From the NCBI GenBank assembly GCA_001782805.1, contig MFPT01000004.1, forward strand, positions 41,294-105,293: a stretch of DNA of 64,000 nucleotides, written 5' to 3'. Source of the stretch: Candidatus Magasanikbacteria bacterium RIFCSPHIGHO2_01_FULL_41_23 (GTDB lineage: Bacteria > Patescibacteriota > Patescibacteriia > Magasanikbacterales > UBA922). Numbering within the stretch: position 1 is the first letter of the stretch; every line of letters begins with the position of its first letter. Positions 1-64,000 of this stretch are shown piece after piece. A program made the translations under genes and the position numbers. The notes beneath the pieces are model-generated. The model searched no databases, was not told the DNA's origin, and saw only the letters and a list, made by a program, of their open reading frames with translations.

Positions 1-232
1 CAGCAATCTTTTTGGGGTTAGTCGCGGCCGAAGCGGTTAAATACACGCCTTTTACTATTTTACGCGCCGGCTTTTCACGAATTAAATCCGCCGATTCATC
101 GGCAAACGGAGCCGGATCATTTGATTGAGCATTCGTTTTATACAACCCTTCAGCTTTGCTCAGGGCAAAGAAAAATCCAGCGAATGCAATAACGCCAATC
201 AAAAAAAATACGTACGCGCGAGATTGTTGCAT
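1..232 (-). CDS. Hypothetical membrane-anchored protein (N-terminal part only; gene continues beyond window start)
   Basis: Reverse-strand ATG at 232 gives MQQSRAYVFFLIGVIAFAGFFFALSKAEGLYKTNAQSNDPAPF... with a TM helix right after the start. No stop is reached before position 1. Confidence 0.5.
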   Translation of the reverse strand, partial: MQQSRAYVFFLIGVIAFAGFFFALSKAEGLYKTNAQSNDPAPFADESADLIREKPARKIVKGVYLTASAATNPKKIA

Positions 233-241
233 ATTTAAATA

Positions 242-844
242 TTATAACACAATCAATCCCTGCCGCAGGATTTTTATATGATTGTCAAGCACTTGGACTA
301 CGGTTGATGGCAATTGTAACGGCAAATCACCCGCGTCTATGACCGTATCCGGTTTTGTTTTCCCTTGACCAAGCGAATTAATTATTTGCTCAACGCGATA
401 GGGATTTTCACCTCCGGAAAAATTTGCTGAAGTTGAAACGATTGGATTATTAAATTCCTGAAGGATATTCGTGATTAATGGATGACTGGAAACTCGAAAC
501 GCCAAAGTATTATCCGCACCAATAATTCCGGCCGGCCATTCTCGGGAATTTTTTGCTTTCGCGACAATCGTCAATGCTCCGGGCCAATGGTCTAAAGCCA
601 ATTTTTCAATTATTTCATTCCATTCAATAAATGTTTTTACTTCGCCGATAGAAGACGCCAGCATCAACATTGGCTTTCCTGTTTCGCGGCCTTTGCTGGT
701 AAAAATTTTCACCACGGCTTCAGCATTCAAAGCGTCGCAACCTAATCCATAACATGTTTCGGTTGGATACACGATTGTTTTCCCAGCCTTTAATTCAACC
801 ACGATTTCTTGAATTACGACTTTTTCTCTTGGGATTATACGCAT
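242..844 (-). CDS. tsaC: L-threonylcarbamoyladenylate synthase, TsaC/YrdC/Sua5 family
   Basis: 200 aa. YrdC-fold motifs YPTETCYGLGCDALN, KGRETGKPMLML and SANFSGG. Confidence 0.85.
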   Translation of the reverse strand: MRIIPREKVVIQEIVVELKAGKTIVYPTETCYGLGCDALNAEAVVKIFTSKGRETGKPMLMLASSIGEVKTFIEWNEIIEKLALDHWPGALTIVAKAKNSREWPAGIIGADNTLAFRVSSHPLITNILQEFNNPIVSTSANFSGGENPYRVEQIINSLGQGKTKPDTVIDAGDLPLQLPSTVVQVLDNHIKILRQGLIVL

Positions 845-884
845 ATAACTATAATTTCAATATCGATTTAATAATAAATTTATT

Positions 885-1203
885 TTCTAAGTTTTAAGCA
901 AAATTCGTTTATCCTAAGTCTTAATCAAACTTCACTGATCCTCTTTTTTTCAACTGATAGTCTGACGGATTATGCATTCTCAGTAAGTCAATATACTCAG
1001 CTTTCAGAAAAAGAGGATTCAGTTCCAGTTTGTTTATTAGTATATTGGATGTTTCGCTGTTGCAATGCGAGACAGGGTTTAATCTTTGAAGCAAACTGGA
1101 GTGAGATCTTTTTCTCGATGCCCGAGCACGGTCGAGGGTCGAGAAAAACGGTCTCACGAAGTTTGCTTACGTGTTAGCAAAAAGGAATTTTTATTTTGAA
1201 TTC
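885..1203. repeat. Mosaic MITE-like intergenic repeat, copy A (TIR CTAAGTCTTAA[G/T]CAAA ... TTTGCTTACGTGTTAG)
   Basis: Shares long near-identical blocks with copies at 8050-8420, 24441-24800, 40362-40723 and 59590-59920 (inverted). Contains the imperfect hairpin tttttctcgatgcccgag...ctcgacc(c)tcgagaaaaa. Confidence 0.8.
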
Positions 1204-2117
1204 TTTAAAATGTTTAAAAATATTTTAAGGAATAGAAATATTTTATATGGTAATTTTCTAATCGGTAATTCAAAAGCTTGGCCGTGTGTTAAGCGCGTTC
1301 CCCCAAATCCGCTTTTAAATCGTGTAATTCCCGACCACGGATGATCTGCTTCGGCATTTTCCGGAGCCACGCCCCAAAAATCATAAATCTTGAATCCTTT
1401 TTCTTGAGCACGCAGAATCGCTGACCACTGTAATAAATACGGCGCCATAGTTTCCCGATGCGCGTTCGCGGACGCGCCATGCAGATATGTGTATGTTTCG
1501 CCATACTCAATAAAAATCGCGCTGGCCAATGGCTCATCATCCAAATAAACCGTGACTTGTTCAGTCAAATTACATGTCAACATTTTTTCATAATAATCAT
1601 TATTATGTGCGCCAAATTTATCGCGCCTGCTGGTTTCAGTCAGCAATTGATTAAAAACGATCGCATTTTTTTCCCAAGAAATAATTAAATTCTTTTTTTC
1701 CGCCAAACGAATATTATAGCGAGTTTTCGAGTGCATCTGAGTCAATAAATCTTCTTCCTTTTTATTTAAATCCAAAATCAGACTATGTTCTGGCTGTCGA
1801 TGTTTAACAACTTTTGCTTGTGAAGATAATGTTGGAAGTGCGGACAATGATTCAATTCTTATAAAAACAATTTTATTTTCCTTTTTGACAAATTCAACTA
1901 ATAATTCATAATCAGTTACAGCCAAATCAGCCTGCGGAATATACCAAAAAACGCCAACAAGCAAACGATGAACAAAAATTTGCACCGGTTTATCATTAAC
2001 CAAAAACCGCCGTGGCGTATTCCCCACGCTTGCCTGAAATTCTCCCCATTCCCAAGATTGCAAAAAACTCTTGGAACACGGCCATTCTGGCTTATCAAAA
2101 ATCTCAATAATGGACAT
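1191..2117 (-). CDS. FemAB-family peptidoglycan interpeptide-bridge aminoacyltransferase
   Basis: 308 aa with FemABX-type GNAT-like fold signatures (YLHGASANAHRETMAPYLLQW). The 3' end and stop codon lie inside repeat A. Confidence 0.7.
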   Translation of the reverse strand: MSIIEIFDKPEWPCSKSFLQSWEWGEFQASVGNTPRRFLVNDKPVQIFVHRLLVGVFWYIPQADLAVTDYELLVEFVKKENKIVFIRIESLSALPTLSSQAKVVKHRQPEHSLILDLNKKEEDLLTQMHSKTRYNIRLAEKKNLIISWEKNAIVFNQLLTETSRRDKFGAHNNDYYEKMLTCNLTEQVTVYLDDEPLASAIFIEYGETYTYLHGASANAHRETMAPYLLQWSAILRAQEKGFKIYDFWGVAPENAEADHPWSGITRFKSGFGGTRLTHGQAFELPIRKLPYKIFLFLKIFLNILKNSK

Positions 2118-2224
2118 ATCTAACGGATAGAATACTCCTCCGACAAGCTCAGGACAAGCCCTTGATTTCCTTTGGCAACTAGGTTATACTCGTTTTATTG
2201 TTTTAAAATTTATTAAATTATTGT

Positions 2225-2434
2225 ATGGGTCTTCCCTCAAAAAAACGCACCAATCGTTCCAAACGCGATCGCGCTTCGCATTTTGCACTTAAACCAACGA
2301 CGATCCAGACTGATGCCAGTGGCAATCCGCATTTGCCGCATCATGCCACCAAAGCCGGATCATATAATGGCCGCACCGTGGCCACCAAAGCAGTCAAACG
2401 CGCGGCACGCCGACTGCGCAAACCTTCGGTCTAA
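2225..2434 (+). CDS. Small very basic protein (69 aa); possibly a divergent ribosomal protein L34-like peptide
   Basis: ORF KKRTNRSKRDRASHF...ATKAGSYNGRTVATKAVKRAARRLRKPSV has a pattern reminiscent of L34 (KRT..R.R..HGF...ATK.GR.V...RRAKGRK) but with an insertion. Sits immediately upstream of nusB. No clear SD. Confidence 0.3.
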   Translation: MGLPSKKRTNRSKRDRASHFALKPTTIQTDASGNPHLPHHATKAGSYNGRTVATKAVKRAARRLRKPSV

Positions 2435-2437
2435 CTT

Positions 2438-2890
2438 ATGTCCAAACGGCATTTGGCTCGATCGGTTATCATGCAATCCCTATACCAATGGGATTTTAAG
2501 GATAAGCCAACTGCGGCCATACCCGCGATTATTGAACAAGTAATGTTGGAATTTGGCGCGGGAATTGAAGATACCAAAGACTATATTGTCAAAACGATCA
2601 GCGGAATTTTGGATAATGTTGAAAAAATAGATGATATTATAAAACAATACGCGCCCAATTGGCCGATTTCTGAAATGTCTATTGTTGACCGCAACATTTT
2701 GCGTCTGGGAGTTTTTGAACTTAAATTAAACGATCATATCCCTCCAAAAGTCGCGATTAACGAAGCCATTGAACTGGCCAAAAGTTATGGCGGTCCGTCA
2801 TCGGGAAAATTTATAAATGGTATTTTGGGCGGGATGTATAATGATATGCCGCATTCTGATGTCAGCCTCGCTGAACCGACCAAAGAATAA
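2438..2890 (+). CDS. nusB: Transcription antitermination factor NusB
   Basis: 150 aa. N-terminal [11 protein letters not shown] motif and size typical of NusB. Confidence 0.85.
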
Positions 2891-2911
2891 TAATTCGCGC
2901 TCACTACTAAT

Positions 2912-3673
2912 ATGCCAATCACTAGTTATTTGGAAAAAAAATTCCCGGCTCTGGAAAAAAAAATTGGCGTTGCTTTTCGCAATCCGGATTTGTTGGTGCA
3001 AGCATTGGTGCATCGGTCATTTTTAAATGAAAATAGAAATTTTCCTTTGGCGCACAATGAACGACTGGAATTTTTGGGTGACGCGGTGCTGGAATTAATC
3101 GTCACTGAATTTCTGTTTGAAAATTATCTTAATCCCGAAGGTGAATTGACGAATTGGCGCGCGGCTTTGGTAAATGCGAATATGTGCGCAGTCGTGGCGC
3201 AAGAAATTGATTTGGAACCATATCTTTTTTTGAGTCATGGCGAATCCAAAGACGCCAACACTAAAGCACGCGGATATATTTTGGCCAATGCACTTGAAGC
3301 AGTGATTGGCGCAATTTATTTGGATCAAGGATCGGAAATAGCCAAACAATTCGTCACTCGTTGGGTTTTGACCAAATTGCCGGAAGTTTTGGAACTTGGT
3401 TTATGGATGGATCCCAAATCGCGCTTTCAGGAAGGCGCGCAAGAAGTGGTGGGAATCACGCCAACATATCGAGTTCTCAAAGAAGAAGGTCCGGATCATG
3501 AAAAAAATTTCGTCATTGGCGTATATCTGGGCAAAGAAAAAGTCGCGGAAGGATTTGGCACGAGCAAACAAGAAGCGCAAACTGATGCCGCGGAAAAAGC
3601 CTTGCGTATCAAAGGCTGGAAAGGCCCGAAAGTTGATATTATAACCAGAACACAAACCGATCCAATTGGTTAA
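2912..3673 (+). CDS. rnc: Ribonuclease III
   Basis: 253 aa. RNase III catalytic signature ERLEFLGDAVLEL, plus a C-terminal dsRBD region. Confidence 0.9.
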   Translation: MPITSYLEKKFPALEKKIGVAFRNPDLLVQALVHRSFLNENRNFPLAHNERLEFLGDAVLELIVTEFLFENYLNPEGELTNWRAALVNANMCAVVAQEIDLEPYLFLSHGESKDANTKARGYILANALEAVIGAIYLDQGSEIAKQFVTRWVLTKLPEVLELGLWMDPKSRFQEGAQEVVGITPTYRVLKEEGPDHEKNFVIGVYLGKEKVAEGFGTSKQEAQTDAAEKALRIKGWKGPKVDIITRTQTDPIG

Positions 3674-3697
3674 AATTACAAATTTAAAAAAAGATAC

Positions 3698-3770
3698 GGG
3701 CCGGTAGCTCAGCTGGTAGAGCAGATCCCTCTTAAGGATAAGGTCCTGGGTTCGATCCCCAGCCGGCCCA
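3698..3770 (+). tRNA. tRNA-Lys (anticodon CTT)
   Basis: Manually folded cloverleaf: acceptor GGGCCGG/CCGGCCC, D-arm GCTCAGCTGGTAGAGC, anticodon loop CTCTTAA, T-arm CTGGGTTCGATCCCCAG, discriminator A. No encoded CCA. Confidence 0.8.
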
Positions 3771-3776
3771 CTAAAA

Positions 3777-3851
3777 GCTCCTGTCGTTCAACGGATAGGA
3801 CAACAGCCTTCGAAGCTGTATATGGGGGTTCGATTCCCTCCGGGAGCACCA
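3777..3851 (+). tRNA. tRNA-Arg (anticodon TCG)
   Basis: Cloverleaf: acceptor GCTCCTG/CGGGAGC, anticodon stem ACAGC/GCTGT with loop CTTCGAA, T-arm GGGGGTTCGATTCCCTC. CCA is encoded. Confidence 0.75.
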
Positions 3852-3893
3852 TTCGACTCGTCCATACGTTCCTTCGCTCATGGTAAACCATTT

Positions 3894-5645
3894 TTATTCC
3901 ACTGCAATCGGATCAACTGTAAATGAAATCAAATCATTGGTTTCAGCATCCGTAGCCTTAACTGAAATTGGTCCAGTATAATTCTTTTGATTGGAATTGG
4001 AATCTGATTTATTAAATATTAAGCCAAACTCCATCGCCAACAAATCCAGACTCGTCGGCATTTCTTTAATTGTCCAGACAACTTCATTTCTTTCTTCGGA
4101 AAAAACGACATTACCTGCGGGAACATTAAGTTTTTGTTCATCCCAAGATACATTACCCAGGAGTGTCGTGCTTACGGTCACATTTTTCAAATCATGAAAA
4201 CTATTGGTGAGCAAAAAGGAAAAATTACTAAGATCCAAATCACTGGAGACACTTGCTTTCAAGCTTAAATCAGATAAAATCTTCACAACTACCGGATTGG
4301 TAGTAGCCAGTACTTCGCCATTACTGCGAATTTCACCCCAAACAGTCACTGTACTCGTACTAAAATTAACCAGACTGGTGTTGTCGCCATCTTTAATGGG
4401 CAATGAAATATTAAATATTGATTTTCCGCCATTGGAAAAATCATTAAGTTGGCTATTGGGTTCATTTCCCCAAAAAATAGTACCACGACGAACGAACTCG
4501 TTTATTTGTTCGCCTTTAACAGCGCCATTGTTATGATCAATTAAATTCTGCCAATCCAAAATACTTTTTTTCTGATAGCTGGGCGCTTCAATGTATAAGA
4601 CCGCGGTCAAATTCGGATATATGGTATCACTTGAATTTTGAAAAGAAATTTGAATCGGGAGTTTTTGACCCGGACGAATAGTAACTTGTTCGGCATTTCC
4701 AAACATTGTGGCCGAAGCACTGATCGTCGACGAGGTTAAGGTAAAATTTGTTTCGGTTTGAGAGTAAACAAATTTTTTATGCAAAACTTTAGTCACAAAA
4801 TTAGGATTGATATTTCCACCGGAAAACAGGCCGTGAATGGTAAAAGTAGTCATAGTCGTTAATTTAGGTAACGTCCAACGAAACAAATCAGGTTCATCCG
4901 GCTTGGGGTTGATTTCCTGAGCGAAAAAACTTTGATCCGGTTGAAGCGCAACAATCACCGGTTCAGTAAACGGATAAATTGGCTGAACCGTAAATGAAAG
5001 TGTGGTTGGAACATTCGCGTTAAAAACTGTTGGCTGATTCCAAATAATAGTGGCGGCCGGAATACTGGCCACTGTTTGAAAATTGGCGACTTTTTCAAAT
5101 ACTGAATTGAAATTACCCGGAGTATATGACAAAACCGCAGTTAGTGTTGATGTGGCAAATTGATCAACCAATAATCGACCACTCAAAATAACCGTGCCGC
5201 CTGATCCGGCGGGAATACTTCCCAAAACAATCGTTGAACGTTCACCCAAAACTGTGGGCGAACTGCTTACAAATACAAAACCCCGCGGATATTGAAAACT
5301 CAAACTGGCATGAGCAATGGGCAAGGCTTCCGCATTTCGATAACGCACCGTGTAGGTAATCGTATCACCCGAAGCTATTATTGAGGGAGCTTCAACACTA
5401 ACTGAAATTTGATCATTATATACTAAATTTGGCGTGGCGTATCGCCATACAACCCAGCCCAAAATTCCCAATCCGCAAAAAACAAAAAAACAAGTCAACA
5501 AACGCCAAAACCAGATGCCGTTTGAGCGATCAAACGTTTTCATGTCCGGCATACTGCCATCGGAATTTTCATAAATCTTGCGCAAATTTTCCTCGATCTT
5601 ACGCGGCTCGGACACGGTTATTTTTTTTGATTTTGAACGAGACAT
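3894..5645 (-). CDS. Large bitopic surface protein (short cytoplasmic N-terminus, one TM helix, ~500-aa Thr/Ser/Asn-rich extracytoplasmic beta-rich region); function unknown
   Basis: 583 aa. TM helix WFWRLLTCFFVFCGLGILGWVVW. No recognisable catalytic motifs. Confidence 0.6.
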   Translation of the reverse strand: MSRSKSKKITVSEPRKIEENLRKIYENSDGSMPDMKTFDRSNGIWFWRLLTCFFVFCGLGILGWVVWRYATPNLVYNDQISVSVEAPSIIASGDTITYTVRYRNAEALPIAHASLSFQYPRGFVFVSSSPTVLGERSTIVLGSIPAGSGGTVILSGRLLVDQFATSTLTAVLSYTPGNFNSVFEKVANFQTVASIPAATIIWNQPTVFNANVPTTLSFTVQPIYPFTEPVIVALQPDQSFFAQEINPKPDEPDLFRWTLPKLTTMTTFTIHGLFSGGNINPNFVTKVLHKKFVYSQTETNFTLTSSTISASATMFGNAEQVTIRPGQKLPIQISFQNSSDTIYPNLTAVLYIEAPSYQKKSILDWQNLIDHNNGAVKGEQINEFVRRGTIFWGNEPNSQLNDFSNGGKSIFNISLPIKDGDNTSLVNFSTSTVTVWGEIRSNGEVLATTNPVVVKILSDLSLKASVSSDLDLSNFSFLLTNSFHDLKNVTVSTTLLGNVSWDEQKLNVPAGNVVFSEERNEVVWTIKEMPTSLDLLAMEFGLIFNKSDSNSNQKNYTGPISVKATDAETNDLISFTVDPIAVE

Positions 5646-5652
5646 AAAAAAA

Positions 5653-8019
5653 TTAATAAATGGAATTTTGACTCATGACTACGCCAAACAATTCGTCTGT
5701 AGTTAATGTATCTGCCCAACGCAAACCGTTTGTACCAATTTCCGCATCATCGCGATTCCGCCATATCGGCGACCAGCCGTCCGGATAAATAATTTGTGTG
5801 GAAAAATTACTGTTGGTTCCGGATTGTTTTTGTACCAAAAGACTGTATCGTGATGGTGGCGCGGTTACAAAAAAAGGCAATTTGTAAGTAAACCAAACTT
5901 CAGTATCCTCACCGGCTTTGGTAGTGATCCAATTACCAAACACAGTTTTGTTAAATTCATTGGTAATGCGCGTTCCGCTACCGACATGAAAACCACGCTC
6001 AGTTTCATGAGTCTTTAAATCCTCGTCGTCAGTGTACCATTTTTCCGGAACCTTAAATGACTCTTCTTCCGGATAGACAAAACCACTGGCATTTATAATT
6101 TCTGCTCCTTCCGGAACATAAACGCGGACATAACTATTGTTGGGACGACCATAAAGCGCATCACTGGGATTACCGCTATGTTTACGGCGAATAATAACCG
6201 TGTCAACAATGCTTCGATCAGGTTGAACGACAGCTTGATGCTCAATTTCATCGGTAATCCGCGCGTCACTTTTGGCGCCGCCCAAATTAGTATTAACCAC
6301 CATTAGATAATCCTGTGTTGGCAACGTGGCAGTGATTTCTCCAGTCCATCCCAATTCGGAAAATTTCTTTTGCGCGGCGGAATCTACGGTATAAATCTGA
6401 ATTTCTTTTTGCGTCAAGGCCGTGCCAAGTTCACTGACCAATGAAATTATTTGTCCGGAATTTATGACTCCGGCATTATTAATTAATTGATGAAACACAT
6501 CGCCAATTATGGCCTTTGGGCGATTCAAAGCCTTATCCTCGCCAGTCTCAACTTCGGTTTGCAATTTTTCCAGAGCATCAGCCGCGGTTAATTGCAATTG
6601 ATAATGATCATTTTGAAGTGGACCGATTACCTTTAAAATCCGTTCCAGAACCGAAGCATTGACCGCAATCACTCCATCAACGGTTGAGTCACGACTATGT
6701 TTATAAAACCAAGCGATTTTTTGCGCTGAAGCGGGAAAATCCGGAAACCAATTCGCATCCTGAAATTCCCAACGAGGATTGGCGATTTGTAATGGTAATG
6801 GCGGTTTGACAAACGTATCCAGCTGGCCTTGCAAATCATAACTGCCTCCCGGCGGCACTTCCAAATTCATGATCTTGCCACGTTGAACATCAAGTATGGC
6901 CATGCTGCCAATAAAACCACCGGTCGGACGCAATTCATGATGATTTTGAAACACCAATAAATAACGTCGCGGAGAATCGCTTCCGAGCACTGTTTCCAAT
7001 CCGGTTATAACCGAAGTCATTTTTTGCAAATCACCAATCAAACCGGCAAACAGCACTTTAAAATCAGCAAAAGAATTTTGATATTCAACCGGCAATGTTT
7101 GGGATTTGACTTGTGCTAATTCCATGAGCGCGTTTTGATACTGCGGCACAGCGCCACGAATATGAATTTTTAAAATATTCATGCGTTCCAAAAAATCAGC
7201 TTTACTGGAAGATGCCGCTGCCTCACCAATCCCTTTAACCAAATACGTATTACCAAGCGCGACCATATGTCCGGCCGCCAAAATATGCTGACGACTGACA
7301 ACTTTTTCGCCAACAACCGGTAAAATACTGGCGATATAAATAAGAGCACGATGCTCTTTTTCAATCATGGCTTCAACATTGCCAAATGAATTAAGGGCAA
7401 CGTTCAAATCAAGCTGAGCTTGGGGTAAATTAGTGGCCAAAGCCGCGGCTGTGGATGATTGCAAAGACAAAAAAGCATTCACGCTTTCACTAACCAAATA
7501 ATTGCTATCGTGACGTAATTTTTGATAATAAGAAAATGCCGGATATGGCACAAGCAACAGAACAACGAGTGCGAATGCGGTCCAGACAAAAAAACGAAGT
7601 TCAAGACGAGCACAAAATTCGATATAGCTTGCCGCGATTCGTTTTAAAAAAGATTTTTTTGAGACGATGTCACTGGATTCTGAGTCAATATCTTGATTTG
7701 GTTCAGCTTCATTGCGATTGGCTTTTTTGACTAAGCTGGCAAAATCAATGACAACACGTTTGGGTTGTTCTGGAGTAATTTCGGAAAAAATCGGAAAATT
7801 TAACGGTGAATTGATGGATTTTTTTTGACTAAGCGTCACAACATGAGCTGATTGTCGTGGCTTCCTGGAAAAATGTACGGGGACATGTGTCGCGCGAATC
7901 GCCCGAGCTTCGGCTACTGGACAATCTGTTTTTATATGCCCAATTTTTTGGCAAACTGAACATGGGCGATTAATCGCTGTTTTGTTTTTTAACGATGATG
8001 TATTTTTTTTATAATTCAC
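5653..8019 (-). CDS. Large bitopic membrane protein with N-terminal cytoplasmic CCHC zinc knuckle and a large extracytoplasmic domain (DUF4012-like, from memory)
   Basis: 788 aa, GTG start. CSVCQKIGHIKTDC matches C-X2-C-X4-H-X4-C. TM at ~residues 135-160. Downstream motif ELRPTGGFIGS. Confidence 0.6.
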   Translation of the reverse strand: MNYKKNTSSLKNKTAINRPCSVCQKIGHIKTDCPVAEARAIRATHVPVHFSRKPRQSAHVVTLSQKKSINSPLNFPIFSEITPEQPKRVVIDFASLVKKANRNEAEPNQDIDSESSDIVSKKSFLKRIAASYIEFCARLELRFFVWTAFALVVLLLVPYPAFSYYQKLRHDSNYLVSESVNAFLSLQSSTAAALATNLPQAQLDLNVALNSFGNVEAMIEKEHRALIYIASILPVVGEKVVSRQHILAAGHMVALGNTYLVKGIGEAAASSSKADFLERMNILKIHIRGAVPQYQNALMELAQVKSQTLPVEYQNSFADFKVLFAGLIGDLQKMTSVITGLETVLGSDSPRRYLLVFQNHHELRPTGGFIGSMAILDVQRGKIMNLEVPPGGSYDLQGQLDTFVKPPLPLQIANPRWEFQDANWFPDFPASAQKIAWFYKHSRDSTVDGVIAVNASVLERILKVIGPLQNDHYQLQLTAADALEKLQTEVETGEDKALNRPKAIIGDVFHQLINNAGVINSGQIISLVSELGTALTQKEIQIYTVDSAAQKKFSELGWTGEITATLPTQDYLMVVNTNLGGAKSDARITDEIEHQAVVQPDRSIVDTVIIRRKHSGNPSDALYGRPNNSYVRVYVPEGAEIINASGFVYPEEESFKVPEKWYTDDEDLKTHETERGFHVGSGTRITNEFNKTVFGNWITTKAGEDTEVWFTYKLPFFVTAPPSRYSLLVQKQSGTNSNFSTQIIYPDGWSPIWRNRDDAEIGTNGLRWADTLTTDELFGVVMSQNSIY

Positions 8020-8049
8020 AATTAAATTTGAAAAAATACTTTTTTTCTG

Positions 8050-8420
8050 AATCTTAAGAAAAATTCTTCTTTGCTAAATCTTAAGCAAATTTCATTCGTA
8101 CTAACTCTTAAGCAAAATTCGACGATATCCTTTTGTTCAACTGATAGTCTAACGGATTATGCATTCTCAACAAGTTATCATACTCAGCTTTCAGCAAAAG
8201 TATATTCGTCTCCATTTTGCTTATTAGTTTAGTCGAATGTTTCGCTGTTGCAATGCGAGACAGGGTTTAATCTTTGAAGCAAACTGGAGTGAGATCTTTT
8301 TCTCGATGCCCGAGCCTGTTTACCCTAAGCTTGTCGAAGGGTCGAGGGTCGAGAAAAATGGTCTCACGAAGTTTGCTTACGAGTTAGCAAAGAGGAATTT
8401 TTATTTTAATTTCCTTAATG
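8050..8420. repeat. Mosaic MITE-like intergenic repeat, copy B (TIRs CTAACTCTTAAGCAAA / TTTGCTTACGAGTTAG; three tandem half-sites at left end)
   Basis: Near-identical to copy C over ~170 bp and to copy A over the hairpin module. Ends with ggaatttttattttaatttccttaatg, shared with the groESL spacer element. Confidence 0.85.
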
Positions 8421-8447
8421 CAATTTAATAAATTATACCACAAAATT

Positions 8448-9587
8448 CTAGCGCTTGTGAAATATTTTTTCATAAATCGCCCGAGTCTCCGCTGCAAGCT
8501 TGCTCCAAGAATACCGGAGCGATTCTTGACGCGCGGCCAAACGTAATTCGTAACGAATTTCGTCATTAATTAATCCTTGAAAAATAACATCGGCCATTTG
8601 TTTAATTGATTCCGGGTCAAAATACAGCGCCCCCATGCCTAAAATTTCCGGAATAGAACCACGATTTGACGCCACGACCGGTACATTAAAAATCCACGCT
8701 TCCAACGGCGGCAAACCAAAACCTTCGTATAAACTGGGGAAAACAAAAAGCGCAGCATTTTTATACAAAGCCGGCAAATCTTCATCCGGCACAAAACCGG
8801 TAAAAATAATATGGGAAATTTTTTCCTCCTGCACGATTTTTTCAATTTTATTGGAAAAATAATTTTTTTTACTCGCGATGACCAATTGATAATCATTGCC
8901 ATGACGCTCAACCAATAATTTCCAGGCACGCACCAAACCGGCCAAATTTTTATGTGGATAGCTAACGCCAACATACAACGCATAAGACTTGTTGATTCCA
9001 AATTTTTCAATTGTATTTTGCGATGCACTGACATTCGCGGGCGATTCAAAACTGGGAGCTTGATAAATAATGAAAATTTTATTCGTTGTTTGCGGAAAAT
9101 GTTTAATGATTTCTTGTTTGGTGAATTCGCTGACCGCGATAATGTGTTCGGCGCTTTGGACTGCGTGCCGCAAGACAATCCGATACGCCAAATTTTTAAA
9201 CCAATACCCAATCGGTCCGAGCGTGCTGGCCGCGCGCGTGGAATATTGCAAAAGCAATAAGTCATGAATCGTAACAACAAACGGCTCATTATAAAATAAT
9301 GGCACATTCCAGTGCGGAAAATGCATCAATTCAACTTTGGCTTTTTTAATAATGCTTGCCAACAAAATTTGTTCACGCCAGCCATACCACGGAATATCGG
9401 CCAAAACTTTTGTATATTTAAAATGTTCATTTCCTATTTTTACTTTATTGATATTCTCTGAACGCAAAAAAAGAACGTAATCGTTTTCCTGATCAATCAG
9501 GCTCAAGTGTAAAACAAGTTGTTCAATATATCGTCCCAATCCGCCTTGTTCCGGCCCCAACAGGCGACAATCAATTCCAATTTTCAT
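8448..9587 (-). CDS. Glycosyltransferase family 4 (GT-B, group 1)
   Basis: C-terminal EGFGLPPLEA motif and overall GT4 layout. Start taken at MKIGID. Confidence 0.8.
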   Translation of the reverse strand: MKIGIDCRLLGPEQGGLGRYIEQLVLHLSLIDQENDYVLFLRSENINKVKIGNEHFKYTKVLADIPWYGWREQILLASIIKKAKVELMHFPHWNVPLFYNEPFVVTIHDLLLLQYSTRAASTLGPIGYWFKNLAYRIVLRHAVQSAEHIIAVSEFTKQEIIKHFPQTTNKIFIIYQAPSFESPANVSASQNTIEKFGINKSYALYVGVSYPHKNLAGLVRAWKLLVERHGNDYQLVIASKKNYFSNKIEKIVQEEKISHIIFTGFVPDEDLPALYKNAALFVFPSLYEGFGLPPLEAWIFNVPVVASNRGSIPEILGMGALYFDPESIKQMADVIFQGLINDEIRYELRLAARQESLRYSWSKLAAETRAIYEKIFHKR

Positions 9588-9603
9588 ACAGCACAATCAC
9601 TAA

Positions 9604-10686
9604 CTAATAAATAAACATGGCATCGCCAAAACTATAAAAACGATATTTATCGGCAACCGCTTGCCGATAACAAGATAACATAAATTCTCTGTCGCCAACC
9701 AATGCGGCGGTCAACATTAAAAGCGTTGATTTTGGCAAATGAAAATTGGTAATTAATGCGTCCACTACTTGGAATGTAAATCCAGGAATAATAAAAATAT
9801 TCAGATCGCCATGATACGGTTCAATCCAATTTCCATTTTTTTGACCGGAAAATTTGGCACAAAATTGCGCCACGCCTTCCAAAGTTCTGACTGTAGTTGT
9901 GCCCACCGCAATAACCCGTCGTCCATCGTGTTTTGCCTTATTGACGGACTCGGCTGTTTCCTGGGAAATCTCCACTTGTTCGCTGTGCATAGTATGGTCC
10001 GCGATGCGTTCGGTTTTAACGGGCAAAAAAGTTCCCAGGCCAACATGCAATGTTACTTCCGCGAATTCCACGCCTTTATTTTTTAATTTTTCAATGAGTT
10101 CCGGAGTAAAATGAAATCCGGCTGTGGGCGCGGCCACCGATCCTTCATGTTTCGCGTAAATAGTTTGATAGACATCAAGTTCATGTCGTTCATCTTTTAC
10201 ATAAGGCGGCAATGGCACGGATCCATATTGATTGGCTTTGGCGCGAACTTGTTCCGCTGTATCTGGAAATTGAACTAAAATTGTGCCGTCATTTTCTTTA
10301 ACAATCACGTCACACCAAAAATCCGACGCGAATTGTACGCGCGTGCCTGATTTTACATGCCGACCGGGTTTAGCCAGTACTTTCCATACTCCGAGATTTT
10401 CCATGGGCCGAACTAAAAAAATTTCCACTGGTTTAGTATGATCGCGCAACGGTTCACCTTTTTCCGACAGTAATTGTCCCGACAACCGCGCTTTAAAAAC
10501 TTTGGAATTATTCCAGACCAACAAATCACCTGACTGAAAATAATCAACAATATCAAAAAAATGTTTATGCGTTGTACTTTTTTGCGCGCGATCCACTATC
10601 ATCAAACGCGAAACATCACGCGGCTCAACCGGTTTTTGGGCGATCAGTCTTGTGGGTAAATTATAGTCAAAATCAGCGGTAAACAT
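9604..10686 (-). CDS. queA: S-adenosylmethionine:tRNA ribosyltransferase-isomerase
   Basis: 360 aa. N-terminal FDYNLPTRLIAQKPVEPRDVSRLM is typical of QueA. Confidence 0.85.
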   Translation of the reverse strand: MFTADFDYNLPTRLIAQKPVEPRDVSRLMIVDRAQKSTTHKHFFDIVDYFQSGDLLVWNNSKVFKARLSGQLLSEKGEPLRDHTKPVEIFLVRPMENLGVWKVLAKPGRHVKSGTRVQFASDFWCDVIVKENDGTILVQFPDTAEQVRAKANQYGSVPLPPYVKDERHELDVYQTIYAKHEGSVAAPTAGFHFTPELIEKLKNKGVEFAEVTLHVGLGTFLPVKTERIADHTMHSEQVEISQETAESVNKAKHDGRRVIAVGTTTVRTLEGVAQFCAKFSGQKNGNWIEPYHGDLNIFIIPGFTFQVVDALITNFHLPKSTLLMLTAALVGDREFMLSCYRQAVADKYRFYSFGDAMFIY

Positions 10687-10687
10687 A

Positions 10688-11716
10688 TTATTTTATTTTA
10701 TACATTGTTGCTTTGGCTTTTCCCAAGCGAACAATTTTTCCCAGCGCGATCAATTTATTAAAATCCAAATTACGCGTGGCTTTGGCGCGATCAGTTATCT
10801 GCGAATACAACTTGTCAGTAATGTATTCGTGTTCGGCAATGTAGTTTAAAATATTTTGATGATACGGTTGCAATACATCGGCTGGAGAAAACGCGGATTT
10901 TTTTAACCCCTCGCCCACGCGCAAAAGTTCATCAATAATTCCATCCGTAAAATATTCCAGCCATTCCGTAAAATCCAACTCATTTTTAATATCATAATAA
11001 TTTCCCCGCACGCCTACTGTGGCAAAATATTTAGTGACATTTTGATTATAATAATTTTCAAAACTAAACAAATTAAAAGTATTGAGACCCATCCCCGCCA
11101 ACAAAACTTTAGTAGCCAGTCGAATGGTTCGGCCATTGCCATCAATAAATGGATGGATAACAACAAACTGTTTATGAAAAATCCCGGCTAAAATCAGTGG
11201 ATCAAGAATTTTTTTATTGCGTTCTATAAAATCAAACAACTGTTTCATCAATTCCGAGACATCCGCCTGATCAGGCGGCCAGTACACGGTTATCCGCGCA
11301 CGCGGATCATTGACAAAAACCGGTTCTTGTCGAAGTACGCCGGAACGATGCTCGGACAACAAATTTTGTGTTACAGTTTTTTGTATTTTTAAAACTAAGG
11401 GCAAACCAAAATGAAAAGAACTTTCTTTAACCATTGTATTGAGTTCAATTAAAGCCTCATTATAATTCAAAACTTCTCGCTCACTGTCGCGAATAAATTC
11501 CGGACGGTGTTTCAAAATTTCCCTAACATCGGTCAATGGAAGTGGATTGCCTTCAATACTGGTGGAGGCATGGGCGGAAATTTCCCGTGCCTTTTTTTCC
11601 CAATCCATTAAGACCACTTTGGCCAATGGCTGATAGTTCAATTCTGCCACCAAAACTGAAATCCGTTTGACGTTTTGCAACAATTTAGGAGAAACCGTAT
11701 ATTTTGGCTTAAACAT
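10688..11716 (-). CDS. Fic/DOC family AMPylase-type protein with intrinsic N-terminal inhibitory motif
   Basis: Fic motif HPFIDGNGRTIR. N-terminal TSIEGN matches the (S/T)xxxE(G/N) auto-inhibition helix. Confidence 0.85.
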   Translation of the reverse strand: MFKPKYTVSPKLLQNVKRISVLVAELNYQPLAKVVLMDWEKKAREISAHASTSIEGNPLPLTDVREILKHRPEFIRDSEREVLNYNEALIELNTMVKESSFHFGLPLVLKIQKTVTQNLLSEHRSGVLRQEPVFVNDPRARITVYWPPDQADVSELMKQLFDFIERNKKILDPLILAGIFHKQFVVIHPFIDGNGRTIRLATKVLLAGMGLNTFNLFSFENYYNQNVTKYFATVGVRGNYYDIKNELDFTEWLEYFTDGIIDELLRVGEGLKKSAFSPADVLQPYHQNILNYIAEHEYITDKLYSQITDRAKATRNLDFNKLIALGKIVRLGKAKATMYKIK

Positions 11717-11809
11717 AAGGTTTTAAGTAATTGACTATAGACGAATTATAGACGATTGTTGGACGATTGTCAATTGCTTCTCTGGGTTTTTTGTCCCGAC
11801 TTGACGGGA

Positions 11810-12643
11810 TTATTTTTTCAAAAACCGTCGCGCATTTTCGTTATGTTCCGCCAATGTCCGCGCATACTTAACTTCTCCCGTGTCCAGCGTAGTCAAAAAA
11901 TACCAATAACCGTTTTTTTCCGGATTAATCGCGGCCATAATTGATTCCAAACTTGGATTACTGATTGATCCGGGCGGAAGTTTGGGATATTTATACGTAT
12001 TCCAAAAATTATCTGTTTGCCGGTCTTCATTGGAAGTAAATACTGTTCCCTCTTTGGCCGTCGCATAATGAACTGTGGAATCAGCTTGTAAACCCATTCC
12101 CACATCATGTCGTCGCCAAAAAATATCCGCGACTTTGGCTTTGTCGGTTTTGGTTTTCACTTCCCGTTCCAAAATACCGGCCATGGTCAAAATTTCATGA
12201 ATGCTTCTATCGGTCAATTTAATGGAATTTTGTAATTCCGCAGAAAATTCTTTTTCACGTTGAGATGCCAGCCGGCTTATGATATTCTTAACCGTTGCAT
12301 CCGCGTAAACACGATAAGTATCGGGCGCCAAATATCCTTCGAGACTGAGGCCGCGCGGTTTGGCGATCAACAGTGAATTGGTAATTATGGACGCAGTATT
12401 ATTTGCTCTGGCCGCCAGACCGGTAATTACATATACATCGGCAGTGGACGAAGCAAATTCTTGTTGTACCAAATATTCCGCCACGTCGCGCAAATCCCAG
12501 CCCGGAATAATTGTAATGGTTTTTTCCACGCGAGCATTGCGGACAATTTTTTCCGCTCGATCTTTGAGAACAGTTTGTCGCCACCACAAACCGGCCACAG
12601 TAATGATAATCACCGATAAAATGACAAATTTAACCACGCGCAT
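11810..12643 (-). CDS. mltG: Endolytic murein transglycosylase MltG (YceG-like)
   Basis: 277 aa. N-terminal TM, YLAPDTY and YKYPKLPPGSISNP motifs of the YceG family. Confidence 0.8.
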   Translation of the reverse strand: MRVVKFVILSVIIITVAGLWWRQTVLKDRAEKIVRNARVEKTITIIPGWDLRDVAEYLVQQEFASSTADVYVITGLAARANNTASIITNSLLIAKPRGLSLEGYLAPDTYRVYADATVKNIISRLASQREKEFSAELQNSIKLTDRSIHEILTMAGILEREVKTKTDKAKVADIFWRRHDVGMGLQADSTVHYATAKEGTVFTSNEDRQTDNFWNTYKYPKLPPGSISNPSLESIMAAINPEKNGYWYFLTTLDTGEVKYARTLAEHNENARRFLKK

Positions 12644-12646
12644 AAT

Positions 12647-13699
12647 TTACAAATATTTTTCTTCACCCGCATCTTCCAATTCTTTCAACACATTTTTAAT
12701 TTCCGGAACAAAATCTTTGTGGCAAACCAAAAGCGCGTCCGGAGTATTTACGACCACAATTCCAGCCAAACCGATTGTTACCACTTTTTTTTGACTCTCT
12801 TCATTATATACCAAAGAGTCGCGAGTTTTTTTAACCAATATATTGCCGGACAAAAAATTATCTTCTTGCTTTGGTGACAGAGCTTCTTTCAACGCATACA
12901 AAGTTCCCGGATCACTCCAACCTAAATTTACCGGCATCACGACTGCGTCAGACAAAGACAGATGCTCAATAATCGCTTCATCAAATGAAAGCGTTGGTAA
13001 ATTTTTGTATTCACGATTAAGCGTGACTTCATCGCTCGCCATAATTTCCAAATTCCGCCACAGTTCAGGCTGAAAATCTTGATACCACTTAATCATGGTA
13101 TCCAAATCAAAAACAAAATAACCGGGATTCCATAACCATTCTCCACTGGCAAACATGGTGTCGCACAGGGATTTTTCCGGACGGTATTTCCAGCCCGCGA
13201 ACGAGCGATAGTTACCGACCGATTGTTCGCCCAGTTTAATCCAACCCAAATTATGATTGGCAAAACGCGGTTTTTCTCCAAAAAAAATAATCTTTGTCGG
13301 GTCAGCCGACACTAATTCTTCCGCGCGGTTCAAGACTGATTCAAATTCCTGTGGATGATCCACAAAATGATCTGACCAAATAATTGCGGCGGAGCCAGTC
13401 GCACCGCTTTTTTTTAAACGAACCAAAGTCAAACCAACGGCCGCGGCCAAATCACGACGACATGGTTCCGTCAAAATATGATCCTCTACGATTTCCGGAA
13501 TTTGTTTTTTTACCAGATCTTTGTACTGTTCATTCGTAATTATAAAAATATTTTCCCGACCAAAATTATTGACGCGTGTCATTGTCATTTGCAATGTTGA
13601 TTGTCCATCTTTAAAAAAACCAAACTGTTTCGGTGAATTTTTGCGACTTAACGGCCACAAGCGTGTGCCGGCTCCGCCCGCGAAAATTAAAATATTCAT
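12647..13699 (-). CDS. Sugar-phosphate nucleotidyltransferase (mannose-1-phosphate guanylyltransferase-like)
   Basis: N-terminal ILIFAGGAGTRLWPLS motif. About 350 aa. Confidence 0.75.
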   Translation of the reverse strand: MNILIFAGGAGTRLWPLSRKNSPKQFGFFKDGQSTLQMTMTRVNNFGRENIFIITNEQYKDLVKKQIPEIVEDHILTEPCRRDLAAAVGLTLVRLKKSGATGSAAIIWSDHFVDHPQEFESVLNRAEELVSADPTKIIFFGEKPRFANHNLGWIKLGEQSVGNYRSFAGWKYRPEKSLCDTMFASGEWLWNPGYFVFDLDTMIKWYQDFQPELWRNLEIMASDEVTLNREYKNLPTLSFDEAIIEHLSLSDAVVMPVNLGWSDPGTLYALKEALSPKQEDNFLSGNILVKKTRDSLVYNEESQKKVVTIGLAGIVVVNTPDALLVCHKDFVPEIKNVLKELEDAGEEKYL

Positions 13700-13704
13700 A
13701 AATG

Positions 13705-14235
13705 TTATCGCCAAAAAATAAAAGCAACAGTAGTGGCTAAAATCCAGCCCGCGACAATATCACGCGGATAATGCACGCCGGCAAATACGCGCGCCACACT
13801 GATGATTATTGCCCAAAAAAAATAAGAAAGTGCAATCGATGGCGCACTCGGCAGAAAAAAAATAAAATAAGCCAAAAGCGCGGACATTATCGCGTGATCT
13901 GAAGGCAATGATTTCCAATGGCTTAATGGCTTAATAATTTCCTTAACTTCAGGGAATTCTATAACCGGTCGACGATGCGGATATAACCAACCGAATAGCC
14001 AACTTAACCCCAGCGCCAAACCCGAACCCAATAAAAATTTACCGATCAAAAAAGAAAAATTAATCCATTCCCATGAAACGTGATCACCAATTTGCCAAAC
14101 CGCGGCTAACCCAATAGCAAAAATAGCATTCTTGGCAAAAAAAATCACCGCGCGATCAAAAAATTTCCAGCGACCGCTGTACCGATTCGCCAAGAAAAAA
14201 AGCTTGTGACTCCACGATAATTGCATAGTGTCCAT
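13705..14235 (-). CDS. PAP2-family phosphatase (undecaprenyl-diphosphatase-like membrane protein)
   Basis: Multi-TM. PAP2 motifs KxxxxxxRP-like, SLPSDHA and GVHYPRD. Confidence 0.75.
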   Translation of the reverse strand: MDTMQLSWSHKLFFLANRYSGRWKFFDRAVIFFAKNAIFAIGLAAVWQIGDHVSWEWINFSFLIGKFLLGSGLALGLSWLFGWLYPHRRPVIEFPEVKEIIKPLSHWKSLPSDHAIMSALLAYFIFFLPSAPSIALSYFFWAIIISVARVFAGVHYPRDIVAGWILATTVAFIFWR

Positions 14236-14281
14236 TAGTATGGCGAAAATTCATGATTTGGTCAATCAATTGACGATCAAC

Positions 14282-15367
14282 TTATTGTCCGACTTTCCAA
14301 CGCAGATAGCTTTCCACAAATTGGTCAAGTTCGCCATTCAAAACCGCGTCAGTATCGGCAGTTTCATATTTTGTGCGCACGTCTTTGACCATATGATACG
14401 GATGAAGAACATAGGAACGAATCTGACTTCCCCATTCTGGACTTTTCAATTCGCCGCGCAATGACAAGCGTTCGGCTATTTCTTTTTCTTCTTGCATTTT
14501 TTGCAATTTACCGGCCAAAATTTTCAGCGCAGAGTCTTTGTTTTGCAATTGCGAACGTTCATTTTGACATTGCACGGAAATGCCTGTGGGAATATGTACA
14601 ATCCGCACCGCGGAATACGTCGTGTTTACTGACTGTCCGCCTTTGCCTCCCGCCATAAACGTATCAATCCGCAATTCTTTAGGATCAATCCTAATATTTT
14701 CCGCCGCGATTTCCGGCACCACTTCAATCAGCGCAAATGAAGTATGCCGCATTTTTTCCGCATCAAACGGCGAGATGCGCACCAAACGATGCGTGCCATG
14801 TTCGGATTGTAAGTAACCATACGCGTATCGACCGCCAATTTTAAACGTGGCGGATTTTATTCCGGCTTCATTGCCGCGCGATTCATCCAGCAAAGTCGCC
14901 GCAAAATTATGACTTTCACAAAAACGCAGAATCATACGCACCAACATTTCCGTCCAATCTTGCGCTTCCGTTCCACCACTGCCCGCATGAAATGAAACAA
15001 TCGCGTTGCCCGCGTCATGATGTCCGGAAAATAAAATAAAAAATTCACGACGATTAAATTCAACGGTTAATTCACTGAATTGTTTGGCAATTTCCGCAAT
15101 CATGTCTTGATCTGGATTTTTGGCCACATCTTCGGCCAACGCCAATAAACCACTCACATTAGAAGCCAATTTGTCCCAGCCTGTTACCTCATTTTTCAGT
15201 GCTTCAAATGTTTGCGACACATTCCGCGCCTTTTCCTGATCTGCCCAAAAATTCGATGCCTGCATAATACCTTCCAGTTCCTTCATCTCTTGCCGATGTT
15301 TTGGTATATCTAAAAGTTGGATTGTACTGGCAATTTTAGTTTGAAGACTCAATAATTGTTCAATCAT
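14282..15367 (-). CDS. prfB: Peptide chain release factor 2
   Basis: 361 aa with GGQ motif (GGQSVNTTYSA) and RF2-specific SPF motif (RISPFD). Single intact ORF, so no programmed +1 frameshift. Confidence 0.9.
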   Translation of the reverse strand: MIEQLLSLQTKIASTIQLLDIPKHRQEMKELEGIMQASNFWADQEKARNVSQTFEALKNEVTGWDKLASNVSGLLALAEDVAKNPDQDMIAEIAKQFSELTVEFNRREFFILFSGHHDAGNAIVSFHAGSGGTEAQDWTEMLVRMILRFCESHNFAATLLDESRGNEAGIKSATFKIGGRYAYGYLQSEHGTHRLVRISPFDAEKMRHTSFALIEVVPEIAAENIRIDPKELRIDTFMAGGKGGQSVNTTYSAVRIVHIPTGISVQCQNERSQLQNKDSALKILAGKLQKMQEEKEIAERLSLRGELKSPEWGSQIRSYVLHPYHMVKDVRTKYETADTDAVLNGELDQFVESYLRWKVGQ

Positions 15368-15400
15368 AGTGTTTATCCATTCATCCTACAGAAAAAATCC

Positions 15401-15434
15401 CAAAAAAACAATCCCCCGATTTAAAAAAGGGGAT
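15401..15434 (-). terminator. Rho-independent terminator downstream of the 15456-16019 gene
   Basis: Hairpin atcccc-(11 nt loop)-ggggat, followed on the minus strand by a T-run. Confidence 0.5.
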
Positions 15435-15455
15435 ATTGATGCAATCCGATTATTC

Positions 15456-16019
15456 TTAATTCTCAAGAAAATATTTTTTTAAACGCGCCAAAATCCCGAC
15501 TGGTTTGGATCCTTTTTCATTAGCCGATATAGGGCGACGTGTCTGTCCGGATTCGCTATCAACTGGAGCAACCGGTTCTTTTTGCAAAGTAACACTTTTA
15601 ATATCTAAAATTGAACCGGATTTGGCATCCAATAAAGACAATCTAACCACGATATTCTTTTCTTCCCCTCCTATCTTAACTGTGGTTTCAATAACAGGTT
15701 CCAGAGGAGTTGGTAGATCATTAATATCCAAATCTCGAATTTCGTCACCGGAATTACTAATTTTTCTAACTTCTTCGACTACATCGCTGATATCACTAAA
15801 GTCGTGGCGGGATAAGTAAACAGAAAGATGATCGGACACAGAAGCCACGTCACCTGACTTAATAAAATCTATAATTTGAGTACAAACATTTCCCGAATAA
15901 ATTTTTTGGTTTTTCTGAAATATTTGCACCGGCCGCGCGAAGTTCATCGAGATCGATCTCCACTCGACGGTTTGCCGAATCTCCCTTATCACTAAAAGAA
16001 AGACTTCGAGGAGTATCAA
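15456..16019 (-). CDS. Hypothetical acidic protein (likely true start at MNFARP)
   Basis: ORF only. No recognisable motifs. Confidence 0.4.
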   Translation of the reverse strand: MILLEVFLLVIREIRQTVEWRSISMNFARPVQIFQKNQKIYSGNVCTQIIDFIKSGDVASVSDHLSVYLSRHDFSDISDVVEEVRKISNSGDEIRDLDINDLPTPLEPVIETTVKIGGEEKNIVVRLSLLDAKSGSILDIKSVTLQKEPVAPVDSESGQTRRPISANEKGSKPVGILARLKKYFLEN

Positions 16020-16140
16020 TTGGCATATAATTACAGACTGAGAATTAAAATAAAATTCTTTTTAATTAAACCAATAGGTGTAGTATACTATAAACCTTGA
16101 AATTAAATCAAGAGCTTTTACAAACTATATTTTTTTAACA

Positions 16141-16166
16141 AAAAACCTGCTGTTGGCAGGTTTTTT
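16141..16166 (-). terminator. Rho-independent terminator of groESL operon
   Basis: aaaaacctgc-tgtt-ggcaggtttttt, a perfect 7-bp stem with A/T runs on both sides, 30 nt after the groEL stop. Confidence 0.7.
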
Positions 16167-16195
16167 GGAAGATTATTTTTGAGATAAATGAACCC

Positions 16196-17857
<1,662 letters not shown>

Positions 17858-17860
17858 TTA

Positions 17861-17981
17861 AAGTGTGTTGATTAAAATAAAAATGGAATCCCGACAAGTC
17901 GGGATAAACTCCTGTAGCTTTTTTGAGCCCGATATTTATGAGGGTCTCAGAAAAAGATTTGCAGTGAATTTTTATTTTAAT
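17861..17981. repeat. Type-2 MITE-like element (TIR TTAAAATAAAAAT, internal palindrome ATCCCGACAAGTCGGGAT) inserted in groES-groEL spacer
   Basis: About 95% identical to 43738-43860. A partial copy lies at 47031-47075. It widens the normally short groES-groEL gap to ~155 nt. Confidence 0.8.
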
Positions 17982-17994
17982 TTCCTTAATGAGT

Positions 17995-18288
17995 TTATTT
18001 CTCAAGAACCGCCAGAATATCTTCTTGACTGACAATTTTATATTCCTGTTTTTCCACTTCCACTTCGTCGCCTCCCCATTTTTTAATGAGTACGCGATCG
18101 CCAACTTTAACTTCCATAGCCCCGCGCGCACCACTTTCCAAAAGTTTGCCCGGACCCACGGCCACAATTTCACCTTCGGCTTTTTTTTCTTTATCCACAG
18201 TATCAGGCAAAACAATGCCTGACGCAGTAATTTCTTCCTCCTTAACAAGTTTGACCACGACGTGGTCGCCGAGCGGTTTTATCGTCAT
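17995..18288 (-). CDS. groS: Co-chaperonin GroES (10 kDa)
   Basis: MTIKPLGDHVVVK... is typical GroES. Start taken at MTIKPL. Confidence 0.95.
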   Translation of the reverse strand: MTIKPLGDHVVVKLVKEEEITASGIVLPDTVDKEKKAEGEIVAVGPGKLLESGARGAMEVKVGDRVLIKKWGGDEVEVEKQEYKIVSQEDILAVLEK

Positions 18289-18312
18289 ATTGTAACAAAT
18301 AAAAATAAATAT

Positions 18313-18339
18313 ATTAGCACTCAACTTAACCGAGTGTTA
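18313..18339. promoter_or_regulatory. CIRCE operator (HrcA binding site) of groESL
   Basis: TTAGCACTC-N9-GAGTGTTAA, one mismatch to the consensus TTAGCACTC-N9-GAGTGCTAA. Lies between the promoter and the groES start. Confidence 0.85.
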
Positions 18340-18350
18340 AATGATAAGCT

Positions 18351-18378
18351 CATTTTAATACTTTCCTCAAAAATGTCA
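18351..18378 (-). promoter_or_regulatory. Sigma-70-type promoter of groESL (TTGACA-N16-TAAAAT)
   Basis: Minus-strand reading: TTGACAtttttgaggaaagtatTAAAAT, immediately upstream of CIRCE. Confidence 0.7.
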
Positions 18379-18383
18379 AGAGA

Positions 18384-18410
18384 GAAATCCACAAATAAAA
18401 AATCCAAGGT
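18384..18410 (-). terminator. Rho-independent terminator ending the upstream (O-antigen-ligase-like) transcript
   Basis: Minus-sense CCAAG-cctac-CTTGG followed by ATTTTTTATTT. Confidence 0.55.
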
Positions 18411-18542
18411 AGGCTTGGCCCAAACGACGACCGTATAAATCTCAAGATGCCTGTCAGTACCCGAGATTCCCTGGCGTGCGCTTGCGCCCTGCCTACTGTG
18501 GATTCTTTAGTTCAGGCATTATATTCCGTTATATTCGAGCCG

Positions 18543-19847
18543 TCAATGAGGATAAATCAGGCTATTTTTTGCCTCAACAGAGCGCTGATGTGGATAACAA
18601 GTGGATGAAATAGATATGGCAAACAAGCAGAGTCCAATCCATGTGGTATATAAATAATGATCAAAAAAAGATAAAACGAAAATTGGTCCCAATCCCCAGA
18701 TTACGTTTTCTAATTTAAACCGCATATTTTTGGCTATAAAATATATAAACCACAGCCAAAAAATCATTCCAAAGATCCCCCATTCAACTAATCCCAATAC
18801 AAAAACGTTGTGAACAGGCTGAAGTTGCCATCCATTGAGTGCGGAATTTTGTTTTTGTAAAAAAACCGTAAAATTCCCTGGACCAGCACCAAAAAACCAA
18901 TTATTTTTAAATATATTCCACGCCTCGGCATATCCGATAACCCGTTCGGAAATCGAATTAACTTCATGTATTTCGACCATTGAAAATCTGGTTGTAACAA
19001 TCGGCCACAACAAGCCAAGCAAAACTAAAAAACTAAAGGCGGAAACAAAAACACCCAATGAAAAAAATGAATCCCGACATAATGGCTGGCGAAAAATCCG
19101 CCAATGTGAAAAAATAATCATAAACGCCCATGCCAGCCAAGCCGAACGACTAAATGATACCACCAATCCGACAGTTAAAATAATAAGAATAACAATAAAA
19201 AACCATTTTAATTTTTTTGTTTTAATTTGCCGGAATTTTTCTTCTGATTGCAAAAAAAATAAAATATGACTAATTACAATTACCATAAAACCCCCCAATA
19301 TATTGGGATGCGGAAATGTACCATACGCGCGCAACCAACGACCCGCGCTCGTTACAACTACACTGGCGCCGGCAATCCAACTAGAATGAGTCGTCGTCCC
19401 CAACAATGTTGATCCCCAAGTAGTTTGGCCAAAAAATTGTGCGATTCCCAAAACAGCCGGCACTATACTTCCAACAGCCAACCAAAAAATAATTTGTTGA
19501 TTATTTAAATATTTCTCGCGAATCAACATGCATAGTATCCCCGCTTCAATTATTCGACGAATAGTTTGAAACGCCAGCCAAGAATCGGACGCATGCCAAA
19601 TCATAACAAAAAAATAAATCAGCATGACAATAATTAACCCTGAACAATTAATTTTTTTATTAAACCAATGACGAATTCCCATCAATACTAACAGGATTTC
19701 AGTCAGATAAAAAATAATCGTGGCCTGTTGCCAAATACTCCCGCCGATAAACACCGTACTGGCGATAAACGCAGTTTGGAATGGCAAAAAAAACAAAAAC
19801 AAGCGCAACTCATTGGCAATAATATATTTGGATGTAAAAAATTTCAT
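18543..19847 (-). CDS. O-antigen ligase (WaaL/Wzy_C)-like polytopic membrane protein
   Basis: 434 aa, about 10 TM helices, with the FSRSAWLAWAF motif typical of the O-antigen ligase family. Confidence 0.65.
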   Translation of the reverse strand: MKFFTSKYIIANELRLFLFFLPFQTAFIASTVFIGGSIWQQATIIFYLTEILLVLMGIRHWFNKKINCSGLIIVMLIYFFVMIWHASDSWLAFQTIRRIIEAGILCMLIREKYLNNQQIIFWLAVGSIVPAVLGIAQFFGQTTWGSTLLGTTTHSSWIAGASVVVTSAGRWLRAYGTFPHPNILGGFMVIVISHILFFLQSEEKFRQIKTKKLKWFFIVILIILTVGLVVSFSRSAWLAWAFMIIFSHWRIFRQPLCRDSFFSLGVFVSAFSFLVLLGLLWPIVTTRFSMVEIHEVNSISERVIGYAEAWNIFKNNWFFGAGPGNFTVFLQKQNSALNGWQLQPVHNVFVLGLVEWGIFGMIFWLWFIYFIAKNMRFKLENVIWGLGPIFVLSFFDHYLYTTWIGLCLFAISISSTCYPHQRSVEAKNSLIYPH

Positions 19848-20806
19848 ATCGTGTTTTCTTCTACGTCAATGAATGTTGCTGGATGCGCGAGCCAGACATG
19901 CTGATACTCAGCTCGACGATCATCTTCATGAAATTTAAGCATGGTATTGGAAATAACCACGGCCGGCGGAATATTGTGCGGCTGTTTGGCAATACGCTTC
20001 AATTGGAAAGAGCGGCAAATATTTTCCAATCTCACGCCGATTTTATTTTGAATTATTTTTTCCAAACCGTGTTTTAGAAAACGCCAAACCGGATGCAAAA
20101 TAATTATTTTATCCGGATGAAATTTTTGTTTTACAGCAGCGTTCGGAATATATGCGTGCGTCCATTGATTCGCACTATGCAATTTCTCCAAAATTTCCGC
20201 TTCGTCAAAGATGGGCACCAATTGGTACAACCAATATGTTAAATAAATATCCGGCGCAGCAATGCGCACATCGGCCAAACTTAAATGACTGTCAGTCAAA
20301 TAAAAACTTAGGCAAATTCTGTCGGCAATATATTTTTTACCACGACGAACATTGCATAAACTGGCCATTCCGGTCACCAATAAACGCGCCAACCACAAAC
20401 GGTCGGTTTGTACTATAACCAAAACATCAATGTCACTGTCTGTTGTGGGCCAGCCCGCAGCCACGGTATTGCAAACAAAAATTCCCCGCACAAACGGCAC
20501 TGTTCCCAACAGTTTGGCTGCACGACGAGCTAGAGCCAATTTGGATTCAACCAAAAGTAAACTGCGCTGACGTTTTTCCGCGCACTCTTCGCGACCTGGT
20601 AATAAATAATAAGAAAAAACAGAGACACAATGACCATTGGTAACTGCATTTTCCAAGATGTTCAAAAACTCCCGCCACTGAATTTTTTCGGCCGGTTGCC
20701 ACAAAAAATCAAATAATTCTTCCGCTGTTAGCGGATAAGAAAATTGATCAAAGTAAGCCAATGTTCGTTTAATTGATATAAGAATATCCGCGCGCTCCAT
20801 AAACAA
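19844..20806 (-). CDS. Hypothetical protein with Pol-beta-like nucleotidyltransferase signature
   Basis: GTVPFVRGIFVCNTVAAGWPTTDSDIDVLVIV resembles the G[SG]...D.D motif of minimal nucleotidyltransferases. Confidence 0.4.
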   Translation of the reverse strand: MFMERADILISIKRTLAYFDQFSYPLTAEELFDFLWQPAEKIQWREFLNILENAVTNGHCVSVFSYYLLPGREECAEKRQRSLLLVESKLALARRAAKLLGTVPFVRGIFVCNTVAAGWPTTDSDIDVLVIVQTDRLWLARLLVTGMASLCNVRRGKKYIADRICLSFYLTDSHLSLADVRIAAPDIYLTYWLYQLVPIFDEAEILEKLHSANQWTHAYIPNAAVKQKFHPDKIIILHPVWRFLKHGLEKIIQNKIGVRLENICRSFQLKRIAKQPHNIPPAVVISNTMLKFHEDDRRAEYQHVWLAHPATFIDVEENTI

Positions 20807-20826
20807 AAATATCCGCGCGGCTCTGA

Positions 20827-21135
20827 TTAATTCTTAACTGTGCGCGCTGAACCGGACGTAACCGCGGGTTCGGTTTTAATCGTAAAAAAACGACGCGAAA
20901 CGCCTTTTGCTTGTCGACCAATCGCATCATCAACAATCATTTCCGTCATGGTGATAGAACGTACTTGAGCGCGGCTGACCAAATATTGCCGAGAACGTAA
21001 CAGCGATGAAATAATTGTATACTGTGTGATCATTTGATCATCAACTTCAATTTCAAATCCACGAACACGTCCGAGCACTTGTCCGGAAACAGTTTTAACA
21101 ATCAGACGACGAAGAGTTTTATCGGCAAGACGCAT
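20827..21135 (-). CDS. Hypothetical small protein, PRC-barrel-like
   Basis: 102 aa. The pattern VSGQVLGRVRGFEIEVDD resembles PRC-barrel proteins. Weak call. Confidence 0.35.
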   Translation of the reverse strand: MRLADKTLRRLIVKTVSGQVLGRVRGFEIEVDDQMITQYTIISSLLRSRQYLVSRAQVRSITMTEMIVDDAIGRQAKGVSRRFFTIKTEPAVTSGSARTVKN

Positions 21136-21136
21136 A

Positions 21137-21889
21137 TTATGAAACTATTTTTCCTTCAATTACTTTGTCGAGTTTGCCGGACGATGTTGAACGACGCAAG
21201 ATGTATTCTTGTTGCAAAGCGGTCAATACAGTGGAAAAAAACCAATATAAAGTAAGGCCGGCTGATAATTGCCAACCCACAATCACGGTCATGGCCGGCA
21301 TAAAATACAGCATTTGTTTATTCATCATGGCAGACATATTATTTTCTTCTCCAGGAGCCTTGACCGAAGTAGGAGATTTTTTGTTGATCATTGAGCGTGC
21401 TTGCCAGTATTGAGCCGCGCCGGCCAAAACTGCCATAACAATGCTCGGCTGATGCAAATCCAAGAATCCAAATGTGACTGTTTTGATGGTTCCGGGATTT
21501 TTTATAAATGGATACAATAAATCAAACTGGCCTGATTTGAGCACTGATTCCAAAACCCAGTACAAAGCAATAAAAATCGGCAACTGAATCAAAATGGGCA
21601 AACAAGAACTCAACGGATTAATTTTATGCTCACGATATAATTTCATGGTCTCCGCCGCCATCTTAGTTTGATCGTCTTTGTATTGTTTTTTTAATTCTTC
21701 CAATTTTGGTTGGAGTTCGGTCAAAGATCGTTGGGCTTTGATTGATTTGGTCGTTAACGGATACAATAAAATTTTTGACAAAATAGTTACCAGCAAAATA
21801 ACCACTCCCATATCGGGAATAAGCCAGTAAAAACCGACAAAAATATTAAAGATTGGTTGATAAATGAGCGTAGTGAAGAGTGCTTTCAT
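21137..21889 (-). CDS. yidC: Membrane protein insertase YidC/Oxa1 family (short form)
   Basis: 250 aa, 5 TM helices, conserved LPILIQLPIFIALY region. Confidence 0.85.
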   Translation of the reverse strand: MKALFTTLIYQPIFNIFVGFYWLIPDMGVVILLVTILSKILLYPLTTKSIKAQRSLTELQPKLEELKKQYKDDQTKMAAETMKLYREHKINPLSSCLPILIQLPIFIALYWVLESVLKSGQFDLLYPFIKNPGTIKTVTFGFLDLHQPSIVMAVLAGAAQYWQARSMINKKSPTSVKAPGEENNMSAMMNKQMLYFMPAMTVIVGWQLSAGLTLYWFFSTVLTALQQEYILRRSTSSGKLDKVIEGKIVS

Positions 21890-21894
21890 AAAAA

Positions 21895-23115
21895 TTAGTT
21901 ATCTTTCGGTTCATTTTCATTTACCGGTTCATTTACCGGTTCTCCACCAACCACCGGAGTATCGCCACCAATTTGTTCAACAGTAATTCTCCAACCCGTT
22001 AAATCAGTGGCCAAACGAACATTTTGTCCTTCGCGGCCAATGGCCAAAGAAAATTGATCGGGCTGAACACGCGCCAAAGCTTCTTTGGTTTTTTCATTCA
22101 AAACCACTTCGGTAATTTTTGCCGGAGATAAGGCGTTCTTGATATAGCCGATTGGATCATCGTTATATTGAATAACATCAATTTTTTCTCCGCCAAGTTC
22201 ATCGATGACTGTAGTAATGCGACTGCCGCGCTGACCAATACAAGCGCCAATCGGGTCAACATTGTCATCCGTTGTATAAACCGCAACTTTGGAACGATTG
22301 CCGGCATCGCGCGCAATACCTTTAATCTCCACGTCGCCATTCCCGACTTCGGGGATTTCTTGTTCAAAAACCGTTTGCACCATTCGTTTATCAGTACGCG
22401 ATAAGATAATTTCCGGACCACGCATACCCATATCAACCGAAACCACAAAAAATTTCAACCGCGCGCCCATTTTATAATGTTCACGACGAATTTGATCTGC
22501 TGGCAATACAAGACCGGTTACTTTTCCCAAATCAACAATCAATGATCCATTTTTATCAAAACGCTGGACAAAACCAAATACGATTGATCCTTGTTGTTTT
22601 TTGAAATCATCCATAACGGTCAAACGTTCGGCCTCGCGCAATTTTTGAATAATCACTTGTTTGGCAGTTTGCGCGGCCATGCGACCAAAATCTCCCGGAA
22701 CTTGCAACGGAATTATTAGTGTTTCGCCAACTTGCGCGTCCGACTTGGTAACACGCGCTTCAGTCACCATAATTTCGCTTTTGGGATTGAATTGTGCCAA
22801 ATCAGCCACTTCTTCATCGGACAATTCACGGTTTTCTTTGCGCGCTTGTTCACGGCGTTCATTTAATTCATTTTGCGCTTGCTCCAATTCTTCGACCGCA
22901 ATATCAATCACCACTAATTTTTCGTCCCACACTTTCATGTCACCGGTTTCCGGATCATACTTAACTTGAATATTTTGCTGGCGATTGCCAAAATCTTTGC
23001 GATAGGCCGCGCCAAGCGCTGACTCCAATGCTTCCAACACTGTTTCATAATTCAAACCCTTATCATCGCATAAAATCTGAATGGCTTTGGTAATTTCCGA
23101 CATATATAGTTTCAA
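21895..23115 (-). CDS. nusA: Transcription termination/antitermination factor NusA
   Basis: N-terminal domain (EALESALGAAYRK), S1 domain (LIVDLGKVTGLVLPAD), and two KH domains (GIARDAGNRSKVAV...GACIGQRGSRI). Confidence 0.9.
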   Translation of the reverse strand: MKLYMSEITKAIQILCDDKGLNYETVLEALESALGAAYRKDFGNRQQNIQVKYDPETGDMKVWDEKLVVIDIAVEELEQAQNELNERREQARKENRELSDEEVADLAQFNPKSEIMVTEARVTKSDAQVGETLIIPLQVPGDFGRMAAQTAKQVIIQKLREAERLTVMDDFKKQQGSIVFGFVQRFDKNGSLIVDLGKVTGLVLPADQIRREHYKMGARLKFFVVSVDMGMRGPEIILSRTDKRMVQTVFEQEIPEVGNGDVEIKGIARDAGNRSKVAVYTTDDNVDPIGACIGQRGSRITTVIDELGGEKIDVIQYNDDPIGYIKNALSPAKITEVVLNEKTKEALARVQPDQFSLAIGREGQNVRLATDLTGWRITVEQIGGDTPVVGGEPVNEPVNENEPKDN

Positions 23116-23221
23116 TGTTAATTAATTTAAAAAATAATGATAGATGATAAACAAAGGCCAGCTCTTATAAAGCTAGCCATTGTCAAGAGGATACCAGATG
23201 AATTATTTTTTGTCAAATTTT

Positions 23222-23590
23222 TTATTCGGGCAAAACATATTTAATGATCTGCACTTGTTTATTTCCTCGATTACAGTAAATGCTTATTTGTTCAAATAAA
23301 ATTGATGTGGACAAAATATTGACATTCCATTGTCGACAATAATACCGCGCGGCACGAGTAAGATGTTGTTTTTTGATAAATCCCACGGATCGCTCGGCAC
23401 TGCCGGTCCAGCCGCTTCTGGTTTTAACTTCAATAAATGAAATCGCGTCACTGTGCCGAGCAATAATATCAATTTCACCGGCCGCACATATAAAATTTTG
23501 TTCTAAAATATTGTAGCCTTGCCGTAATAAAAAATCAACTGCCAATTGTTCGCCCCATGATCCTAACTTTTGTTTTTTGTTTTGTGGCAT
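23222..23590 (-). CDS. yraN: YraN/UPF0102 family endonuclease-like protein
   Basis: 122 aa. GEIDIIARH...FIEVKTRS is the YraN signature. Confidence 0.8.
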   Translation of the reverse strand: MPQNKKQKLGSWGEQLAVDFLLRQGYNILEQNFICAAGEIDIIARHSDAISFIEVKTRSGWTGSAERSVGFIKKQHLTRAARYYCRQWNVNILSTSILFEQISIYCNRGNKQVQIIKYVLPE

Positions 23591-23600
23591 TTTTTGTTGC

Positions 23601-23628
23601 GACTGAAATAAAAATTTTTATTTCAGTC
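23601..23628. promoter_or_regulatory. 28-bp perfect palindrome spanning the stop codon of the methyltransferase gene, 10 nt upstream of the yraN start
   Basis: gactgaaataaaaatttttatttcagtc is its own reverse complement. Confidence 0.5.
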
Positions 23629-24198
23629 ATGACGAAATAAAACCAAACCGCGCAAATATTGATTGGGCATAAAATCATCTTGCACACCAAATTCATGCGC
23701 GCGCGCCCATTCCAGAACTGCGGAAAAGTTTAATTTTTTATCTTCTGTTGGTCCCAATTGTCCCAAACGACCGGTCCAATCCATAACCACAATTCGGCCT
23801 TTTGGTTTAAGTAAACGTTCAGCTTCGGATAATGATCCGGCCATATTCATCAAATGATGCAAAATATTAATCATAAAAATAACATCCAACGAACCGCGGG
23901 GAATGGAAACACCGTTAGCTCGTTCAATGTCTGCCCAGAGCGGATGAATATTTACAAAGGCTTCCATATCCGCGCGCTTTTTGATGAGTGTCAAAACTTC
24001 TTTCAAAATATCCACGGCATACACTACTCCATGCTCGCCAACGATCTTGGCTGCAGGAAAAACCATGTGTCCGGTACGACCGGAACCAAAATCCGCCACG
24101 TGCATACCAGCCTGGACATGCGCGCGTTCAAATAAATCACGAGAATCTACCAAAGCTGTGCCGGTGGTGTAAGTCATATAATTAGCGTGGCTGGCCAA
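23623..24198 (-). CDS. Class I SAM-dependent methyltransferase
   Basis: Motif I VADFGSGRTG, post-I VYAVDI, and Methyltransf_11-like length (191 aa). Confidence 0.75.
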   Translation of the reverse strand: MASHANYMTYTTGTALVDSRDLFERAHVQAGMHVADFGSGRTGHMVFPAAKIVGEHGVVYAVDILKEVLTLIKKRADMEAFVNIHPLWADIERANGVSIPRGSLDVIFMINILHHLMNMAGSLSEAERLLKPKGRIVVMDWTGRLGQLGPTEDKKLNFSAVLEWARAHEFGVQDDFMPNQYLRGLVLFRHD

Positions 24199-24427
24199 AT
24201 AAACTGCCGAATATGCTTATAGTGATTTCGCCCAGAGCGCCGGTTACGGCTAAAATCGCCAAAATAATTCCGGCTAAGCCGATTAATTTATACATTAAAC
24301 GAGATCCGCCGCCACCTAATTTTTCCTCGGCCCAATCACTGTGACCAAAATTTTCGAGAAACCATTCGGTTTTGATGACCATTAAACAGCCGATTACAAC
24401 GACGATTGTGGCGACGAAGTATTTCAT
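24182..24427 (-). CDS. Small hypothetical membrane protein (2 TM)
   Basis: 81 aa. Two hydrophobic helices flanking a GGGGS linker. Confidence 0.45.
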   Translation of the reverse strand: MKYFVATIVVVIGCLMVIKTEWFLENFGHSDWAEEKLGGGGSRLMYKLIGLAGIILAILAVTGALGEITISIFGSLFGQPR

Positions 24428-24440
24428 ATAATAAATTTTT

Positions 24441-24800
24441 TCTAAGTCTTAAGCAAACTTAGTTTATTCTAACTCTTAAGCAAAATTCAACGATATCCTT
24501 TTCTTCAACTGATAGTCTAACGGATTATGCATTCTAAACAAGTCATCATACTCAGCTTTCAGCAAAAGTATATTCGTCTCCATTTTGCTTATTAGTTTAG
24601 TTGAATGTTTGGGTGTTGCATTAGGGTAATTTCAGTAGTAGGTAATTTTGTTTTTCAGTAATGTGTATGAGCTTTCTTACTACTTACTTGGTTAAAGTAG
24701 ATTTAATATATCAATAAGGATAGAAACTAGGGAGAGGAGAAGAATAGCGAGTTTTACTGAAAAGAAAATTACCTACTACTGAAATTCAGTTGATTTAAAT
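24441..24800. repeat. Mosaic MITE-like intergenic repeat, copy C (left TIR plus a 180-bp inverted-repeat module)
   Basis: Left half is nearly identical to copy B. Right half (24610-24790) is nearly identical to copy D 40510-40690. It contains a ~33-bp inverted repeat aatttcagtagtaggtaattttgtttttcagtaa ... ttactgaaaagaaaattacctactactgaaatt. Confidence 0.85.
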
Positions 24801-24846
24801 TCCAAGATATACTAGTATTGTATCCTCTCGCAAAAATTTTATCAAA

Positions 24847-25809
24847 TTATTTTGAAATCAATCGTTTAAATTCCTCCACCATTGGCACTTGCTCCGATTC
24901 CAAACCATACTGTTCGGCAATCGCCACTGCAGTCCAGTCTGCCAAGACCAATGCCCAAGCCATTTTTTCGATTGCGCTTTGACCAATTAAATTAATTTCA
25001 ATAACTGGCAATCCGCGAGCTTCGTATAATTTTTTTAAAACAGTAAAACGTTTTTGAATTTGGGGATGATCATCGTCATCGCGCAAAAATATAAACGTAA
25101 ATCGTTCTGACAATTCACGTGTTGGCTCAGCCACATCAAAACCATTCATTTCATTGTGATTGAGTTCAGGAAGAATATTATAAAACGCGGGAATTTTGCC
25201 GGTTTCATTACATTTTATTTTCCAATTATAAGCAATTGATTTGTTTTGTCGAGACGCATAGATAATCGGCACCCGCTTGAACAATTGCTTAGCCAGACTT
25301 TTACCTGATTTTTCTAAATCGTTAATCGCTAAATTAGTTAAATTTTCCATTGCCACCAAATCAGCTTCACAACCCAACAATTTCATAAGCGCACGCAAAC
25401 TATATGCCCAAGCTGATCGCGGCTGAATTCCCGTATTGGGTAATTGAATAAAAGGAATTTGATGTGCACGCGCGAAATCCAACAATTGACCACCAATTGC
25501 AATCGCGGCCATATTATATCCTCTTTTTAATCCTTCTTCACTGACAGCTAAAACTTCTTCTGTTCCGCCGGAATACGATGACAAAATTATCAAGGTATTT
25601 TTGGGATCAAGAATGACTGGCAAACCATAATCCGAATAAACTAGCAAATCAATATCCGGACGCAAACGTTCCAAGGCATCGGCCGCCAAATGTGATCCGC
25701 CCATACCAACGACAACGAAACGAGTGTAATTTTTTGCGTGAAAATCTCCGACAATCTCCGGCTGATATAAAAATTGTTGCGGGAATAAACGAATCGCGTC
25801 AGACATCAT
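24847..25809 (-). CDS. Bifunctional phosphoglucose/phosphomannose isomerase (SIS-domain, archaeal-type PGI/PMI)
   Basis: SIS-domain motifs VVGMGGSHLAA and SYSGGTEE. 320 aa. Confidence 0.65.
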   Translation of the reverse strand: MMSDAIRLFPQQFLYQPEIVGDFHAKNYTRFVVVGMGGSHLAADALERLRPDIDLLVYSDYGLPVILDPKNTLIILSSYSGGTEEVLAVSEEGLKRGYNMAAIAIGGQLLDFARAHQIPFIQLPNTGIQPRSAWAYSLRALMKLLGCEADLVAMENLTNLAINDLEKSGKSLAKQLFKRVPIIYASRQNKSIAYNWKIKCNETGKIPAFYNILPELNHNEMNGFDVAEPTRELSERFTFIFLRDDDDHPQIQKRFTVLKKLYEARGLPVIEINLIGQSAIEKMAWALVLADWTAVAIAEQYGLESEQVPMVEEFKRLISK

Positions 25810-25810
25810 A

Positions 25811-26614
25811 TTATTTTTTTGTTTGATTAATTAAACCGGAAAGAATTAATTCCAAGAGCGCTAAGACCACCACGGTCGCGCCGGTCGGCAAATCAAGATA
25901 AAATGAAATTAACAATCCGGCCACCATGGCGATAATGGAAAATAAAACTGAAATGACCAAAGTAACTTTGAAACTGGATTTGAATTGCATGGCCGCCGTC
26001 ACCGGAATTACCATCAGTGCGCCAATTAATAACACGCCGACAATGCGCATCGCCACGGCAATGGTTACCGCCGCCAACATGATCATAAATAAATTCAAAG
26101 CCGGCACGCGCAAACCTTCAGCTGCGGCCAAATCTTCATTTAGACTGACTAAAAATAATTCTTTGTATAAAAACAAAACTCCAATTAACGCCACAATTCC
26201 CAAACCAACAATTAACCATACATCCCATTGCGTTACCGTAGTAATACTGCCAAACAAATAACTGAATAAATTTTGATTAAAGCGTTGATTCGCGCCCATT
26301 AACAATAACGCAATCGCCAAACTGCCGGACAAAAAAATCGCCAAAACCGATTCACCAAATAAACGCCGACTGCTGCGCAAACGCTCGATTCCCCAGGCCG
26401 CGACGATGGCCACTCCGAGAGCAGAAATAATCGGATTGATGCGCGCGATTAAACCAAGAGCAACGCCAACCAATGAAACATGCGCCAAAGTATCAGCCAA
26501 ATACGAATAGCGCCGCACCACTAAAAATAATCCGATCATTGGCGCAATCACCGCAATGACCAAACCCGCGCCCAAAGCGCGTTGCATAAAATCATAAGCT
26601 AAAAATTCCAGCAT
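25811..26614 (-). CDS. Metal (Zn/Mn) ABC transporter permease, ABC-3 family
   Basis: 267 aa, 8 TM, ZnuB/MntB-like. Confidence 0.8.
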   Translation of the reverse strand: MLEFLAYDFMQRALGAGLVIAVIAPMIGLFLVVRRYSYLADTLAHVSLVGVALGLIARINPIISALGVAIVAAWGIERLRSSRRLFGESVLAIFLSGSLAIALLLMGANQRFNQNLFSYLFGSITTVTQWDVWLIVGLGIVALIGVLFLYKELFLVSLNEDLAAAEGLRVPALNLFMIMLAAVTIAVAMRIVGVLLIGALMVIPVTAAMQFKSSFKVTLVISVLFSIIAMVAGLLISFYLDLPTGATVVVLALLELILSGLINQTKK

Positions 26615-26617
26615 ATT

Positions 26618-27766
26618 TTAGATTTGTTTTGTTGACCGATTATAATATTGAACAGCAATAATGGTGGACAAAGGCACGGCGACCACCAGAGCAATACTGC
26701 CAATAAGCGCTCGCACCACTTCTTCACTGATAAGTTCGGTATTGAGCGTCACCCACCACGGCGTGCTGTAGACAGTAAATAAAAGAAGTAAGGGAAATGA
26801 TGCGCCAACATAAGCTAAAACTAAGGTATTCACAACCGAAGTTATATGTTCCCGTCCAATACGCGCGGCGCGATTATACAATTCACGAGCAGACAATTGC
26901 GGATTGGCGTGTTTTAATTCCGCTACCGCCGCTACTTGCGCAGTGGTTACATCATCCAACACGCCGAGCACACCAATAATAATACCGCCGAGTAATAAAC
27001 CGCGCAAATTAATGGGATGTTCAGTGCCAAATTGCAGATAATACGCTTCTTCACTTCCCATGCCAAAAAGTTGTGTTGCCTCGACGGCAAAATACGCCAA
27101 ACCCATGGCTCCGGCAATAGTAATCATAATACTCACAAAGGCCAAACAAGTTTCCCGATTAAAGCCATGCGCCAAAAATAATGACGATGAAGCGATGAGT
27201 GCCGTGCCGATTATACAAACCACAAATGGATTGCTCCCGCTCGTGACTTGCGGAATAATATAAAAACCAATTATTACCATGGTTAAGGCTAAGCCAACAA
27301 ACGCCATTGCTCCGCGTTTACCGGCAAAAGCAATCGTAATTCCGGCAAATAAAATCAATAACCAACCAATGGCCGGCAAGCGAAATTGTTCGGTAATGTA
27401 ATATTGAGTTATCTCCGGCGTAATATTTTTGACAACGATTACTCCATCTCCGGCAGTCATTTTTTTGGCTCGTGATTCGCCGCGAATTTGATAATCAACC
27501 GTGACGATTTTATTTTTTTCCAAACCACTCACAATCTCAACTTCCAATTTTTGTGTGATCAAAGGTTCGCCAAGTTCAATTGTTTTTTCTTCGCTGATCA
27601 CCCACATCACTTTGCCACGAGCATAACTATCTTCGCTCCTCGGTTCGGCATTATCGGCTTGGACAAATCCGACAATTAAAAAAAGACCAGCCAAAAAAAT
27701 ACCCAACAAAAAACGAAATTTAAATGTGGTAATGTTCAACCACTTTGGTATCATGACCATACACAT
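26618..27766 (-). CDS. YibE/F-family membrane protein
   Basis: GMGSEEAYYLQFG and LDDVTTAQVAAV motifs. Polytopic membrane protein. Confidence 0.7.
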   Translation of the reverse strand: MCMVMIPKWLNITTFKFRFLLGIFLAGLFLIVGFVQADNAEPRSEDSYARGKVMWVISEEKTIELGEPLITQKLEVEIVSGLEKNKIVTVDYQIRGESRAKKMTAGDGVIVVKNITPEITQYYITEQFRLPAIGWLLILFAGITIAFAGKRGAMAFVGLALTMVIIGFYIIPQVTSGSNPFVVCIIGTALIASSSLFLAHGFNRETCLAFVSIMITIAGAMGLAYFAVEATQLFGMGSEEAYYLQFGTEHPINLRGLLLGGIIIGVLGVLDDVTTAQVAAVAELKHANPQLSARELYNRAARIGREHITSVVNTLVLAYVGASFPLLLLFTVYSTPWWVTLNTELISEEVVRALIGSIALVVAVPLSTIIAVQYYNRSTKQI

Positions 27767-28484
27767 CGTGTAAATATTTTTCCTTTTCAAAATTAGGCGC
27801 CGGAACATGACAAACTAAAGTTTTACTGACGCACAAAACATGTCGCACTTGACCAATAACCGCGTCCACATCATGCGATACCATAATAATCGTCATCTTA
27901 TTTTCTTGGTTAAGCTTCCTGAGCAAACGATCAAGTTGATCTTCCGCGGCACTATCTACTCCGACTGATGGCTCATCTAAAATTAATAATTTTGGTTCCC
28001 CAGCCAAGGCGCGAGCAATAAATACACGTTGACGCTGACCGCCCGATAATTGATCCAGCGGTCGATTGGCTAATTCGGAAATTCCCACCAAGTCCATCAT
28101 TTCTTCAGCCTGTTTTTGGTCATCACTATTAAATAAATGAAACAAACCACGTCGCCGAGTTCGTCCGCTCAAAACCACTTCATAAACTGTGGCCGGAAAT
28201 GAAAAATCCACTTGGGCAATATGCTGCGGCACATAACCAATTTCAAAATGGGTTTTGGCTGTGGCCGCGCTATGGCCAAAAATTTCGACTTGGCCGTTTG
28301 TTGGTTCAATCAAACCCAAAATTAATTTAAGCAGAGTTGTTTTGCCGCCACCATTGGGGCCAATGATACCGACAAAATCACCGACCGGAATTTCCGCGGT
28401 TACTGAATCCAAAACCAACGCGTTCGTATACGCAAAACCAACATTGTGCAAAGAGATACAAGTATTGCCGTGAGTTATTGGCAT
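27720..28484 (-). CDS. Metal ABC transporter ATP-binding protein (ZnuC-like)
   Basis: Walker A GPNGGGKTT, signature LSGGQRQR, Walker B LLILDEP. Confidence 0.9.
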   Translation of the reverse strand: MPITHGNTCISLHNVGFAYTNALVLDSVTAEIPVGDFVGIIGPNGGGKTTLLKLILGLIEPTNGQVEIFGHSAATAKTHFEIGYVPQHIAQVDFSFPATVYEVVLSGRTRRRGLFHLFNSDDQKQAEEMMDLVGISELANRPLDQLSGGQRQRVFIARALAGEPKLLILDEPSVGVDSAAEDQLDRLLRKLNQENKMTIIMVSHDVDAVIGQVRHVLCVSKTLVCHVPAPNFEKEKYLHDVYGHDTKVVEHYHI

Positions 28485-29431
28485 AGCATGGCAGTGGTTA
28501 AGGCAGACAAATTATCGCGCATAATAGTTTCATAATTTTTCCCGGCTGACAAATCTTCGCTGGTTAATCCTTCAATGGGATTCAATACATTGGTAACTGC
28601 TCCGGTTTCTTTGGCCAGAGTTTCGGCCAAACGCGGTGAAACCAACGTTTCAAAAAAAATCGTTGTAATGTTTTTTTCTTTTACCAATCTGGTTAATTCC
28701 GCCAGATGCTTGGCCGATGGTTCAGCTTCCGGTGACATGCCGGCAATCGCGTATAGTTTCAGATTATATCGTTCAGCCACATAATTGAACGCGTAATGGG
28801 AAACTATCACATCACGAGTGGCACAGCTGGCCAAACTTTTAGTGTAATCAGTATCCAACGCGGTTAGACGGCCTGACAAGTCACTAAACTGTCCGCGATA
28901 ATAATCTGCTCCGCTTGGATCAACTACAATCAATGTATCACGAATTAATTCGGCAATTTGACGCGCCCGAATTGGATCCAACCAAATATGCGGATCAAAC
29001 TGATTAAAAATTCTTTTGTCTTCTCTCTCATCGTCAACCATTTGTTCAACTGGAGTCGGCATCAGTGAAACGGCATCACTTACTGCTACGACTTTTACAC
29101 CTCCAACGATCAATTCCGGTTGCACTCGATCAGCCCACGCATCAACCCCATTGCCGTTGTAAAAAAATACTCGACTGGAGCGAAGCGTAATTATATCTTG
29201 TGGCGTTGGTTCAAAATCATGCGGTTCAGTTCCATTCGGAGTAATTGACTGTATAGATACGCGATCCCCGCCGACTTGCTCGGCAAAATAGGCCAATGGA
29301 TAAAAACTGGCCGTGACGGAAATTTTGGCCGATTTTGGCACGAAATTATTTACTTTTGAACGGCTGGCGAACACTGCGGCCAGAGCCAAGCCAAGAATTA
29401 TAACAATGATAATCGTGATTTTTTTATACAT
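28475..29431 (-). CDS. Metal ABC transporter substrate-binding protein (ZnuA/TroA-like)
   Basis: Signal/TM N-terminus and cluster-9 SBP fold length. First gene of the SBP-ATPase-YibE/F-permease operon. Confidence 0.75.
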   Translation of the reverse strand: MYKKITIIIVIILGLALAAVFASRSKVNNFVPKSAKISVTASFYPLAYFAEQVGGDRVSIQSITPNGTEPHDFEPTPQDIITLRSSRVFFYNGNGVDAWADRVQPELIVGGVKVVAVSDAVSLMPTPVEQMVDDEREDKRIFNQFDPHIWLDPIRARQIAELIRDTLIVVDPSGADYYRGQFSDLSGRLTALDTDYTKSLASCATRDVIVSHYAFNYVAERYNLKLYAIAGMSPEAEPSAKHLAELTRLVKEKNITTIFFETLVSPRLAETLAKETGAVTNVLNPIEGLTSEDLSAGKNYETIMRDNLSALTTAMLCQ

Positions 29432-29463
29432 ATTTTATTTTTAGACTAAATTTACCGAATCCA

Positions 29464-30453
29464 TTACCGAATACCCACTAATTTCCGCACGTCTTTCATG
29501 GTCTTTCCTGCTACAATTCGCGCTTTTTTAGCCCCCTTATTCAAAATCGCTTTTAATTTATTTGAATTTTTAAGATATTTTTTTCTTTCAGCGCGAAAAC
29601 CGGCAAAATGACGCGCGATTGCTTCTGCCACTGCGATTTTTAAATCTCCATAACGAATACTTCCCGCTTGTTCGGCTGATACAAATTCACCAAAAACTTT
29701 TTTATCATCAAACTGTTTTAATAATAATAATAAATTCGCCACTCCGGGCGCTAATTCTCCGCCACTGGTCGCGGTTACGGCTTTCTTAAGTTTCGCCATA
29801 ATAATTTCCGGCTCATCAGCCAGCTCAATAACACTGTTTAAACCATGACTCTTACTCATTTTTTTTGTTGGTTCAAGCAAACTCATTACTTTGGGAATTT
29901 CCGTTAACAAAACTTTGGTTTCCGGAAAATAATTTCCATAGCGATTATTAAACCAACGCGCGATATCACGCGTTAATTCTACATGTTGAACTTGATCTTG
30001 ACCAACCGGCACTAAATTTCCATGATACAACAAAATGTCAGCCGCCTGCAAAATCGGATAGGTCAAAAGTCCGACATTAATATTTTTCTCCTGATGTTCG
30101 GATTTATCTTTAAATTGCGTCATGCGATACAATTCTGAAACCGGCGTAATTGTATTAAAAATCCACGCCAATTCCGTGCATTGCGGCACGGCTGACTGCA
30201 CAAACAAAGTAGATTTTTTGGGATCAATTCCCGCGGCCAACAATTCAGTCGCCAGATTCAGAGTATTGACTCGTCGCTCATCCGCGCCTTGGTTGCCAGT
30301 CAAAGAATGATAATCCACAATGCAAAAATAACAGTCGTATTTTCCACTATTTTGCAATTCTACCCAATTTTTGACCGCGCCCAAATAATTACCAACATGC
30401 AAATTGCCAGTTGGCTGAATACCGGAAAAAATAACTGGTTTCGTTGATTTCAT
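29464..30453 (-). CDS. trpS: Tryptophan--tRNA ligase
   Basis: Class I aaRS: HVGNY (HIGH-type) and KMSKS motifs. 329 aa. Confidence 0.9.
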   Translation of the reverse strand: MKSTKPVIFSGIQPTGNLHVGNYLGAVKNWVELQNSGKYDCYFCIVDYHSLTGNQGADERRVNTLNLATELLAAGIDPKKSTLFVQSAVPQCTELAWIFNTITPVSELYRMTQFKDKSEHQEKNINVGLLTYPILQAADILLYHGNLVPVGQDQVQHVELTRDIARWFNNRYGNYFPETKVLLTEIPKVMSLLEPTKKMSKSHGLNSVIELADEPEIIMAKLKKAVTATSGGELAPGVANLLLLLKQFDDKKVFGEFVSAEQAGSIRYGDLKIAVAEAIARHFAGFRAERKKYLKNSNKLKAILNKGAKKARIVAGKTMKDVRKLVGIR

Positions 30454-30462
30454 ATTTTAGTA

Positions 30463-32292
30463 TTATACCTCAATCACCACCGGCAACACCATAGGACGTT
30501 TTTCAGTTTTAGTATAAATATATTGTCCAATTTTGTCGCGGATATCATTCCGAATTTGATTGGTATCCGCCCAACTACTGGGATTGGATTCAATGACCAT
30601 TTTTTTCACTTTGTGACGAATGTCTTCAATTAATTCTTTGTTATCTTTTAAGAATACAAAGCCGCGCGAAATAATATCGGGATTTTGCAACAACGTTCCG
30701 CGTTTGGAATCAACGGTCGCAATCACCACAATCATGCCATCTTCGGCCAAAACCTGACGATCGCGCAAAACCACGTGTTGCGTATCACTGATTCCCAGAC
30801 CATCCACAAACACATAATCAGTAATAACTTTTTTGGGCAAAACGCGAATGCCATTGTGATCCAATTCAATGACTGTACCATTATCCGGCACAATAATTTT
30901 TTCTTCCGGCATACCATTCGCAATCGCGAGCGAACGCGCTTCTTTCAAAAAATAATGATTGGCATACACGGGCATAAAATACGTTGGCTTCACTTGATTC
31001 AACATTTCCACAATATCCCGTCGCGTGGCATGACCCGATATATGCACATCCATTAAATCGCCATGAACCACATGATCGGATTGACGATAGATATTGTCTT
31101 TTAAACGCTGAATGGAACGTTCGTTGCCCGGAATGATGGACGAAGAAAAAATAATCGTGTCTTTTTTGCTTAATTTAATACTCCGATGTTCACCACTTGT
31201 AATTCGTGACAGAACTGCTCTATCCTCGCCTTGCGCGCCCGTGCAAATTACCACTACTTTATCTTCCGGAAAATCACTGATGGTTTCTGTTTCGATCATT
31301 ACTCCTTTGGGTACTTGAATATAGCCTAATTTTTTGGCGATTTCAATATTCATTTTCATGCTATAGCCGTCAAGCGCGACTTTTTTACCGAGTTCACTGG
31401 CCGCTTGGATAATCCATTTAACCCGTTCCACTTGAGAAGAAAAAGTCGCCACAATCACGCGTCCGGGCGCCTGACTGATAACGCGATGCAAATTAGCATA
31501 CATTTCATTGTACGTGCCGTGACGTTTTTCATTGGTCGCGCCCAAACTTTCCAACATCAGCACAGTTGGTTTGGCCAAATTAGCCAGCTGTTCATAGCGC
31601 ACATGTGTATTGCCATCAACATCGCGTTCCATGGTCCAATCGCCCGGATGAATCGCGGATCCGGCGGGAGTTTCAATAATTGTTCCCATGGAATCCATAA
31701 TAGAATGTTCAACTTGAAAAAAACCCATAGTGATTGAGCCCAATGCTATGCGCTGATCCATGGATGAAACCGAAATTGTTTTTAATTTTTTGCTCGAACC
31801 TTTCTGATAATCTTCCATGCGATGCTTAATGAGCGCGAGCGTCAGTGGCATGGCAATGATTGGCGGATAGCCTAATTTTTCCAATAAAATCGGCGCGGCA
31901 CCAATATGATCAAGATGACCATGACTAAATGCAATGGCGCGAATCCGTTTTTCTTTTCCCTGCAGATATTTGATGTTCGGAATAATATAATCAATTCCGG
32001 GCATGTCTTCTTCGGGAAATTGCAAACCCATATCAAGAATTACAATATCCTGACCATACTCGTAAACGGTCATATTGCGTCCGACTTCTTCACAGCCGCC
32101 AATGGGAATTATGCGCAAAGCATTGGGGTTGCCGGTTTCTTCAGTTCCACCAACCACACCAAAAACCGGGGGGCGAACTTGATTAAAATTTCGGCCTCCG
32201 CGATTATGAATCGGTGGGCGAGCTCCGGCACGATTGCCGGAACGACTGTCCTGGCGACGAAAAGGCGCGCCGGAATTTGATTGTCGTATCAT
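30463..32292 (-). CDS. rnj: Ribonuclease J with Arg/Gly-rich N-terminal extension
   Basis: Metallo-beta-lactamase HGHLDHIGA, beta-CASP and RNA-metabolising C-terminal domains. Disordered RG-rich N-terminus of ~55 aa. Confidence 0.9.
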   Translation of the reverse strand: MIRQSNSGAPFRRQDSRSGNRAGARPPIHNRGGRNFNQVRPPVFGVVGGTEETGNPNALRIIPIGGCEEVGRNMTVYEYGQDIVILDMGLQFPEEDMPGIDYIIPNIKYLQGKEKRIRAIAFSHGHLDHIGAAPILLEKLGYPPIIAMPLTLALIKHRMEDYQKGSSKKLKTISVSSMDQRIALGSITMGFFQVEHSIMDSMGTIIETPAGSAIHPGDWTMERDVDGNTHVRYEQLANLAKPTVLMLESLGATNEKRHGTYNEMYANLHRVISQAPGRVIVATFSSQVERVKWIIQAASELGKKVALDGYSMKMNIEIAKKLGYIQVPKGVMIETETISDFPEDKVVVICTGAQGEDRAVLSRITSGEHRSIKLSKKDTIIFSSSIIPGNERSIQRLKDNIYRQSDHVVHGDLMDVHISGHATRRDIVEMLNQVKPTYFMPVYANHYFLKEARSLAIANGMPEEKIIVPDNGTVIELDHNGIRVLPKKVITDYVFVDGLGISDTQHVVLRDRQVLAEDGMIVVIATVDSKRGTLLQNPDIISRGFVFLKDNKELIEDIRHKVKKMVIESNPSSWADTNQIRNDIRDKIGQYIYTKTEKRPMVLPVVIEV

Positions 32293-32365
32293 AAAGACAT
32301 CTTAAATAAACTGATAAAAATATTATCAAAGAGTTTAATTTGTTCACAGTGAGTCTGTCGAACTG

Positions 32366-32449
32366 TGGGGATAGAGAGACTCGAACTCTCACGGCCTTGC
32401 GGTCATGGCGCTCTGAACGCCACGTGTCTACCAATTCCACCATATCCCC
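32366..32449 (-). tRNA. tRNA-Leu (anticodon CAG), long variable arm
   Basis: Minus-strand cloverleaf: acceptor GGGGATA/TATCCCC, anticodon stem TGGCG/CGCCA with loop TTCAGAG, long variable arm, T-arm GAGAGTTCGAGTCTCTC. No encoded CCA. Confidence 0.8.
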
Positions 32450-32464
32450 TTCTCCTTAATTCTG

Positions 32465-34417
32465 TTATTTTTTAAATTTCCATTCACTGCCGATTTTTAT
32501 ATACCAATCAGTTACATTGGCAAATCGATCAGCCGGATGCGCAATACGTTCAACCGCAAAACCATATATTTGATTGCCTAGAACATAGACGTAAGTTGGA
32601 CTGTATAAAAATATCGCGGGCACATCTTCGGCAAGCAACTTTTGAAATTCAAGATACAGATCGTTTAATTGTTGACTGTCACTGGTCTGGCGAATCTTCA
32701 AGAGAATTTCATCAACTTTTTTATTGGTATAGCCGGACAAATTCAAACCGGGATATTTGACTTGGCTGGAATGCCAAAATGGAAACTGATCCGGGTCACT
32801 GCCAACAATCACTCCGTACAAAAGGACATCATAATCACGATCTTTAAGTATGCTTTGCGCAATTTCTTTTTGACTGACATAAGTAATATTGGTTTTGACG
32901 CCAATATCCTGCCAATACCCGGCGATTAAAGCCGCGGCCTCGCGATATTCCGGTGTGTCAGCCGTCACCAAATTCAAAATCGCCATGGTTTTATTCTTAT
33001 TGATTCTATAAAATAATTGCGCGGGAGATAGAGTCTTTTCAATTTCTGTGGCTCCTGAAATCGCAAGCGTGGATGTGGTATCAGTGCTGGCTGTACTCGT
33101 AGAACTGTGCTCTTCTACATATTCAGTGATCAACTTTTGCCGATAATCCTCCGCGCTTATTCGCGACCATTTTTTATCTAAAAATTCATTGGCCTCTTCA
33201 GGCAGACCTAATTGCAATAGAGGATTTTTATATCCGGGAAAACCAAATAAAACCGGACTGTCAATGGCCGCGCCTTCATTATCCAAAGTTTCTTGGAGAA
33301 TTTTTGGTTTGTTTATGGCCAATGACAAAGCTTGACGCATAGTCTTGTCTGACAAAATTCCCTCATTATTTAGATTAAAAAAGAGTGCGGTGTACTGAGG
33401 CAATTGGAGCGTGGCCAAACGTACATGTTTCACCGCGGTTTTTTCCTTGAGTGCCGTGGGAATAAAATTCAAACCGGACACTTTTTTTGTTCGCAACGCT
33501 TCCAACATACCATTATCTCCTTCATATTCAGAATAAAATTGCCAGACCATATCCTTAATATACGGAGGCTGACGATAATATTCCGCATTGCGAGATAATT
33601 CATAGCGGGAAATAAAACCGGTTTCTTCTCTAATCAAGCGCTTGAATTGAAACGGGCCGGAACCGATTGGCTTGAGGTTCATTTCGGCCAAGCGAATTTG
33701 ATCGCGCGGAATTATTGACCAAATATGTTCAGGCAAAATACCAACTGTAAGAGCGGATAAAAAAGCCGGATACACTTCAGGCAAGGTAAAACGCACGGTG
33801 TATTCGGAAACTGTTTCCACTTTAATGCCGGCAAATGTTCCGGCCAACGGACTGGCCAGGGTCGGATCTTCCAGCAATGCAAACGTAAAAGCAACATCGC
33901 GCGCCGTCACTGATTTGGCATCATGCCAATGCGCATTGGAAACCAAATTAAAAGTATATATTTTTTTATCCTCGCTGACCGTATAATTTTCCGCCAAGTC
34001 CGTTACAATTTCTTGTTTACCATTAAAACGCACCAGGCCACTGTACAAAAGCCGCGTTAATCCCAAATCAGTTTCATTGGCTGAAGCAAAAATAGGATTA
34101 ATCAAACGCGGATTTCCCACCACACCTTCCACATATTCTCCGCCAATTTGGGGAACCGGAATCCGAAATTGAGCCAAAAATAACCCGGCTAACGCAATCG
34201 CGGAAAGCAAAAGAGTTATCCACGTCATCCGAAACAAAAATTTCTGACGAGACGTTAGGACTTTGCTGATGAATCGTACTTGGCGCCAAGACGGGATATA
34301 CTTGCCATGAGCTCTCTGCATTACCATATAATCGTAACGCGGATTGACCAGTCGCTGGCGTATCTGAAATATAGCGCGTATGTACGTTTCAATTTTTTGT
34401 CTGTATTTTTTAAACAC
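32465..34417 (-). CDS. Extracellular solute-binding protein, family 5 (OppA/DppA-like), membrane-anchored
   Basis: 650 aa. N-terminal TM, then an SBP_bac_5-like region (LYSGLVRFNGKQEIVTDLAENYTVSED...). Confidence 0.6.
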   Translation of the reverse strand: MFKKYRQKIETYIRAIFQIRQRLVNPRYDYMVMQRAHGKYIPSWRQVRFISKVLTSRQKFLFRMTWITLLLSAIALAGLFLAQFRIPVPQIGGEYVEGVVGNPRLINPIFASANETDLGLTRLLYSGLVRFNGKQEIVTDLAENYTVSEDKKIYTFNLVSNAHWHDAKSVTARDVAFTFALLEDPTLASPLAGTFAGIKVETVSEYTVRFTLPEVYPAFLSALTVGILPEHIWSIIPRDQIRLAEMNLKPIGSGPFQFKRLIREETGFISRYELSRNAEYYRQPPYIKDMVWQFYSEYEGDNGMLEALRTKKVSGLNFIPTALKEKTAVKHVRLATLQLPQYTALFFNLNNEGILSDKTMRQALSLAINKPKILQETLDNEGAAIDSPVLFGFPGYKNPLLQLGLPEEANEFLDKKWSRISAEDYRQKLITEYVEEHSSTSTASTDTTSTLAISGATEIEKTLSPAQLFYRINKNKTMAILNLVTADTPEYREAAALIAGYWQDIGVKTNITYVSQKEIAQSILKDRDYDVLLYGVIVGSDPDQFPFWHSSQVKYPGLNLSGYTNKKVDEILLKIRQTSDSQQLNDLYLEFQKLLAEDVPAIFLYSPTYVYVLGNQIYGFAVERIAHPADRFANVTDWYIKIGSEWKFKK

Positions 34418-34448
34418 AAAAATCTAAAGCCGAGTTGGCAGGCGAAAT

Positions 34449-34667
34449 TTATTTAGCCAATATCGAAGCCAATGAAATTAAGAGAAAGCCAGTGGCAATG
34501 CCGATCGTGGCATTGAATAAAACTTTGTCTACTCCTCGTCGAGTGGTATGCATCGCGCCTGTTCCGCCAAACGCCGCGCCCAAACCCGCGCCTTTTTGTT
34601 GGAGCAAAATTACGACAATCAACAGAACGGAAAATACCAGTTGGATTATTGATAAAGTAAATTTCAT
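34449..34667 (-). CDS. secG: Preprotein translocase subunit SecG
   Basis: 72 aa. LLIVVILLQQKGAGLGAAFGG is the SecG hallmark. Confidence 0.85.
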   Translation of the reverse strand: MKFTLSIIQLVFSVLLIVVILLQQKGAGLGAAFGGTGAMHTTRRGVDKVLFNATIGIATGFLLISLASILAK

Positions 34668-34787
34668 ACCGGAATGAAAAGAAGTCGATAAAATAACAAT
34701 GGTAAAGATACCACAACTCTAGGAAGATTGTCAATGATACCGTGTAAACGTCTCTAATTATATGTTATACTGATCAAAGATTATTCT

Positions 34788-35561
34788 ATGGAAATTTTGC
34801 CACCAAAATCACGCGCTCACCATACTCTTGGCCTGACTGTGATCAGCATTATTATAATTCTATTGTTGTTTTTTCTCGGCTTGGTTGTTTTTTATCTTTG
34901 GCAATCCAAATACGGTTCCGGAGAAGACATTGCCAAAACTAAATTGGAATTTCAAAGTCAAAAATTAACCCCTCGACTCGTCCCGACTTCGTCGGGACTC
35001 GCTCGGGGTAAACCCGATCAGGGAGAGCCAAAAGCGCCAATCAATTGGACAGAATATGTAACCAAAGATAATCCGACATTCGGCAGTGTGGCCAGTCCGG
35101 TTACTATTATCGCCTTTATTGATTTTGAGTGTCCTTTTTCCCAAGAAGGCTATCCGATTTTCAAATCCGTTATGGAAACTTACGGTAGTGCGGCCAAAAT
35201 TGTTTTTAAACAATTGCCGTTAACCAGTATTCATGCCAATGCTTTGCCGACGGCCGAAGCCGCGGCTTGTGCCTATGAACAAGATAAATTTTGGGAATAT
35301 TACAATTATTTATTTAATACCAAAAAATTATCAGCGAATGATTTAACGATCGCGGCGAAAGCAGTTGGTCTTGATCTCAACACATTCTCGACTTGCCAAA
35401 AAAGCGCCAAATACCAAAAAGAGATTGAAAAAGATGTGAATGACGCGATTGCTCTTGGCGTGCGCGGCACGCCAACTTATTTTGTTAATAATGAAGTCAT
35501 TGAAGGAGTGGCGGATCGCGCCATTTGGGACACGATTATTCTCCGCAATTTAAAAAAATAA
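34788..35561 (+). CDS. DsbA-like thioredoxin-fold thiol:disulfide oxidoreductase, membrane-anchored
   Basis: N-terminal TM, CPFS active site (FECPFSQEG), DsbA-family length. Its stop is 1 nt before the next gene's start. Confidence 0.8.
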   Translation: MEILPPKSRAHHTLGLTVISIIIILLLFFLGLVVFYLWQSKYGSGEDIAKTKLEFQSQKLTPRLVPTSSGLARGKPDQGEPKAPINWTEYVTKDNPTFGSVASPVTIIAFIDFECPFSQEGYPIFKSVMETYGSAAKIVFKQLPLTSIHANALPTAEAAACAYEQDKFWEYYNYLFNTKKLSANDLTIAAKAVGLDLNTFSTCQKSAKYQKEIEKDVNDAIALGVRGTPTYFVNNEVIEGVADRAIWDTIILRNLKK

Positions 35562-35562
35562 T

Positions 35563-37509
35563 ATGCTTAAAAAAATCATCATTGGTTTTTGTTTCTTGTT
35601 TGGTATTTTTTTGTTTGAGAATCAAGCGCAGGCAGTTGATTCAACAAATAAAGCATCAAAATGTTGGACAAAAACAGCGTGTGAAAGTGCCAGAGCCGGA
35701 TTTGGCGGTGTTCCGGGCGAAGGTTTGTATACCGGATCTGATGCACAAGAATTGTGTGGAAAAGACCATCTAGTCCCCGGAGGTGGAAAAGAGCCTACTG
35801 GTTTTTGTCTGCCAGCCGGCCAATCAATCACCAAAATTTCCTTTGGTGGAAAACAAACATTTGCCAACTTCGGGGAATTTATCCAATACATTTACCGCTA
35901 TGGTATGTGGTTGGCCGGCATTCTGGCAGTTGCTTTTATTGTTATTTCCGGTTTGCAGTGGGCTGCTTCGGGTGGTAATTCTGATATGATCGGATCAGCC
36001 AAAAATAGAATTACCGGAGCCGTAACCGGACTTATTTTATTAGCACTGTCTTATACTATTCTTAGTACAATCAATCCATATTTGGTCCAATTACGTTTGC
36101 CACAAACCTGGATGATAAACAGAATTGGCATGGCCGCAGCGTTTTGTAGCGATGCAAAAGATGCAAAAATATCTCTTTTTACAAAATCTGATACTTCACA
36201 AATAGAAAAAGAAAAAATAAAAGCAACTAAATTGGCAGAGGTTGAAAGCAAAGGATATAAAGAAACATACCTAAATGCAAAATGTGGTTATGAGTATTTT
36301 GTGGATGGCACGTCCGGACAAACGTGCCAAGGGAATATTTGTGGAGGAGGAATATGTGGATCAGCAATCAAAGATAAAAAATTGACATCTAATAAAGTAT
36401 GCTACGAGGGTGATTTGATAATAAAATTTTCAGCAGACATGGCCAATAACTTTCTTTCCCAAGCTCCTTTTCTCGGTATTGGCTTCGCTCAACTTAAGGA
36501 TAAATGGCTGACTAATAATCTAGTAATATACGGAGTTTGTGAAATGCCAAATAATGGAGTCTGTTCATCTGACCAAACTATTAGCGGTGGTGAAAAAATA
36601 AAAATGAGTCAGAGCACTCTCGAGGGCGAAGTTCTCTCCAACTATTTACGAATATACCATGGGATTAGAGACCTTGGTGCCGGTACCTTTTGTAAAGATA
36701 CTGAATTAAAGAATTTAAAAGGAATAATAATAAAAACCGAACTTGACGAGAACTGGAAATTCACTGATCCTAATTTATACATTGCCATACCCTCGTCAGG
36801 AAATAACGCATACATAGGAGATTTTAAAACTGTTTTTGATAAAGTAAAAGCTGAAGATTCAGCTAAAGTATACGAAAGATTAAAGGTTGGTTTAGAATTA
36901 AATGCCCTCGTAACGTTTAACATGTTCTCCAAAATTTCTGATGAAGACTGGAGTGGACCAAATGATCTAGAATTCGAGGAGTTATGTAAAAATTACACAT
37001 CTAGTGAAGATGGTGCTGAAGTAAAATTAAAACTAAAAAAAGATACTGGTGGCTTCTGCTTCCTAGCTGGCACTGAAATTCTGACACCGGCTGGAAATAA
37101 AAAAATTGAAATGCTGGGAACCGGTGACGAAGTGATCTCTTATAATATTGAGGATGGTAGTTACCATATCGGAAAAATCGCTGGTGTACGCAAACAAAAT
37201 AGTGAAGCATATTATTTAATAAACCATGGCCTTCTTCGGGTCACTGATCAGCATCCTATATACTTAAGAAAGAAATCAAACAAACAAACTGGATGGGCGT
37301 CTAACAATCCTTCGGGGACACATAAATTAACTGGTCTAAACGTCATGCAATTAGAAGTTGGTGATGAAGTCTTTACAGATAACAAAAAATGGGTTAATAT
37401 CACAGATATTGTCCATATTTCAAAGGAAGTCGAGACCTATAATGTACTCAATGTTGAACCCTATAACACATACTTCGCAAACGGTATCCTAGTACACAAC
37501 AAAATATAG
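35563..37509 (+). CDS. Secreted Cys-rich protein: signal peptide + VirB2/TrbC-pilin-like double-TM segment + C-terminal Hint (intein/hedgehog-type) autoprocessing domain
   Basis: Signal peptide [24 protein letters not shown]. Hydrophobic pair [49 protein letters not shown] resembles conjugative pilin. More than 20 Cys in the extracytoplasmic part. C-terminal ~150 aa has Hint blocks [10 protein letters not shown] (A), RVTDQHPIY (B, TxxH), and [23 protein letters not shown] (F/G), ending VHNKI-stop. Confidence 0.75.
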
Positions 37510-37523
37510 ATCTCATATAGTAT

Positions 37524-40319
37524 ATGGACACCATCAAAATCACGAACGCGCGAGTCCACAATCTAAAAAGCGTTTCGTTGGAGATTCCCAAAAACAAATT
37601 AGTGGTTATTACAGGACTTTCCGGATCAGGAAAGTCCTCTTTGGCTTTTGATACGATTTATGCCGAAGGCCAGCGGCGTTATGCGGAAAGTTTAAATGCC
37701 TATGCGCGCCAATTTATGGATATGGCAGATAAGCCGGACGTTGATGAAATAACCGGTCTATCTCCCACCATTGCCATTCAACAACGCAATTACAGTGTGA
37801 ATCCACGTTCCACGGTGGGAACTGCCACGGAAATTTATGATTATTTACGTTTGTTATTTTCTCGAATCGGTACACAATATTGCCCGAATTGTAAAACAGC
37901 CGTGGCAACGCATACGTCAGGCGCAATTGTGGAGCGTATTCGCGCTTTGGCTCGCACTCAAGAAATTATTCTGGCCGCGCCCATTATTCATCAGGAAAAA
38001 ATTTCCCTTAAAAATTTAAAAAATCGACTGGAGCGAGCCGATGTGGAACGCGTACTTATTAATAACGTGGAAGTTAGTTTGAAATCACTGGTAAAATTTT
38101 CTTTCCACGATAGTCAAGTCTATGATGTGTCGGTAATAATTGCCACAATCAAAAACAACAGCAAAACTACATTGGCAAGTTTGGTGGAAAAAGCCTTGGA
38201 ACTGGGCAATGGCCATTGTGTGATAATAACTGCAGACAAAGAAGAAAAAATTTTCTCAACCAAACCAGTCTGCTCCACTTGTAGCCGAATATTTTTACCC
38301 ATTGAACCGCGATCATTCAGTTTTAACAGTCCGTATGGCGCGTGCTCGCGCTGTACCGGTCTTGGCGTGACATTGGAAGTTGATCCGGATTTAGTCATTC
38401 CCAACGCACGTTTAACTTTGGCCGAAGGCGCAGTTCAGCCATGGACACGGCTCGTGGGCAATCAACAATTTTACCAAGATCTTTTGGAACAAGTGGCGGC
38501 CAAAAATAATTTTTCCACACATATACCCGTGGAATCACTGTCCAAACGCGTGATGGATATTTTATTATATGGCACTGATGGCGACGAATATATAGTGGCC
38601 AAAGAAAAAGTTCATTTTGATGGCATTGTCCCGAATCTCAATAAGCGATATTTGGAAACCAAATCGGATTATCTCAAAAAAGAAATTGAACAATACATGC
38701 GCGAACGCATCTGTTCCATTTGCCAAGGATGCCGCCTAAAAGAAGACAATATATACATCAAAATTTTAGGAAAAAGTATTGCCTACATTGTGGATTTAAG
38801 TATTGAAGAATCTAAAAATTTTTTTTCTGAATTAGCCGGACAAAAAAATTCCCTGTCGAGCGTGGTCATGCCCATCGTGAAAGAAATGATCAAACGGATT
38901 GAATATCTGAATAATGTAGGATTGCCCTATTTGAATTTGGATCGTTCACTGGCGACCGTTTCAGGCGGTGAAGCGCAACGCATTCGCTTATCCACTCAAT
39001 TGGCGGCCGGATTATCCGGATTGATTTACATTTTAGATGAACCATCGGTCGGACTCCATCCCAAAGACAATGATCAATTAATCGTCACCTTAAAAAAATT
39101 ACGCGATGCCGGCAACACGGTAATTGTCGTGGAGCATGATAAAAGCATCATGGAAGCGGCTGATTACATTATTGACGTTGGTCCGGGGGCAGGTGAATAT
39201 GGCGGAGAAATTGTGGCGGCCGGAACATGCGCGCAAATTAAAAAAAATCAACATTCGCTTACGGGACAATACTTGAAAGGCGAAGCCAAAATTGGCAATG
39301 GCCAAAAACCACGCAAAGGAAACGGGCAAATTCTAAAGATTGTTGGCGCCAAATCACACAATTTAAAAAATATTGATGTGTCAATTCCTCTGGGAACATT
39401 AACGTGTTTTACCGGAGTTTCCGGATCAGGCAAATCAACTCTAGTCATAGATATTTTAAGCAAAGCATTAAACAGTTATTTTTATCGCGCGCACGCCACG
39501 CCTGGCGAACATGAAACTATTGTTGGTCTTGATCAGATTGATAAAGTAATTACCATTGATCAGGCTCCTATCGGGCGCACGCCACGCTCCAATCCGGCGA
39601 CGTATACTGGCCTTTTTACTTTAATTCGCGATGTTTTCGCCGAATTGCCCGAAGCAAAGATGCGGGGAATGAATGCGGGGACTTTTAGTTTTAATGTCAA
39701 AGACGGCGGACGTTGTGAAGCGTGTGGCGGCGAAGGTTACACCACGATTCCCATGCACTTTTTGAATGATGTTTTTATTGAATGCAGTGAATGTTTTGGC
39801 ACTCGCTATACCAAAGAAGTTTTGGAAATTCATTATCATTATAAACATATCGCCCAGGTCTTGGATATGACTGTGGAAGAAGCCTTTGTATTTTTTCATG
39901 GTTTGCCCAATATTCGCGAGAAACTGCAGATTTTGCGTACGGTGGGACTGGGTTATTTGCGTTTGCGTCAGCCGGCAACCACGCTTTCCGGCGGAGAAGC
40001 GCAACGAATTAAATTGGCAACTGAATTGTCGCGTCGTTCAACGGGCAAAACTCTGTATATCCTAGATGAACCGAGTACAGGTTTGCATTTTGAAGATATT
40101 AAAAAATTACTCACGGTTTTGAATCAATTGGTGGATAAAGGAAATACGGTTTTGATTATTGAACATAATTTGGAAATTGTTGGCTCGGCCGATTGGATTA
40201 TTGATTTGGGACCGGAAGGCGGCAAACGTGGTGGTGAAGTGGTGGCTACGGGCACGCCAAAAGAGATGGCGAAAAATGCACAGAGTTGGACGGGGAAATA
40301 TTTGGCGGCGAATAAATAA
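37524..40319 (+). CDS. uvrA: Excinuclease ABC subunit A
   Basis: 931 aa. Tandem ABC ATPase modules ([17 protein letters not shown] x2) and zinc fingers ([13 protein letters not shown]). Confidence 0.95.
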
Positions 40320-40361
40320 ACTTCTAGTAATAAAACCTCGTCTTTATTAACTCATAAAGAC

Positions 40362-40723
40362 TCCGTTTCCTAAGTCTTAAGCAAACTTCGTGAGACCATT
40401 TTTCTCGACCCTCGACCCTTCGACAAGCTCAGGGTAAACAGGCTCGGGCATCGAGAAAAAGATCTCACTCCAGTTTACTTATTAGGTATATTGAATGTTT
40501 CGGTGTTGCATTGGTGGGGAATTTCAGTAATAGGTAATTTTCTTTTTCAGTAATGTGTATGAGCTTTCTTACTACTTACTTGGTTAAAGTAGATTTAATA
40601 TATCAATAAGGATAGAAACTAGGGAGAGGAGAAGAATAGCGAGTTTTACTGAAAAGAAAATTACCTATTACTGAAATTACTGTTGAATTGATGTAAGTTG
40701 TAACTTATTTTAATTTCCTAAAT
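40362..40723. repeat. Mosaic MITE-like intergenic repeat, copy D (TIR + inverted hairpin module + 180-bp inverted-repeat module), inside uvrA 3' UTR
   Basis: Hairpin module is the reverse complement of that in copy B. Right half is nearly identical to copy C. A terminator hairpin follows at 40746-40774. Confidence 0.85.
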
Positions 40724-40745
40724 GTTTTTAGGATAAATAAAAAAT

Positions 40746-40774
40746 CCTCGTGATAAGCGGGGATTTTTTATTCC
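40746..40774 (+). terminator. Rho-independent terminator of uvrA transcript
   Basis: aaaaaatcctcgtgataagcggggatttttt: 7-bp stem with one G-U pair, then a T-run. Confidence 0.6.
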
Positions 40775-40805
40775 TAAATTATTTCTAAAACTAAAAATAA
40801 TAATT

Positions 40806-41400
40806 GGTGGACGAGGCAGCTTCGTCCGTGTTCTCCTTGTTGGTTGTTGTGTGAACCGGAACTTTCATCACTGCCGCCCACCGAAGTGGGTGATGAAAGT
40901 GCGGCGCCGAACGAGGCCGCTACTCGATGTGCTGAACGCCGAAGACGATGATCCGGATCTCCGAATCCTCGGTCGTCGTCGCCGGCCGCTCGATCGGGAT
41001 GTCGGCGTTGATCGCGTCCTGGAGGAGCTTGGTCGCCGCCTCCACAGGAAGACCCTGACCGACCGACGAGGACATCATCGAGATGGCGTCGGCCAAGCAG
41101 GCGATCCGCAGGCTCTGCGCGCAGAACGGGCTGTGGAAGTACCCGCTCTCGTAGCGGTAGCCGTGGGTCTCATCCGCCGACAACTTCTTGCTCCGGATGA
41201 TCTCGGCGATCTTGCCCATGTTGGGCGCCAATCGCTCGCCGACCAGCCGGATGAAGCCCGCCCCGATCTCGACGATGTCGATCCCGTGGTTCACGACGGC
41301 CAAGCCCACGGCCGTGTTCAGGTCAGCGCGGGTCCAGACCCGGCCGACCTCCTCGTCGTCGACCATCACGACGCCGTACCGGACGCCCAAGAACCCGAAC
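40806..41400. other. GC-rich (~60+% GC) compositional island in a ~40% GC genome; probable horizontally acquired DNA
   Basis: Abrupt switch from A/T-rich to G/C-rich sequence with GC-rich third codon positions. The frames on the opposite strand are Arg/Asp-rich junk, as expected for the antisense of high-GC coding DNA. Confidence 0.8.
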
Positions 41401-41453
41401 AACTTACACTTGTTGTTTTCCTCGAAAAAGAGCCCTTTCATGATGTTCTCCAT
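40920..41453 (-). CDS. Hypothetical 177-aa protein of foreign (high-GC) origin
   Basis: Single coherent ORF MENIMKGLFFEENNKCKLFGFLGVRYGVVMVDDEEVGRV.... The first ~20 codons are AT-rich and the rest GC-rich. I cannot assign a family from memory. Confidence 0.55.
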   Translation of the reverse strand: MENIMKGLFFEENNKCKLFGFLGVRYGVVMVDDEEVGRVWTRADLNTAVGLAVVNHGIDIVEIGAGFIRLVGERLAPNMGKIAEIIRSKKLSADETHGYRYESGYFHSPFCAQSLRIACLADAISMMSSSVGQGLPVEAATKLLQDAINADIPIERPATTTEDSEIRIIVFGVQHIE

Positions 41454-41612
41454 GTCTATGTTTTGATTATCGATTGCTCGATACCCTCGTCATCAATAAC
41501 ATTTCTGGTTTTGGTTTTGTTGAGGGGAGAGAAAAGACGATTGTTCATCTGCTTTCTGCCCAACACAATTGGGCACATTTAATCAGAGAGAGAGAGAATT
41601 GTCAATAGAGAC

Positions 41613-41647
41613 AAAAAAAATCCCCCGATTATTTGGAGGATTTTTTG
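41613..41647 (-). terminator. Rho-independent terminator of rplS (bidirectional-looking)
   Basis: aaaaaaaatcccccgattatttggaggattttttt. Confidence 0.7.
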
Positions 41648-41661
41648 AATGGAATAATTTT

Positions 41662-41994
41662 TTAAACTTTGGGCGCCTTAACTTCTTTTAATTTCTTTTT
41701 ATAATCACGCAAATAATATGGCCGCGCCTGATTTACTTTCATATGACGCACGAGTTCAATTTTTTCTACGACCGGCGAATGAATGGGAAAAATTTTTTCC
41801 ACGCCCACGCCTTCGGAAACTTTGCGCACGGTTACCGTCGCGCCCTGTTCTTTGCCATGTTTTTGCGCCAAAATCATCCCTTCAAAAATCTGAATACGTT
41901 CTTTTTCTTCACCTTTGGTATTGATTTCCTTAACTTTTTGGTGAACTTTAACAATCATGCCGGGCTTAAGGTTCAAACGAATATCTTCGGACAT
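41662..41994 (-). CDS. rplS: 50S ribosomal protein L19
   Basis: 110 aa. KPGMIVKVHQKV...RIQIFEGMILA is typical L19. Confidence 0.9.
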   Translation of the reverse strand: MSEDIRLNLKPGMIVKVHQKVKEINTKGEEKERIQIFEGMILAQKHGKEQGATVTVRKVSEGVGVEKIFPIHSPVVEKIELVRHMKVNQARPYYLRDYKKKLKEVKAPKV

Positions 41995-42021
41995 AAAATA
42001 ATAATTAAAAGCAGTGCTAGT

Positions 42022-42591
42022 TTAGCTGGTTTGGTCAATCTTGTCAAGGATGGCCTTCACATCAACGACCGTTTTATCGAATTTGCCGTGAACATTGATT
42101 ACACTATAGGTAAACGTTGCGGCTTGCGTAATTTCCTCCCGAGCAACCGCCAAACGACGAGCAATGTCCTCGGTTGTGGATCCGGGACGACGTTTGAGAT
42201 TTTCTTCGAGCATACTGAGTGAATCCGGTTCCAAAAAAATGGAAACTTGTCGAATCGGCAACACCGCCAAACTGTTTTTGCCGCGTACATCAATGGGCGC
42301 GAACACGTAGGGATGATGTTCGAGCATTGTAGTTAATAATTTTTTATCAACTCCATAATAATGTTCGACATATTGGATATGTTCCACAAAATCTCCCTCA
42401 ACAATCTTGTAAATAAATTCGGAGCGAGTTAAAAAATGATAATCAACGCCGTTAATTTCACCCGGACGTGGTGGTCGAGTGGTGCTCGTGACCAAACGAA
42501 CTGAATCCGGCAATTGACGGATGAGTTCGTTGATAACGGTGGTTTTACCGCCGCCCGAAGGCGATGAAATTACAACCAACAAACCGTTCAT
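42022..42591 (-). CDS. gmk: Guanylate kinase
   Basis: P-loop SSPSGGGKTT and STTRPPRPGEINGVDYHF motifs. Confidence 0.9.
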   Translation of the reverse strand: MNGLLVVISSPSGGGKTTVINELIRQLPDSVRLVTSTTRPPRPGEINGVDYHFLTRSEFIYKIVEGDFVEHIQYVEHYYGVDKKLLTTMLEHHPYVFAPIDVRGKNSLAVLPIRQVSIFLEPDSLSMLEENLKRRPGSTTEDIARRLAVAREEITQAATFTYSVINVHGKFDKTVVDVKAILDKIDQTS

Positions 42592-43580
42592 AGAGATTTA
42601 AGTCCGGCTAAGACTGTTTTTAATTTTTCCGGCAAAGGAATTGCAAACGTAACGATTTCATTATTTTGATTATGAAATTCCAAATGATAGGAATGTAAAA
42701 ATACGCGGCCTATTTTTTTGTCAATTTCACGTTTTATATTTTTATTAAAATAAAGCGGATCACCCACCAGCGGATGATTATAGGCAAAAAAATGCACGCG
42801 AATTTGATGAGTACGGCCCGTGTGAAGAGTAATATCGCAATAGGTATAATTAATATATTCTTGCAAAACCGTAAATTCAGTCAAAGCCACGCGACCATCC
42901 TGAATACTGTCAACATTTTTTAGCGTGACTTCCGTAATATTTGGTCGCGCAACCATGCGACCATCTTTGCCGCGCGCCACCAAAAAATTTAAAAAACCAT
43001 GTTCAATCGGAAGTTTTCCATGCGCGAGCGCGTAATATTTTTTTATGACCGAACGACTTCTAAATTGTTCTTTAAGATGTTCGAAACTAGCCGCTGTCTT
43101 GGCCACTACCATCAGACCGGATGTATCTTTGTCCAAACGATGAACCATGCCCGGACGATTGACATATTCACCGACTTTGTCCAACTTGGGATAATTTTGC
43201 AATAACCAACCGGTTAATGTATTCGATTCCGCCAATGCTTTTTTTCCTACAACCGTGGCATCGGGATGCACAATCAGGCCGGCCGGTTTATTGATCACAA
43301 TATAATCTGGAGTTTCGTTGATAATTTTTATTTCAGAAAATAAATCAATCGAATTTATTTTTTTTTCTTTTGTTATGGGTATCTGGCTGGTTTCAAAAAC
43401 CATAACTGTATCACCCGCTTTCAGCTGATCACCCATTTTTTTGGGCTCTTGATCATTAATAAAAACCTGCTTCATTTTTATAAGCTTTTGCACTTGGGAA
43501 CGAGTTACATTCATTTCCGTCGTAAGCCAAACATCAAGCCGAGCGATTACACCAGTAGGAACAAGGTATTTTTTTTGCAT
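42588..43580 (-). CDS. rluD: RluA-family pseudouridine synthase with N-terminal S4 domain (RluD-like)
   Basis: Catalytic HRLDKDTSGL motif. S4-like N-terminus. Confidence 0.85.
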   Translation of the reverse strand: MQKKYLVPTGVIARLDVWLTTEMNVTRSQVQKLIKMKQVFINDQEPKKMGDQLKAGDTVMVFETSQIPITKEKKINSIDLFSEIKIINETPDYIVINKPAGLIVHPDATVVGKKALAESNTLTGWLLQNYPKLDKVGEYVNRPGMVHRLDKDTSGLMVVAKTAASFEHLKEQFRSRSVIKKYYALAHGKLPIEHGFLNFLVARGKDGRMVARPNITEVTLKNVDSIQDGRVALTEFTVLQEYINYTYCDITLHTGRTHQIRVHFFAYNHPLVGDPLYFNKNIKREIDKKIGRVFLHSYHLEFHNQNNEIVTFAIPLPEKLKTVLAGLKSL

Positions 43581-43644
43581 ATGGCTGGGATTATACAGGT
43601 TATTCTTGAAAAATCAAGAGGGGCATGATAGATTAGGCTCGCAC

Positions 43645-43719
43645 GCTCTCGTCGTCTAAAGGATATGACATCGGCCTCCGAAGCCGAAAATCCAGGTTCA
43701 ATTCCTGGCGAGAGCACCA
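43645..43719 (+). tRNA. tRNA-Arg (anticodon CCG)
   Basis: Cloverleaf: acceptor GCTCTCG/CGAGAGC, anticodon stem TCGGC/GCCGA with loop CTCCGAA, T-arm CCAGGTTCAATTCCTGG, encoded CCA. The D-stem has only 3 bp. Confidence 0.65.
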
Positions 43720-43737
43720 TATTCTTACATGTGTATT

Positions 43738-43860
43738 GATTAAAATAAAAATGGAACCCCGACAAGTCGGGATAAACTCCTTAAGCTTTTTTGAGCCCGA
43801 TATTTATGAGGGTCTCAGAAAAAGATTTGCAGTGAATTTTTATTTTAATTTCCTTAGATG
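43738..43860. repeat. Type-2 MITE-like element, second full copy (immediately 3' of tRNA-Arg)
   Basis: About 95% identical to 17861-17981. Confidence 0.8.
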
Positions 43861-44070
43861 AATTTAATTTTAAAATAAAAAGTTATACACACCCATTCCA
43901 TAAAACTATTCCCAAAAAACATAAAACACTTTATACTAATTACAAAAGGTCGTAACGAAAATTTTTTTTAATAAAATTTTCCGAGAAACTTTTACAGCAA
44001 TGCTTGTCTTGTAAAAATTCTCATCATTGCGCGTCCGTTACCATTTGGTGTGTACCATGGTCATATCAAA

Positions 44071-44090
44071 AAGATGTGCGCGCACATCTT
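44071..44090 (+). promoter_or_regulatory. 20-bp perfect palindrome (putative operator/attenuator) just upstream of SD of micropeptide gene
   Basis: aagatgtgcgcgcacatctt, followed by taatctcGGAGGtgaatatttATG. Confidence 0.45.
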
Positions 44091-44111
44091 TAATCTCGGA
44101 GGTGAATATTT

Positions 44112-44216
44112 ATGGCAAAAGCTAAAGCAAAAAGTAAGGCAAAAAGTAAGGCAAAAGCTAAAGCTCCTAAACGGAGAGCTGCCGCTCGCAAGCCTAAAGC
44201 TAAGAAGAAGAAATAA
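44112..44216 (+). CDS. 34-aa Lys/Ala-repeat basic micropeptide (MAKAKAKSKAKSKAKAKAPKRRAAARKPKAKKKK); histone-H1/HU-tail-like or ribosome-associated
   Basis: Strong SD GGAGG 7 nt upstream, ATG start, TAA stop, followed by a perfect terminator. The ORF track's longer 44050-44274 frame is a different, implausible frame. Confidence 0.55.
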   Translation: MAKAKAKSKAKSKAKAKAPKRRAAARKPKAKKKK

Positions 44217-44225
44217 TTCTTCTCA

Positions 44226-44258
44226 TAAAAAATCCTCCTATAAATCGGAGGATTTTTT
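44226..44258 (+). terminator. Rho-independent terminator (serves micropeptide gene; also faces convergent PHP gene)
   Basis: aaaaaatcctcctataaatcggaggatttttt: 8-bp perfect stem. Confidence 0.75.
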
Positions 44259-44270
44259 AATCCAAAAAAA

Positions 44271-45548
44271 TTAACTGAGATCAAAACTTTTTTGTTCTGT
44301 TTTTTTTCTTTCATTATCACCAAAAACTTTGACCACGCCAAATATACCATCATATCCCGGTTTAACATAAATATTTCCCTCACGAACGCGGCCTAACGCT
44401 TCGGCAATTTCAGGCGACGACACTGTTTGCACAAGAGACAAATCAGCCTGAAGTAAAATATAAAATTCACTGCCGATTTTTTTAATTAACGTATCGTAAA
44501 TTTGTGTAACTGCTTTTGAACTCACGCCAACGCCAATAGTATCTGCAATAATCTCGGGCAAAGGCACCAAATTTTTAAATGGCACGCGATTTAAAGTGCG
44601 CGCCTCGATTTCTGTTCGCGTTGATAATTCCGCCACGCGATTCATGACACCAATGGTCAAACCACGTCCGCATTTTGGACACAGACCGCGGTATTTTTTC
44701 GTATCATTCGGCGGACAGGAAAATTCACAAGTCGCATGGCCATCATAATGATATTTTCCTTCTTCCGGATAAAATTCAATCGTGTATAAAAATTTCGCAC
44801 GATCGCCTGTTTCAATAATCCGCTTAATTTCCGCATACGTAATGTCGCTTTCTTGTTCAAAGGAAAAAACATTGGCTTCACGACCAAGTTTTTGTGGACT
44901 ATGCGCGTCAGAATTGGAAATTAAAGTGATTCCATCGACTGCCGGCACTTGCCAATTCATGAGTGGATCGCTGGATAATCCGGTTTCAATCGCGTGAATA
45001 TGCGGAGTTAAGTCTTCAAACGCGTCCGACAGTGAATCATAACCGCCTTTGGATCCAAAAATACCAAACCATGGTGTCCACGCATGAGCGGGAATTACCA
45101 TCATCTGCGGATCAGCTTCCAGCGCCACGGTCAAAATATCTTTGGAAGTCAAACCCAAAATCGGTCGGCCATCAGCGCGAATATTACAACCAAGTTCAGT
45201 TAATTTTTTATTAAATTTTTTGACAGCCGCAAAATTAGGCGCAAAAATTAAATGATGCACGCGCCGCAATTTACCCGCGTGTTTTTTAATTGAAGCAACT
45301 TCAGTCCCTAAAATGAAACGAGTTGATTCCGACCTGTCGGGATTATTTTTTAAGGAAAAAATTCCGGAAGCACTTTCAAATAATTCTTGTTCTAACATCT
45401 CCAACCATTGGGGATGCGTAAAATCGCCCGTAGAAACAATATCAATTCCCCGCGTAACACAGGCTCGCGCAATTGTTTCCGGTATCAAATTTTTGGAACA
45501 AGCGCGTGAATAGCGTGAATGAATATGAAGATCAAGAATTTTTTCCAT
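44271..45548 (-). CDS. PHP-domain protein with C4 zinc finger, endonuclease Q (EndoQ/TIGR00375)-like
   Basis: N-terminal PHP motif LDLHIHSRYS. Internal CEFSCPPNDTKKYRGLCPKCG zinc ribbon. 425 aa. Confidence 0.6.
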   Translation of the reverse strand: MEKILDLHIHSRYSRACSKNLIPETIARACVTRGIDIVSTGDFTHPQWLEMLEQELFESASGIFSLKNNPDRSESTRFILGTEVASIKKHAGKLRRVHHLIFAPNFAAVKKFNKKLTELGCNIRADGRPILGLTSKDILTVALEADPQMMVIPAHAWTPWFGIFGSKGGYDSLSDAFEDLTPHIHAIETGLSSDPLMNWQVPAVDGITLISNSDAHSPQKLGREANVFSFEQESDITYAEIKRIIETGDRAKFLYTIEFYPEEGKYHYDGHATCEFSCPPNDTKKYRGLCPKCGRGLTIGVMNRVAELSTRTEIEARTLNRVPFKNLVPLPEIIADTIGVGVSSKAVTQIYDTLIKKIGSEFYILLQADLSLVQTVSSPEIAEALGRVREGNIYVKPGYDGIFGVVKVFGDNERKKTEQKSFDLS

Positions 45549-45572
45549 ATATGATGAGCTTGTCGAATCACA

Positions 45573-46268
45573 TTATTCAGTACTCAATGATATATCTCGA
45601 TCACGAATTTGAATGCGCGCAATTTTTACTTCGGGAATTTCCACCACAAATGATTCGCCGATTATCCACATATCCAAATCATCATACAAAGCCACTGACA
45701 ATTCATTGGTACCGGGCAATACTGTAATATTATTCCAATTAGTTATTTGTTGACCGTTAATGGCCAGCCGCACTTTGTAATCGGTTAAATGTGATTCAAC
45801 TTCAATGGTCAACGGCCGGCGATAAGCCGGTAATTTTTTTTGTACTAATGTGTTAATACTGTTCGCAATCCGATCATAACGCCAACGAGACAAAGCACCA
45901 GTAATGAACGACTGTCCCAAATTACTTTTGGTAATCACATTAGTGCCGATAATCAAAGAAATGGAATCGCCGCCACGATCATACACTTCTTTAGTTTTAG
46001 TTTTAATGGTAGAAAAAAAATACCAACGCAACGTAGTATACACAGTGTTCATTTCTTTTTGCGAAACTGAAAAATTAACTTTTTGTTCAACACCATTATA
46101 ATAATGCTGATACACGCCGCCATTAGTGGACAGATCAATGTGTGTTCTTTCCGGATACAGACCGCCATCACGATCATACTGAACATGCAAATCAGTTGGC
46201 AGAGCGCCCAAAAGCAGATGTGGCACGAGCACACCTACCACAACACTAATGACCAAAAAATTCTTCAT
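45573..46268 (-). CDS. Hypothetical secreted protein
   Basis: Signal-peptide-like N-terminus MKNFLVISVVVGVLVPHLLLGA. No motifs recognised. Confidence 0.45.
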   Translation of the reverse strand: MKNFLVISVVVGVLVPHLLLGALPTDLHVQYDRDGGLYPERTHIDLSTNGGVYQHYYNGVEQKVNFSVSQKEMNTVYTTLRWYFFSTIKTKTKEVYDRGGDSISLIIGTNVITKSNLGQSFITGALSRWRYDRIANSINTLVQKKLPAYRRPLTIEVESHLTDYKVRLAINGQQITNWNNITVLPGTNELSVALYDDLDMWIIGESFVVEIPEVKIARIQIRDRDISLSTE

Positions 46269-46283
46269 AAAAATATTACAGAA

Positions 46284-47033
46284 TCACACGGACGTTGTTC
46301 CAATATATTCAATATCTTCCGGAGTCAATCGTCGGATCCCTTCATCGTTAGTTATTTCTTCAACAATATGGGCAACGAGTCCGGGAACGCGGGCAATTAC
46401 AAATATACCATTTCCTATGCGCGCGTCAAAGCCCATATCACAAAGAATTGCCGCAATCGCGCCATCAACATTCAGTGGAAGTTTTTTGGATGAAATTGAA
46501 TTTAATCCGATTTCAATTTTTTGGGCAAACGTCGCATACTGACCATATATCCCAGTTTCTTTGGCAATTTTAAACAATGCTTGCGTACGCGGATCAACTG
46601 CAAAAATTTTGTGACCAAATCCGGACGCATATTCTTTGCGTTCCTTCATATTTTTAAGAAGTGCTACGATATCAGACTCGTCAACATGATCATAAAAAAA
46701 TTTCATCGCCGGTTCAACTACCACACCATGCCGACCACCCAGTCCAAGCAAACCGGCCGCAACCGAAGTGTGCAAATCATTTTTGGCCGAAGCCGAAATT
46801 CGGGCGTTCATCGCCGAACTTGTTGCCGGACCATGATCAATGATCGCGGTAAAAATGGCATTCATCATTTTTGTTTGTTCCGAAGTCGGTAAATGACCTT
46901 TCAAAATCAAAAAAATTGTTTCGACAAAAGTTTTGTTGGCAATTAAATCCGCCAAATTATGTCCACGAATAATTTCCGTGCCGTCGGTTTGAATGTTCGT
47001 GATTGCGGTTTTGAATTTCATATTAATTGTCAA
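46284..47033 (-). CDS. Citrate-synthase-like protein (citryl-CoA lyase-like / ATP-citrate lyase C-terminal-domain-like)
   Basis: 249 aa. Citrate-synthase catalytic motifs SGFGHKIF (GxGHxV His) and VDPRTQAL (DPR Asp). No full-length citrate synthase large domain. Confidence 0.6.
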   Translation of the reverse strand: MTINMKFKTAITNIQTDGTEIIRGHNLADLIANKTFVETIFLILKGHLPTSEQTKMMNAIFTAIIDHGPATSSAMNARISASAKNDLHTSVAAGLLGLGGRHGVVVEPAMKFFYDHVDESDIVALLKNMKERKEYASGFGHKIFAVDPRTQALFKIAKETGIYGQYATFAQKIEIGLNSISSKKLPLNVDGAIAAILCDMGFDARIGNGIFVIARVPGLVAHIVEEITNDEGIRRLTPEDIEYIGTTSV

Positions 47034-47077
47034 AATAAAAATGGAATCCCGACATGTCGGGATTATTTTAATCTAAA

Positions 47078-47968
47078 TTAAGAATGGGGTTTGATTAATA
47101 GAACTAAATCTTCGTATTTCTCCGCAATCATCACCCCAACATCACTCAACGCCTTTTCTTTTTCCACCGCGCCTTTCCCCTTCTCCACAATCGCGCCGGC
47201 ATGACCGATATTCATTCCCTCCGGGAGGATATTCGCGAATTTTCCCCCAATATAGATAGCGAGTGGTTTAGTATATTCGTCATTATTGATTAAGTCAACA
47301 ATCTCAAATTCATAACTGCCGCCGTGTTCGCCAAAAATAACCACGGCTTTTGTCTGATCATCTTTTTCAAATAAACGTAGTAAATCAGCATAAGTTGTAC
47401 CCATCAACAAATCACCGCCCACATGCACGGCTGTGCTTTGGCCCAAGCCAGCCTGGCGCAATTGCCATGAAATTTCATTGGTCATCCCACCGGAACGAGA
47501 AATTACTCCAATTGATCCAGGAGAAAAAATTTCATTAACCAATGGACCACCGACCACGCCAATGCGTCCAACTCCCGGAGAAATAAAACCGAGTGAACTG
47601 GGACCAATAATGGTAATATTTTTTTCTTTGGCCGCGGCCAAACAATAAGCTGTATCTTTAATGGGAATGCGTTCCACGATCGTGTTGATTAAGGGAATGT
47701 CGTTATTAATTGCTTCCAAAATTGCGGCTTTGGCCGCAAATGGTGGAACATAAATTGCGCTGATATTTATTTCAGGAAATTGCGTTTTGGCTTCAGTAAT
47801 GAAATTAAATACCGGTTTACCTTCCACTTCTTGACCAGCCTTATTGGGAGTAACGCCACAGACTACATTGGTGTTATAATCCAACATCGCGCGCGCGGCT
47901 TTGGCGCCTTCTTTGCCCGTAATCCCTTGGACGAGAACGTGAGTTTGAGTAGTGATGAGAATACTCAT
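47078..47968 (-). CDS. Succinyl-CoA-synthetase alpha-like CoA-binding/phosphohistidine subunit
   Basis: CoA-binding Rossmann fold N-terminus and phosphohistidine loop MNIGHAGAIV. Confidence 0.8.
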   Translation of the reverse strand: MSILITTQTHVLVQGITGKEGAKAARAMLDYNTNVVCGVTPNKAGQEVEGKPVFNFITEAKTQFPEINISAIYVPPFAAKAAILEAINNDIPLINTIVERIPIKDTAYCLAAAKEKNITIIGPSSLGFISPGVGRIGVVGGPLVNEIFSPGSIGVISRSGGMTNEISWQLRQAGLGQSTAVHVGGDLLMGTTYADLLRLFEKDDQTKAVVIFGEHGGSYEFEIVDLINNDEYTKPLAIYIGGKFANILPEGMNIGHAGAIVEKGKGAVEKEKALSDVGVMIAEKYEDLVLLIKPHS

Positions 47969-47969
47969 A

Positions 47970-49154
47970 TTATTTTTTCTTTATCATTTCGGCCAATACT
48001 TCGGCCGTCTCACTCATGCTCGTTTCTTTACCAAAAATTTTCATATTCAAATTATTTCTGATCGCGCATTCCTGCATTAAAGTTAAACCTTCTTTTTCAA
48101 ACGGCCCGGCACGACGAACGACAATCGGATAGTTTGGTTTTATTTCATCAAGCACGTCCGCGATTCCCTGAAATGTTTCCGCGATATTCGTAAAATTCGC
48201 GACTCCGCCCGCAATCCACAATCCACGCAAATTTGGTTTGGATAAAACAATTTTCGCCAGCGCGTAGACTTTTTCACGTGGCGGATTGCCGGAATATTCC
48301 GTGTAATTCGCCGGCTTCAATCCGGTTTTTAAAAGCGCGTCCATATTAGCGATACTGGCTCCGCCTCCGGAAAACAAAATCGCGATATCTCCATCCATTT
48401 CCATATATTTTCCCGCTGTTCCTTGATAATATTTTTCACCTTCGTCAATTTTTTTCACGGCAATTTCGCGTTCAGTCGGAGCACGACCAAGCATCGTGCG
48501 CGGTTCCAATACTTCCCATTCTTTATGTTTGTAAAAAGCATCATCATCCAGCGCCACTTTAGCATCGGCCGCAATCCAACGACCGTCCACGGTCTTGATT
48601 AAAGGATTAATTTCCACGACACGCGTGTCTTCGGCCAAAAAACAATTCCACAATGATCGCGCGATCGGTTCAAGATTTTCATTACTAAAATCATTATGTA
48701 AAGTTGATAATAATGTAATCTCACTATTACGTACATCCAATCCAATTTTGACAATCTTTTCTTCCGCCACATCTTCAATATCCATTCCTCCGGATTGCGA
48801 ATAAATCAGCATCGGCTGTTTTCTATTGGTATCGTACGTAATGGAAATATAATGTTCTTCGGCAATATTTAATTTTTCTTCAATCAGCACCGCGGACACA
48901 TATTGTCCGCGAATGTTTATGGTGAACAATGTATCACAGACTGTACGAACTTCTTCGGACGAACCACAAAATTTAATCCCGTTATTTTTGCCACGTTTTC
49001 CTGACAACACTTGGGCTTTAACTACAACGTCTTTAATTCCCAACTCATTATATTTTTGTATCGCATCATCACCACGACGAACAACAACCCCTTTTGGAAT
49101 CGCGATACCATGTTTTTTAAATAATTGTTTGCCTTCAAATTCGTAGAGGTTCAT
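47970..49154 (-). CDS. Succinyl-CoA-synthetase beta-like ATP-grasp subunit
   Basis: MNLYEFEGKQLFKKHGIAIPKG ATP-grasp N-terminus. About 395 aa. Confidence 0.8.
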   Translation of the reverse strand: MNLYEFEGKQLFKKHGIAIPKGVVVRRGDDAIQKYNELGIKDVVVKAQVLSGKRGKNNGIKFCGSSEEVRTVCDTLFTINIRGQYVSAVLIEEKLNIAEEHYISITYDTNRKQPMLIYSQSGGMDIEDVAEEKIVKIGLDVRNSEITLLSTLHNDFSNENLEPIARSLWNCFLAEDTRVVEINPLIKTVDGRWIAADAKVALDDDAFYKHKEWEVLEPRTMLGRAPTEREIAVKKIDEGEKYYQGTAGKYMEMDGDIAILFSGGGASIANMDALLKTGLKPANYTEYSGNPPREKVYALAKIVLSKPNLRGLWIAGGVANFTNIAETFQGIADVLDEIKPNYPIVVRRAGPFEKEGLTLMQECAIRNNLNMKIFGKETSMSETAEVLAEMIKKK

Positions 49155-49849
49155 ATAATTTTCCACTCTTGAGGAATTTCAATTTCAATCTTTTTGATTT
49201 CATCTTTTGTCGCCAATTTGAATTCTACGCTCGTGGCGCAGAGGGCGATTGAATGATGGCTATTCGCTTTCGTCTCGACACCCTCTTTCAAAGACTTGGG
49301 ACTATGTCGTGGCTCGTATTTTACATCACCGACAATCGGGTGTCCAAGATGGGCAAGTTGCGCCCGGATTTGATGCGATCGACCGGTTTTGAGATTAATT
49401 TTAATGATTGCATTGTCGCCCACTTTTTTGACCGTTTCATAATCCAATTCCGCGCGCAAAGTGTCCGGCGTCTCATGATCAAAAACCATAACCACGTTTT
49501 TGATTTCGTCTTTTTTTAAAAAATTAATTAAGGTTCCGGCGTTTGGTAATGGCGTTCCAATTACCAGCGCGTGATAGGTTTTTTTAATTGTATGATTGCG
49601 AATTTGTTCGCTCAAACGCGCCGCGCCTTTGCTGGTTTTGCCGAACAATACAATTCCCGATACGGGTCGATCCAAACGATGCACCACACCTAAAAAAACT
49701 TTGCCCAACTTGTGATATTTTTGTTTTAAATAATATTTTACTTCATCGCATAACGTGGCATCGCCGGTATCGTCGGCCTGCACCAAAACACCGGTCGGTT
49801 TGTACACCGCAATAATATGATTGTCTTCGTAGAGAACATGCAAACCCAT
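49151..49849 (-). CDS. RluA-family pseudouridine synthase
   Basis: HRLDRPVSGIVLFGKT catalytic motif. Start taken at MGLHVLYEDNH. Confidence 0.8.
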   Translation of the reverse strand: MGLHVLYEDNHIIAVYKPTGVLVQADDTGDATLCDEVKYYLKQKYHKLGKVFLGVVHRLDRPVSGIVLFGKTSKGAARLSEQIRNHTIKKTYHALVIGTPLPNAGTLINFLKKDEIKNVVMVFDHETPDTLRAELDYETVKKVGDNAIIKINLKTGRSHQIRAQLAHLGHPIVGDVKYEPRHSPKSLKEGVETKANSHHSIALCATSVEFKLATKDEIKKIEIEIPQEWKII

Positions 49850-49850
49850 A

Positions 49851-50783
49851 TCAATTTTTTGACCAGCGCGCAAAAATTCCGCAAGGCAATAATCGTCCGG
49901 ATTCTTCGGCAATTGTTAGTTCGCCTTTTTCAAACATTCCGCCATTATTTTTAAATAATTCTTGTAAATTATTGGCGTACGCAATCGCCGAATAACCGGA
50001 CGCATAACCGTTCAATAAAAAAAATAATGGCGTTTCGGTCATGACTTCACGACACAATTTTAAAAGTGGCACCAAATGATCCCCAATCTGCCACAATTCT
50101 TTATGCGGTCCATGCCCAAACGCGGGCGGATCAAGAATAATGCCATCATATTTTCGTCCGCGTTTCAGTTCTCGTTTTACAAAATCGCGTGCATCGTCAA
50201 GAATCCAGCGAATCGGTTTACTACTCAAACCAGAAATGGCTGCGTTGTCGCGCGCCCACTGAATCGCGACTTTGGAACCATCGACATGACAAACTTCAGT
50301 GCCAGCTTGCGCGCAGGCCAATGTCGCGCCGCCCGTGTAACCAAAAAGATTAAGAACTTTTATTGGATCCTGTGATTTTAAATTTTGTCCTTCCGACTTA
50401 TTGTTATTAATTTTTTCTGTCATCCATTTCCAATTGGACAATTGTTCGGGAAATAAACCAGTGTGTTTAAACGATGTCGGACGAATCCAAAATTGTAATC
50501 CCGAACCCGATAAATCGGAAGAACCAAATTCAATTTTCCAACGAGCCGGCAAATTTTTGGCCAAATTCCAATCCCCTTTTTTTCCGTCACGCCGAAAACT
50601 GGCGTGGGCTTTTGCCCATTCTTTTTCCGGCAAATTTTTATTCCACAGTGCTTGCGGATCCGGCCGTCGAAAAATAAATTCACCGTAGCGTTCCAGTTTT
50701 TCATTATCACCAGAATCTAAGAGCGCGTAACCAGCCGAAGGTTTTACGCTGAGCACAGTTGAAAGGTTGGTAATTTCAATCAT
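49851..50783 (-). CDS. Class I SAM-dependent RNA methyltransferase, RlmI-like (no PUA domain)
   Basis: LDPPAFGHGPH (DPPxF) motif and NLFGYTGGATLACA SAM-binding loop. Confidence 0.65.
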   Translation of the reverse strand: MIEITNLSTVLSVKPSAGYALLDSGDNEKLERYGEFIFRRPDPQALWNKNLPEKEWAKAHASFRRDGKKGDWNLAKNLPARWKIEFGSSDLSGSGLQFWIRPTSFKHTGLFPEQLSNWKWMTEKINNNKSEGQNLKSQDPIKVLNLFGYTGGATLACAQAGTEVCHVDGSKVAIQWARDNAAISGLSSKPIRWILDDARDFVKRELKRGRKYDGIILDPPAFGHGPHKELWQIGDHLVPLLKLCREVMTETPLFFLLNGYASGYSAIAYANNLQELFKNNGGMFEKGELTIAEESGRLLPCGIFARWSKN

Positions 50784-50789
50784 ATAAAA

Positions 50790-51113
50790 TTATAAATCCA
50801 ATCTAAATTCTTTTCCATAATCCGTAAATCCGAGCCGTTGATACCAATCATGGATTTCGCTACGACTGTAGCGACTCGTGGAAACTAATTTATAACATCC
50901 TTTTTCACGCGCGCTCGCAATAAGCGCTTCAATTAATTTTTTACCAATTCCTTTTTTCCTATATTCTTCTACTACAAACAAATCTTCTATCAAGCCGAAT
51001 GATTCTTTATGAAGATCATTTTTTAAAAGATATAAATACACATGGCCGATTTCTTTGCCATTCTCATTTTCCGAAAAACGAATCGCTTTTGTGGTTAATT
51101 CAGTTTGCGTCAT
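50790..51113 (-). CDS. GNAT-family N-acetyltransferase
   Basis: VVEEYRKKGIGKKLIEALIASARE (Q/RxxGxG/A motif A). Confidence 0.75.
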   Translation of the reverse strand: MTQTELTTKAIRFSENENGKEIGHVYLYLLKNDLHKESFGLIEDLFVVEEYRKKGIGKKLIEALIASAREKGCYKLVSTSRYSRSEIHDWYQRLGFTDYGKEFRLDL

Positions 51114-52087
51114 ACCATCACACTATATAAAACCTCACTTAATTTTTGACTGTCATGCCGAATCAAACTACGCATCAAAACATCGCCATTTTCTTTATTA
51201 ACTTCGACCAAATTAATTATATCACGTCTAATAATCTCCATAGTCTTATCAGAAAGATCATCAATAATCGGATATTCTCCTCGTTCTGAATATTTATCCA
51301 AAATATGCGCAGGAAACGAAGTATTATTTACAACAATGACATCAGGTTTCCGACCGGAATAGCGAGTAATTTCACCGACCAAATCCGTGGCCGTAAAATT
51401 ATGCGTCTGGCCATATTTGGTCATCAAATTATTAATAAAAATAAATTTCGCCTGGCTCTCCACAATAGCAGCGGAAATTCCGGGAATAATAATATTGGCC
51501 AAAACACTCGTATATAAATCACCCGGACCCGCGATAATTATATCCGCCTCTTTAATGGCTTCTATAGCCACGACATAAGCTTGAACTGGAGTTGATAACG
51601 ACAATTGTTTTACATGACCCAAATTCGGAATTCCCGATTCTTCAATAGAATGTTCGCCTTCAATTCTCTGACCCGTATAATATTCGGCGATTAAATTTGT
51701 TTGACCCAAAGTAACCGGAATAATGATGCCTTTCACCTGAAATAATTCCGACAAACGCTGAATCGCGATTAATTCCGATCCGCCCATATCGGCCAATGCC
51801 AGCATCATCAAATTTCCCAATGTGTGACCAGACAAACCTTCGCCTTTGGCAAAACGATACGTAAATAATTCGCGCAATAATTGATTATCGGTTTCCGCGA
51901 GCGCAATAATTGATTTACGGACATCAGACAGTGGCAACAAACCAAATTCATCGCGCACCACTGCGTTACTGCCACCATCATCAGTCATGCTTACAATAAC
52001 GCTCAATTCCATATCAGAATATTTTTTTAATCCGGAGAGAACAGGAACCGTGCCTGTTCCTCCACCGATAACCACTATTTTTTTCAT
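51110..52087 (-). CDS. yvcK: Gluconeogenesis factor YvcK (UPF0052/CofD-like)
   Basis: MKKIVVIGGGTGTVPVLSGLK N-terminus and family length. Confidence 0.8.
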   Translation of the reverse strand: MKKIVVIGGGTGTVPVLSGLKKYSDMELSVIVSMTDDGGSNAVVRDEFGLLPLSDVRKSIIALAETDNQLLRELFTYRFAKGEGLSGHTLGNLMMLALADMGGSELIAIQRLSELFQVKGIIIPVTLGQTNLIAEYYTGQRIEGEHSIEESGIPNLGHVKQLSLSTPVQAYVVAIEAIKEADIIIAGPGDLYTSVLANIIIPGISAAIVESQAKFIFINNLMTKYGQTHNFTATDLVGEITRYSGRKPDVIVVNNTSFPAHILDKYSERGEYPIIDDLSDKTMEIIRRDIINLVEVNKENGDVLMRSLIRHDSQKLSEVLYSVMV

Positions 52088-52093
52088 AAAAAA

Positions 52094-53914
52094 TTATTCA
52101 ACCGTAACCGATTTAGCTAAATTCCGCGGCCGATCCACGTCTTTACCCAAAATGACCGCCATGTGATACGCGAATAATTGCAACGGAATGGTATTTATTA
52201 ACGGCTCCAATAATTCCATTGTTTCCGGAACATAAATCACATCATCCGCCAGTTCCAGTGCGCGATCGTCGCCCTTTGTAGCCAATAAAATCACTTTCGC
52301 GCCACGCGCCCGCACTTCTTCCACATTGCTGCGCATTTTTTCATACAATTGATTTTTGGTCATAATCGCGAACACAGGAAATTCCGGACACAACAATGCT
52401 AATGGCCCATGTTTCATTTCTCCGCCAGGGAATGCTTCGCTGTGAATATAAGAAATTTCTTTTAGCTTTAGTGACCCTTCCAACGCCACGGAAAAATTAA
52501 TGCCGCGTCCCAAAAACATCATATTGTGATAGTCGGAATATTTTTGCGCGACTTTTTTAATCTCTTCACTTAATTCCAAAGTCTCTTTCATTTTTTGCGC
52601 CACTTCACGCAAAGCATCAACAACACGCAAGCCAGTCGCGAGCGATAACCGACGTAAACGACCAAATTGCAAAGCATATAAAATCAAAACCGCGATCATA
52701 TTAGTATACGCTTTAGTGGAAGCGACAGCTAATTCCGGGCCGGCATGAATGTAAGTACCACCATCCGTTTCGCGCGCAATAGTTGAACCAACCGCGTTCA
52801 CAATTCCCCGCACCACTGCGCCGCGACGTTTCGCTTCACGCACTGCGGCCAAAGTATCAGCTGTTTCTCCTGATTGAGAAATGGCAAAAACTAATGTGTG
52901 ATTGTCAATGACCGGATCGCGATACCGAAACTCACTGGCCACATCAACTTCGGCCGGAATTCCCGCCAAACGTTCAAACGCGTATTTCCCGGCCATAGCC
53001 GCGTATGATGTTGTGCCGCAGCCGATAAAAATAACCCGATTAATATCGCGTATTTGATTATCCGTTAAATTAATTCCCCCCAAACGCGCCGTGCCATCGA
53101 TGATATTATAGCGACCACGAATCGCGTCTTGAAAAACCGTGGGCTGATCATAAATTTCTTTAAGCATAAAATGCGCGAAGCCTTGTTTTTCCGCCTGCGC
53201 TTCATCCCAATCAATTTTCTCCACGCGCTTCTGTATATGTTCATGGCGCACATTAAACGTTTTAATTGTCTCACGACTGACTTCGGCGATTTCACCATCA
53301 TCCAAAAAAACCACTTGATTGGTATAAGCTAAAATCGGCGTGGCATCGCTGGCAATATAATGTTCATTTTCACCAACTCCAATGACGAGCGGACTACCCA
53401 TTCTCGCTGCGATCAATTTGTCGGGATGATCAGCATGCGTCACTACTAATCCATATGTTCCTCGCACCTGCGCGAGCGCAGTTTCCACTGCCTGACGCAA
53501 ATCACCGGAATAATATTTTCCAATCAAATGCACCAACACTTCGGTATCAGTTTGCGAAACAAATGATACATCGAGTAATTGATTTTTTAATTCGCGATAA
53601 TTTTCAATAATACCATTATGCACAATCATCAATTTCCCATTTAAAGCGCTGTGCGGATGCGCGTTGGCTTCAGTCACTCCACCATGCGTGGCCCAACGCG
53701 TGTGTGCGATCCCCATCGTCCCCAACAATTCCTGATCTTTTAGTTTTTCCGATAAAATATCAATTTTACCCATGGTTTTCACGCGATTCAATCCGCCATT
53801 ATTTAAAATCGCCACGCCCGCGCTGTCATAACCGCGATATTCCAAACGACGCAATCCGCGCAACAAAATCGGCAAGGCCGGTTCTTTTCCAATATAAGCA
53901 ATTATTCCGCACAT
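52094..53914 (-). CDS. glmS: Glutamine--fructose-6-phosphate aminotransferase
   Basis: MCGIIAYIG Ntn amidotransferase start, two SIS domains. 606 aa, with C-terminal ...KSVTVE. Confidence 0.95.
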   Translation of the reverse strand: MCGIIAYIGKEPALPILLRGLRRLEYRGYDSAGVAILNNGGLNRVKTMGKIDILSEKLKDQELLGTMGIAHTRWATHGGVTEANAHPHSALNGKLMIVHNGIIENYRELKNQLLDVSFVSQTDTEVLVHLIGKYYSGDLRQAVETALAQVRGTYGLVVTHADHPDKLIAARMGSPLVIGVGENEHYIASDATPILAYTNQVVFLDDGEIAEVSRETIKTFNVRHEHIQKRVEKIDWDEAQAEKQGFAHFMLKEIYDQPTVFQDAIRGRYNIIDGTARLGGINLTDNQIRDINRVIFIGCGTTSYAAMAGKYAFERLAGIPAEVDVASEFRYRDPVIDNHTLVFAISQSGETADTLAAVREAKRRGAVVRGIVNAVGSTIARETDGGTYIHAGPELAVASTKAYTNMIAVLILYALQFGRLRRLSLATGLRVVDALREVAQKMKETLELSEEIKKVAQKYSDYHNMMFLGRGINFSVALEGSLKLKEISYIHSEAFPGGEMKHGPLALLCPEFPVFAIMTKNQLYEKMRSNVEEVRARGAKVILLATKGDDRALELADDVIYVPETMELLEPLINTIPLQLFAYHMAVILGKDVDRPRNLAKSVTVE

Positions 53915-53917
53915 ATT

Positions 53918-55105
53918 TTAAGAAATTAAAGAATACTTTTTGCCTAGACTGGCAAACGTCGCTACCAATTGATCAATTTGTTCATGCGTATGTGCCGCGG
54001 AAATTTGCACGCGAATACGCGCTTTGCCCATGGGTACAACCGGATAACTAAATCCAATTACATAAATTCCTTGTGCCAACATTTCGCGGGCAATATCACT
54101 GGCAACTTTTCCGTCGCCAATCATCACAGGCACAATCGGGTGAACATCTTGAGGCACCGTAAATCCGGCCACAATCATTTTAGCGCGGAAATAATTCGTG
54201 TTATCCCAAATCTGCGCGCGCAATTCCGGATGAGCTTCAATGAAATCCAAGACAAACATTGTCGTCGCGGCGATTACCGGAGGCACAGTGTTGGTAAATA
54301 ATGTGGTACGCGCACGTTGGTGAAACAAATCAATAATATCTTTTTGCCCGGCAATACAACCACCATTCGCTCCGCCCAGCGCTTTACCAAAAGTAGTGGT
54401 AATCAAATCCACTCGATCAATTACTCCGCAGGCCTCCACTGCACCTCGACCAGTTTCACCCATAAATCCAGTCGCGTGCGAATCATCCACCACCACATAC
54501 GCATTATATTTTTCCGCCAAATCACAAATTTCTTTGAGGGGCGCGATGTGCCCATCCATGCTAAACACGCCATCGCTCACCACACAGCGCAATCTTTTTT
54601 CTTGCGTGAATTTTAATTTTTCTTCCAAGTCAGCTAGATCGCGATGTTTAAACACGTGGCGCTCGGCTTTGCACAAACGAATCCCGTCGACAATACTGGC
54701 ATGATTCAATTCATCAGAAATCACTGCGTCAGCATCAGTCAAAAGCGTGGCAAACACGGCCTCATTTGCATCCCAACACGACGTAAAAATTATCGCATCA
54801 TCCTTATGCAAAAATTCCGCAATCTTTTTTTCCAATTCTTTGTGAACAGTTTGCGTACCACAGATAAATCGAACTGATGACAAACCATATCCGTATTTGT
54901 CCAACGCGTTTTTGGCATATTCCACCAATTCTTCACGGCCAGACAAACCCAAATAATTATTGGCGCAAAAATTCAAAACTTCTTTCCCATTCACACGCAC
55001 ATTGGTGCCCTGACGCGATTCCAAAACCCGATGTTCTTTGTACAGCCCAGCCGATTGAATTTCCGCAAGTGTTTGTTGGACAATTTTTTCTAAGTTTTGA
55101 TTCAT
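53918..55105 (-). CDS. kbl: Glycine C-acetyltransferase (2-amino-3-ketobutyrate CoA ligase)
   Basis: Class II aminotransferase alpha-oxoamine synthase family (NNYLGLS...). Adjacent to tdh. Confidence 0.8.
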   Translation of the reverse strand: MNQNLEKIVQQTLAEIQSAGLYKEHRVLESRQGTNVRVNGKEVLNFCANNYLGLSGREELVEYAKNALDKYGYGLSSVRFICGTQTVHKELEKKIAEFLHKDDAIIFTSCWDANEAVFATLLTDADAVISDELNHASIVDGIRLCKAERHVFKHRDLADLEEKLKFTQEKRLRCVVSDGVFSMDGHIAPLKEICDLAEKYNAYVVVDDSHATGFMGETGRGAVEACGVIDRVDLITTTFGKALGGANGGCIAGQKDIIDLFHQRARTTLFTNTVPPVIAATTMFVLDFIEAHPELRAQIWDNTNYFRAKMIVAGFTVPQDVHPIVPVMIGDGKVASDIAREMLAQGIYVIGFSYPVVPMGKARIRVQISAAHTHEQIDQLVATFASLGKKYSLIS

Positions 55106-55111
55106 ATAAAA

Positions 55112-56284
55112 TTATTTTTGGATAGCAAAAACCAACTTGGGATGTTCATTCATTTTTGCTTCAACCAATTCCGATGAAAATTCAGACAACGGAATAATTG
55201 TGCCATTACCTTGTTTCATAATCACATTCCACATTGCGTCTTGAATTCCATTGGTTTTATCAGACAGGACACGCTGCGCAATCTGCCAAGTCTTAAAAAT
55301 TTGTCGGCCAATAATATTATGCAAAGTAAAACCTTTAACAATCATACGAGAAAAATGAGGAATCGTAAAATCACCATCTTTGATACCAAATAAAATAATT
55401 TGGCCACCAAATCGCGTGGCTTCAATGCAATTATTTACTGACGAATTAAATCCAGCCATTTCCAAACTTACATCAACGCCTTTGTCATACGTAAGTTCCT
55501 GAATTTTTTTAATTACTCCAGCGTCAGCATCATACAAATTTGTTTTTGCCAAACTAGGATCAATCTGAATAGTTTCGTGCGCACCAAGTTGTTTAGCTAA
55601 AGCCAAGTTGGCCGGATTAACATCGACCGCAATAATTTTTGAAGCGCCAAAATGCCGCGCCAATAAAATCGCAAACATGCCAATCTGTCCTGCGCCGAAA
55701 ATCGCCACGCGAGCGCCGCGCACATCCACTTTTGTCAAAGCGTGCACGGCATTGCCAAATGGATCAAAGAGCGCGCAGATTTCCGGACGAATGCGATTAA
55801 AATCCACGGCCCACAAATTTTTGGCCGGAATTTTGACATATTCCGCATAAATTCCATCCGTACTAATTCCCAAAATCGCTTGATCCTGACACACTTCTTC
55901 TTCACCCAAACGACACTGATAGCATTTGCCACACGTAACATGCGAATCGCCCGACACATTACTCCCAATGTGAATGTCATAATAAGTTGATTCCACAAGC
56001 GAGCCGGCCGCGACCACTTCGCCCACAAATTCATGCCCCAAAATCCGCAAAGTTTTGTTTTGTTTTGCCAATGCGCCCGCAAACATTTCGGTAAAAGCGA
56101 CGCGTGTCCAAATACCGCGATCAGAGCCACACATGCCAGCGTATTTTACTTTCACAATGACCGACAAAGCGTCGACAGGATTATTGGTTTCATCCAATTC
56201 CGGCATGGCAATTTGGCGCTTGATAAATCCGCGCGAAGTTGTCCAGCCGTCGGTTTTAATATCGAGAGTAAGAGCGCTGATCAT
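55112..56284 (-). CDS. tdh: L-threonine 3-dehydrogenase (Zn-dependent MDR family)
   Basis: GHEFVGEVVAAG zinc-ADH motif, Rossmann GAGQIGMFA. Forms the tdh-kbl pair. The N-terminus is probably shorter than the ORF. Confidence 0.8.
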   Translation of the reverse strand: MISALTLDIKTDGWTTSRGFIKRQIAMPELDETNNPVDALSVIVKVKYAGMCGSDRGIWTRVAFTEMFAGALAKQNKTLRILGHEFVGEVVAAGSLVESTYYDIHIGSNVSGDSHVTCGKCYQCRLGEEEVCQDQAILGISTDGIYAEYVKIPAKNLWAVDFNRIRPEICALFDPFGNAVHALTKVDVRGARVAIFGAGQIGMFAILLARHFGASKIIAVDVNPANLALAKQLGAHETIQIDPSLAKTNLYDADAGVIKKIQELTYDKGVDVSLEMAGFNSSVNNCIEATRFGGQIILFGIKDGDFTIPHFSRMIVKGFTLHNIIGRQIFKTWQIAQRVLSDKTNGIQDAMWNVIMKQGNGTIIPLSEFSSELVEAKMNEHPKLVFAIQK

Positions 56285-56301
56285 AAATAATAATTATTTT
56301 T

Positions 56302-57060
56302 TTATAGTAAAATTTCCGCTGTTTTCAAATCAGCTTGGGAATTAATCCCCACAGCTTCTTGTGGTTCAATGCTAATCGAGGAAATTTTAGCGCCTTGTTC
56401 AATTGCCAATTGAATTAAATCAGTCAAATAATATTCTTGTTGCGCATTATTATTTTTTAAAGTTTTAATATTGTCCCATAACCAATCACTTTTAAAACAA
56501 TAAACGCACGGATTTAATTCCGTAATATTCAATTCTTCCGGTGTACAATCTTTTTTCTCAATGCTCCGTACAATGTGTCCATCAGCGCCACGAATTACTC
56601 GGCCAAATGTCAAAAACGCCGCACGCCAATCAGAAAAATCAGGAACAGTAACCGTCATCATAGTGATAGTATTATTACGTTCAATATGTCTCTCTACCAA
56701 TCGTCTGACCGAATCACCGGATATAAATGGCATATCACCGTATAAAATCACAATGTTGCTCACTTCACTGCGCAATTGTTGTTCGGCAACAGCCACCGCG
56801 TGTCCGGTTCCCAATCGTTCAACTTGCACCGCATAATCGGCACGCTTGCCTAAAAAATTCTGCACTGACGGATCGTCATTACAAACAATTACGGTCGGCT
56901 TGCGATCAAACTGGACTTTTTCGACTGTACTGACTACATAATCAATTAACGGCTTACCGTGCAACAAGTGCATGACTTTGAGCATTGTGCTATTCATACG
57001 CCTGCCCAAACCAGCGGCCAAAATAATCGCGCCGATAGTTTTTTTATTTTGTTCATTCAT
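56302..57060 (-). CDS. NTP_transferase-fold nucleotidyltransferase (GlmU N-terminal-like / MobA-like)
   Basis: GAIILAAGLGRRMNS...GKPLI signature. 252 aa. Confidence 0.55.
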   Translation of the reverse strand: MNEQNKKTIGAIILAAGLGRRMNSTMLKVMHLLHGKPLIDYVVSTVEKVQFDRKPTVIVCNDDPSVQNFLGKRADYAVQVERLGTGHAVAVAEQQLRSEVSNIVILYGDMPFISGDSVRRLVERHIERNNTITMMTVTVPDFSDWRAAFLTFGRVIRGADGHIVRSIEKKDCTPEELNITELNPCVYCFKSDWLWDNIKTLKNNNAQQEYYLTDLIQLAIEQGAKISSISIEPQEAVGINSQADLKTAEILL

Positions 57061-57698
57061 ATTTTTTGATATAAATTGTTTTGTATATGTTGGGCAATTT
57101 CCGTCAAATTATCAAAAAAGGGCAGGCCACTCGTTTCATAATCTGACAATGAAAATTTTGGTGACACTTTTAATACCGCACGAATTGAAGGATGTTCAGT
57201 TATAATTTCTTTTGCTTCGTTTATTTTATCATTAACCAGCCAGCCACTGATAGTCGTCGCGTTGGCTAATTCATTAATTACACGAATTTTGGAATCCGAG
57301 ATCATAAATAATCGATCAAAATAATCATGAATGCCGCAAGCGCGCACTTTGGCTTCTTGAAAATCAGAGTCACCTAAACTTAACAAAATTAACGGCTGTT
57401 GACATTTTTTCAGCGTATTAAGAAAATAAATTGCATCAGAAAAAAGCCATTGTTGGCAATTCTCGGTTATTTTTTTAAAAAACGCAAGGATTTCATCATA
57501 CACAAAGCCATTCTCGAACAATATTTTGGCATGAACTTTATCGCTATATACCATATATCCATTTTCATTGATGCGTGCCCGAGAATAGGTTTCATTCCAC
57601 AATTCAGTTGATACACCAATGGCAAGCGCGGCTTCACAACGCGCTCGGTGAAAAGCCTGTGTGTCAAAAAGCGTATCGTCAAAATCAATTAAAAACAT
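57057..57698 (-). CDS. HAD-superfamily hydrolase
   Basis: Motif I FLIDFDDTLFDT. Start taken at MFLIDFDD to avoid overlapping trmB. Confidence 0.7.
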   Translation of the reverse strand: MFLIDFDDTLFDTQAFHRARCEAALAIGVSTELWNETYSRARINENGYMVYSDKVHAKILFENGFVYDEILAFFKKITENCQQWLFSDAIYFLNTLKKCQQPLILLSLGDSDFQEAKVRACGIHDYFDRLFMISDSKIRVINELANATTISGWLVNDKINEAKEIITEHPSIRAVLKVSPKFSLSDYETSGLPFFDNLTEIAQHIQNNLYQKI

Positions 57699-57699
57699 A

Positions 57700-58434
57700 T
57701 TACAAAGTTTTCCATAACGCATCGAAAATATGCACTTGGGTTTCGTACACGCCATCATTTTCAATCACAACACCAACCGCTTCATTCTGAACATTCAGAG
57801 AAATATATGCGGCCTTGCTTGGATACAAAATAATATACGTTGGTTTAGTTTCCGGCGCAGACAGCCATTTGCGTTCATCAAGTCCGCGCAATTCTCCACC
57901 TTCTCCCAACGCAATGACGCGTACCGAAATATTTTTGGCCACACGCACATCACTAAACGTAGAAAAATTCGCGTACAAATGATCGCGAATTCCTTCGGTA
58001 GAATATGCTCGATACTTAGGTTCTTGGCTTTGTTCGCAGGTAAGAAGTACGTCATTTAAAATAGCCGGCAATTCAATTGATGAAAAATAACGAGCAATCG
58101 GCCTATCTCCGCCGCGATTATACAAAGCTTCCAATTCCGGTACTGAACGCTCTAATTCCAGACTTGCTTGTTCTAAATTATGCGTCTCTTCTTTTATTAG
58201 ACTGCGTAACCGTGCCGGCGATTCGGCCACAAAATGTTGTTTGGATTTTTTTTCATAAAAAGAAACTAAGCCACGATCACCAAGCCATTTGAGCGAATCA
58301 TACGTTGAACCTCTATTTAATCCGCAAAATTCCGCCAAGTTGCGCACTGAACTGGGACCAAGTTGAAGAATGCCCATATAGACTTGGGCGGTCTTGTCAG
58401 AAAAGCCTATTTTCTTTAATAATTCATTTTTCAT
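57700..58434 (-). CDS. TrmB-family sugar-responsive transcriptional regulator
   Basis: N-terminal winged HTH LGPSSVRNLAEFCGLNRGSTYDSLKWL typical of the TrmB family. 244 aa. Confidence 0.6.
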   Translation of the reverse strand: MKNELLKKIGFSDKTAQVYMGILQLGPSSVRNLAEFCGLNRGSTYDSLKWLGDRGLVSFYEKKSKQHFVAESPARLRSLIKEETHNLEQASLELERSVPELEALYNRGGDRPIARYFSSIELPAILNDVLLTCEQSQEPKYRAYSTEGIRDHLYANFSTFSDVRVAKNISVRVIALGEGGELRGLDERKWLSAPETKPTYIILYPSKAAYISLNVQNEAVGVVIENDGVYETQVHIFDALWKTL

Positions 58435-58517
58435 ATTTTTAGCTTATTTTAGATAATATCATAAACAAAAAAACTGTCAAGTTTTTACTGACAGCTTTTT
58501 ATTATGATATGACGATC

Positions 58518-59540
58518 CTATTCCCCAAAATATTCGCCTTTACTGGCCAAACCATTCATTTTTGCCCTTTTATAGAATTCAGCTTGAGCCGCTGTTATAT
58601 TTTCCGATTTTCCACCCCATGTTTTTAAAACAGAAGTCTGCAAAGCCCGACCATACGAAAAGCTCAACACCCATGGCGTATTATCCTGCGCAGATGTATC
58701 ACCTTTCATGGCATTAATCGCCTGCAAATTGGCCGTCGCCTCAACTTCACTTTGACCGCCGGACAAAAATACAATTCCGGGAACTTGGGCCGAAACATTT
58801 TCGTGCAAACATTGCAAAGTCAATCGCGCAATTTCTTCGGCAGAACTTTTGATCGATTCACTGCCCGCAATCACCATGTTTGGTTTGAGCAAAATTCCCG
58901 GCAGATAAACACCGGCCTCATTTAATTTAGCAAAAACTGTTTTTAAGACTTGGCTCGTAACTTCGTAGCAGCGTTCAATCGTATGTCCGCCATCCATTAA
59001 AACTTCCGGCTCGACAATCGGCACAATATTATTTTGCTGACACAACAAGGCATACTGAGCCAATTGCTCAGCATTTTTTTCTATACATAACTCAGTGGGA
59101 ATTCCCTCGCCGATTGTTATTACTGCTCGCCATTTGGCAAATTTGGCAGCAAAACCAGCATATTGTTTCAATCGTTCATCCAATCCCTCTAAACCTTTGG
59201 TAACCAGCTCCAAGAGAGATTCGGACATCGGTTCAGTACCAAGATCAACTTTAATTCCCGGAAGAATTCCTTTTTTTTCTAAAACAGAAACAAAAGTATG
59301 GCCATCATTCGCCCGCTGTTTTATGGTTTCATCAAATAAAATCACGCCGCTAATAAATTCTTCAATTCCTGAAGTCGTAAACAATAATTCGCGATACGCG
59401 CGACGATTATCTTCGGTTGATTCCACATTAATTTTCGCGAAACGCTTGGTAATGGTTCCGGTACTTTCATCCGCAGCCAAAATTCCTTTTCCCGGAGCAA
59501 CTAATTGTCGCGCAATTGATTCTAATAATTCTTTGTTCAT
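58518..59540 (-). CDS. fba: Fructose-bisphosphate aldolase, class I
   Basis: GKGILAADESTGT motif and Schiff-base Lys region. Start at MNKELLES. Confidence 0.85.
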   Translation of the reverse strand: MNKELLESIARQLVAPGKGILAADESTGTITKRFAKINVESTEDNRRAYRELLFTTSGIEEFISGVILFDETIKQRANDGHTFVSVLEKKGILPGIKVDLGTEPMSESLLELVTKGLEGLDERLKQYAGFAAKFAKWRAVITIGEGIPTELCIEKNAEQLAQYALLCQQNNIVPIVEPEVLMDGGHTIERCYEVTSQVLKTVFAKLNEAGVYLPGILLKPNMVIAGSESIKSSAEEIARLTLQCLHENVSAQVPGIVFLSGGQSEVEATANLQAINAMKGDTSAQDNTPWVLSFSYGRALQTSVLKTWGGKSENITAAQAEFYKRAKMNGLASKGEYFGE

Positions 59541-59589
59541 ACTTAATTTAAAATAAAAATTCACTATTCTGTTCATTCGGTTGTCACCA

Positions 59590-59920
59590 TATCAGTCATC
59601 GCCGCTCGCTCGCAGATGGATTCAGTGAATGGCTCACTCACTACATTGTCCGCTCGGCTTTGATTATATATAGTATAGATTCAGCCTCGCGTCCAAACGT
59701 GCGCTGACTGACATGAATGCCAACCTCACTAATGCAACAGCGAAACATTCGATATACTGAATAAGCAAACTGGAACTGAATCCTCTTTTTCTGAAAGCTG
59801 AGTATATTGACTTACTGAGAATGCATAATCCGTCAGACTATCAGTTGAAAAAAAGAGGATCAGTGAAGTTTGCTTAAGACTTAGAAAACGAGGCTTGACT
59901 AAGTCTTACGAAAAAAATTA
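59590..59920. repeat. Mosaic MITE-like intergenic repeat, copy E (inverted relative to A; ends in a TIR-TIR pair)
   Basis: Reverse complement matches copy A over ~230 bp at ~90% identity. Right end is tttgcttaagacttag-N14-ctaagtcttacg. Confidence 0.85.
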
Positions 59921-59933
59921 TTCATTAACAATA

Positions 59934-60875
59934 TTATTTCCTCCGATGCCATGTTTCCAAATATCGCACTGTTCCAGTTTTCACGCGCATCACTACCGAA
60001 TGCGTAATACAATAATCTGTAGTATACCGTACACCTTTAAGCATCGGCCCGTCAATGACACCAGTCGCAGTAAATGTAATATCATTACCAGACACTAAAT
60101 CTTCAGTCGTATATATTTTATTAAAATCAATAATTCCCATTCCACGCAATTCATCTTCCTGCGCTGAATTTTTTGGTTTCAACTGCGCCTGAAATTCACC
60201 ACCCAAACATTTAATCGCCGCGCTCGCGAGCACTGCCTCTGCGCTTGCTCCAATACCCATCAGCAAATCAATGCCTGAATCAGGCAATGATGGTGCAATC
60301 GCGCCGGCCACATCGCCGTCAGTAATTAAACGCACGCGAGCGCCAGCCTGGCGAATTTGAGTTATCAAATCTTCGTGACGCGGACGATCAAGCACCATTA
60401 CAACCATTTCTGAAACTTTTTTGCCTAGTTTATTGGCCGCGCGTATAATGTTATTTTCCGGACTGTCCAACAAATTAATAACATCTTTTGTCGCTGGACC
60501 GCCAGCGATTTTATTCATATACATATCCGGCGCCCGAAATAATGTTCCGCGCAATCCAGTCGCAATTACCGAAATCGCATTCGGCGTACCATTGGCAACG
60601 CTATTCGTGCATTCCAAAGGATCAACCGCAATATCAAGTGCCACACCTTGGCCAGTTCCAACTAACTCATCAACAAATAATTCCGGCGCTTCATCTTTTT
60701 TTCCTTCACCAATCGCAATGATACCATTAAATTCCACACTGGAAAATCGCGCGCGCATTTCATCAACCGCGGCTTTATCCGCGGCAATTTTATCACCACG
60801 CCCCATCCATTTGGCCGCGGCAATTGCCCCGGCTTCGGTAACTCGAACAAATTCCAAAGCTAAATTACGATCCAT
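59934..60875 (-). CDS. glpX: Fructose-1,6-bisphosphatase class II
   Basis: MDRNLALEFVRVTEAGAIAAA... GlpX family. 313 aa. Confidence 0.85.
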   Translation of the reverse strand: MDRNLALEFVRVTEAGAIAAAKWMGRGDKIAADKAAVDEMRARFSSVEFNGIIAIGEGKKDEAPELFVDELVGTGQGVALDIAVDPLECTNSVANGTPNAISVIATGLRGTLFRAPDMYMNKIAGGPATKDVINLLDSPENNIIRAANKLGKKVSEMVVMVLDRPRHEDLITQIRQAGARVRLITDGDVAGAIAPSLPDSGIDLLMGIGASAEAVLASAAIKCLGGEFQAQLKPKNSAQEDELRGMGIIDFNKIYTTEDLVSGNDITFTATGVIDGPMLKGVRYTTDYCITHSVVMRVKTGTVRYLETWHRRK

Positions 60876-60877
60876 AT

Positions 60878-61135
60878 TTATGTTCGGCCATTTAAAACCG
60901 CATCCCAAATTTCTTCCACTTCATCTTCCAGATTCACATCGTCGGCATGATCCAAATACCACTGACCAAACGCGACTTGAAGTTCACCAAAATCAGAAGC
61001 ATTGCTGACTGCGTCTTCTAACAACGCATATTTTTCTTCATGCGTGCGAGCCATACTTTCTTCAATTTCTTCAAACAAGCCGCGCATGTGACCGAGTAAA
61101 TTATTTTTTACTAATTCAAATTGTTCTTCATGCAT
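60878..61135 (-). CDS. Small acidic hypothetical protein (85 aa)
   Basis: ORF only. Highly acidic (Asp/Glu-rich). Confidence 0.4.
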   Translation of the reverse strand: MHEEQFELVKNNLLGHMRGLFEEIEESMARTHEEKYALLEDAVSNASDFGELQVAFGQWYLDHADDVNLEDEVEEIWDAVLNGRT

Positions 61136-61217
61136 AAAAAAATTAATTCAAAAATGTAATATCAATGCAAAATATACCACAGTTATTTTTTATTGCAATG
61201 CCATATGCTGTGGACAA

Positions 61218-62066
61218 TTGCTTTACAGACAAATTCAACCTATTTATACTATAAACAATATGCCGATAACTCTCATTTCGTGGAATGTCAACGGTCTGCG
61301 CGCGGCTCTTAAAAAAAATTTTGAAGGATTTTTGGCTACGCAAAATCCGGATATTATCTGTTTGCAAGAAACCAAAGCCGAAGATCACCAAATTGAAGCT
61401 GATTTTTTGGGATACGATAAATTTTGGTGTTCATCGGAAATCAAAAAAGGATATTCTGGTACGGCAATTTTAACAAAAATAAAACCAATAAATGTCACGT
61501 GCAATTTCCCTGACGCAATTGCGAAAAAATATAATTTAATTGATTCTCTCAAAAGAGACGCTAATCGTGAAGGAAGAATTTTGACTATTGAATTTGACAA
61601 ATTTTTTTTGGTAAATGTATACACGCCCAATGCCAAAGAAGATTTATCACGACTATCATTTCGTTTTGAACAATGGGATCCGGCATTTTTGGAATACACA
61701 AAATCCTTAGAAAAAAATAAATCGGTTATTATCTGCGGCGATTTAAATGTGGCCCACCAAGAAATTGATTTGGCACGACCAAAAGAAAATGTTGGTAAAC
61801 ATGGTTTTACCAATGAAGAACGGGCCGGATTTGATAAATTCATTAAGACCGGTTTTGTGGATACATTACGTGCCCAATATCCGAATAAACCAGAATTGTA
61901 CACTTGGTGGTCGAACTGGGGCAATGCGCGAGAACGCAATGTCGGTTGGCGCATTGATTATTTTTTAATGAGCGTAAAACTAAAAAAACAAATCACTGAC
62001 GCATTTATACTTCCCCATGTCATGGGATCTGATCATTGTCCGGTAGGAATTACACTGGATTTGTAA
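61218..62066 (+). CDS. xth: Exodeoxyribonuclease III (AP endonuclease, Xth family)
   Basis: ISWNVNGLRA, LQETK, and C-terminal SDHCPV motifs. Start probably at MPITLISWNV (61260). Confidence 0.9.
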   Translation: MLYRQIQPIYTINNMPITLISWNVNGLRAALKKNFEGFLATQNPDIICLQETKAEDHQIEADFLGYDKFWCSSEIKKGYSGTAILTKIKPINVTCNFPDAIAKKYNLIDSLKRDANREGRILTIEFDKFFLVNVYTPNAKEDLSRLSFRFEQWDPAFLEYTKSLEKNKSVIICGDLNVAHQEIDLARPKENVGKHGFTNEERAGFDKFIKTGFVDTLRAQYPNKPELYTWWSNWGNARERNVGWRIDYFLMSVKLKKQITDAFILPHVMGSDHCPVGITLDL

Positions 62067-62103
62067 TTTTTAAAAAAACCACAGAAATAAAAAAGATCCA
62101 AAT

Positions 62104-62209
<106 letters not shown>

Positions 62210-62570
62210 ATTTGAATCTCTTTTATCCCGCCGAAGTCCGAAGGACAAAGGCGGGGTTTTGTTTAGGATTTGGGTAATTAAAGCCCTGTACGGGCTTGAA
62301 AAGCACAACTAAGTGCTTCTGTAGTGTTGGGTCAATTAGTACGCCTCGGCATACACCTAGCGCCTATCAATCTGGTCGTCTACCAGAGACCTCATAACGA
62401 ATATTAATCTTAAGAACGGCTTCGCACTTAGATGCTTTCAGCGCTTATCCGTGCCGAACTTAGCTACCCAGCTATGCCTTGCGGACAACTGGCACACCAG
62501 AGGTTCGTCAATCCCGGTCCTCTCGTACTAGGGATTGGTTCTCTCAATATTCAACGCCCACAGCAGATAG

Positions 62571-62622
<52 letters not shown>

Positions 62623-62635
62623 TGGCGAACAGCCA

Positions 62636-62666
<31 letters not shown>

Positions 62667-62681
62667 CGATGAGCCGACATC

Positions 62682-63037
62682 GTACTTTGTTCCACAGTTT
62701 CTTGTGGCGTAGACTATATCTTCTTCTTGCTCTGGATGGTAGCGGATGCCGACAAGTCGGCACGTGATCCGCGTAATCTCAGTTTGACTGTGCAAGAGTC
62801 GGCGTGTTGTCTCTCCTGATCATTAATCAGGAAAAACCTCCCCTTTCGGGTCAGTCGTTACGGGGTTATCCCGACATTGTCGGGAAACTTCCCACGGTAT
62901 TGCCGGGTGATTGTGGGTCAATCACTGACGGGTTCACCGTTATAAGCCGAATTTGTGTCTCTTAATCTATCTAAATTTAAAATTTTAACGAAAAGAATTG
63001 GGATAAACATTACTGTTTGTGCACCCCGATATGTTAA
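62682..63037 (-). mobile_element. ORF-less group I-type intron in 23S rRNA at the peptidyl-transferase centre (about E. coli position 2500)
   Basis: ~355-nt insertion between exon sequences GGCACCU and CGAUGUCGG. Contains group I S-element-like AAGAAGATATAGTCTAC and R-like GAGATTA. Confidence 0.7.
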
Positions 63038-63571
63038 GGTGCCAAACCGCGCCGTCGCTGTGGACGCTTGGGCGCGATCAGCCTGTTATCCCCGGAGTAG
63101 CTTTTATCCGTTGAGCTTCCGCCGTCCTATATCGTACGGTCGGATCACTAACTTCCGCTTTCGCGACTGATCGGGTGGTAGCCCTTTCAGTAAAGCTGGC
63201 TTTTGCGTTTGCACGTCCAGTCCGATTTCCATCCGGACTAAGCCAACCTTTGTAAACGCCTCCGTTACATTTTGGGAGGCAACCGCCCCAGTTAAACTAC
63301 CCATCAGATACTGTCTCTCTATCCTGATTCAAGGACAAAGATTAGATACATCGCTACGCAAGGGTGGTATCTCACTGACTCCCGACTTTCGTCGGGATCC
63401 CACCTATGCTGAACAAGCGAAGCAATGCACCAATATCAAACTATAGTAAAGCTTCACGGGGTCTTTTCGTCTAGTTGCGGGTATGTCGCATCTTCACGAC
63501 ACTTGCATTTTCGCCGAGTACATCGTCAAGACAGTCCACTCATCATTATGCCATTCGTGCGGGTCGGAACT

Positions 63572-64000
63572 CCAAATTGTGTTAACTCCGCGTTCCCACG
63601 GAGATCAGACTATACTTTCATCTTACTCACAATCTTTAGGAGATTTCCCTTATCATATTGTCTTGCGCCCATATTATTCATAGAGTACGCAACGTCAATA
63701 ATTTTACAAATTCCGTTTTGGGAAAGGTGGATACGCTGTTTCATTAACTCGCAAACTAATTTAAACTGTTCAAAATCTGAACGTTTAGAAGTTCGGATTG
63801 GAAACAAGTTAAAGTGCGGGATAATCTTTTTTACAAGATCAGCCAAACTTCTGACTTCGTACTTCCATGTTCTGTCGCGTTTATTAAAACGAATTGTTCC
63901 GCAGTTAAAAAACCGCTGAATTTCTTTAAGAATGTTTTTACTTCTCTCATGTTGACTGACTGTAAAAGCCGGTCTAACTTCAAGTCCTATTTTCATTCTT
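63572..64000 (-). mobile_element. Second 23S rRNA intron (about E. coli position 1917-1951), carrying a LAGLIDADG homing-endonuclease ORF; 5' part beyond window
   Basis: Exon sequence AGTTCCGACCCGCACGAATGG resumes at 63571. The upstream side does not match conserved CCUUGUCGGGUA but is coding. Confidence 0.7.
63610..64000 (-). CDS. LAGLIDADG-family homing endonuclease (C-terminal part; N-terminus with LAGLIDADG motif lies beyond window)
   Basis: SQHERSKNILKEIQRFFNCGTI...IIPHFNLFPIRTSKRSDFEQFKLVCELM matches the I-CreI-type core following the LAGLIDADG helix. Confidence 0.7.
   Translation of the reverse strand, partial: RMKIGLEVRPAFTVSQHERSKNILKEIQRFFNCGTIRFNKRDRTWKYEVRSLADLVKKIIPHFNLFPIRTSKRSDFEQFKLVCELMKQRIHLSQNGICKIIDVAYSMNNMGARQYDKGNLLKIVSKMKV

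Follow-up and report, generated by a model that had tools for sequence, protein, structure and literature searches.

A predicted citryl-CoA synthetase/citryl-CoA lyase gene trio and its acetyl-CoA-centred neighbourhood in a Candidatus Magasanikbacteria genome

Genes at the locus

The stretch of DNA analysed here (64 kb in total, hereafter the window) belongs to a metagenome-assembled genome of Candidatus Magasanikbacteria (Patescibacteria/CPR) from Rifle groundwater. Positions 46284-49154 of its minus strand are occupied by a trio of tightly packed genes, and all three open reading frames (ORFs) are present where the first-pass annotation had reported three consecutive minus-strand genes. The first, a ccsA-like gene (47970..49154, 394 aa), is predicted to encode the large (beta-type) subunit of a citryl-CoA synthetase (CCS), with ATP-grasp and citrate-binding domains. 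It is followed by a ccsB-like gene (47078..47968, 296 aa) for the small (alpha-type) subunit, carrying a CoA-binding domain and a phosphohistidine loop, and by a ccl gene (46284..47021, 245 aa) for a citryl-CoA lyase (CCL), assigned on the basis of the curated model NF004869, PDB entry 6hxp and its catalytic residues.

The start of ccsA is placed at the ATG at 49154 (MNLYEF), in agreement with database protein P0121 (394 aa, 100 % identity, 100 % coverage), and this ATG overlaps the stop codon of an upstream RluA gene; the ORF list puts the large-subunit start at a GTG at 49166. The third gene had originally been described as a 249-aa protein at 46284-47033, a length that corresponds to an alternative TTG start at 47033. 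The ORF itself was correctly located, but homologous proteins, once aligned, point to a start at the ATG at 47021 (MKFKT...), as does database protein P0001 (245 aa). A 231-aa protein encoded downstream (45573-46268) was considered as a further member and rejected, as it has no family match and is not conserved beside the trio.

The ccsB and ccl genes are separate ORFs: ccsB ends at a stop codon, and a spacer of 56 nt precedes ccl. Within this spacer lies a palindromic hairpin followed by a T-run (47045..47064, minus strand), which forms a terminator-like site, AATCCCGACATGTCGGGATT + CCATTTTTAT, with an RNA fold z of -2.6. The window has 6 copies of the palindrome where 0.2 would be expected, most of them at the ends of genes, and because of this recurrence a role as operon-specific regulator was ruled out. 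Nor does the region have more terminator-like sites than chance would give. The hairpin is possibly a partial terminator or an RNA-stability element.

Upstream of the trio, on the same strand, lies a small GNAT acetyltransferase gene (50790..51113, 107 aa, Pfam Acetyltransf_1), conserved in this position. Its PDB matches include the glucosamine-phosphate N-acetyltransferases 1i12/1i21 (1e-5) and 3t90 (2e-4), and its product is a candidate acetyl-CoA consumer. Beyond it are genes for a YvcK-type UDP-GlcNAc-binding protein (51110-52087; TIGR01826, 268 bits against a cut-off of 196), GlmS (52094-53914; NCBIfam, 799 against 381 bits), the glycine C-acetyltransferase Kbl (53918-55105; NF005394, 577 against 460 bits) and a Tdh-like dehydrogenase (55112-56284), which scores 254 bits with the Tdh model, below the cut-off of 380. 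They are followed by a GlmU consisting of the uridylyltransferase half only (56302-57060), its models matching profile positions about 2-235 of 447; all of these genes are on the minus strand. An NTP-transferase/beta-helix protein elsewhere in the window (12647-13714), considered as a second GlcN-1-P acetyltransferase, proved to be a mannose-1-phosphate guanylyltransferase.

This arrangement recurs among relatives. The genes ccsA, ccsB and ccl occur together in 76 of 86 loci, the remaining loci being cut by contig ends, and the small-subunit gene always lies between those for the large subunit and the lyase. The GNAT gene is found upstream on the same strand in 45 of the 66 CPR-type loci, only about 53 of these 66 extending far enough upstream to show it; YvcK is upstream in 40 and GlmS in 33. 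In loci L003, L047, L053 and L072 the trio likewise has Kbl and Tdh nearby, and Kbl and the truncated GlmU also count among the conserved neighbours. In relatives the subunit genes are often separated by unrelated genes: a LemA + TPM pair in 6 loci, as well as genes for NUDIX, methyltransferase, HAD, GIY-YIG, transposase-like and small membrane proteins. Given this heterogeneity, the idea that the inserts encode a transporter or some other conserved accessory protein was ruled out.

The earlier statement that the window holds no other TCA enzymes stands for the genes called across it, judged by their Pfam domains. Specifically, 2-oxoglutarate:ferredoxin oxidoreductase, fumarate reductase, aconitase and isocitrate dehydrogenase (IDH) were not found in the window or the CPR loci, and neither citrate transporter families nor a conventional citrate synthase were found in the window. 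A monomeric IDH is located inside Nitrospirota/Leptospirillia clusters and in none of the CPR loci.

Comparison of the three proteins with characterised families

The large subunit contains the Pfam domains ATP-grasp_2 (9e-44) and Citrate_bind (PF16114; 2e-30, 106 bits with a cut-off of 26.8), whereas no Ligase_CoA domain was found in it by the Pfam search. It scores 248.6 bits with the curated SucC model, below the cut-off of 370. Its top PDB match is the CCS large subunit of H. thermophilus (6hxq_B, 2.7e-65), compared with 5e-48 for the best beta subunit of succinyl-CoA synthetase (SCS), and the score to this H. thermophilus protein (Ht-CcsA) is 224 bits versus 149 bits to AclB of ATP-citrate lyase (ACL). 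For the C-terminal domain the ranking is CCS, bacterial ACL, archaeal ACL, human ACLY and, last, SCS.

The residues of the substrate site point the same way. At the positions equivalent to ACLY G309, N346, F347, T348, R378 and R379 the large subunit reads GNFTRR, identical in three ACLs (Chlorobium, Methanothrix and human); Ht-CcsA has GNNTRR and SCS-beta GG[IV][TV]R[LV]. Four of these positions, G309, N346, T348 and R379, line the ligand pocket of ACLY and are reportedly its citrate ligands (Sun et al. 2010). The window protein has G, N, T and R there, while SCS-beta has G in place of N346 and L or V in place of R379.

In neighbour-joining trees built with a capped distance and few labelled references, a split grouping the window protein, CcsA and AclB apart from SCS-beta was recovered in 100 % of 200 bootstraps, for the full length and the C-terminal domain alike, and a 68-member citrate clade received a support of 0.91. 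Together, these comparisons support the assignment of the large subunit to a predicted citrate type, on the CcsA/AclB side and outside SCS-beta.

The small subunit contains CoA_binding and Ligase_CoA domains. The motif MNIGHAGAIV noted in it at first reading is present and includes the histidine of the phosphohistidine loop (GHAGA), H256. With the SucD equivalog model it scores 281.7 bits, under the cut-off of 336, and two indels are common to Ht-CcsB, Nitrospirota CcsB and all 70 CPR sequences and absent from the SCS-alpha references. Its top raw PDB score is to an archaeal SCS-alpha (245 bits versus 209 for CcsB), and its tree consists of three clades, the branching among them not being resolved. 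The subunit phylogeny that had been proposed as a check places the large subunit outside SCS-beta but gives the small subunit no firm position.

The lyase passes the curated citryl-CoA lyase model NF004869 with 256.8 bits (cut-off 212). It was first described as carrying the motifs GFGHK and VDPR but no large citrate-synthase domain; both motifs are there, and the Pfam match covers positions 162-355 of the 357-position citrate-synthase profile, the N-terminal part being missing. PDB matches fall from 6hxp, the free CCL of H. thermophilus (Ht-CCL; 5e-58, 45 % identity), to the CCL modules of ACL (4e-24) and citrate synthase (1e-21). The protein is full length relative to CCL, and well over a hundred homologues are 45-80 % identical.

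Conservation of the catalytic residues, a further check suggested at the outset, is borne out. H63, H137 and D186, the counterpart of the citrate synthase (CS) triad H274/H320/D375, are kept among 118 homologues along with R145 and R211 (245-aa numbering); the first histidine is replaced by asparagine in 4 of the 118, and the other catalytic and arginine positions are invariant. The lyase residues were also mapped onto the published catalytic residues of Chlorobium AclA, H491/D543 (PMC13147460). An AlphaFold model of the lyase (pLDDT 87.7) has 6hxp as its top Foldseek match (TM 0.88/0.84), whereas citrate synthases are about half covered (TMt 0.42-0.50); the CCL core modules of ACL superpose with a TM of about 0.85. 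On the evidence of sequence and predicted structure, the third gene is a putative intact, conserved CCL.

Reaction, direction and role

We therefore read the trio as a probable CCS plus CCL system of the Hydrogenobacter type, in which two enzymes together would cleave citrate at the expense of ATP, and place the probability of this reading, made from sequences and a structural model, at about 0.8. It agrees with the original suggestion of CcsAB plus Ccl, or split ACL, rather than ordinary SCS, a suggestion that PF16114, the 100 % bootstraps, NF004869 and the 6hxp match all favour. In the proposed mechanism, ATP would be bound by the ATP-grasp domain of the CcsA large subunit and His256 of CcsB would be phosphorylated by CcsA/CcsB. 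The phosphate would be passed from His256 to citrate in the citrate-binding domain of the large subunit, and citryl-CoA would then be made with CoA held on the small subunit. The separate Ccl, with its citrate-synthase fold lacking the N-terminal part, would split citryl-CoA into acetyl-CoA and oxaloacetate via the His/His/Asp triad.

The strongest competing reading, though an unlikely one, is that of a split ACL, in which the three proteins would form a non-covalent ACL-like holoenzyme channelling citryl-CoA; chemistry and products would be the same and only the quaternary organisation would differ. The ACL-identical GNFTRR signature, unlike the GNNTRR of Ht-CcsA, is consistent with it, as are the lyase superposition on ACL core modules and a bootstrap of 0.76 (full length) or 0.64 (C-terminal domain) for the window protein with ACL against CcsA with SCS. 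However, the alpha and lyase genes are unfused, here and in every CPR locus examined, and it is for this reason that the architecture is assigned to CCS plus CCL and not AclAB. Moreover, the lyase is far nearer to free Ht-CCL than to ACL modules, the large subunit scores higher with Ht-CcsA than with AclB, and the genes often inserted between subunit genes in relatives argue against tight co-translational assembly.

A second alternative accepts the enzymes but reverses them in vivo, so that acetyl-CoA, oxaloacetate, ADP and Pi would yield citrate, CoA and ATP, as an ATP-conserving citrate synthase. Moller, Schauder, Fuchs and Thauer (1987) reportedly proposed such a role for the ATP-citrate lyase of Desulfobacter postgatei. 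In favour of reversal, no conventional citrate synthase was seen in the window, and the reaction is near equilibrium (CCS -5.9 and CCL -2.1 kJ/mol, a sum of about -8 kJ/mol toward cleavage; PMC13147460), so its direction is not readable from sequence. Nevertheless, we regard reversal as quite improbable: no citrate-using aconitase or IDH is seen in the window or the CPR loci, the neighbourhood is one of amino-sugar genes and consumers of acetyl-CoA, and a fermenter would presumably obtain the same ATP from acetyl-CoA by acetate-forming enzymes, sparing oxaloacetate.

Slightly less probable again is a different hydroxy-acid substrate, such as 2-methylcitrate, malate or another tricarboxylate. 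The CPR clade stands apart from every characterised reference, the first catalytic histidine is occasionally asparagine, and methylcitrate synthases belong to the citrate-synthase family; against this, the large subunit keeps all four citrate-pocket positions of ACLY, and the lyase keeps H137, R145, D186 and R211 of the CS/CCL set and passes the curated CCL model. Finally, an ordinary SucCD beside a decayed citrate-synthase fragment is highly improbable, for although SucC and SucD are the top-listed NCBIfam models for the two subunits, the small subunit matches an archaeal SCS-alpha best and relatives appear in some databases as 'succinyl-CoA synthetase beta subunit', both subunits fall under the curated cut-offs, the large subunit lacks Ligase_CoA, separates from SCS-beta in all bootstraps and has its SCS-type substrate-site residues replaced, the small subunit has the CcsB-type indels, and the third gene, far from the fragment or pseudogene that the first-pass annotation had named as the contrary outcome, is full length with intact catalytic residues and a confident model.

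Taking the trio as CCS plus CCL, we infer that the net direction is cleavage, that a host or the environment would be the external source of the citrate, and that the likely role is supply of acetyl-CoA, plus C4, and not CO2 fixation. The last point follows from the lack of accompanying reductive TCA (rTCA) genes and from neighbours that are acetyl-CoA makers or users and UDP-GlcNAc-pathway genes. The initial proposal, in which a host-dependent organism obtains acetyl-CoA by cleaving citrate, would fit this conserved acetyl-CoA-centred neighbourhood.

Work on the CCS and CCL enzymes goes back to their characterisation in 2004, with structures following in 2019; CPR homologues are mentioned in a preprint from 2022, and annotation pipelines already name relatives. 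The conserved order GlmS-YvcK-GNAT-ccsA-ccsB-ccl, with an acetyltransferase-less GlmU and adjacent Tdh/Kbl, does look unreported, and suggests an acetyl-CoA supply module. A tentative extension, more likely wrong than right, is that in Magasanikbacteria and related CPR bacteria CCS/CCL moved from carbon fixation into this array. Scavenged citrate would then provide the acetyl groups with which amino sugars are N-acetylated, the GNAT, weakly similar to eukaryote-type GlcN-6-P N-acetyltransferases, would replace the missing acetyltransferase half of GlmU, and Tdh/Kbl would provide a second source of acetyl-CoA, from threonine. If true, citrate cleavage would be a supply line for cell-wall precursors in an organism whose available sequence shows no trace of a TCA cycle.

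CCS/CCL is usually taken as an rTCA marker in Aquificae-type autotrophs (PMC9802188; PMC13147460). Across many CPR species the system is found intact, with strong conservation and synteny, and the neighbourhoods examined contain no TCA genes. Marker-gene surveys can score the CPR trio wrongly, taking it for carbon fixation or for 'SCS plus citrate synthase'. Host-dependent CPR bacteria may use citrate as a joint C2 and C4 source, and the linkage to the UDP-GlcNAc pathway offers a testable idea on the origin and fate of acetyl-CoA in organisms believed to be without most of central metabolism. The trio also bears on the evolutionary series from CCS/CCL through ACL to citrate synthase, since the CPR large subunit combines an ACL-type citrate site with an unfused CCS-type architecture.

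Comparison with known systems

The closest counterpart is CCS/CCL of H. thermophilus (6hxq, 6hxp), which consists of the same three polypeptides: a citrate-binding large subunit, a phosphohistidine alpha subunit and a free CCL. Ht-CcsA and Ht-CCL are the top PDB matches of the window large subunit and lyase, and the alpha indels are common to both systems. Differences are nevertheless apparent. H. thermophilus is a thermophilic rTCA autotroph, whereas the CPR host is mesophilic with a small genome and its window holds no rTCA genes. Ht-CcsB has 353 aa with a C-terminal extension absent from the 296-aa window protein, Ht-CcsA reads ANNTR where the window large subunit has ANFTN, as in ACLs, and the CPR sequences form a clade of their own.

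AclAB (EC 2.3.3.8; Chlorobium limicola 6hxj, Methanothrix 6hxi) shares the overall chemistry, the domain set and the GNFTRR citrate-site signature, as well as a moderate tree affinity between the window large subunit and AclB and a lyase fold equal to the CCL core of ACL. In AclA, however, the alpha-like part and the CCL module form one polypeptide, in contrast to the separate genes of the window, whose lyase is much nearer to free CCL than to ACL modules.

The CCS/CCL clusters of Leptospirillia/Nitrospirota have the same large-small-...-lyase gene order and lyases 46-48 % identical, but in them the gene for a monomeric isocitrate dehydrogenase separates ccsB from ccl, an rTCA context, and their large subunits are about 30 % identical to the window protein. 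SucCD, lastly, works by the same acyl-phosphate mechanism, and its ATP-grasp and CoA-binding/phosphohistidine parts are homologous to those of the trio, while the window proteins differ from it in a C-terminal substrate domain of the citrate-binding type, in their substrate-site residues and alpha indels, and in scores that lie under the SucC and SucD cut-offs.

Three consecutive genes and the lyase

The three consecutive minus-strand open reading frames reported by the first-pass annotation were all found as described; their products are labelled 'hypothetical protein' in the record of the source genome, which comes from Rifle groundwater. The large-subunit gene (47970-49154) starts at ATG 49154 (MNLYEF...) and encodes 394 aa, identical over the full length to database protein P0121. 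The small subunit (47078-47968, 296 aa) contains MNIGHAGAIV. For the third frame, the lyase, the mechanical start at TTG 47033 (249 aa) was revised to ATG 47021, where database protein P0001 (245 aa) is called and the homologue alignment also puts it, giving 46284-47021. Packing is tight across the trio: the RluA-type gene upstream has a stop codon that overlaps the ATG of the large subunit, 1 nt separates the large-subunit stop from the small-subunit ATG, and the lyase is preceded by a 56-nt spacer.

The palindrome TCCCGAC-NN-GTCGGGA occurs six times in the window (11794-11809, 17889-17904, 43757-43772, 45327-45342, 47047-47062 and 62747-62762), against 0.2 expected. Four copies lie directly after gene ends, including the one in the ccsB-ccl spacer, which is followed by a T-run. 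The pattern suggests a hairpin used genome-wide, terminator or REP-like.

The lyase scored above the cut-off of the curated NCBIfam citryl-CoA lyase (CCL) model NF004869 (256.8 versus 212 bits). Its top PDB match was the Hydrogenobacter thermophilus (Ht) CCL (6hxp, 5e-58, 45 % identity), compared with 4e-24 for the CCL modules of ATP-citrate lyase (ACL) and 1e-21 or weaker for citrate synthases (CS). An AlphaFold model (pLDDT 87.7) matched 6hxp from end to end (TM 0.88/0.84), followed by ACL CCL modules (TM about 0.85), while citrate synthases were covered only about half. Its catalytic residues H63, H137 and D186 correspond to CS H274/H320/D375 and are accompanied by R145 and R211 (245-aa numbering); they also map onto the catalytic residues H491/D543 of Chlorobium AclA (PMC13147460). 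These residues are conserved across 118 close homologues, except for replacement of the first His by Asn in four. On the curated model, the catalytic residues and the structural match, the lyase is thus an intact CCL rather than a fragment or pseudogene.

The four Asn-bearing CPR homologues (database proteins P0011, P0031, P0069 and P0114; for example at 10001-10729 of locus L005 from a relative) read IDNGPA rather than IDHGPA. The replaced His is the equivalent of CS H274 and ACLY H900, and their remaining catalytic residues are intact. The variant is not a sequencing error, because P0114 is present on 13 contigs.

The two synthetase subunits

By Pfam search, the large subunit comprises ATP-grasp_2 and the ACL citrate-binding domain PF16114 (2e-30), with no Ligase_CoA domain, and it scored far below the cut-off of the NCBIfam SucC models (249 versus 370 bits). 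Among solved structures its top match was the large subunit of Ht citryl-CoA synthetase (CCS; 6hxq_B, 2.7e-65), the best succinyl-CoA synthetase (SCS) beta chain (5e-48) and Chlorobium AclB (1.7e-42) being weaker. For the C-terminal domain only, matches ranked in the order CCS, bacterial ACL, archaeal ACL, human ACLY and SCS. Counted along the ACLY alignment, the residues at human ACLY positions 309/346/347/348/378/379 are G,N,F,T,R,R, as in human, Chlorobium and Methanothrix ACL, whereas Ht-CcsA has GNNTRR and SCS-beta chains have GG[IV][TV]R[LV]. G309, N346, T348 and R379 line the ACLY ligand pocket and are reportedly its citrate ligands (Sun et al. 2010).

A neighbour-joining tree (200 bootstraps; full length and C-terminal domain) was built from 134 sequences, namely the window protein, those of the 150 best cluster representatives of an exhaustive HMMER search that are full-length, and references from the PDB alignment. 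The window protein fell outside SCS-beta, and the split placing it with CcsA and AclB against three SCS-beta chains was recovered in 100 % of bootstraps in both versions. The citrate clade has 68 members (support 0.91); inside it, the window protein is closer to AclB than Ht-CcsA, with moderate support (0.76 full length, 0.64 C-terminal domain).

The small subunit has CoA-binding and CoA-ligase domains and a GHAGA phosphohistidine loop, and scored below the SucD cut-off (282 versus 336 bits). In raw similarity, archaeal SCS-alpha chains score slightly higher against it (245 and 225 bits) than Ht-CcsB does (209 bits), and in its tree CPR, CcsB and SCS-alpha form three separate clades whose sisterhood is not resolved. 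Two indels are informative: SCS-alpha references carry deletions at both sites, where the window protein and 70/70 CPR homologues share with Ht-CcsB and with five CcsB sequences of Nitrospirota/Leptospirillia an extra segment (GGPLVNEIF, GGKDPSVAY) and, ahead of the phosphohistidine, a longer loop.

In the window and in all CPR loci inspected, alpha and CCL are encoded by two distinct genes; thus, the fusion that defines AclA is absent and the architecture is that of CCS plus CCL. The earlier claim of CcsAB with Ccl, or of split ACL, rather than ordinary SCS is supported by PF16114, the sub-threshold SucC and SucD scores, the bootstrap split and NF004869.

Gene neighbourhood and proposed role

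Pfam labels of the called genes comprise housekeeping, envelope and transport functions plus a class I aldolase and PGI; they bear out the first-pass statement that no other TCA enzymes occur in the window, and none in the 64 kb denotes a recognisable citrate carrier. The upstream block contains, in order, a GlmU half, Tdh-like, Kbl, GlmS, YvcK-type, GNAT, methyltransferase and RluA genes. The GlmU homologue (56302-57060, 252 aa) is the uridylyltransferase half only, its profile match covering positions of about 2-235 of 447, and the acetyltransferase half is missing. The YvcK-type protein, encoded with GlmS in this block, is UDP-GlcNAc-binding. PDB matches of the GNAT (50790-51113, 107 aa, two genes upstream of ccsA) include, as weak evidence, glucosamine-phosphate N-acetyltransferases. 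Half-GlmU and the small GNAT may together form a GNA1 pathway to UDP-GlcNAc like that of eukaryotes. A single further NTP-transferase/beta-helix protein is encoded in the window, and it proved to be a mannose-1-phosphate guanylyltransferase.

Kbl (glycine C-acetyltransferase) exceeds its equivalog cut-off (577 > 460 bits), and the adjoining threonine-dehydrogenase-like protein (pair at 53918-56284) is below its own. Tdh/Kbl pairs convert threonine to glycine and acetyl-CoA; the pair is also found near the trio in loci L003, L047, L053 and L072 of relatives. Among 66 CPR-type loci, same-strand genes upstream of the trio encode GNAT (45 loci), YvcK (40) and GlmS (33); only 16 have the methyltransferase/RluA pair. 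GlmS-YvcK-GNAT-ccsA-ccsB-ccl is thus the commonest order. A TIGR00375-family protein (44271-45548, 425 aa; PF27218 MJ0043_C; NCBIfam 192 bits, below the cut-off of 327) follows the lyase, directly or past a variable gene, in about 45/66.

We infer that scavenged citrate, cleaved by the trio, is a source of acetyl-CoA (and oxaloacetate), a plausible physiological role; this acetyl-CoA possibly feeds amino-sugar N-acetylation, and Tdh/Kbl would be a second source. For Desulfobacter ACL, an ATP-yielding reverse reaction has reportedly been proposed. Citrate cleavage by CCS and CCL lies close to equilibrium (CCS -5.9, CCL -2.1 kJ/mol; PMC13147460). ATP-yielding reversal of the trio seems unlikely, given that no downstream citrate-using enzyme was seen in the window or the CPR loci.

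Elsewhere in the window, a bacterial 5S rRNA (62103-62209) and the 3' part of a 23S rRNA (62328-63504) were found. The latter spans 867 model positions (2046-2912) in 1177 nt, roughly 300 nt extra, and the upstream remainder has no match in the final 500 nt of the window, which suggests an insertion or intron in the 23S gene, as known from CPR rRNAs. A 648-aa protein (35563-37509), encoded next to UvrA, has Pfam matches to T4SS_pilin (weak) and to the intein-like Hint_2 (faint).

Distribution and known systems

A scan of species-representative genomes revealed a CCL relative in at least 476 species. Magasanikbacteria make up most of the best 80, joined by Uhrbacteria, Harrisonbacteria and other Patescibacteria. 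The next relatives (46-48 % identity) are from Nitrospirota, Leptospirillia and one Aquificota genome (Persephonella). The trio genes occur together in 76/86 loci, the exceptions being cut by contig ends. Many CPR relatives carry 0.4-2.2 kb of unrelated same-strand genes between ccsA/ccsB or ccsB/ccl with order kept (L005 8106-9110; L030 3407-5005; L037, L039, L040, L050, L013, L024, L009, L041 and others), encoding a LemA + TPM-domain pair (6 loci), NUDIX, HAD, methyltransferases, GIY-YIG, a transposase-like gene and small membrane/secreted proteins. Many species-representative records with Magasanikbacteria-like trio loci (lyase 50-73 % identical, synteny unchanged) bear the title 'uncultured Gammaproteobacteria bacterium' (L007, L011, L017, L020, L021 and many others) and one, L066 with protein P0179, 'Candidatus Udaeobacter sp.'; such titles look unreliable, or the bins contaminated.

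Characterisation of CCS and CCL dates from 2004, and release of structures 6hxq and 6hxp from 2019. Surveys of rTCA genes place them in Aquificaceae-type autotrophs, CPR being unmentioned (PMC9802188; PMC13147460), and a 2022 preprint describes CPR/DPANN sequences annotated as SCS or CS as monophyletic with CCS and CCL (10.1101/2022.10.25.513756). In PGAP and JGI annotations, relatives already bear the names 'citryl-CoA lyase' and 'citryl-CoA synthetase large subunit'. The literature search returned no paper joining citryl-CoA with Magasanikbacteria, nor, in searches not dedicated to that linkage, any discussion of the trio beside UDP-GlcNAc genes.

CPR loci have nothing like icd inside the trio cluster, whereas Nitrospirota/Leptospirillia/Nitrospira loci (L077-L081) have the order ccsA-ccsB-icd-ccl, in which icd encodes an isocitrate dehydrogenase of the monomeric type (PF03971, 1276 bits); icd between ccsB and ccl is an rTCA context. 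The trio is a well-supported CCS plus CCL, an enzyme kind already known, in an unusual non-rTCA context, and comes with a testable hypothesis on its role.

Follow-up and report, generated by a model that had tools for sequence, protein, structure and literature searches.

The stretch of DNA that we analysed (the window) comprises 64,000 nucleotides from Candidatus Magasanikbacteria, and its end is occupied by a twice-interrupted 23S rRNA gene on the minus strand, of which the window holds the 3' portion. An earlier note, made from the letters alone, had read this strand as a 23S gene, and the Rfam alignment agrees: minus strand 62328-63504 matches LSU_rRNA_bacteria with 696 bits, and 359 nt are skipped within the alignment. 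The gene runs past the window end, and a public contig (L001) with one mismatch to the window over 6391 nt extends it. There the complete 23S gene occupies positions 2457-6670 (4214 nt, 2201 bits), window position being 68986 minus L001 position. Insertion sites were placed by MAFFT against E. coli rrlH, which gives the following features.

62316..64000, minus strand: 23S rRNA gene, 3' part, with exons and two introns; continues beyond the window.
63573..64000, minus strand: intron 2, a group I intron of 726 nt (4688-5413 in L001) of which the 3'-terminal 428 nt fall in the window; the remainder would fall at 64001-64298.
63610..64000, minus strand: LAGLIDADG_1 gene, C-terminal 129 codons and stop, in the loop of P8; the stop UAG lies within the P7 3' strand.
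63573..63626, minus strand: 3' core of intron 2, with P8 3' strand GUAAGA (63626-63621), J8/7, P7 3' strand AGUCU (63611-63607), P9 (63603-63586) and terminal G (63573).
63037..63572, minus strand: exon between the introns, 536 nt, E. coli 1952-2500, starting with GAGUUCCGACC and ending with GGCACCU (MAFFT against rrlH and Rfam alignment).
63036..62683, minus strand: intron 1, 354 nt, without an ORF, classed as group I, in the peptidyl-transferase loop after E. coli U2500 (MAFFT).
63021..63042, minus strand: P1 and internal guide, exon GCACCU (63042-63037) with GGGUGC (63026-63021), read from the sequence.
63032-63027, minus strand: P10 guide AUAUCG, six base pairs with CGAUGU of the 3' exon.
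62950-62946, minus strand: P3 5' strand, compensatory change in 4/5 pairs.
62940-62863, minus strand: P4-P6 domain, P4 97.9% paired.
62858-62853, minus strand: P7 5' strand AcGACU (helix map and covariation).
62850-62814, minus strand: P7.1 and P7.2 hairpins (helix map).
62803-62799, minus strand: P3 3' strand GCCGA (helix map and covariation).
62725..62797, minus strand: P8 with a branched extension, compensatory change in 5/6 pairs, 93.7% paired.
62711..62722, minus strand: J8/7 and P7 3' strand AAGAUAUAGUCU, holding the C of the G-binding G-C pair; P7 100% paired.
62692..62707, minus strand: P9 hairpin CCACA-AGAAAC-UGUGG, compensatory change in 4/5 pairs, 97.9% paired.
62683..62685, minus strand: last three bases of intron 1, GU-A; GU (62685-62684) pairs with AC (62710-62709) as P9.0, and A 62683 is terminal.
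62316..62682, minus strand: 3' exon, from E. coli 2501 through the end of the gene, starting with CGAUGUCGG, whose first six bases are the P10 strand.

GroEL is 100% identical to a protein of a Candidatus Magasanikbacteria MAG, so the assignment to CPR holds. The earlier note had counted the rRNA introns in favour of this lineage, and rightly, as 82% of CPR 23S genes carry insertions (PMC11270868). That LAGLIDADG-encoding rRNA introns abound in CPR is on record. The insertions described by Tsurumaki et al. 2024 (PMC11270868) are group-I-like and, as here, clustered in 23S domains IV and V; they include single-domain LAGLIDADG_1 genes at a site numbered 1952, with ORF-containing and ORF-less versions per site, while splice junctions and terminal-base identity are not given, and the 2500 site has no mention in the text or supplement. 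Such introns are thus routine for the lineage, and the unusual part of the locus is the end of intron 1, which is A.

The 354 nt of intron 1 lie directly 3' of E. coli 2500, in agreement with the insertion of about 355 nt that had been proposed between GGCACCU and CGAUGUCGG. The Rfam model Intron_gpI (RF00028) matches it with 33.1 bits (E = 3.5e-6). For intron 2, where an ORF divides the core, the match has 21.7 bits (E = 0.009); both scores are below the gathering score of 50 bits, and a run at this threshold reports no intron for either insertion. In a fold alignment of 29 U2500-site sequences including the window (A1), with the P3/P7 pseudoknot written explicitly, 85.7% of cells are paired versus 36–42% with the partners slid, and the covariation score is 0.405 versus at most 0.112, the observed value being reached by 0 of 500 shuffles. 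Compensatory changes fall in P2, P3, P7, P8 and P9, with both-sided changes in 44 pairs. The group I fold from P2 to P9 with its P3/P7 pseudoknot is therefore backed by covariation, although P7.1 and P7.2 are poorly aligned (37–62% paired). The minimum free energy of the intron has a z-score of –5.96, and the corresponding fold recovers P3-P9. The S-like element that had been noticed in the insertion is indeed there, as AAGAUAUAGUC at 62722..62712. Within P7, the G-binding G-C pair beside the bulged base is invariant in both families (29/29 U2500 and 11/11 U1951 sequences), while the pair above it covaries in the U2500 family, being G-C in 21 and A-U in 8.

At the 5' splice site U2500 forms a U.G pair in P1. 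It should be noted that P1 and P10 are invariant in the alignment, but the sequences were selected by a pattern requiring both motifs, so their conservation cannot be judged from this sample. Some relatives have an empty U2500 site, a sign of mobility; in others P6a houses a gene for a LAGLIDADG_2 endonuclease.

The second interruption does run past the window end, as had been claimed; its site, earlier given as about 1917-1951, can be refined to U1951, where the alignment places a 726-nt insertion between E. coli 1951 and 1952. Among 11 sequences of the U1951 family 94.7% of cells are paired versus 35–42% with slid partners, and compensatory changes are found in P2, P3, P7.1 (3/3 pairs), P8, which pairs across the 465-nt ORF, and P9. 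P1 is formed by UCGGGU and GCCCGA and contains the U1951.G pair; since P1 pairs are invariant in both introns, covariation gives no test of this helix. The terminal base is G in each of the 11 distinct U1951 introns. Junctions among the relatives (marked by slashes) read gtcgggt/G...UUG/gagttcc and gtcgggt/A...AUG/aagttcc, and the site is known in empty and occupied versions.

Covariation in the two families bears out the proposal that both insertions are group I introns, and their catalytic cores appear very similar. Both have the covarying P3-P9 core, the U.G pair in P1 and the G-binding G-C pair; both fall short of the 50-bit gathering threshold, and intron 1 alone lacks the terminal G. Because P7.1 and P7.2 are present in both, we assign both to the IA type, this pair of hairpins, which follows P7 and precedes the 3' strand of P3, being the hallmark of subgroup IA. 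Intervening sequences of bacterial 23S rRNA are a different matter: these sit in variable helix 9, 25 or 45, form a simple extended stem, and are excised by RNase III and not religated. Here, the sequence around each insertion (1951 and 2500) is conserved and single-stranded or part of a loop, and both elements have group I cores.

In site and size intron 2 can be likened to Cbu.L1951 of Coxiella burnetii, which also follows U1951 and also ends in G. Cbu.L1951 is reportedly assigned to subgroup IA3, in agreement with P7.1 and P7.2 in intron 2. It measures 720 nt and encodes a 157-aa LAGLIDADG ORF (PMC1995217), close to the 726 nt and 154 aa found here. The hosts differ, a gammaproteobacterium there and CPR here, and so does 3'-exon position 1952, which is G here and A in Coxiella.

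The full product of the intron 2 gene (P0001, 154 aa), 100% identical to the window part where they overlap, is by its sequence a single-motif homing endonuclease of the LAGLIDADG_1 type. Pfam LAGLIDADG_1 (PF00961) matches the partial protein with E = 1.9e-18 and the full protein with E = 3.3e-27 (95.8 bits, cut-off 23.1), in a single domain stretch within the 154 aa. Extension beyond the window, which the earlier note had recommended, recovers the N-terminal motif ITGFIDGEGSF with its acidic residue. The description of the enzyme as I-CreI-like stands for the architecture: I-CreI, I-CeuI and I-CvuI likewise have one LAGLIDADG_1 domain in about 150–170 aa and come from rRNA group I introns, and P0001 shares the acidic residue of GFIDGEG. 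It does not stand for the sequence. The best solved matches are halves of two-domain enzymes of the I-OnuI family (E from 1e-34 to 1e-20), followed by chain 5gkk (170 aa, 2e-19); the matches to I-CeuI (0.009) and I-CvuI (0.02) are weak, and I-CreI is absent among the best 60 of 65 solved-structure matches (E up to 1). Activity has been demonstrated for I-ShaI, a CPR enzyme of the single-domain LAGLIDADG_1 type (PMC11270868). The intron 2 enzyme presumably acts as a homodimer and would cut intron-less 23S genes at U1951, driving homing. Intron 1, which lacks an ORF, is unable to move on its own.

The last base of group I introns is near-universally G. The absence of this omega-G from intron 1, suspected earlier, is real: the intron ends in A at 62683. 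The same base ends the intron in L001, an independent assembly, and of the 93 distinct introns collected from metagenomes at the U2500 site 35 have a terminal A, with core identity ranging from 49% to 100%. The dinucleotide that precedes the terminal A pairs with the one that follows P7, forming P9.0. Both pairs are kept in 33 of the 35 A-ending introns (shuffle mean 23.2; 33 is reached by 0 of 2000 shuffles), and they occur as AC:GU, GC:GU, AU:AU, GU:AC and GU:AU; in shifted registers P9.0 is found in 0/35 and 10/35. This covariation implies that A sits in the slot normally taken by the terminal G.

Recurrence of the terminal A is hard to reconcile with an error of assembly, as the same end would have to arise in a second assembly as well as in another 34 distinct sequences. 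Intron 1 could also be a decayed, unspliced relic kept in the rRNA; it lacks an ORF, and the title of a paper cited in PMC11270868 speaks of an unspliced 23S group I intron in Simkania. Compensatory change, however, maintains the core helices, and 354 nt retained inside the peptidyl-transferase loop would be difficult to square with a working ribosome. We regard a relic or an assembly error as highly improbable.

The earlier note had hesitated between an atypical intron and a shifted junction. P1 and P10, which fix the junctions, decide for the former, together with the frequency of A among relatives and the covariation of P9.0. There is a G nearby in the tail (..AAAG-UA/CGAUG), and were G 62685, three bases upstream, the true terminal base, the mature rRNA would gain UA between U2500 and C2501 (GGCACCUUACGAUG). 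But in 19 of the 35 A-ending relatives the last three bases are AUA or ACA, so that G is missing there, the P9.0 register fits only with A last (the shifted register gives 0/35), and P10 pairing starts at C2501. The affected bases belong to the conserved GGCACCUCGAUGUCGG, which is unchanged in E. coli rrlH and in intron-less relatives. We reject shifted junctions because each alters conserved sequence around U2500-C2501; there is very little chance that this one, or any other shift, is correct.

How an A-ending intron might complete splicing is less obvious. In the textbook group I reaction a single G-binding site serves both steps, and the terminal G is required for exon joining; well-studied introns need it for the second step, which counts against ligation of the exons around intron 1. 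The G-binding G-C pair in P7 is unaltered in A-ending introns, so no compensation is visible within the active site. A column-by-column association test likewise gave no compensating change linked to terminal A in P7, J6/7 or J8/7; the test picked out lineage markers only, located in P9 and in the 3' tail. Either version of P7 is found with either ending. A protein, be it a host factor or a maturase acting in trans, might offset the missing G, and intron 1 would then not be truly self-splicing. Such dependence would suit an intron that has no ORF of its own and no compensation at the RNA level, and LAGLIDADG proteins can serve as maturases (PMC11270868). Nothing in the sequence, however, points to such a protein, and the A-ending design occurs both with an ORF (intact 193-aa LAGLIDADG_2 ORFs in some introns) and without; we think it improbable.

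It is also conceivable that intron 1 is excised and its exons are left unjoined, giving a two-piece 23S rRNA as intervening sequences do, or that the 3' site undergoes hydrolysis alone. With A as the last base the second step should be weakened, the G-binding pair is unaltered, and 23S rRNA in fragments is tolerated by many bacteria, including Coxiella (PMC4990558). Against this, the P9.0 covariation is specific to A-ending introns, the six base pairs of P10 align the 3' site for ligation, and the insertion is in the conserved peptidyl-transferase loop and in no variable helix. Unjoined exons are therefore unlikely, though deserving of some weight.

We consider it probable, judging by folds and covariation, that both elements are IA group I introns spliced from pre-23S rRNA, and that the exons around intron 1 are joined after a terminal A placed by P9.0 and P10. 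Both introns would be part of the pre-23S transcript and leave it through the customary pair of transesterification steps. For intron 1, an exogenous G would attack after U2500, whose partner in P1 is a G of the internal guide (U.G). P10, with six base pairs, and P9.0, with two, would hold the 3' splice site, and ligation would follow the A that occupies the slot of the terminal G. The folds, insertion sites, recurrent terminal A and P9.0 covariation are shown by the sequences themselves; splicing and exon joining probably occur, A is probably tolerated because P9.0 and P10 position it, and the endonuclease is presumably active.

A similar ending seems to exist elsewhere in the gene: at the U1931 site three of six introns apparently end in A, with P9.0 of the types UU:AA, UG:CA and GG:UC. 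We suggest tentatively, as a possibility that falls somewhat short of an even chance, that CPR bacteria have a sizeable class of group I introns in which A replaces the terminal G, an obligatory P9.0 and P10 fix the 3' site, and the G-site is unchanged; the class would include U2500 and apparently U1931 introns and would have switched repeatedly between A and G. The nearest known case is Cbu.L1917 of Coxiella, another bacterial 23S group I intron which, to judge from a title, is without the terminal G. It reportedly ends in A, splices in vitro and in vivo, and belongs to subgroup IB2. It is, however, a single case at site 1917, while the A-ending design at U2500 has 35 of 93 members and a covarying P9.0. 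The title in question (Raghavan et al. 2007, J Bacteriol 189:6572, among the references of PMC11270868) announces a self-splicing Coxiella 23S intron without the canonical terminal G. A literature search found no report on L2500 introns or on terminal A in group I introns.

If splicing of such introns is accurate, exon ligation in nature does not depend on recognising the terminal G. An A in this place might even be an advantage. The terminal G is the nucleophile of the circularisation pathway, which leaves rRNA exons unjoined, and an A should disable it. The U2500 introns sit in the peptidyl-transferase loop, and an intron that stays unspliced there should be fatal to the cell; the rRNA gene of such bacteria is usually single-copy. 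As a third of a large and diverse family, the A-ending introns offer a natural set of sequences on how a 3' splice site is chosen without the terminal G, and automated boundary calling that assumes this G will misplace their junctions.

Other searches had limited yield. A regex survey of sites 1917, 2656 and 2593 returned mostly anchoring artefacts and was set aside. The pattern used to scan genome contigs (GGCACCTN{1,20}TCGGGGTG) proved too loose: 118 of 120 loci were rejected as chance matches in GC-rich genomes, and the genuine U2500 introns among them were only those of a Candidatus Uhrbacteria (L049) and a Candidatus Daviesbacteria (L105) contig. Finally, some G-ending relatives at U2500 resemble an A-type end followed by one to three extra bases.

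The Rfam model of bacterial 23S rRNA, the alignment for which the earlier note had called, matches the minus strand up to 63504 and skips 359 nt between ...GGCACCU and CGAUGUCGG. 23S character persists upstream of 63504 (AGUUCCGACCCGCACGAAUGG...), and this stretch is preceded by non-rRNA sequence with an ORF running past the window end. What the window holds of this ORF matches the C-terminus of P0001 at 100% identity; this 154-aa protein is present on 18 public contigs, among them L001, which overlaps the window end over 6391 nt with one mismatch. L001 adds 4985 nt and contains a complete 23S gene (2457-6670, 4214 nt), in which alignment to E. coli rrlH places two large insertions, called here introns 1 and 2, separated by an exon of 536 nt. 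The ~355-nt insertion first noticed after GGCACCU is confirmed as 354 nt.

Features of the rRNA region, in window coordinates
62103-62209, minus strand: 5S rRNA (Rfam)
62328-63504, minus strand: bacterial 23S rRNA (Rfam, 696 bits)
63036..62683, minus strand: insertion 1, 354 nt after E. coli 2500 (alignment to rrlH)
64298..63573 (corresponding positions): insertion 2, 726 nt at E. coli 1951/1952 (alignment to rrlH)
62432-62767, plus strand, and 63104-63304, minus strand (L001 5682-5882 and 6219-6554): annotated ORFs within rRNA

The Rfam group I model, also proposed as a check, matches both insertions at permissive thresholds (33.1 bits for insertion 1, E 3.5e-6; 21.7 bits for insertion 2, E 0.009), but below its curated threshold of 50 bits, so that these matches alone are suggestive and not sufficient as proof.

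Over 6.4 kb the window departs from L001 at a single base, 62653 in the 3' exon (G versus A; CUGGAGAAGG versus CUGAAGAAGG); the 23S stretch is a conserved one, and the change looks like a SNP between strains. The protein genes of 66 and 111 aa that public assemblies annotate inside the 23S exons and intron 1 are spurious. Beyond the window end the same gene carries ~310 extra nt (L001 2692-2792, 2839-2961 and 3231-3315), which follow E. coli 231, 277 and 540 and fall in domains I and II; the last of these sites may be that of the helix-25 intervening sequence. The locus L002 shares 97.6% identity with L001 in the remainder of the gene and only 76% across this extra sequence. Directly upstream, where a linked operon would have 16S, lies a 597-aa ORF (L001 309-2102) for which no Pfam match was found, so the 23S-5S pair appears to be separate from the 16S gene.

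Both junctions of intron 1 are set by P1 and P10. In P1, read from the sequence, exon GCACCU pairs with GGGUGC 10 nt inside the intron and places U2500 in a U.G pair, while the six bases directly 5' of this guide, AUAUCG, form P10 with the first six exon bases, CGAUGU. The final intron base is an A (62683). A group I map was drawn with P2 (GNRA loop), optional P2.1, P3, P4-P6 with P5a and P6a, P7, P7.1, P7.2, P8 and P9, and an unconstrained MFE fold recovers P3-P6, P7.1, P7.2, P8 and P9 (z = -5.96). P7.1 and P7.2 point to subgroup IA of the Michel-Westhof classification. Scanning metagenomes with the motif at the 5' junction yielded at least 119 loci and, from them, at least 93 distinct complete U2500 introns of 268-910 nt; since the scan pattern fixed the P1/P10 motif, this sample represents U2500 introns with that guide and is uninformative on those with other guides. 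In an alignment of the 29 shortest among the matches listed, window included, standard pairs fill 85.7% of cells versus 36-42% with partners slid, and the covariation score is 0.405 versus at most 0.112, with 0 of 500 shuffles reaching 0.405. Two-sided changes are found at 6 of 7 pairs in P2, 4 of 5 in P3, 5 of 6 in P8 and 4 of 5 in P9; the top P7 pair is G-C in 21 sequences and A-U in 8, and P4, P6 and the remainder of P7 are nearly invariant. This pattern establishes a genuine group I fold, P3/P7 pseudoknot included, as the earlier label of group-I-type had it.

Among the matches listed, 58 of the 93 distinct U2500 introns end in G and 35 in A, the latter reading ..GUA/, ..AUA/ or ..ACA/ before CGAUGUCGG (slash, splice site). 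The window intron belongs to the A group, and its nearest listed relatives, L151 (79% core identity) and L198 (77%), both end ..GUA/. The A-ending introns listed are diverse (core identity 49-100%, median 64%) and many carry an intact 193-aa LAGLIDADG_2 ORF in P6a, which rules out both an assembly artefact and obvious relics. The decisive evidence is P9.0: in 33 of the 35 the dinucleotide just ahead of the A pairs with the two bases directly 3' of P7 to form this helix, through compensatory pair types (AC:GU in 9, GC:GU in 7, AU:AU in 13, GU:AC in 3, GU:AU in 1). With shuffled partners the mean is 23.2 and 0 of 2000 shuffles reach 33, while a register shifted by one or two bases leaves 0 and 10 of the 35. 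In the window, GU 62685-62684 pairs with AC 62710-62709. Since P9.0 normally abuts the terminal G, the A occupies the terminal-G slot. Thus the suspicion that the 3' end lacks a terminal G was right, whereas the shifted junction offered as an alternative is excluded by P1/P10 and the P9.0 register. The same register excludes G 62685 as a displaced terminal G, and 19 of the 35 listed A-ending introns have no G there.

Only 6 of the 58 listed G-ending relatives pair in the P9.0 register, no better than shuffled. Many of them instead end in CGACA-G, a tail that can reach over the splice site to pair with exon UGUCG. In G-ending introns among L135-L253 (e.g. L153, L187, L165) the tail, terminal G and exon CGA-UGUCG can fold into a hairpin of 5 bp whose GCGA loop holds the splice site, in competition with P10; tail variants have 1-3 nt inserted before the G (CGACAUAG, CGACAUUG, CGACAGAG). 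No active-site change accompanying the terminal A was found among the U2500 introns compared: the G-binding G-C pair is invariant in the 29-sequence alignment, either P7 version occurs with either ending, and the positions flagged by an association scan are confined to P9 and the tail. A rough NJ tree implies at least 13 switches of the ending, and what separates close pairs is small indels at the extreme end, e.g. ..AAUUAUGUA/ versus ..AAUAAUGUAUG/.

Raghavan et al. 2007, by their title, describe a self-splicing Coxiella 23S intron without the canonical terminal G; this is reportedly L1917, with a terminal A. We found no description in the literature of a class of A-ending introns that has a covarying P9.0 of its own, for which the named host is this Magasanikbacteria genome, the relatives coming from the metagenome scan. 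Both introns would be removed by ordinary group I splicing. In intron 1 the A would bind more weakly in an unchanged G-site, which P9.0 and the strong P10 may offset. Circularisation proceeds by attack of the terminal G on the 5' splice site, without joining of the exons (PMC3679873); we speculate that a terminal A might suppress this pathway.

Because intron 2 starts with AA, alignment to E. coli alone cannot separate 1951 from 1952. Its junctions in L001 read GUCGGGU/AAACC and ...AAUUUG/GAGUUCCGACC, those of its relatives gtcgggt/GAACAC...AAAAAUUG/gagttcc (L008/L009) and gtcgggt/AAAAAU...UUAAUG/aagttcc (L014). All 11 distinct U1951 introns have a terminal G, and by eye the guide base tends to follow exon position 1952 (C opposite G in four, U opposite A in two, a U.G pair in the window). 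The relatives thus settle the insertion as lying after U1951, with a canonical terminal G at 63573 and a lineage that has G at 1952; the second interruption, located by the earlier note near E. coli ~1917-1951, is present and its site is narrowed. Nearly all core motifs are alike in introns 1 and 2 (ACGGUGAA.CCC, GGCAAUACCGUGGGAAGU, GACCCCGUAACGACUGACCCGAAAGGGGAG, AUAGUCU). An alignment of the 11 sequences is 94.7% paired versus 35-42% when slid, with a covariation score of 0.403 versus at most 0.10 and compensatory changes in P2 (7/7), P3 (3/5), P7.1 (3/3), P8 (3/6) and P9 (4/5), bearing out a group-I-type element here too. P8 encloses the ORF, whose final codons double as the P8 3' strand and J8/7, the stop UAG lying within the P7 3' strand.

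The window encodes residues 26-154 of P0001, and the extension recovered the N-terminal motif that had been sought, ITGFIDGEGSF. The protein has a single LAGLIDADG_1 domain (95.8 bits), so "I-CreI-like" fits its architecture, though not in the sense of close kinship, as the top solved-structure matches are I-OnuI-family enzyme domains and the 170-aa chain 5gkk, with I-CeuI and I-CvuI as distant matches. L008/L009, a relative in which similar genes follow the rRNA genes, has the U1951 intron with a protein 64% identical to P0001, an additional ORF-less intron after U1931 and an empty U2500 site, a pattern such as mobile introns would be expected to leave. The CPR assignment holds: at 100% identity the window GroEL matches that of Candidatus Magasanikbacteria bacterium RIFCSPHIGHO2_01_FULL_41_23, and the next matches are also Magasanikbacteria. 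A 648-aa protein at window 35563-37509 (plus strand) has weak matches to a type IV secretion pilin domain and a Hint domain.

That rRNA introns with endonuclease genes are typical of CPR agrees with insertions in 82% of CPR 23S genes, 45% of CPR insertions being recognised by the Rfam group I model (PMC11270868). The same study reports single-domain LAGLIDADG_1 genes at what it numbers as site 1952 and, at shared sites, versions with and without an ORF, its insertion coordinates not being splice junctions, by the authors' own remark (PMC11270868). The Coxiella L1951 intron has 720 nt and a 157-aa LAGLIDADG ORF (PMC1995217), compared with 726 nt and 154 aa in intron 2. Given these precedents, both introns as such belong to a well-described kind.

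Two U2500 contigs are odd. In L006 (2417-2540), past the conserved AAGAUAUAGUCUAC, the contig continues as the 3' end of another intron, ..GGGGAAUAUGUG/ACGAGAGGACCGG, inserted after U2656 in the sarcin-ricin loop; this is probably an assembly chimera via the shared J8/7-P7 element. The contig end of L003 (6315-6340) resembles the 3' exon except that other bases stand in for most of the Gs (AAUACAAUUUCCGCUCCUCACC...); it has the look of an artefact of low-quality read ends and was left out of the evidence.

At the U1931 site, three of the six genuine introns in the fetched loci end in A (L008 4532-4793, L011 and L144), with tails ..GCGAAA/AGCGAAAUU, ..GCGCAA/ and ..GACUCA/. In all three the A is preceded by two bases that pair with the two after P7 (UU:AA, UG:CA, GG:UC), and the P9.0-plus-A design thus apparently recurs at a second site, in a different intron family.
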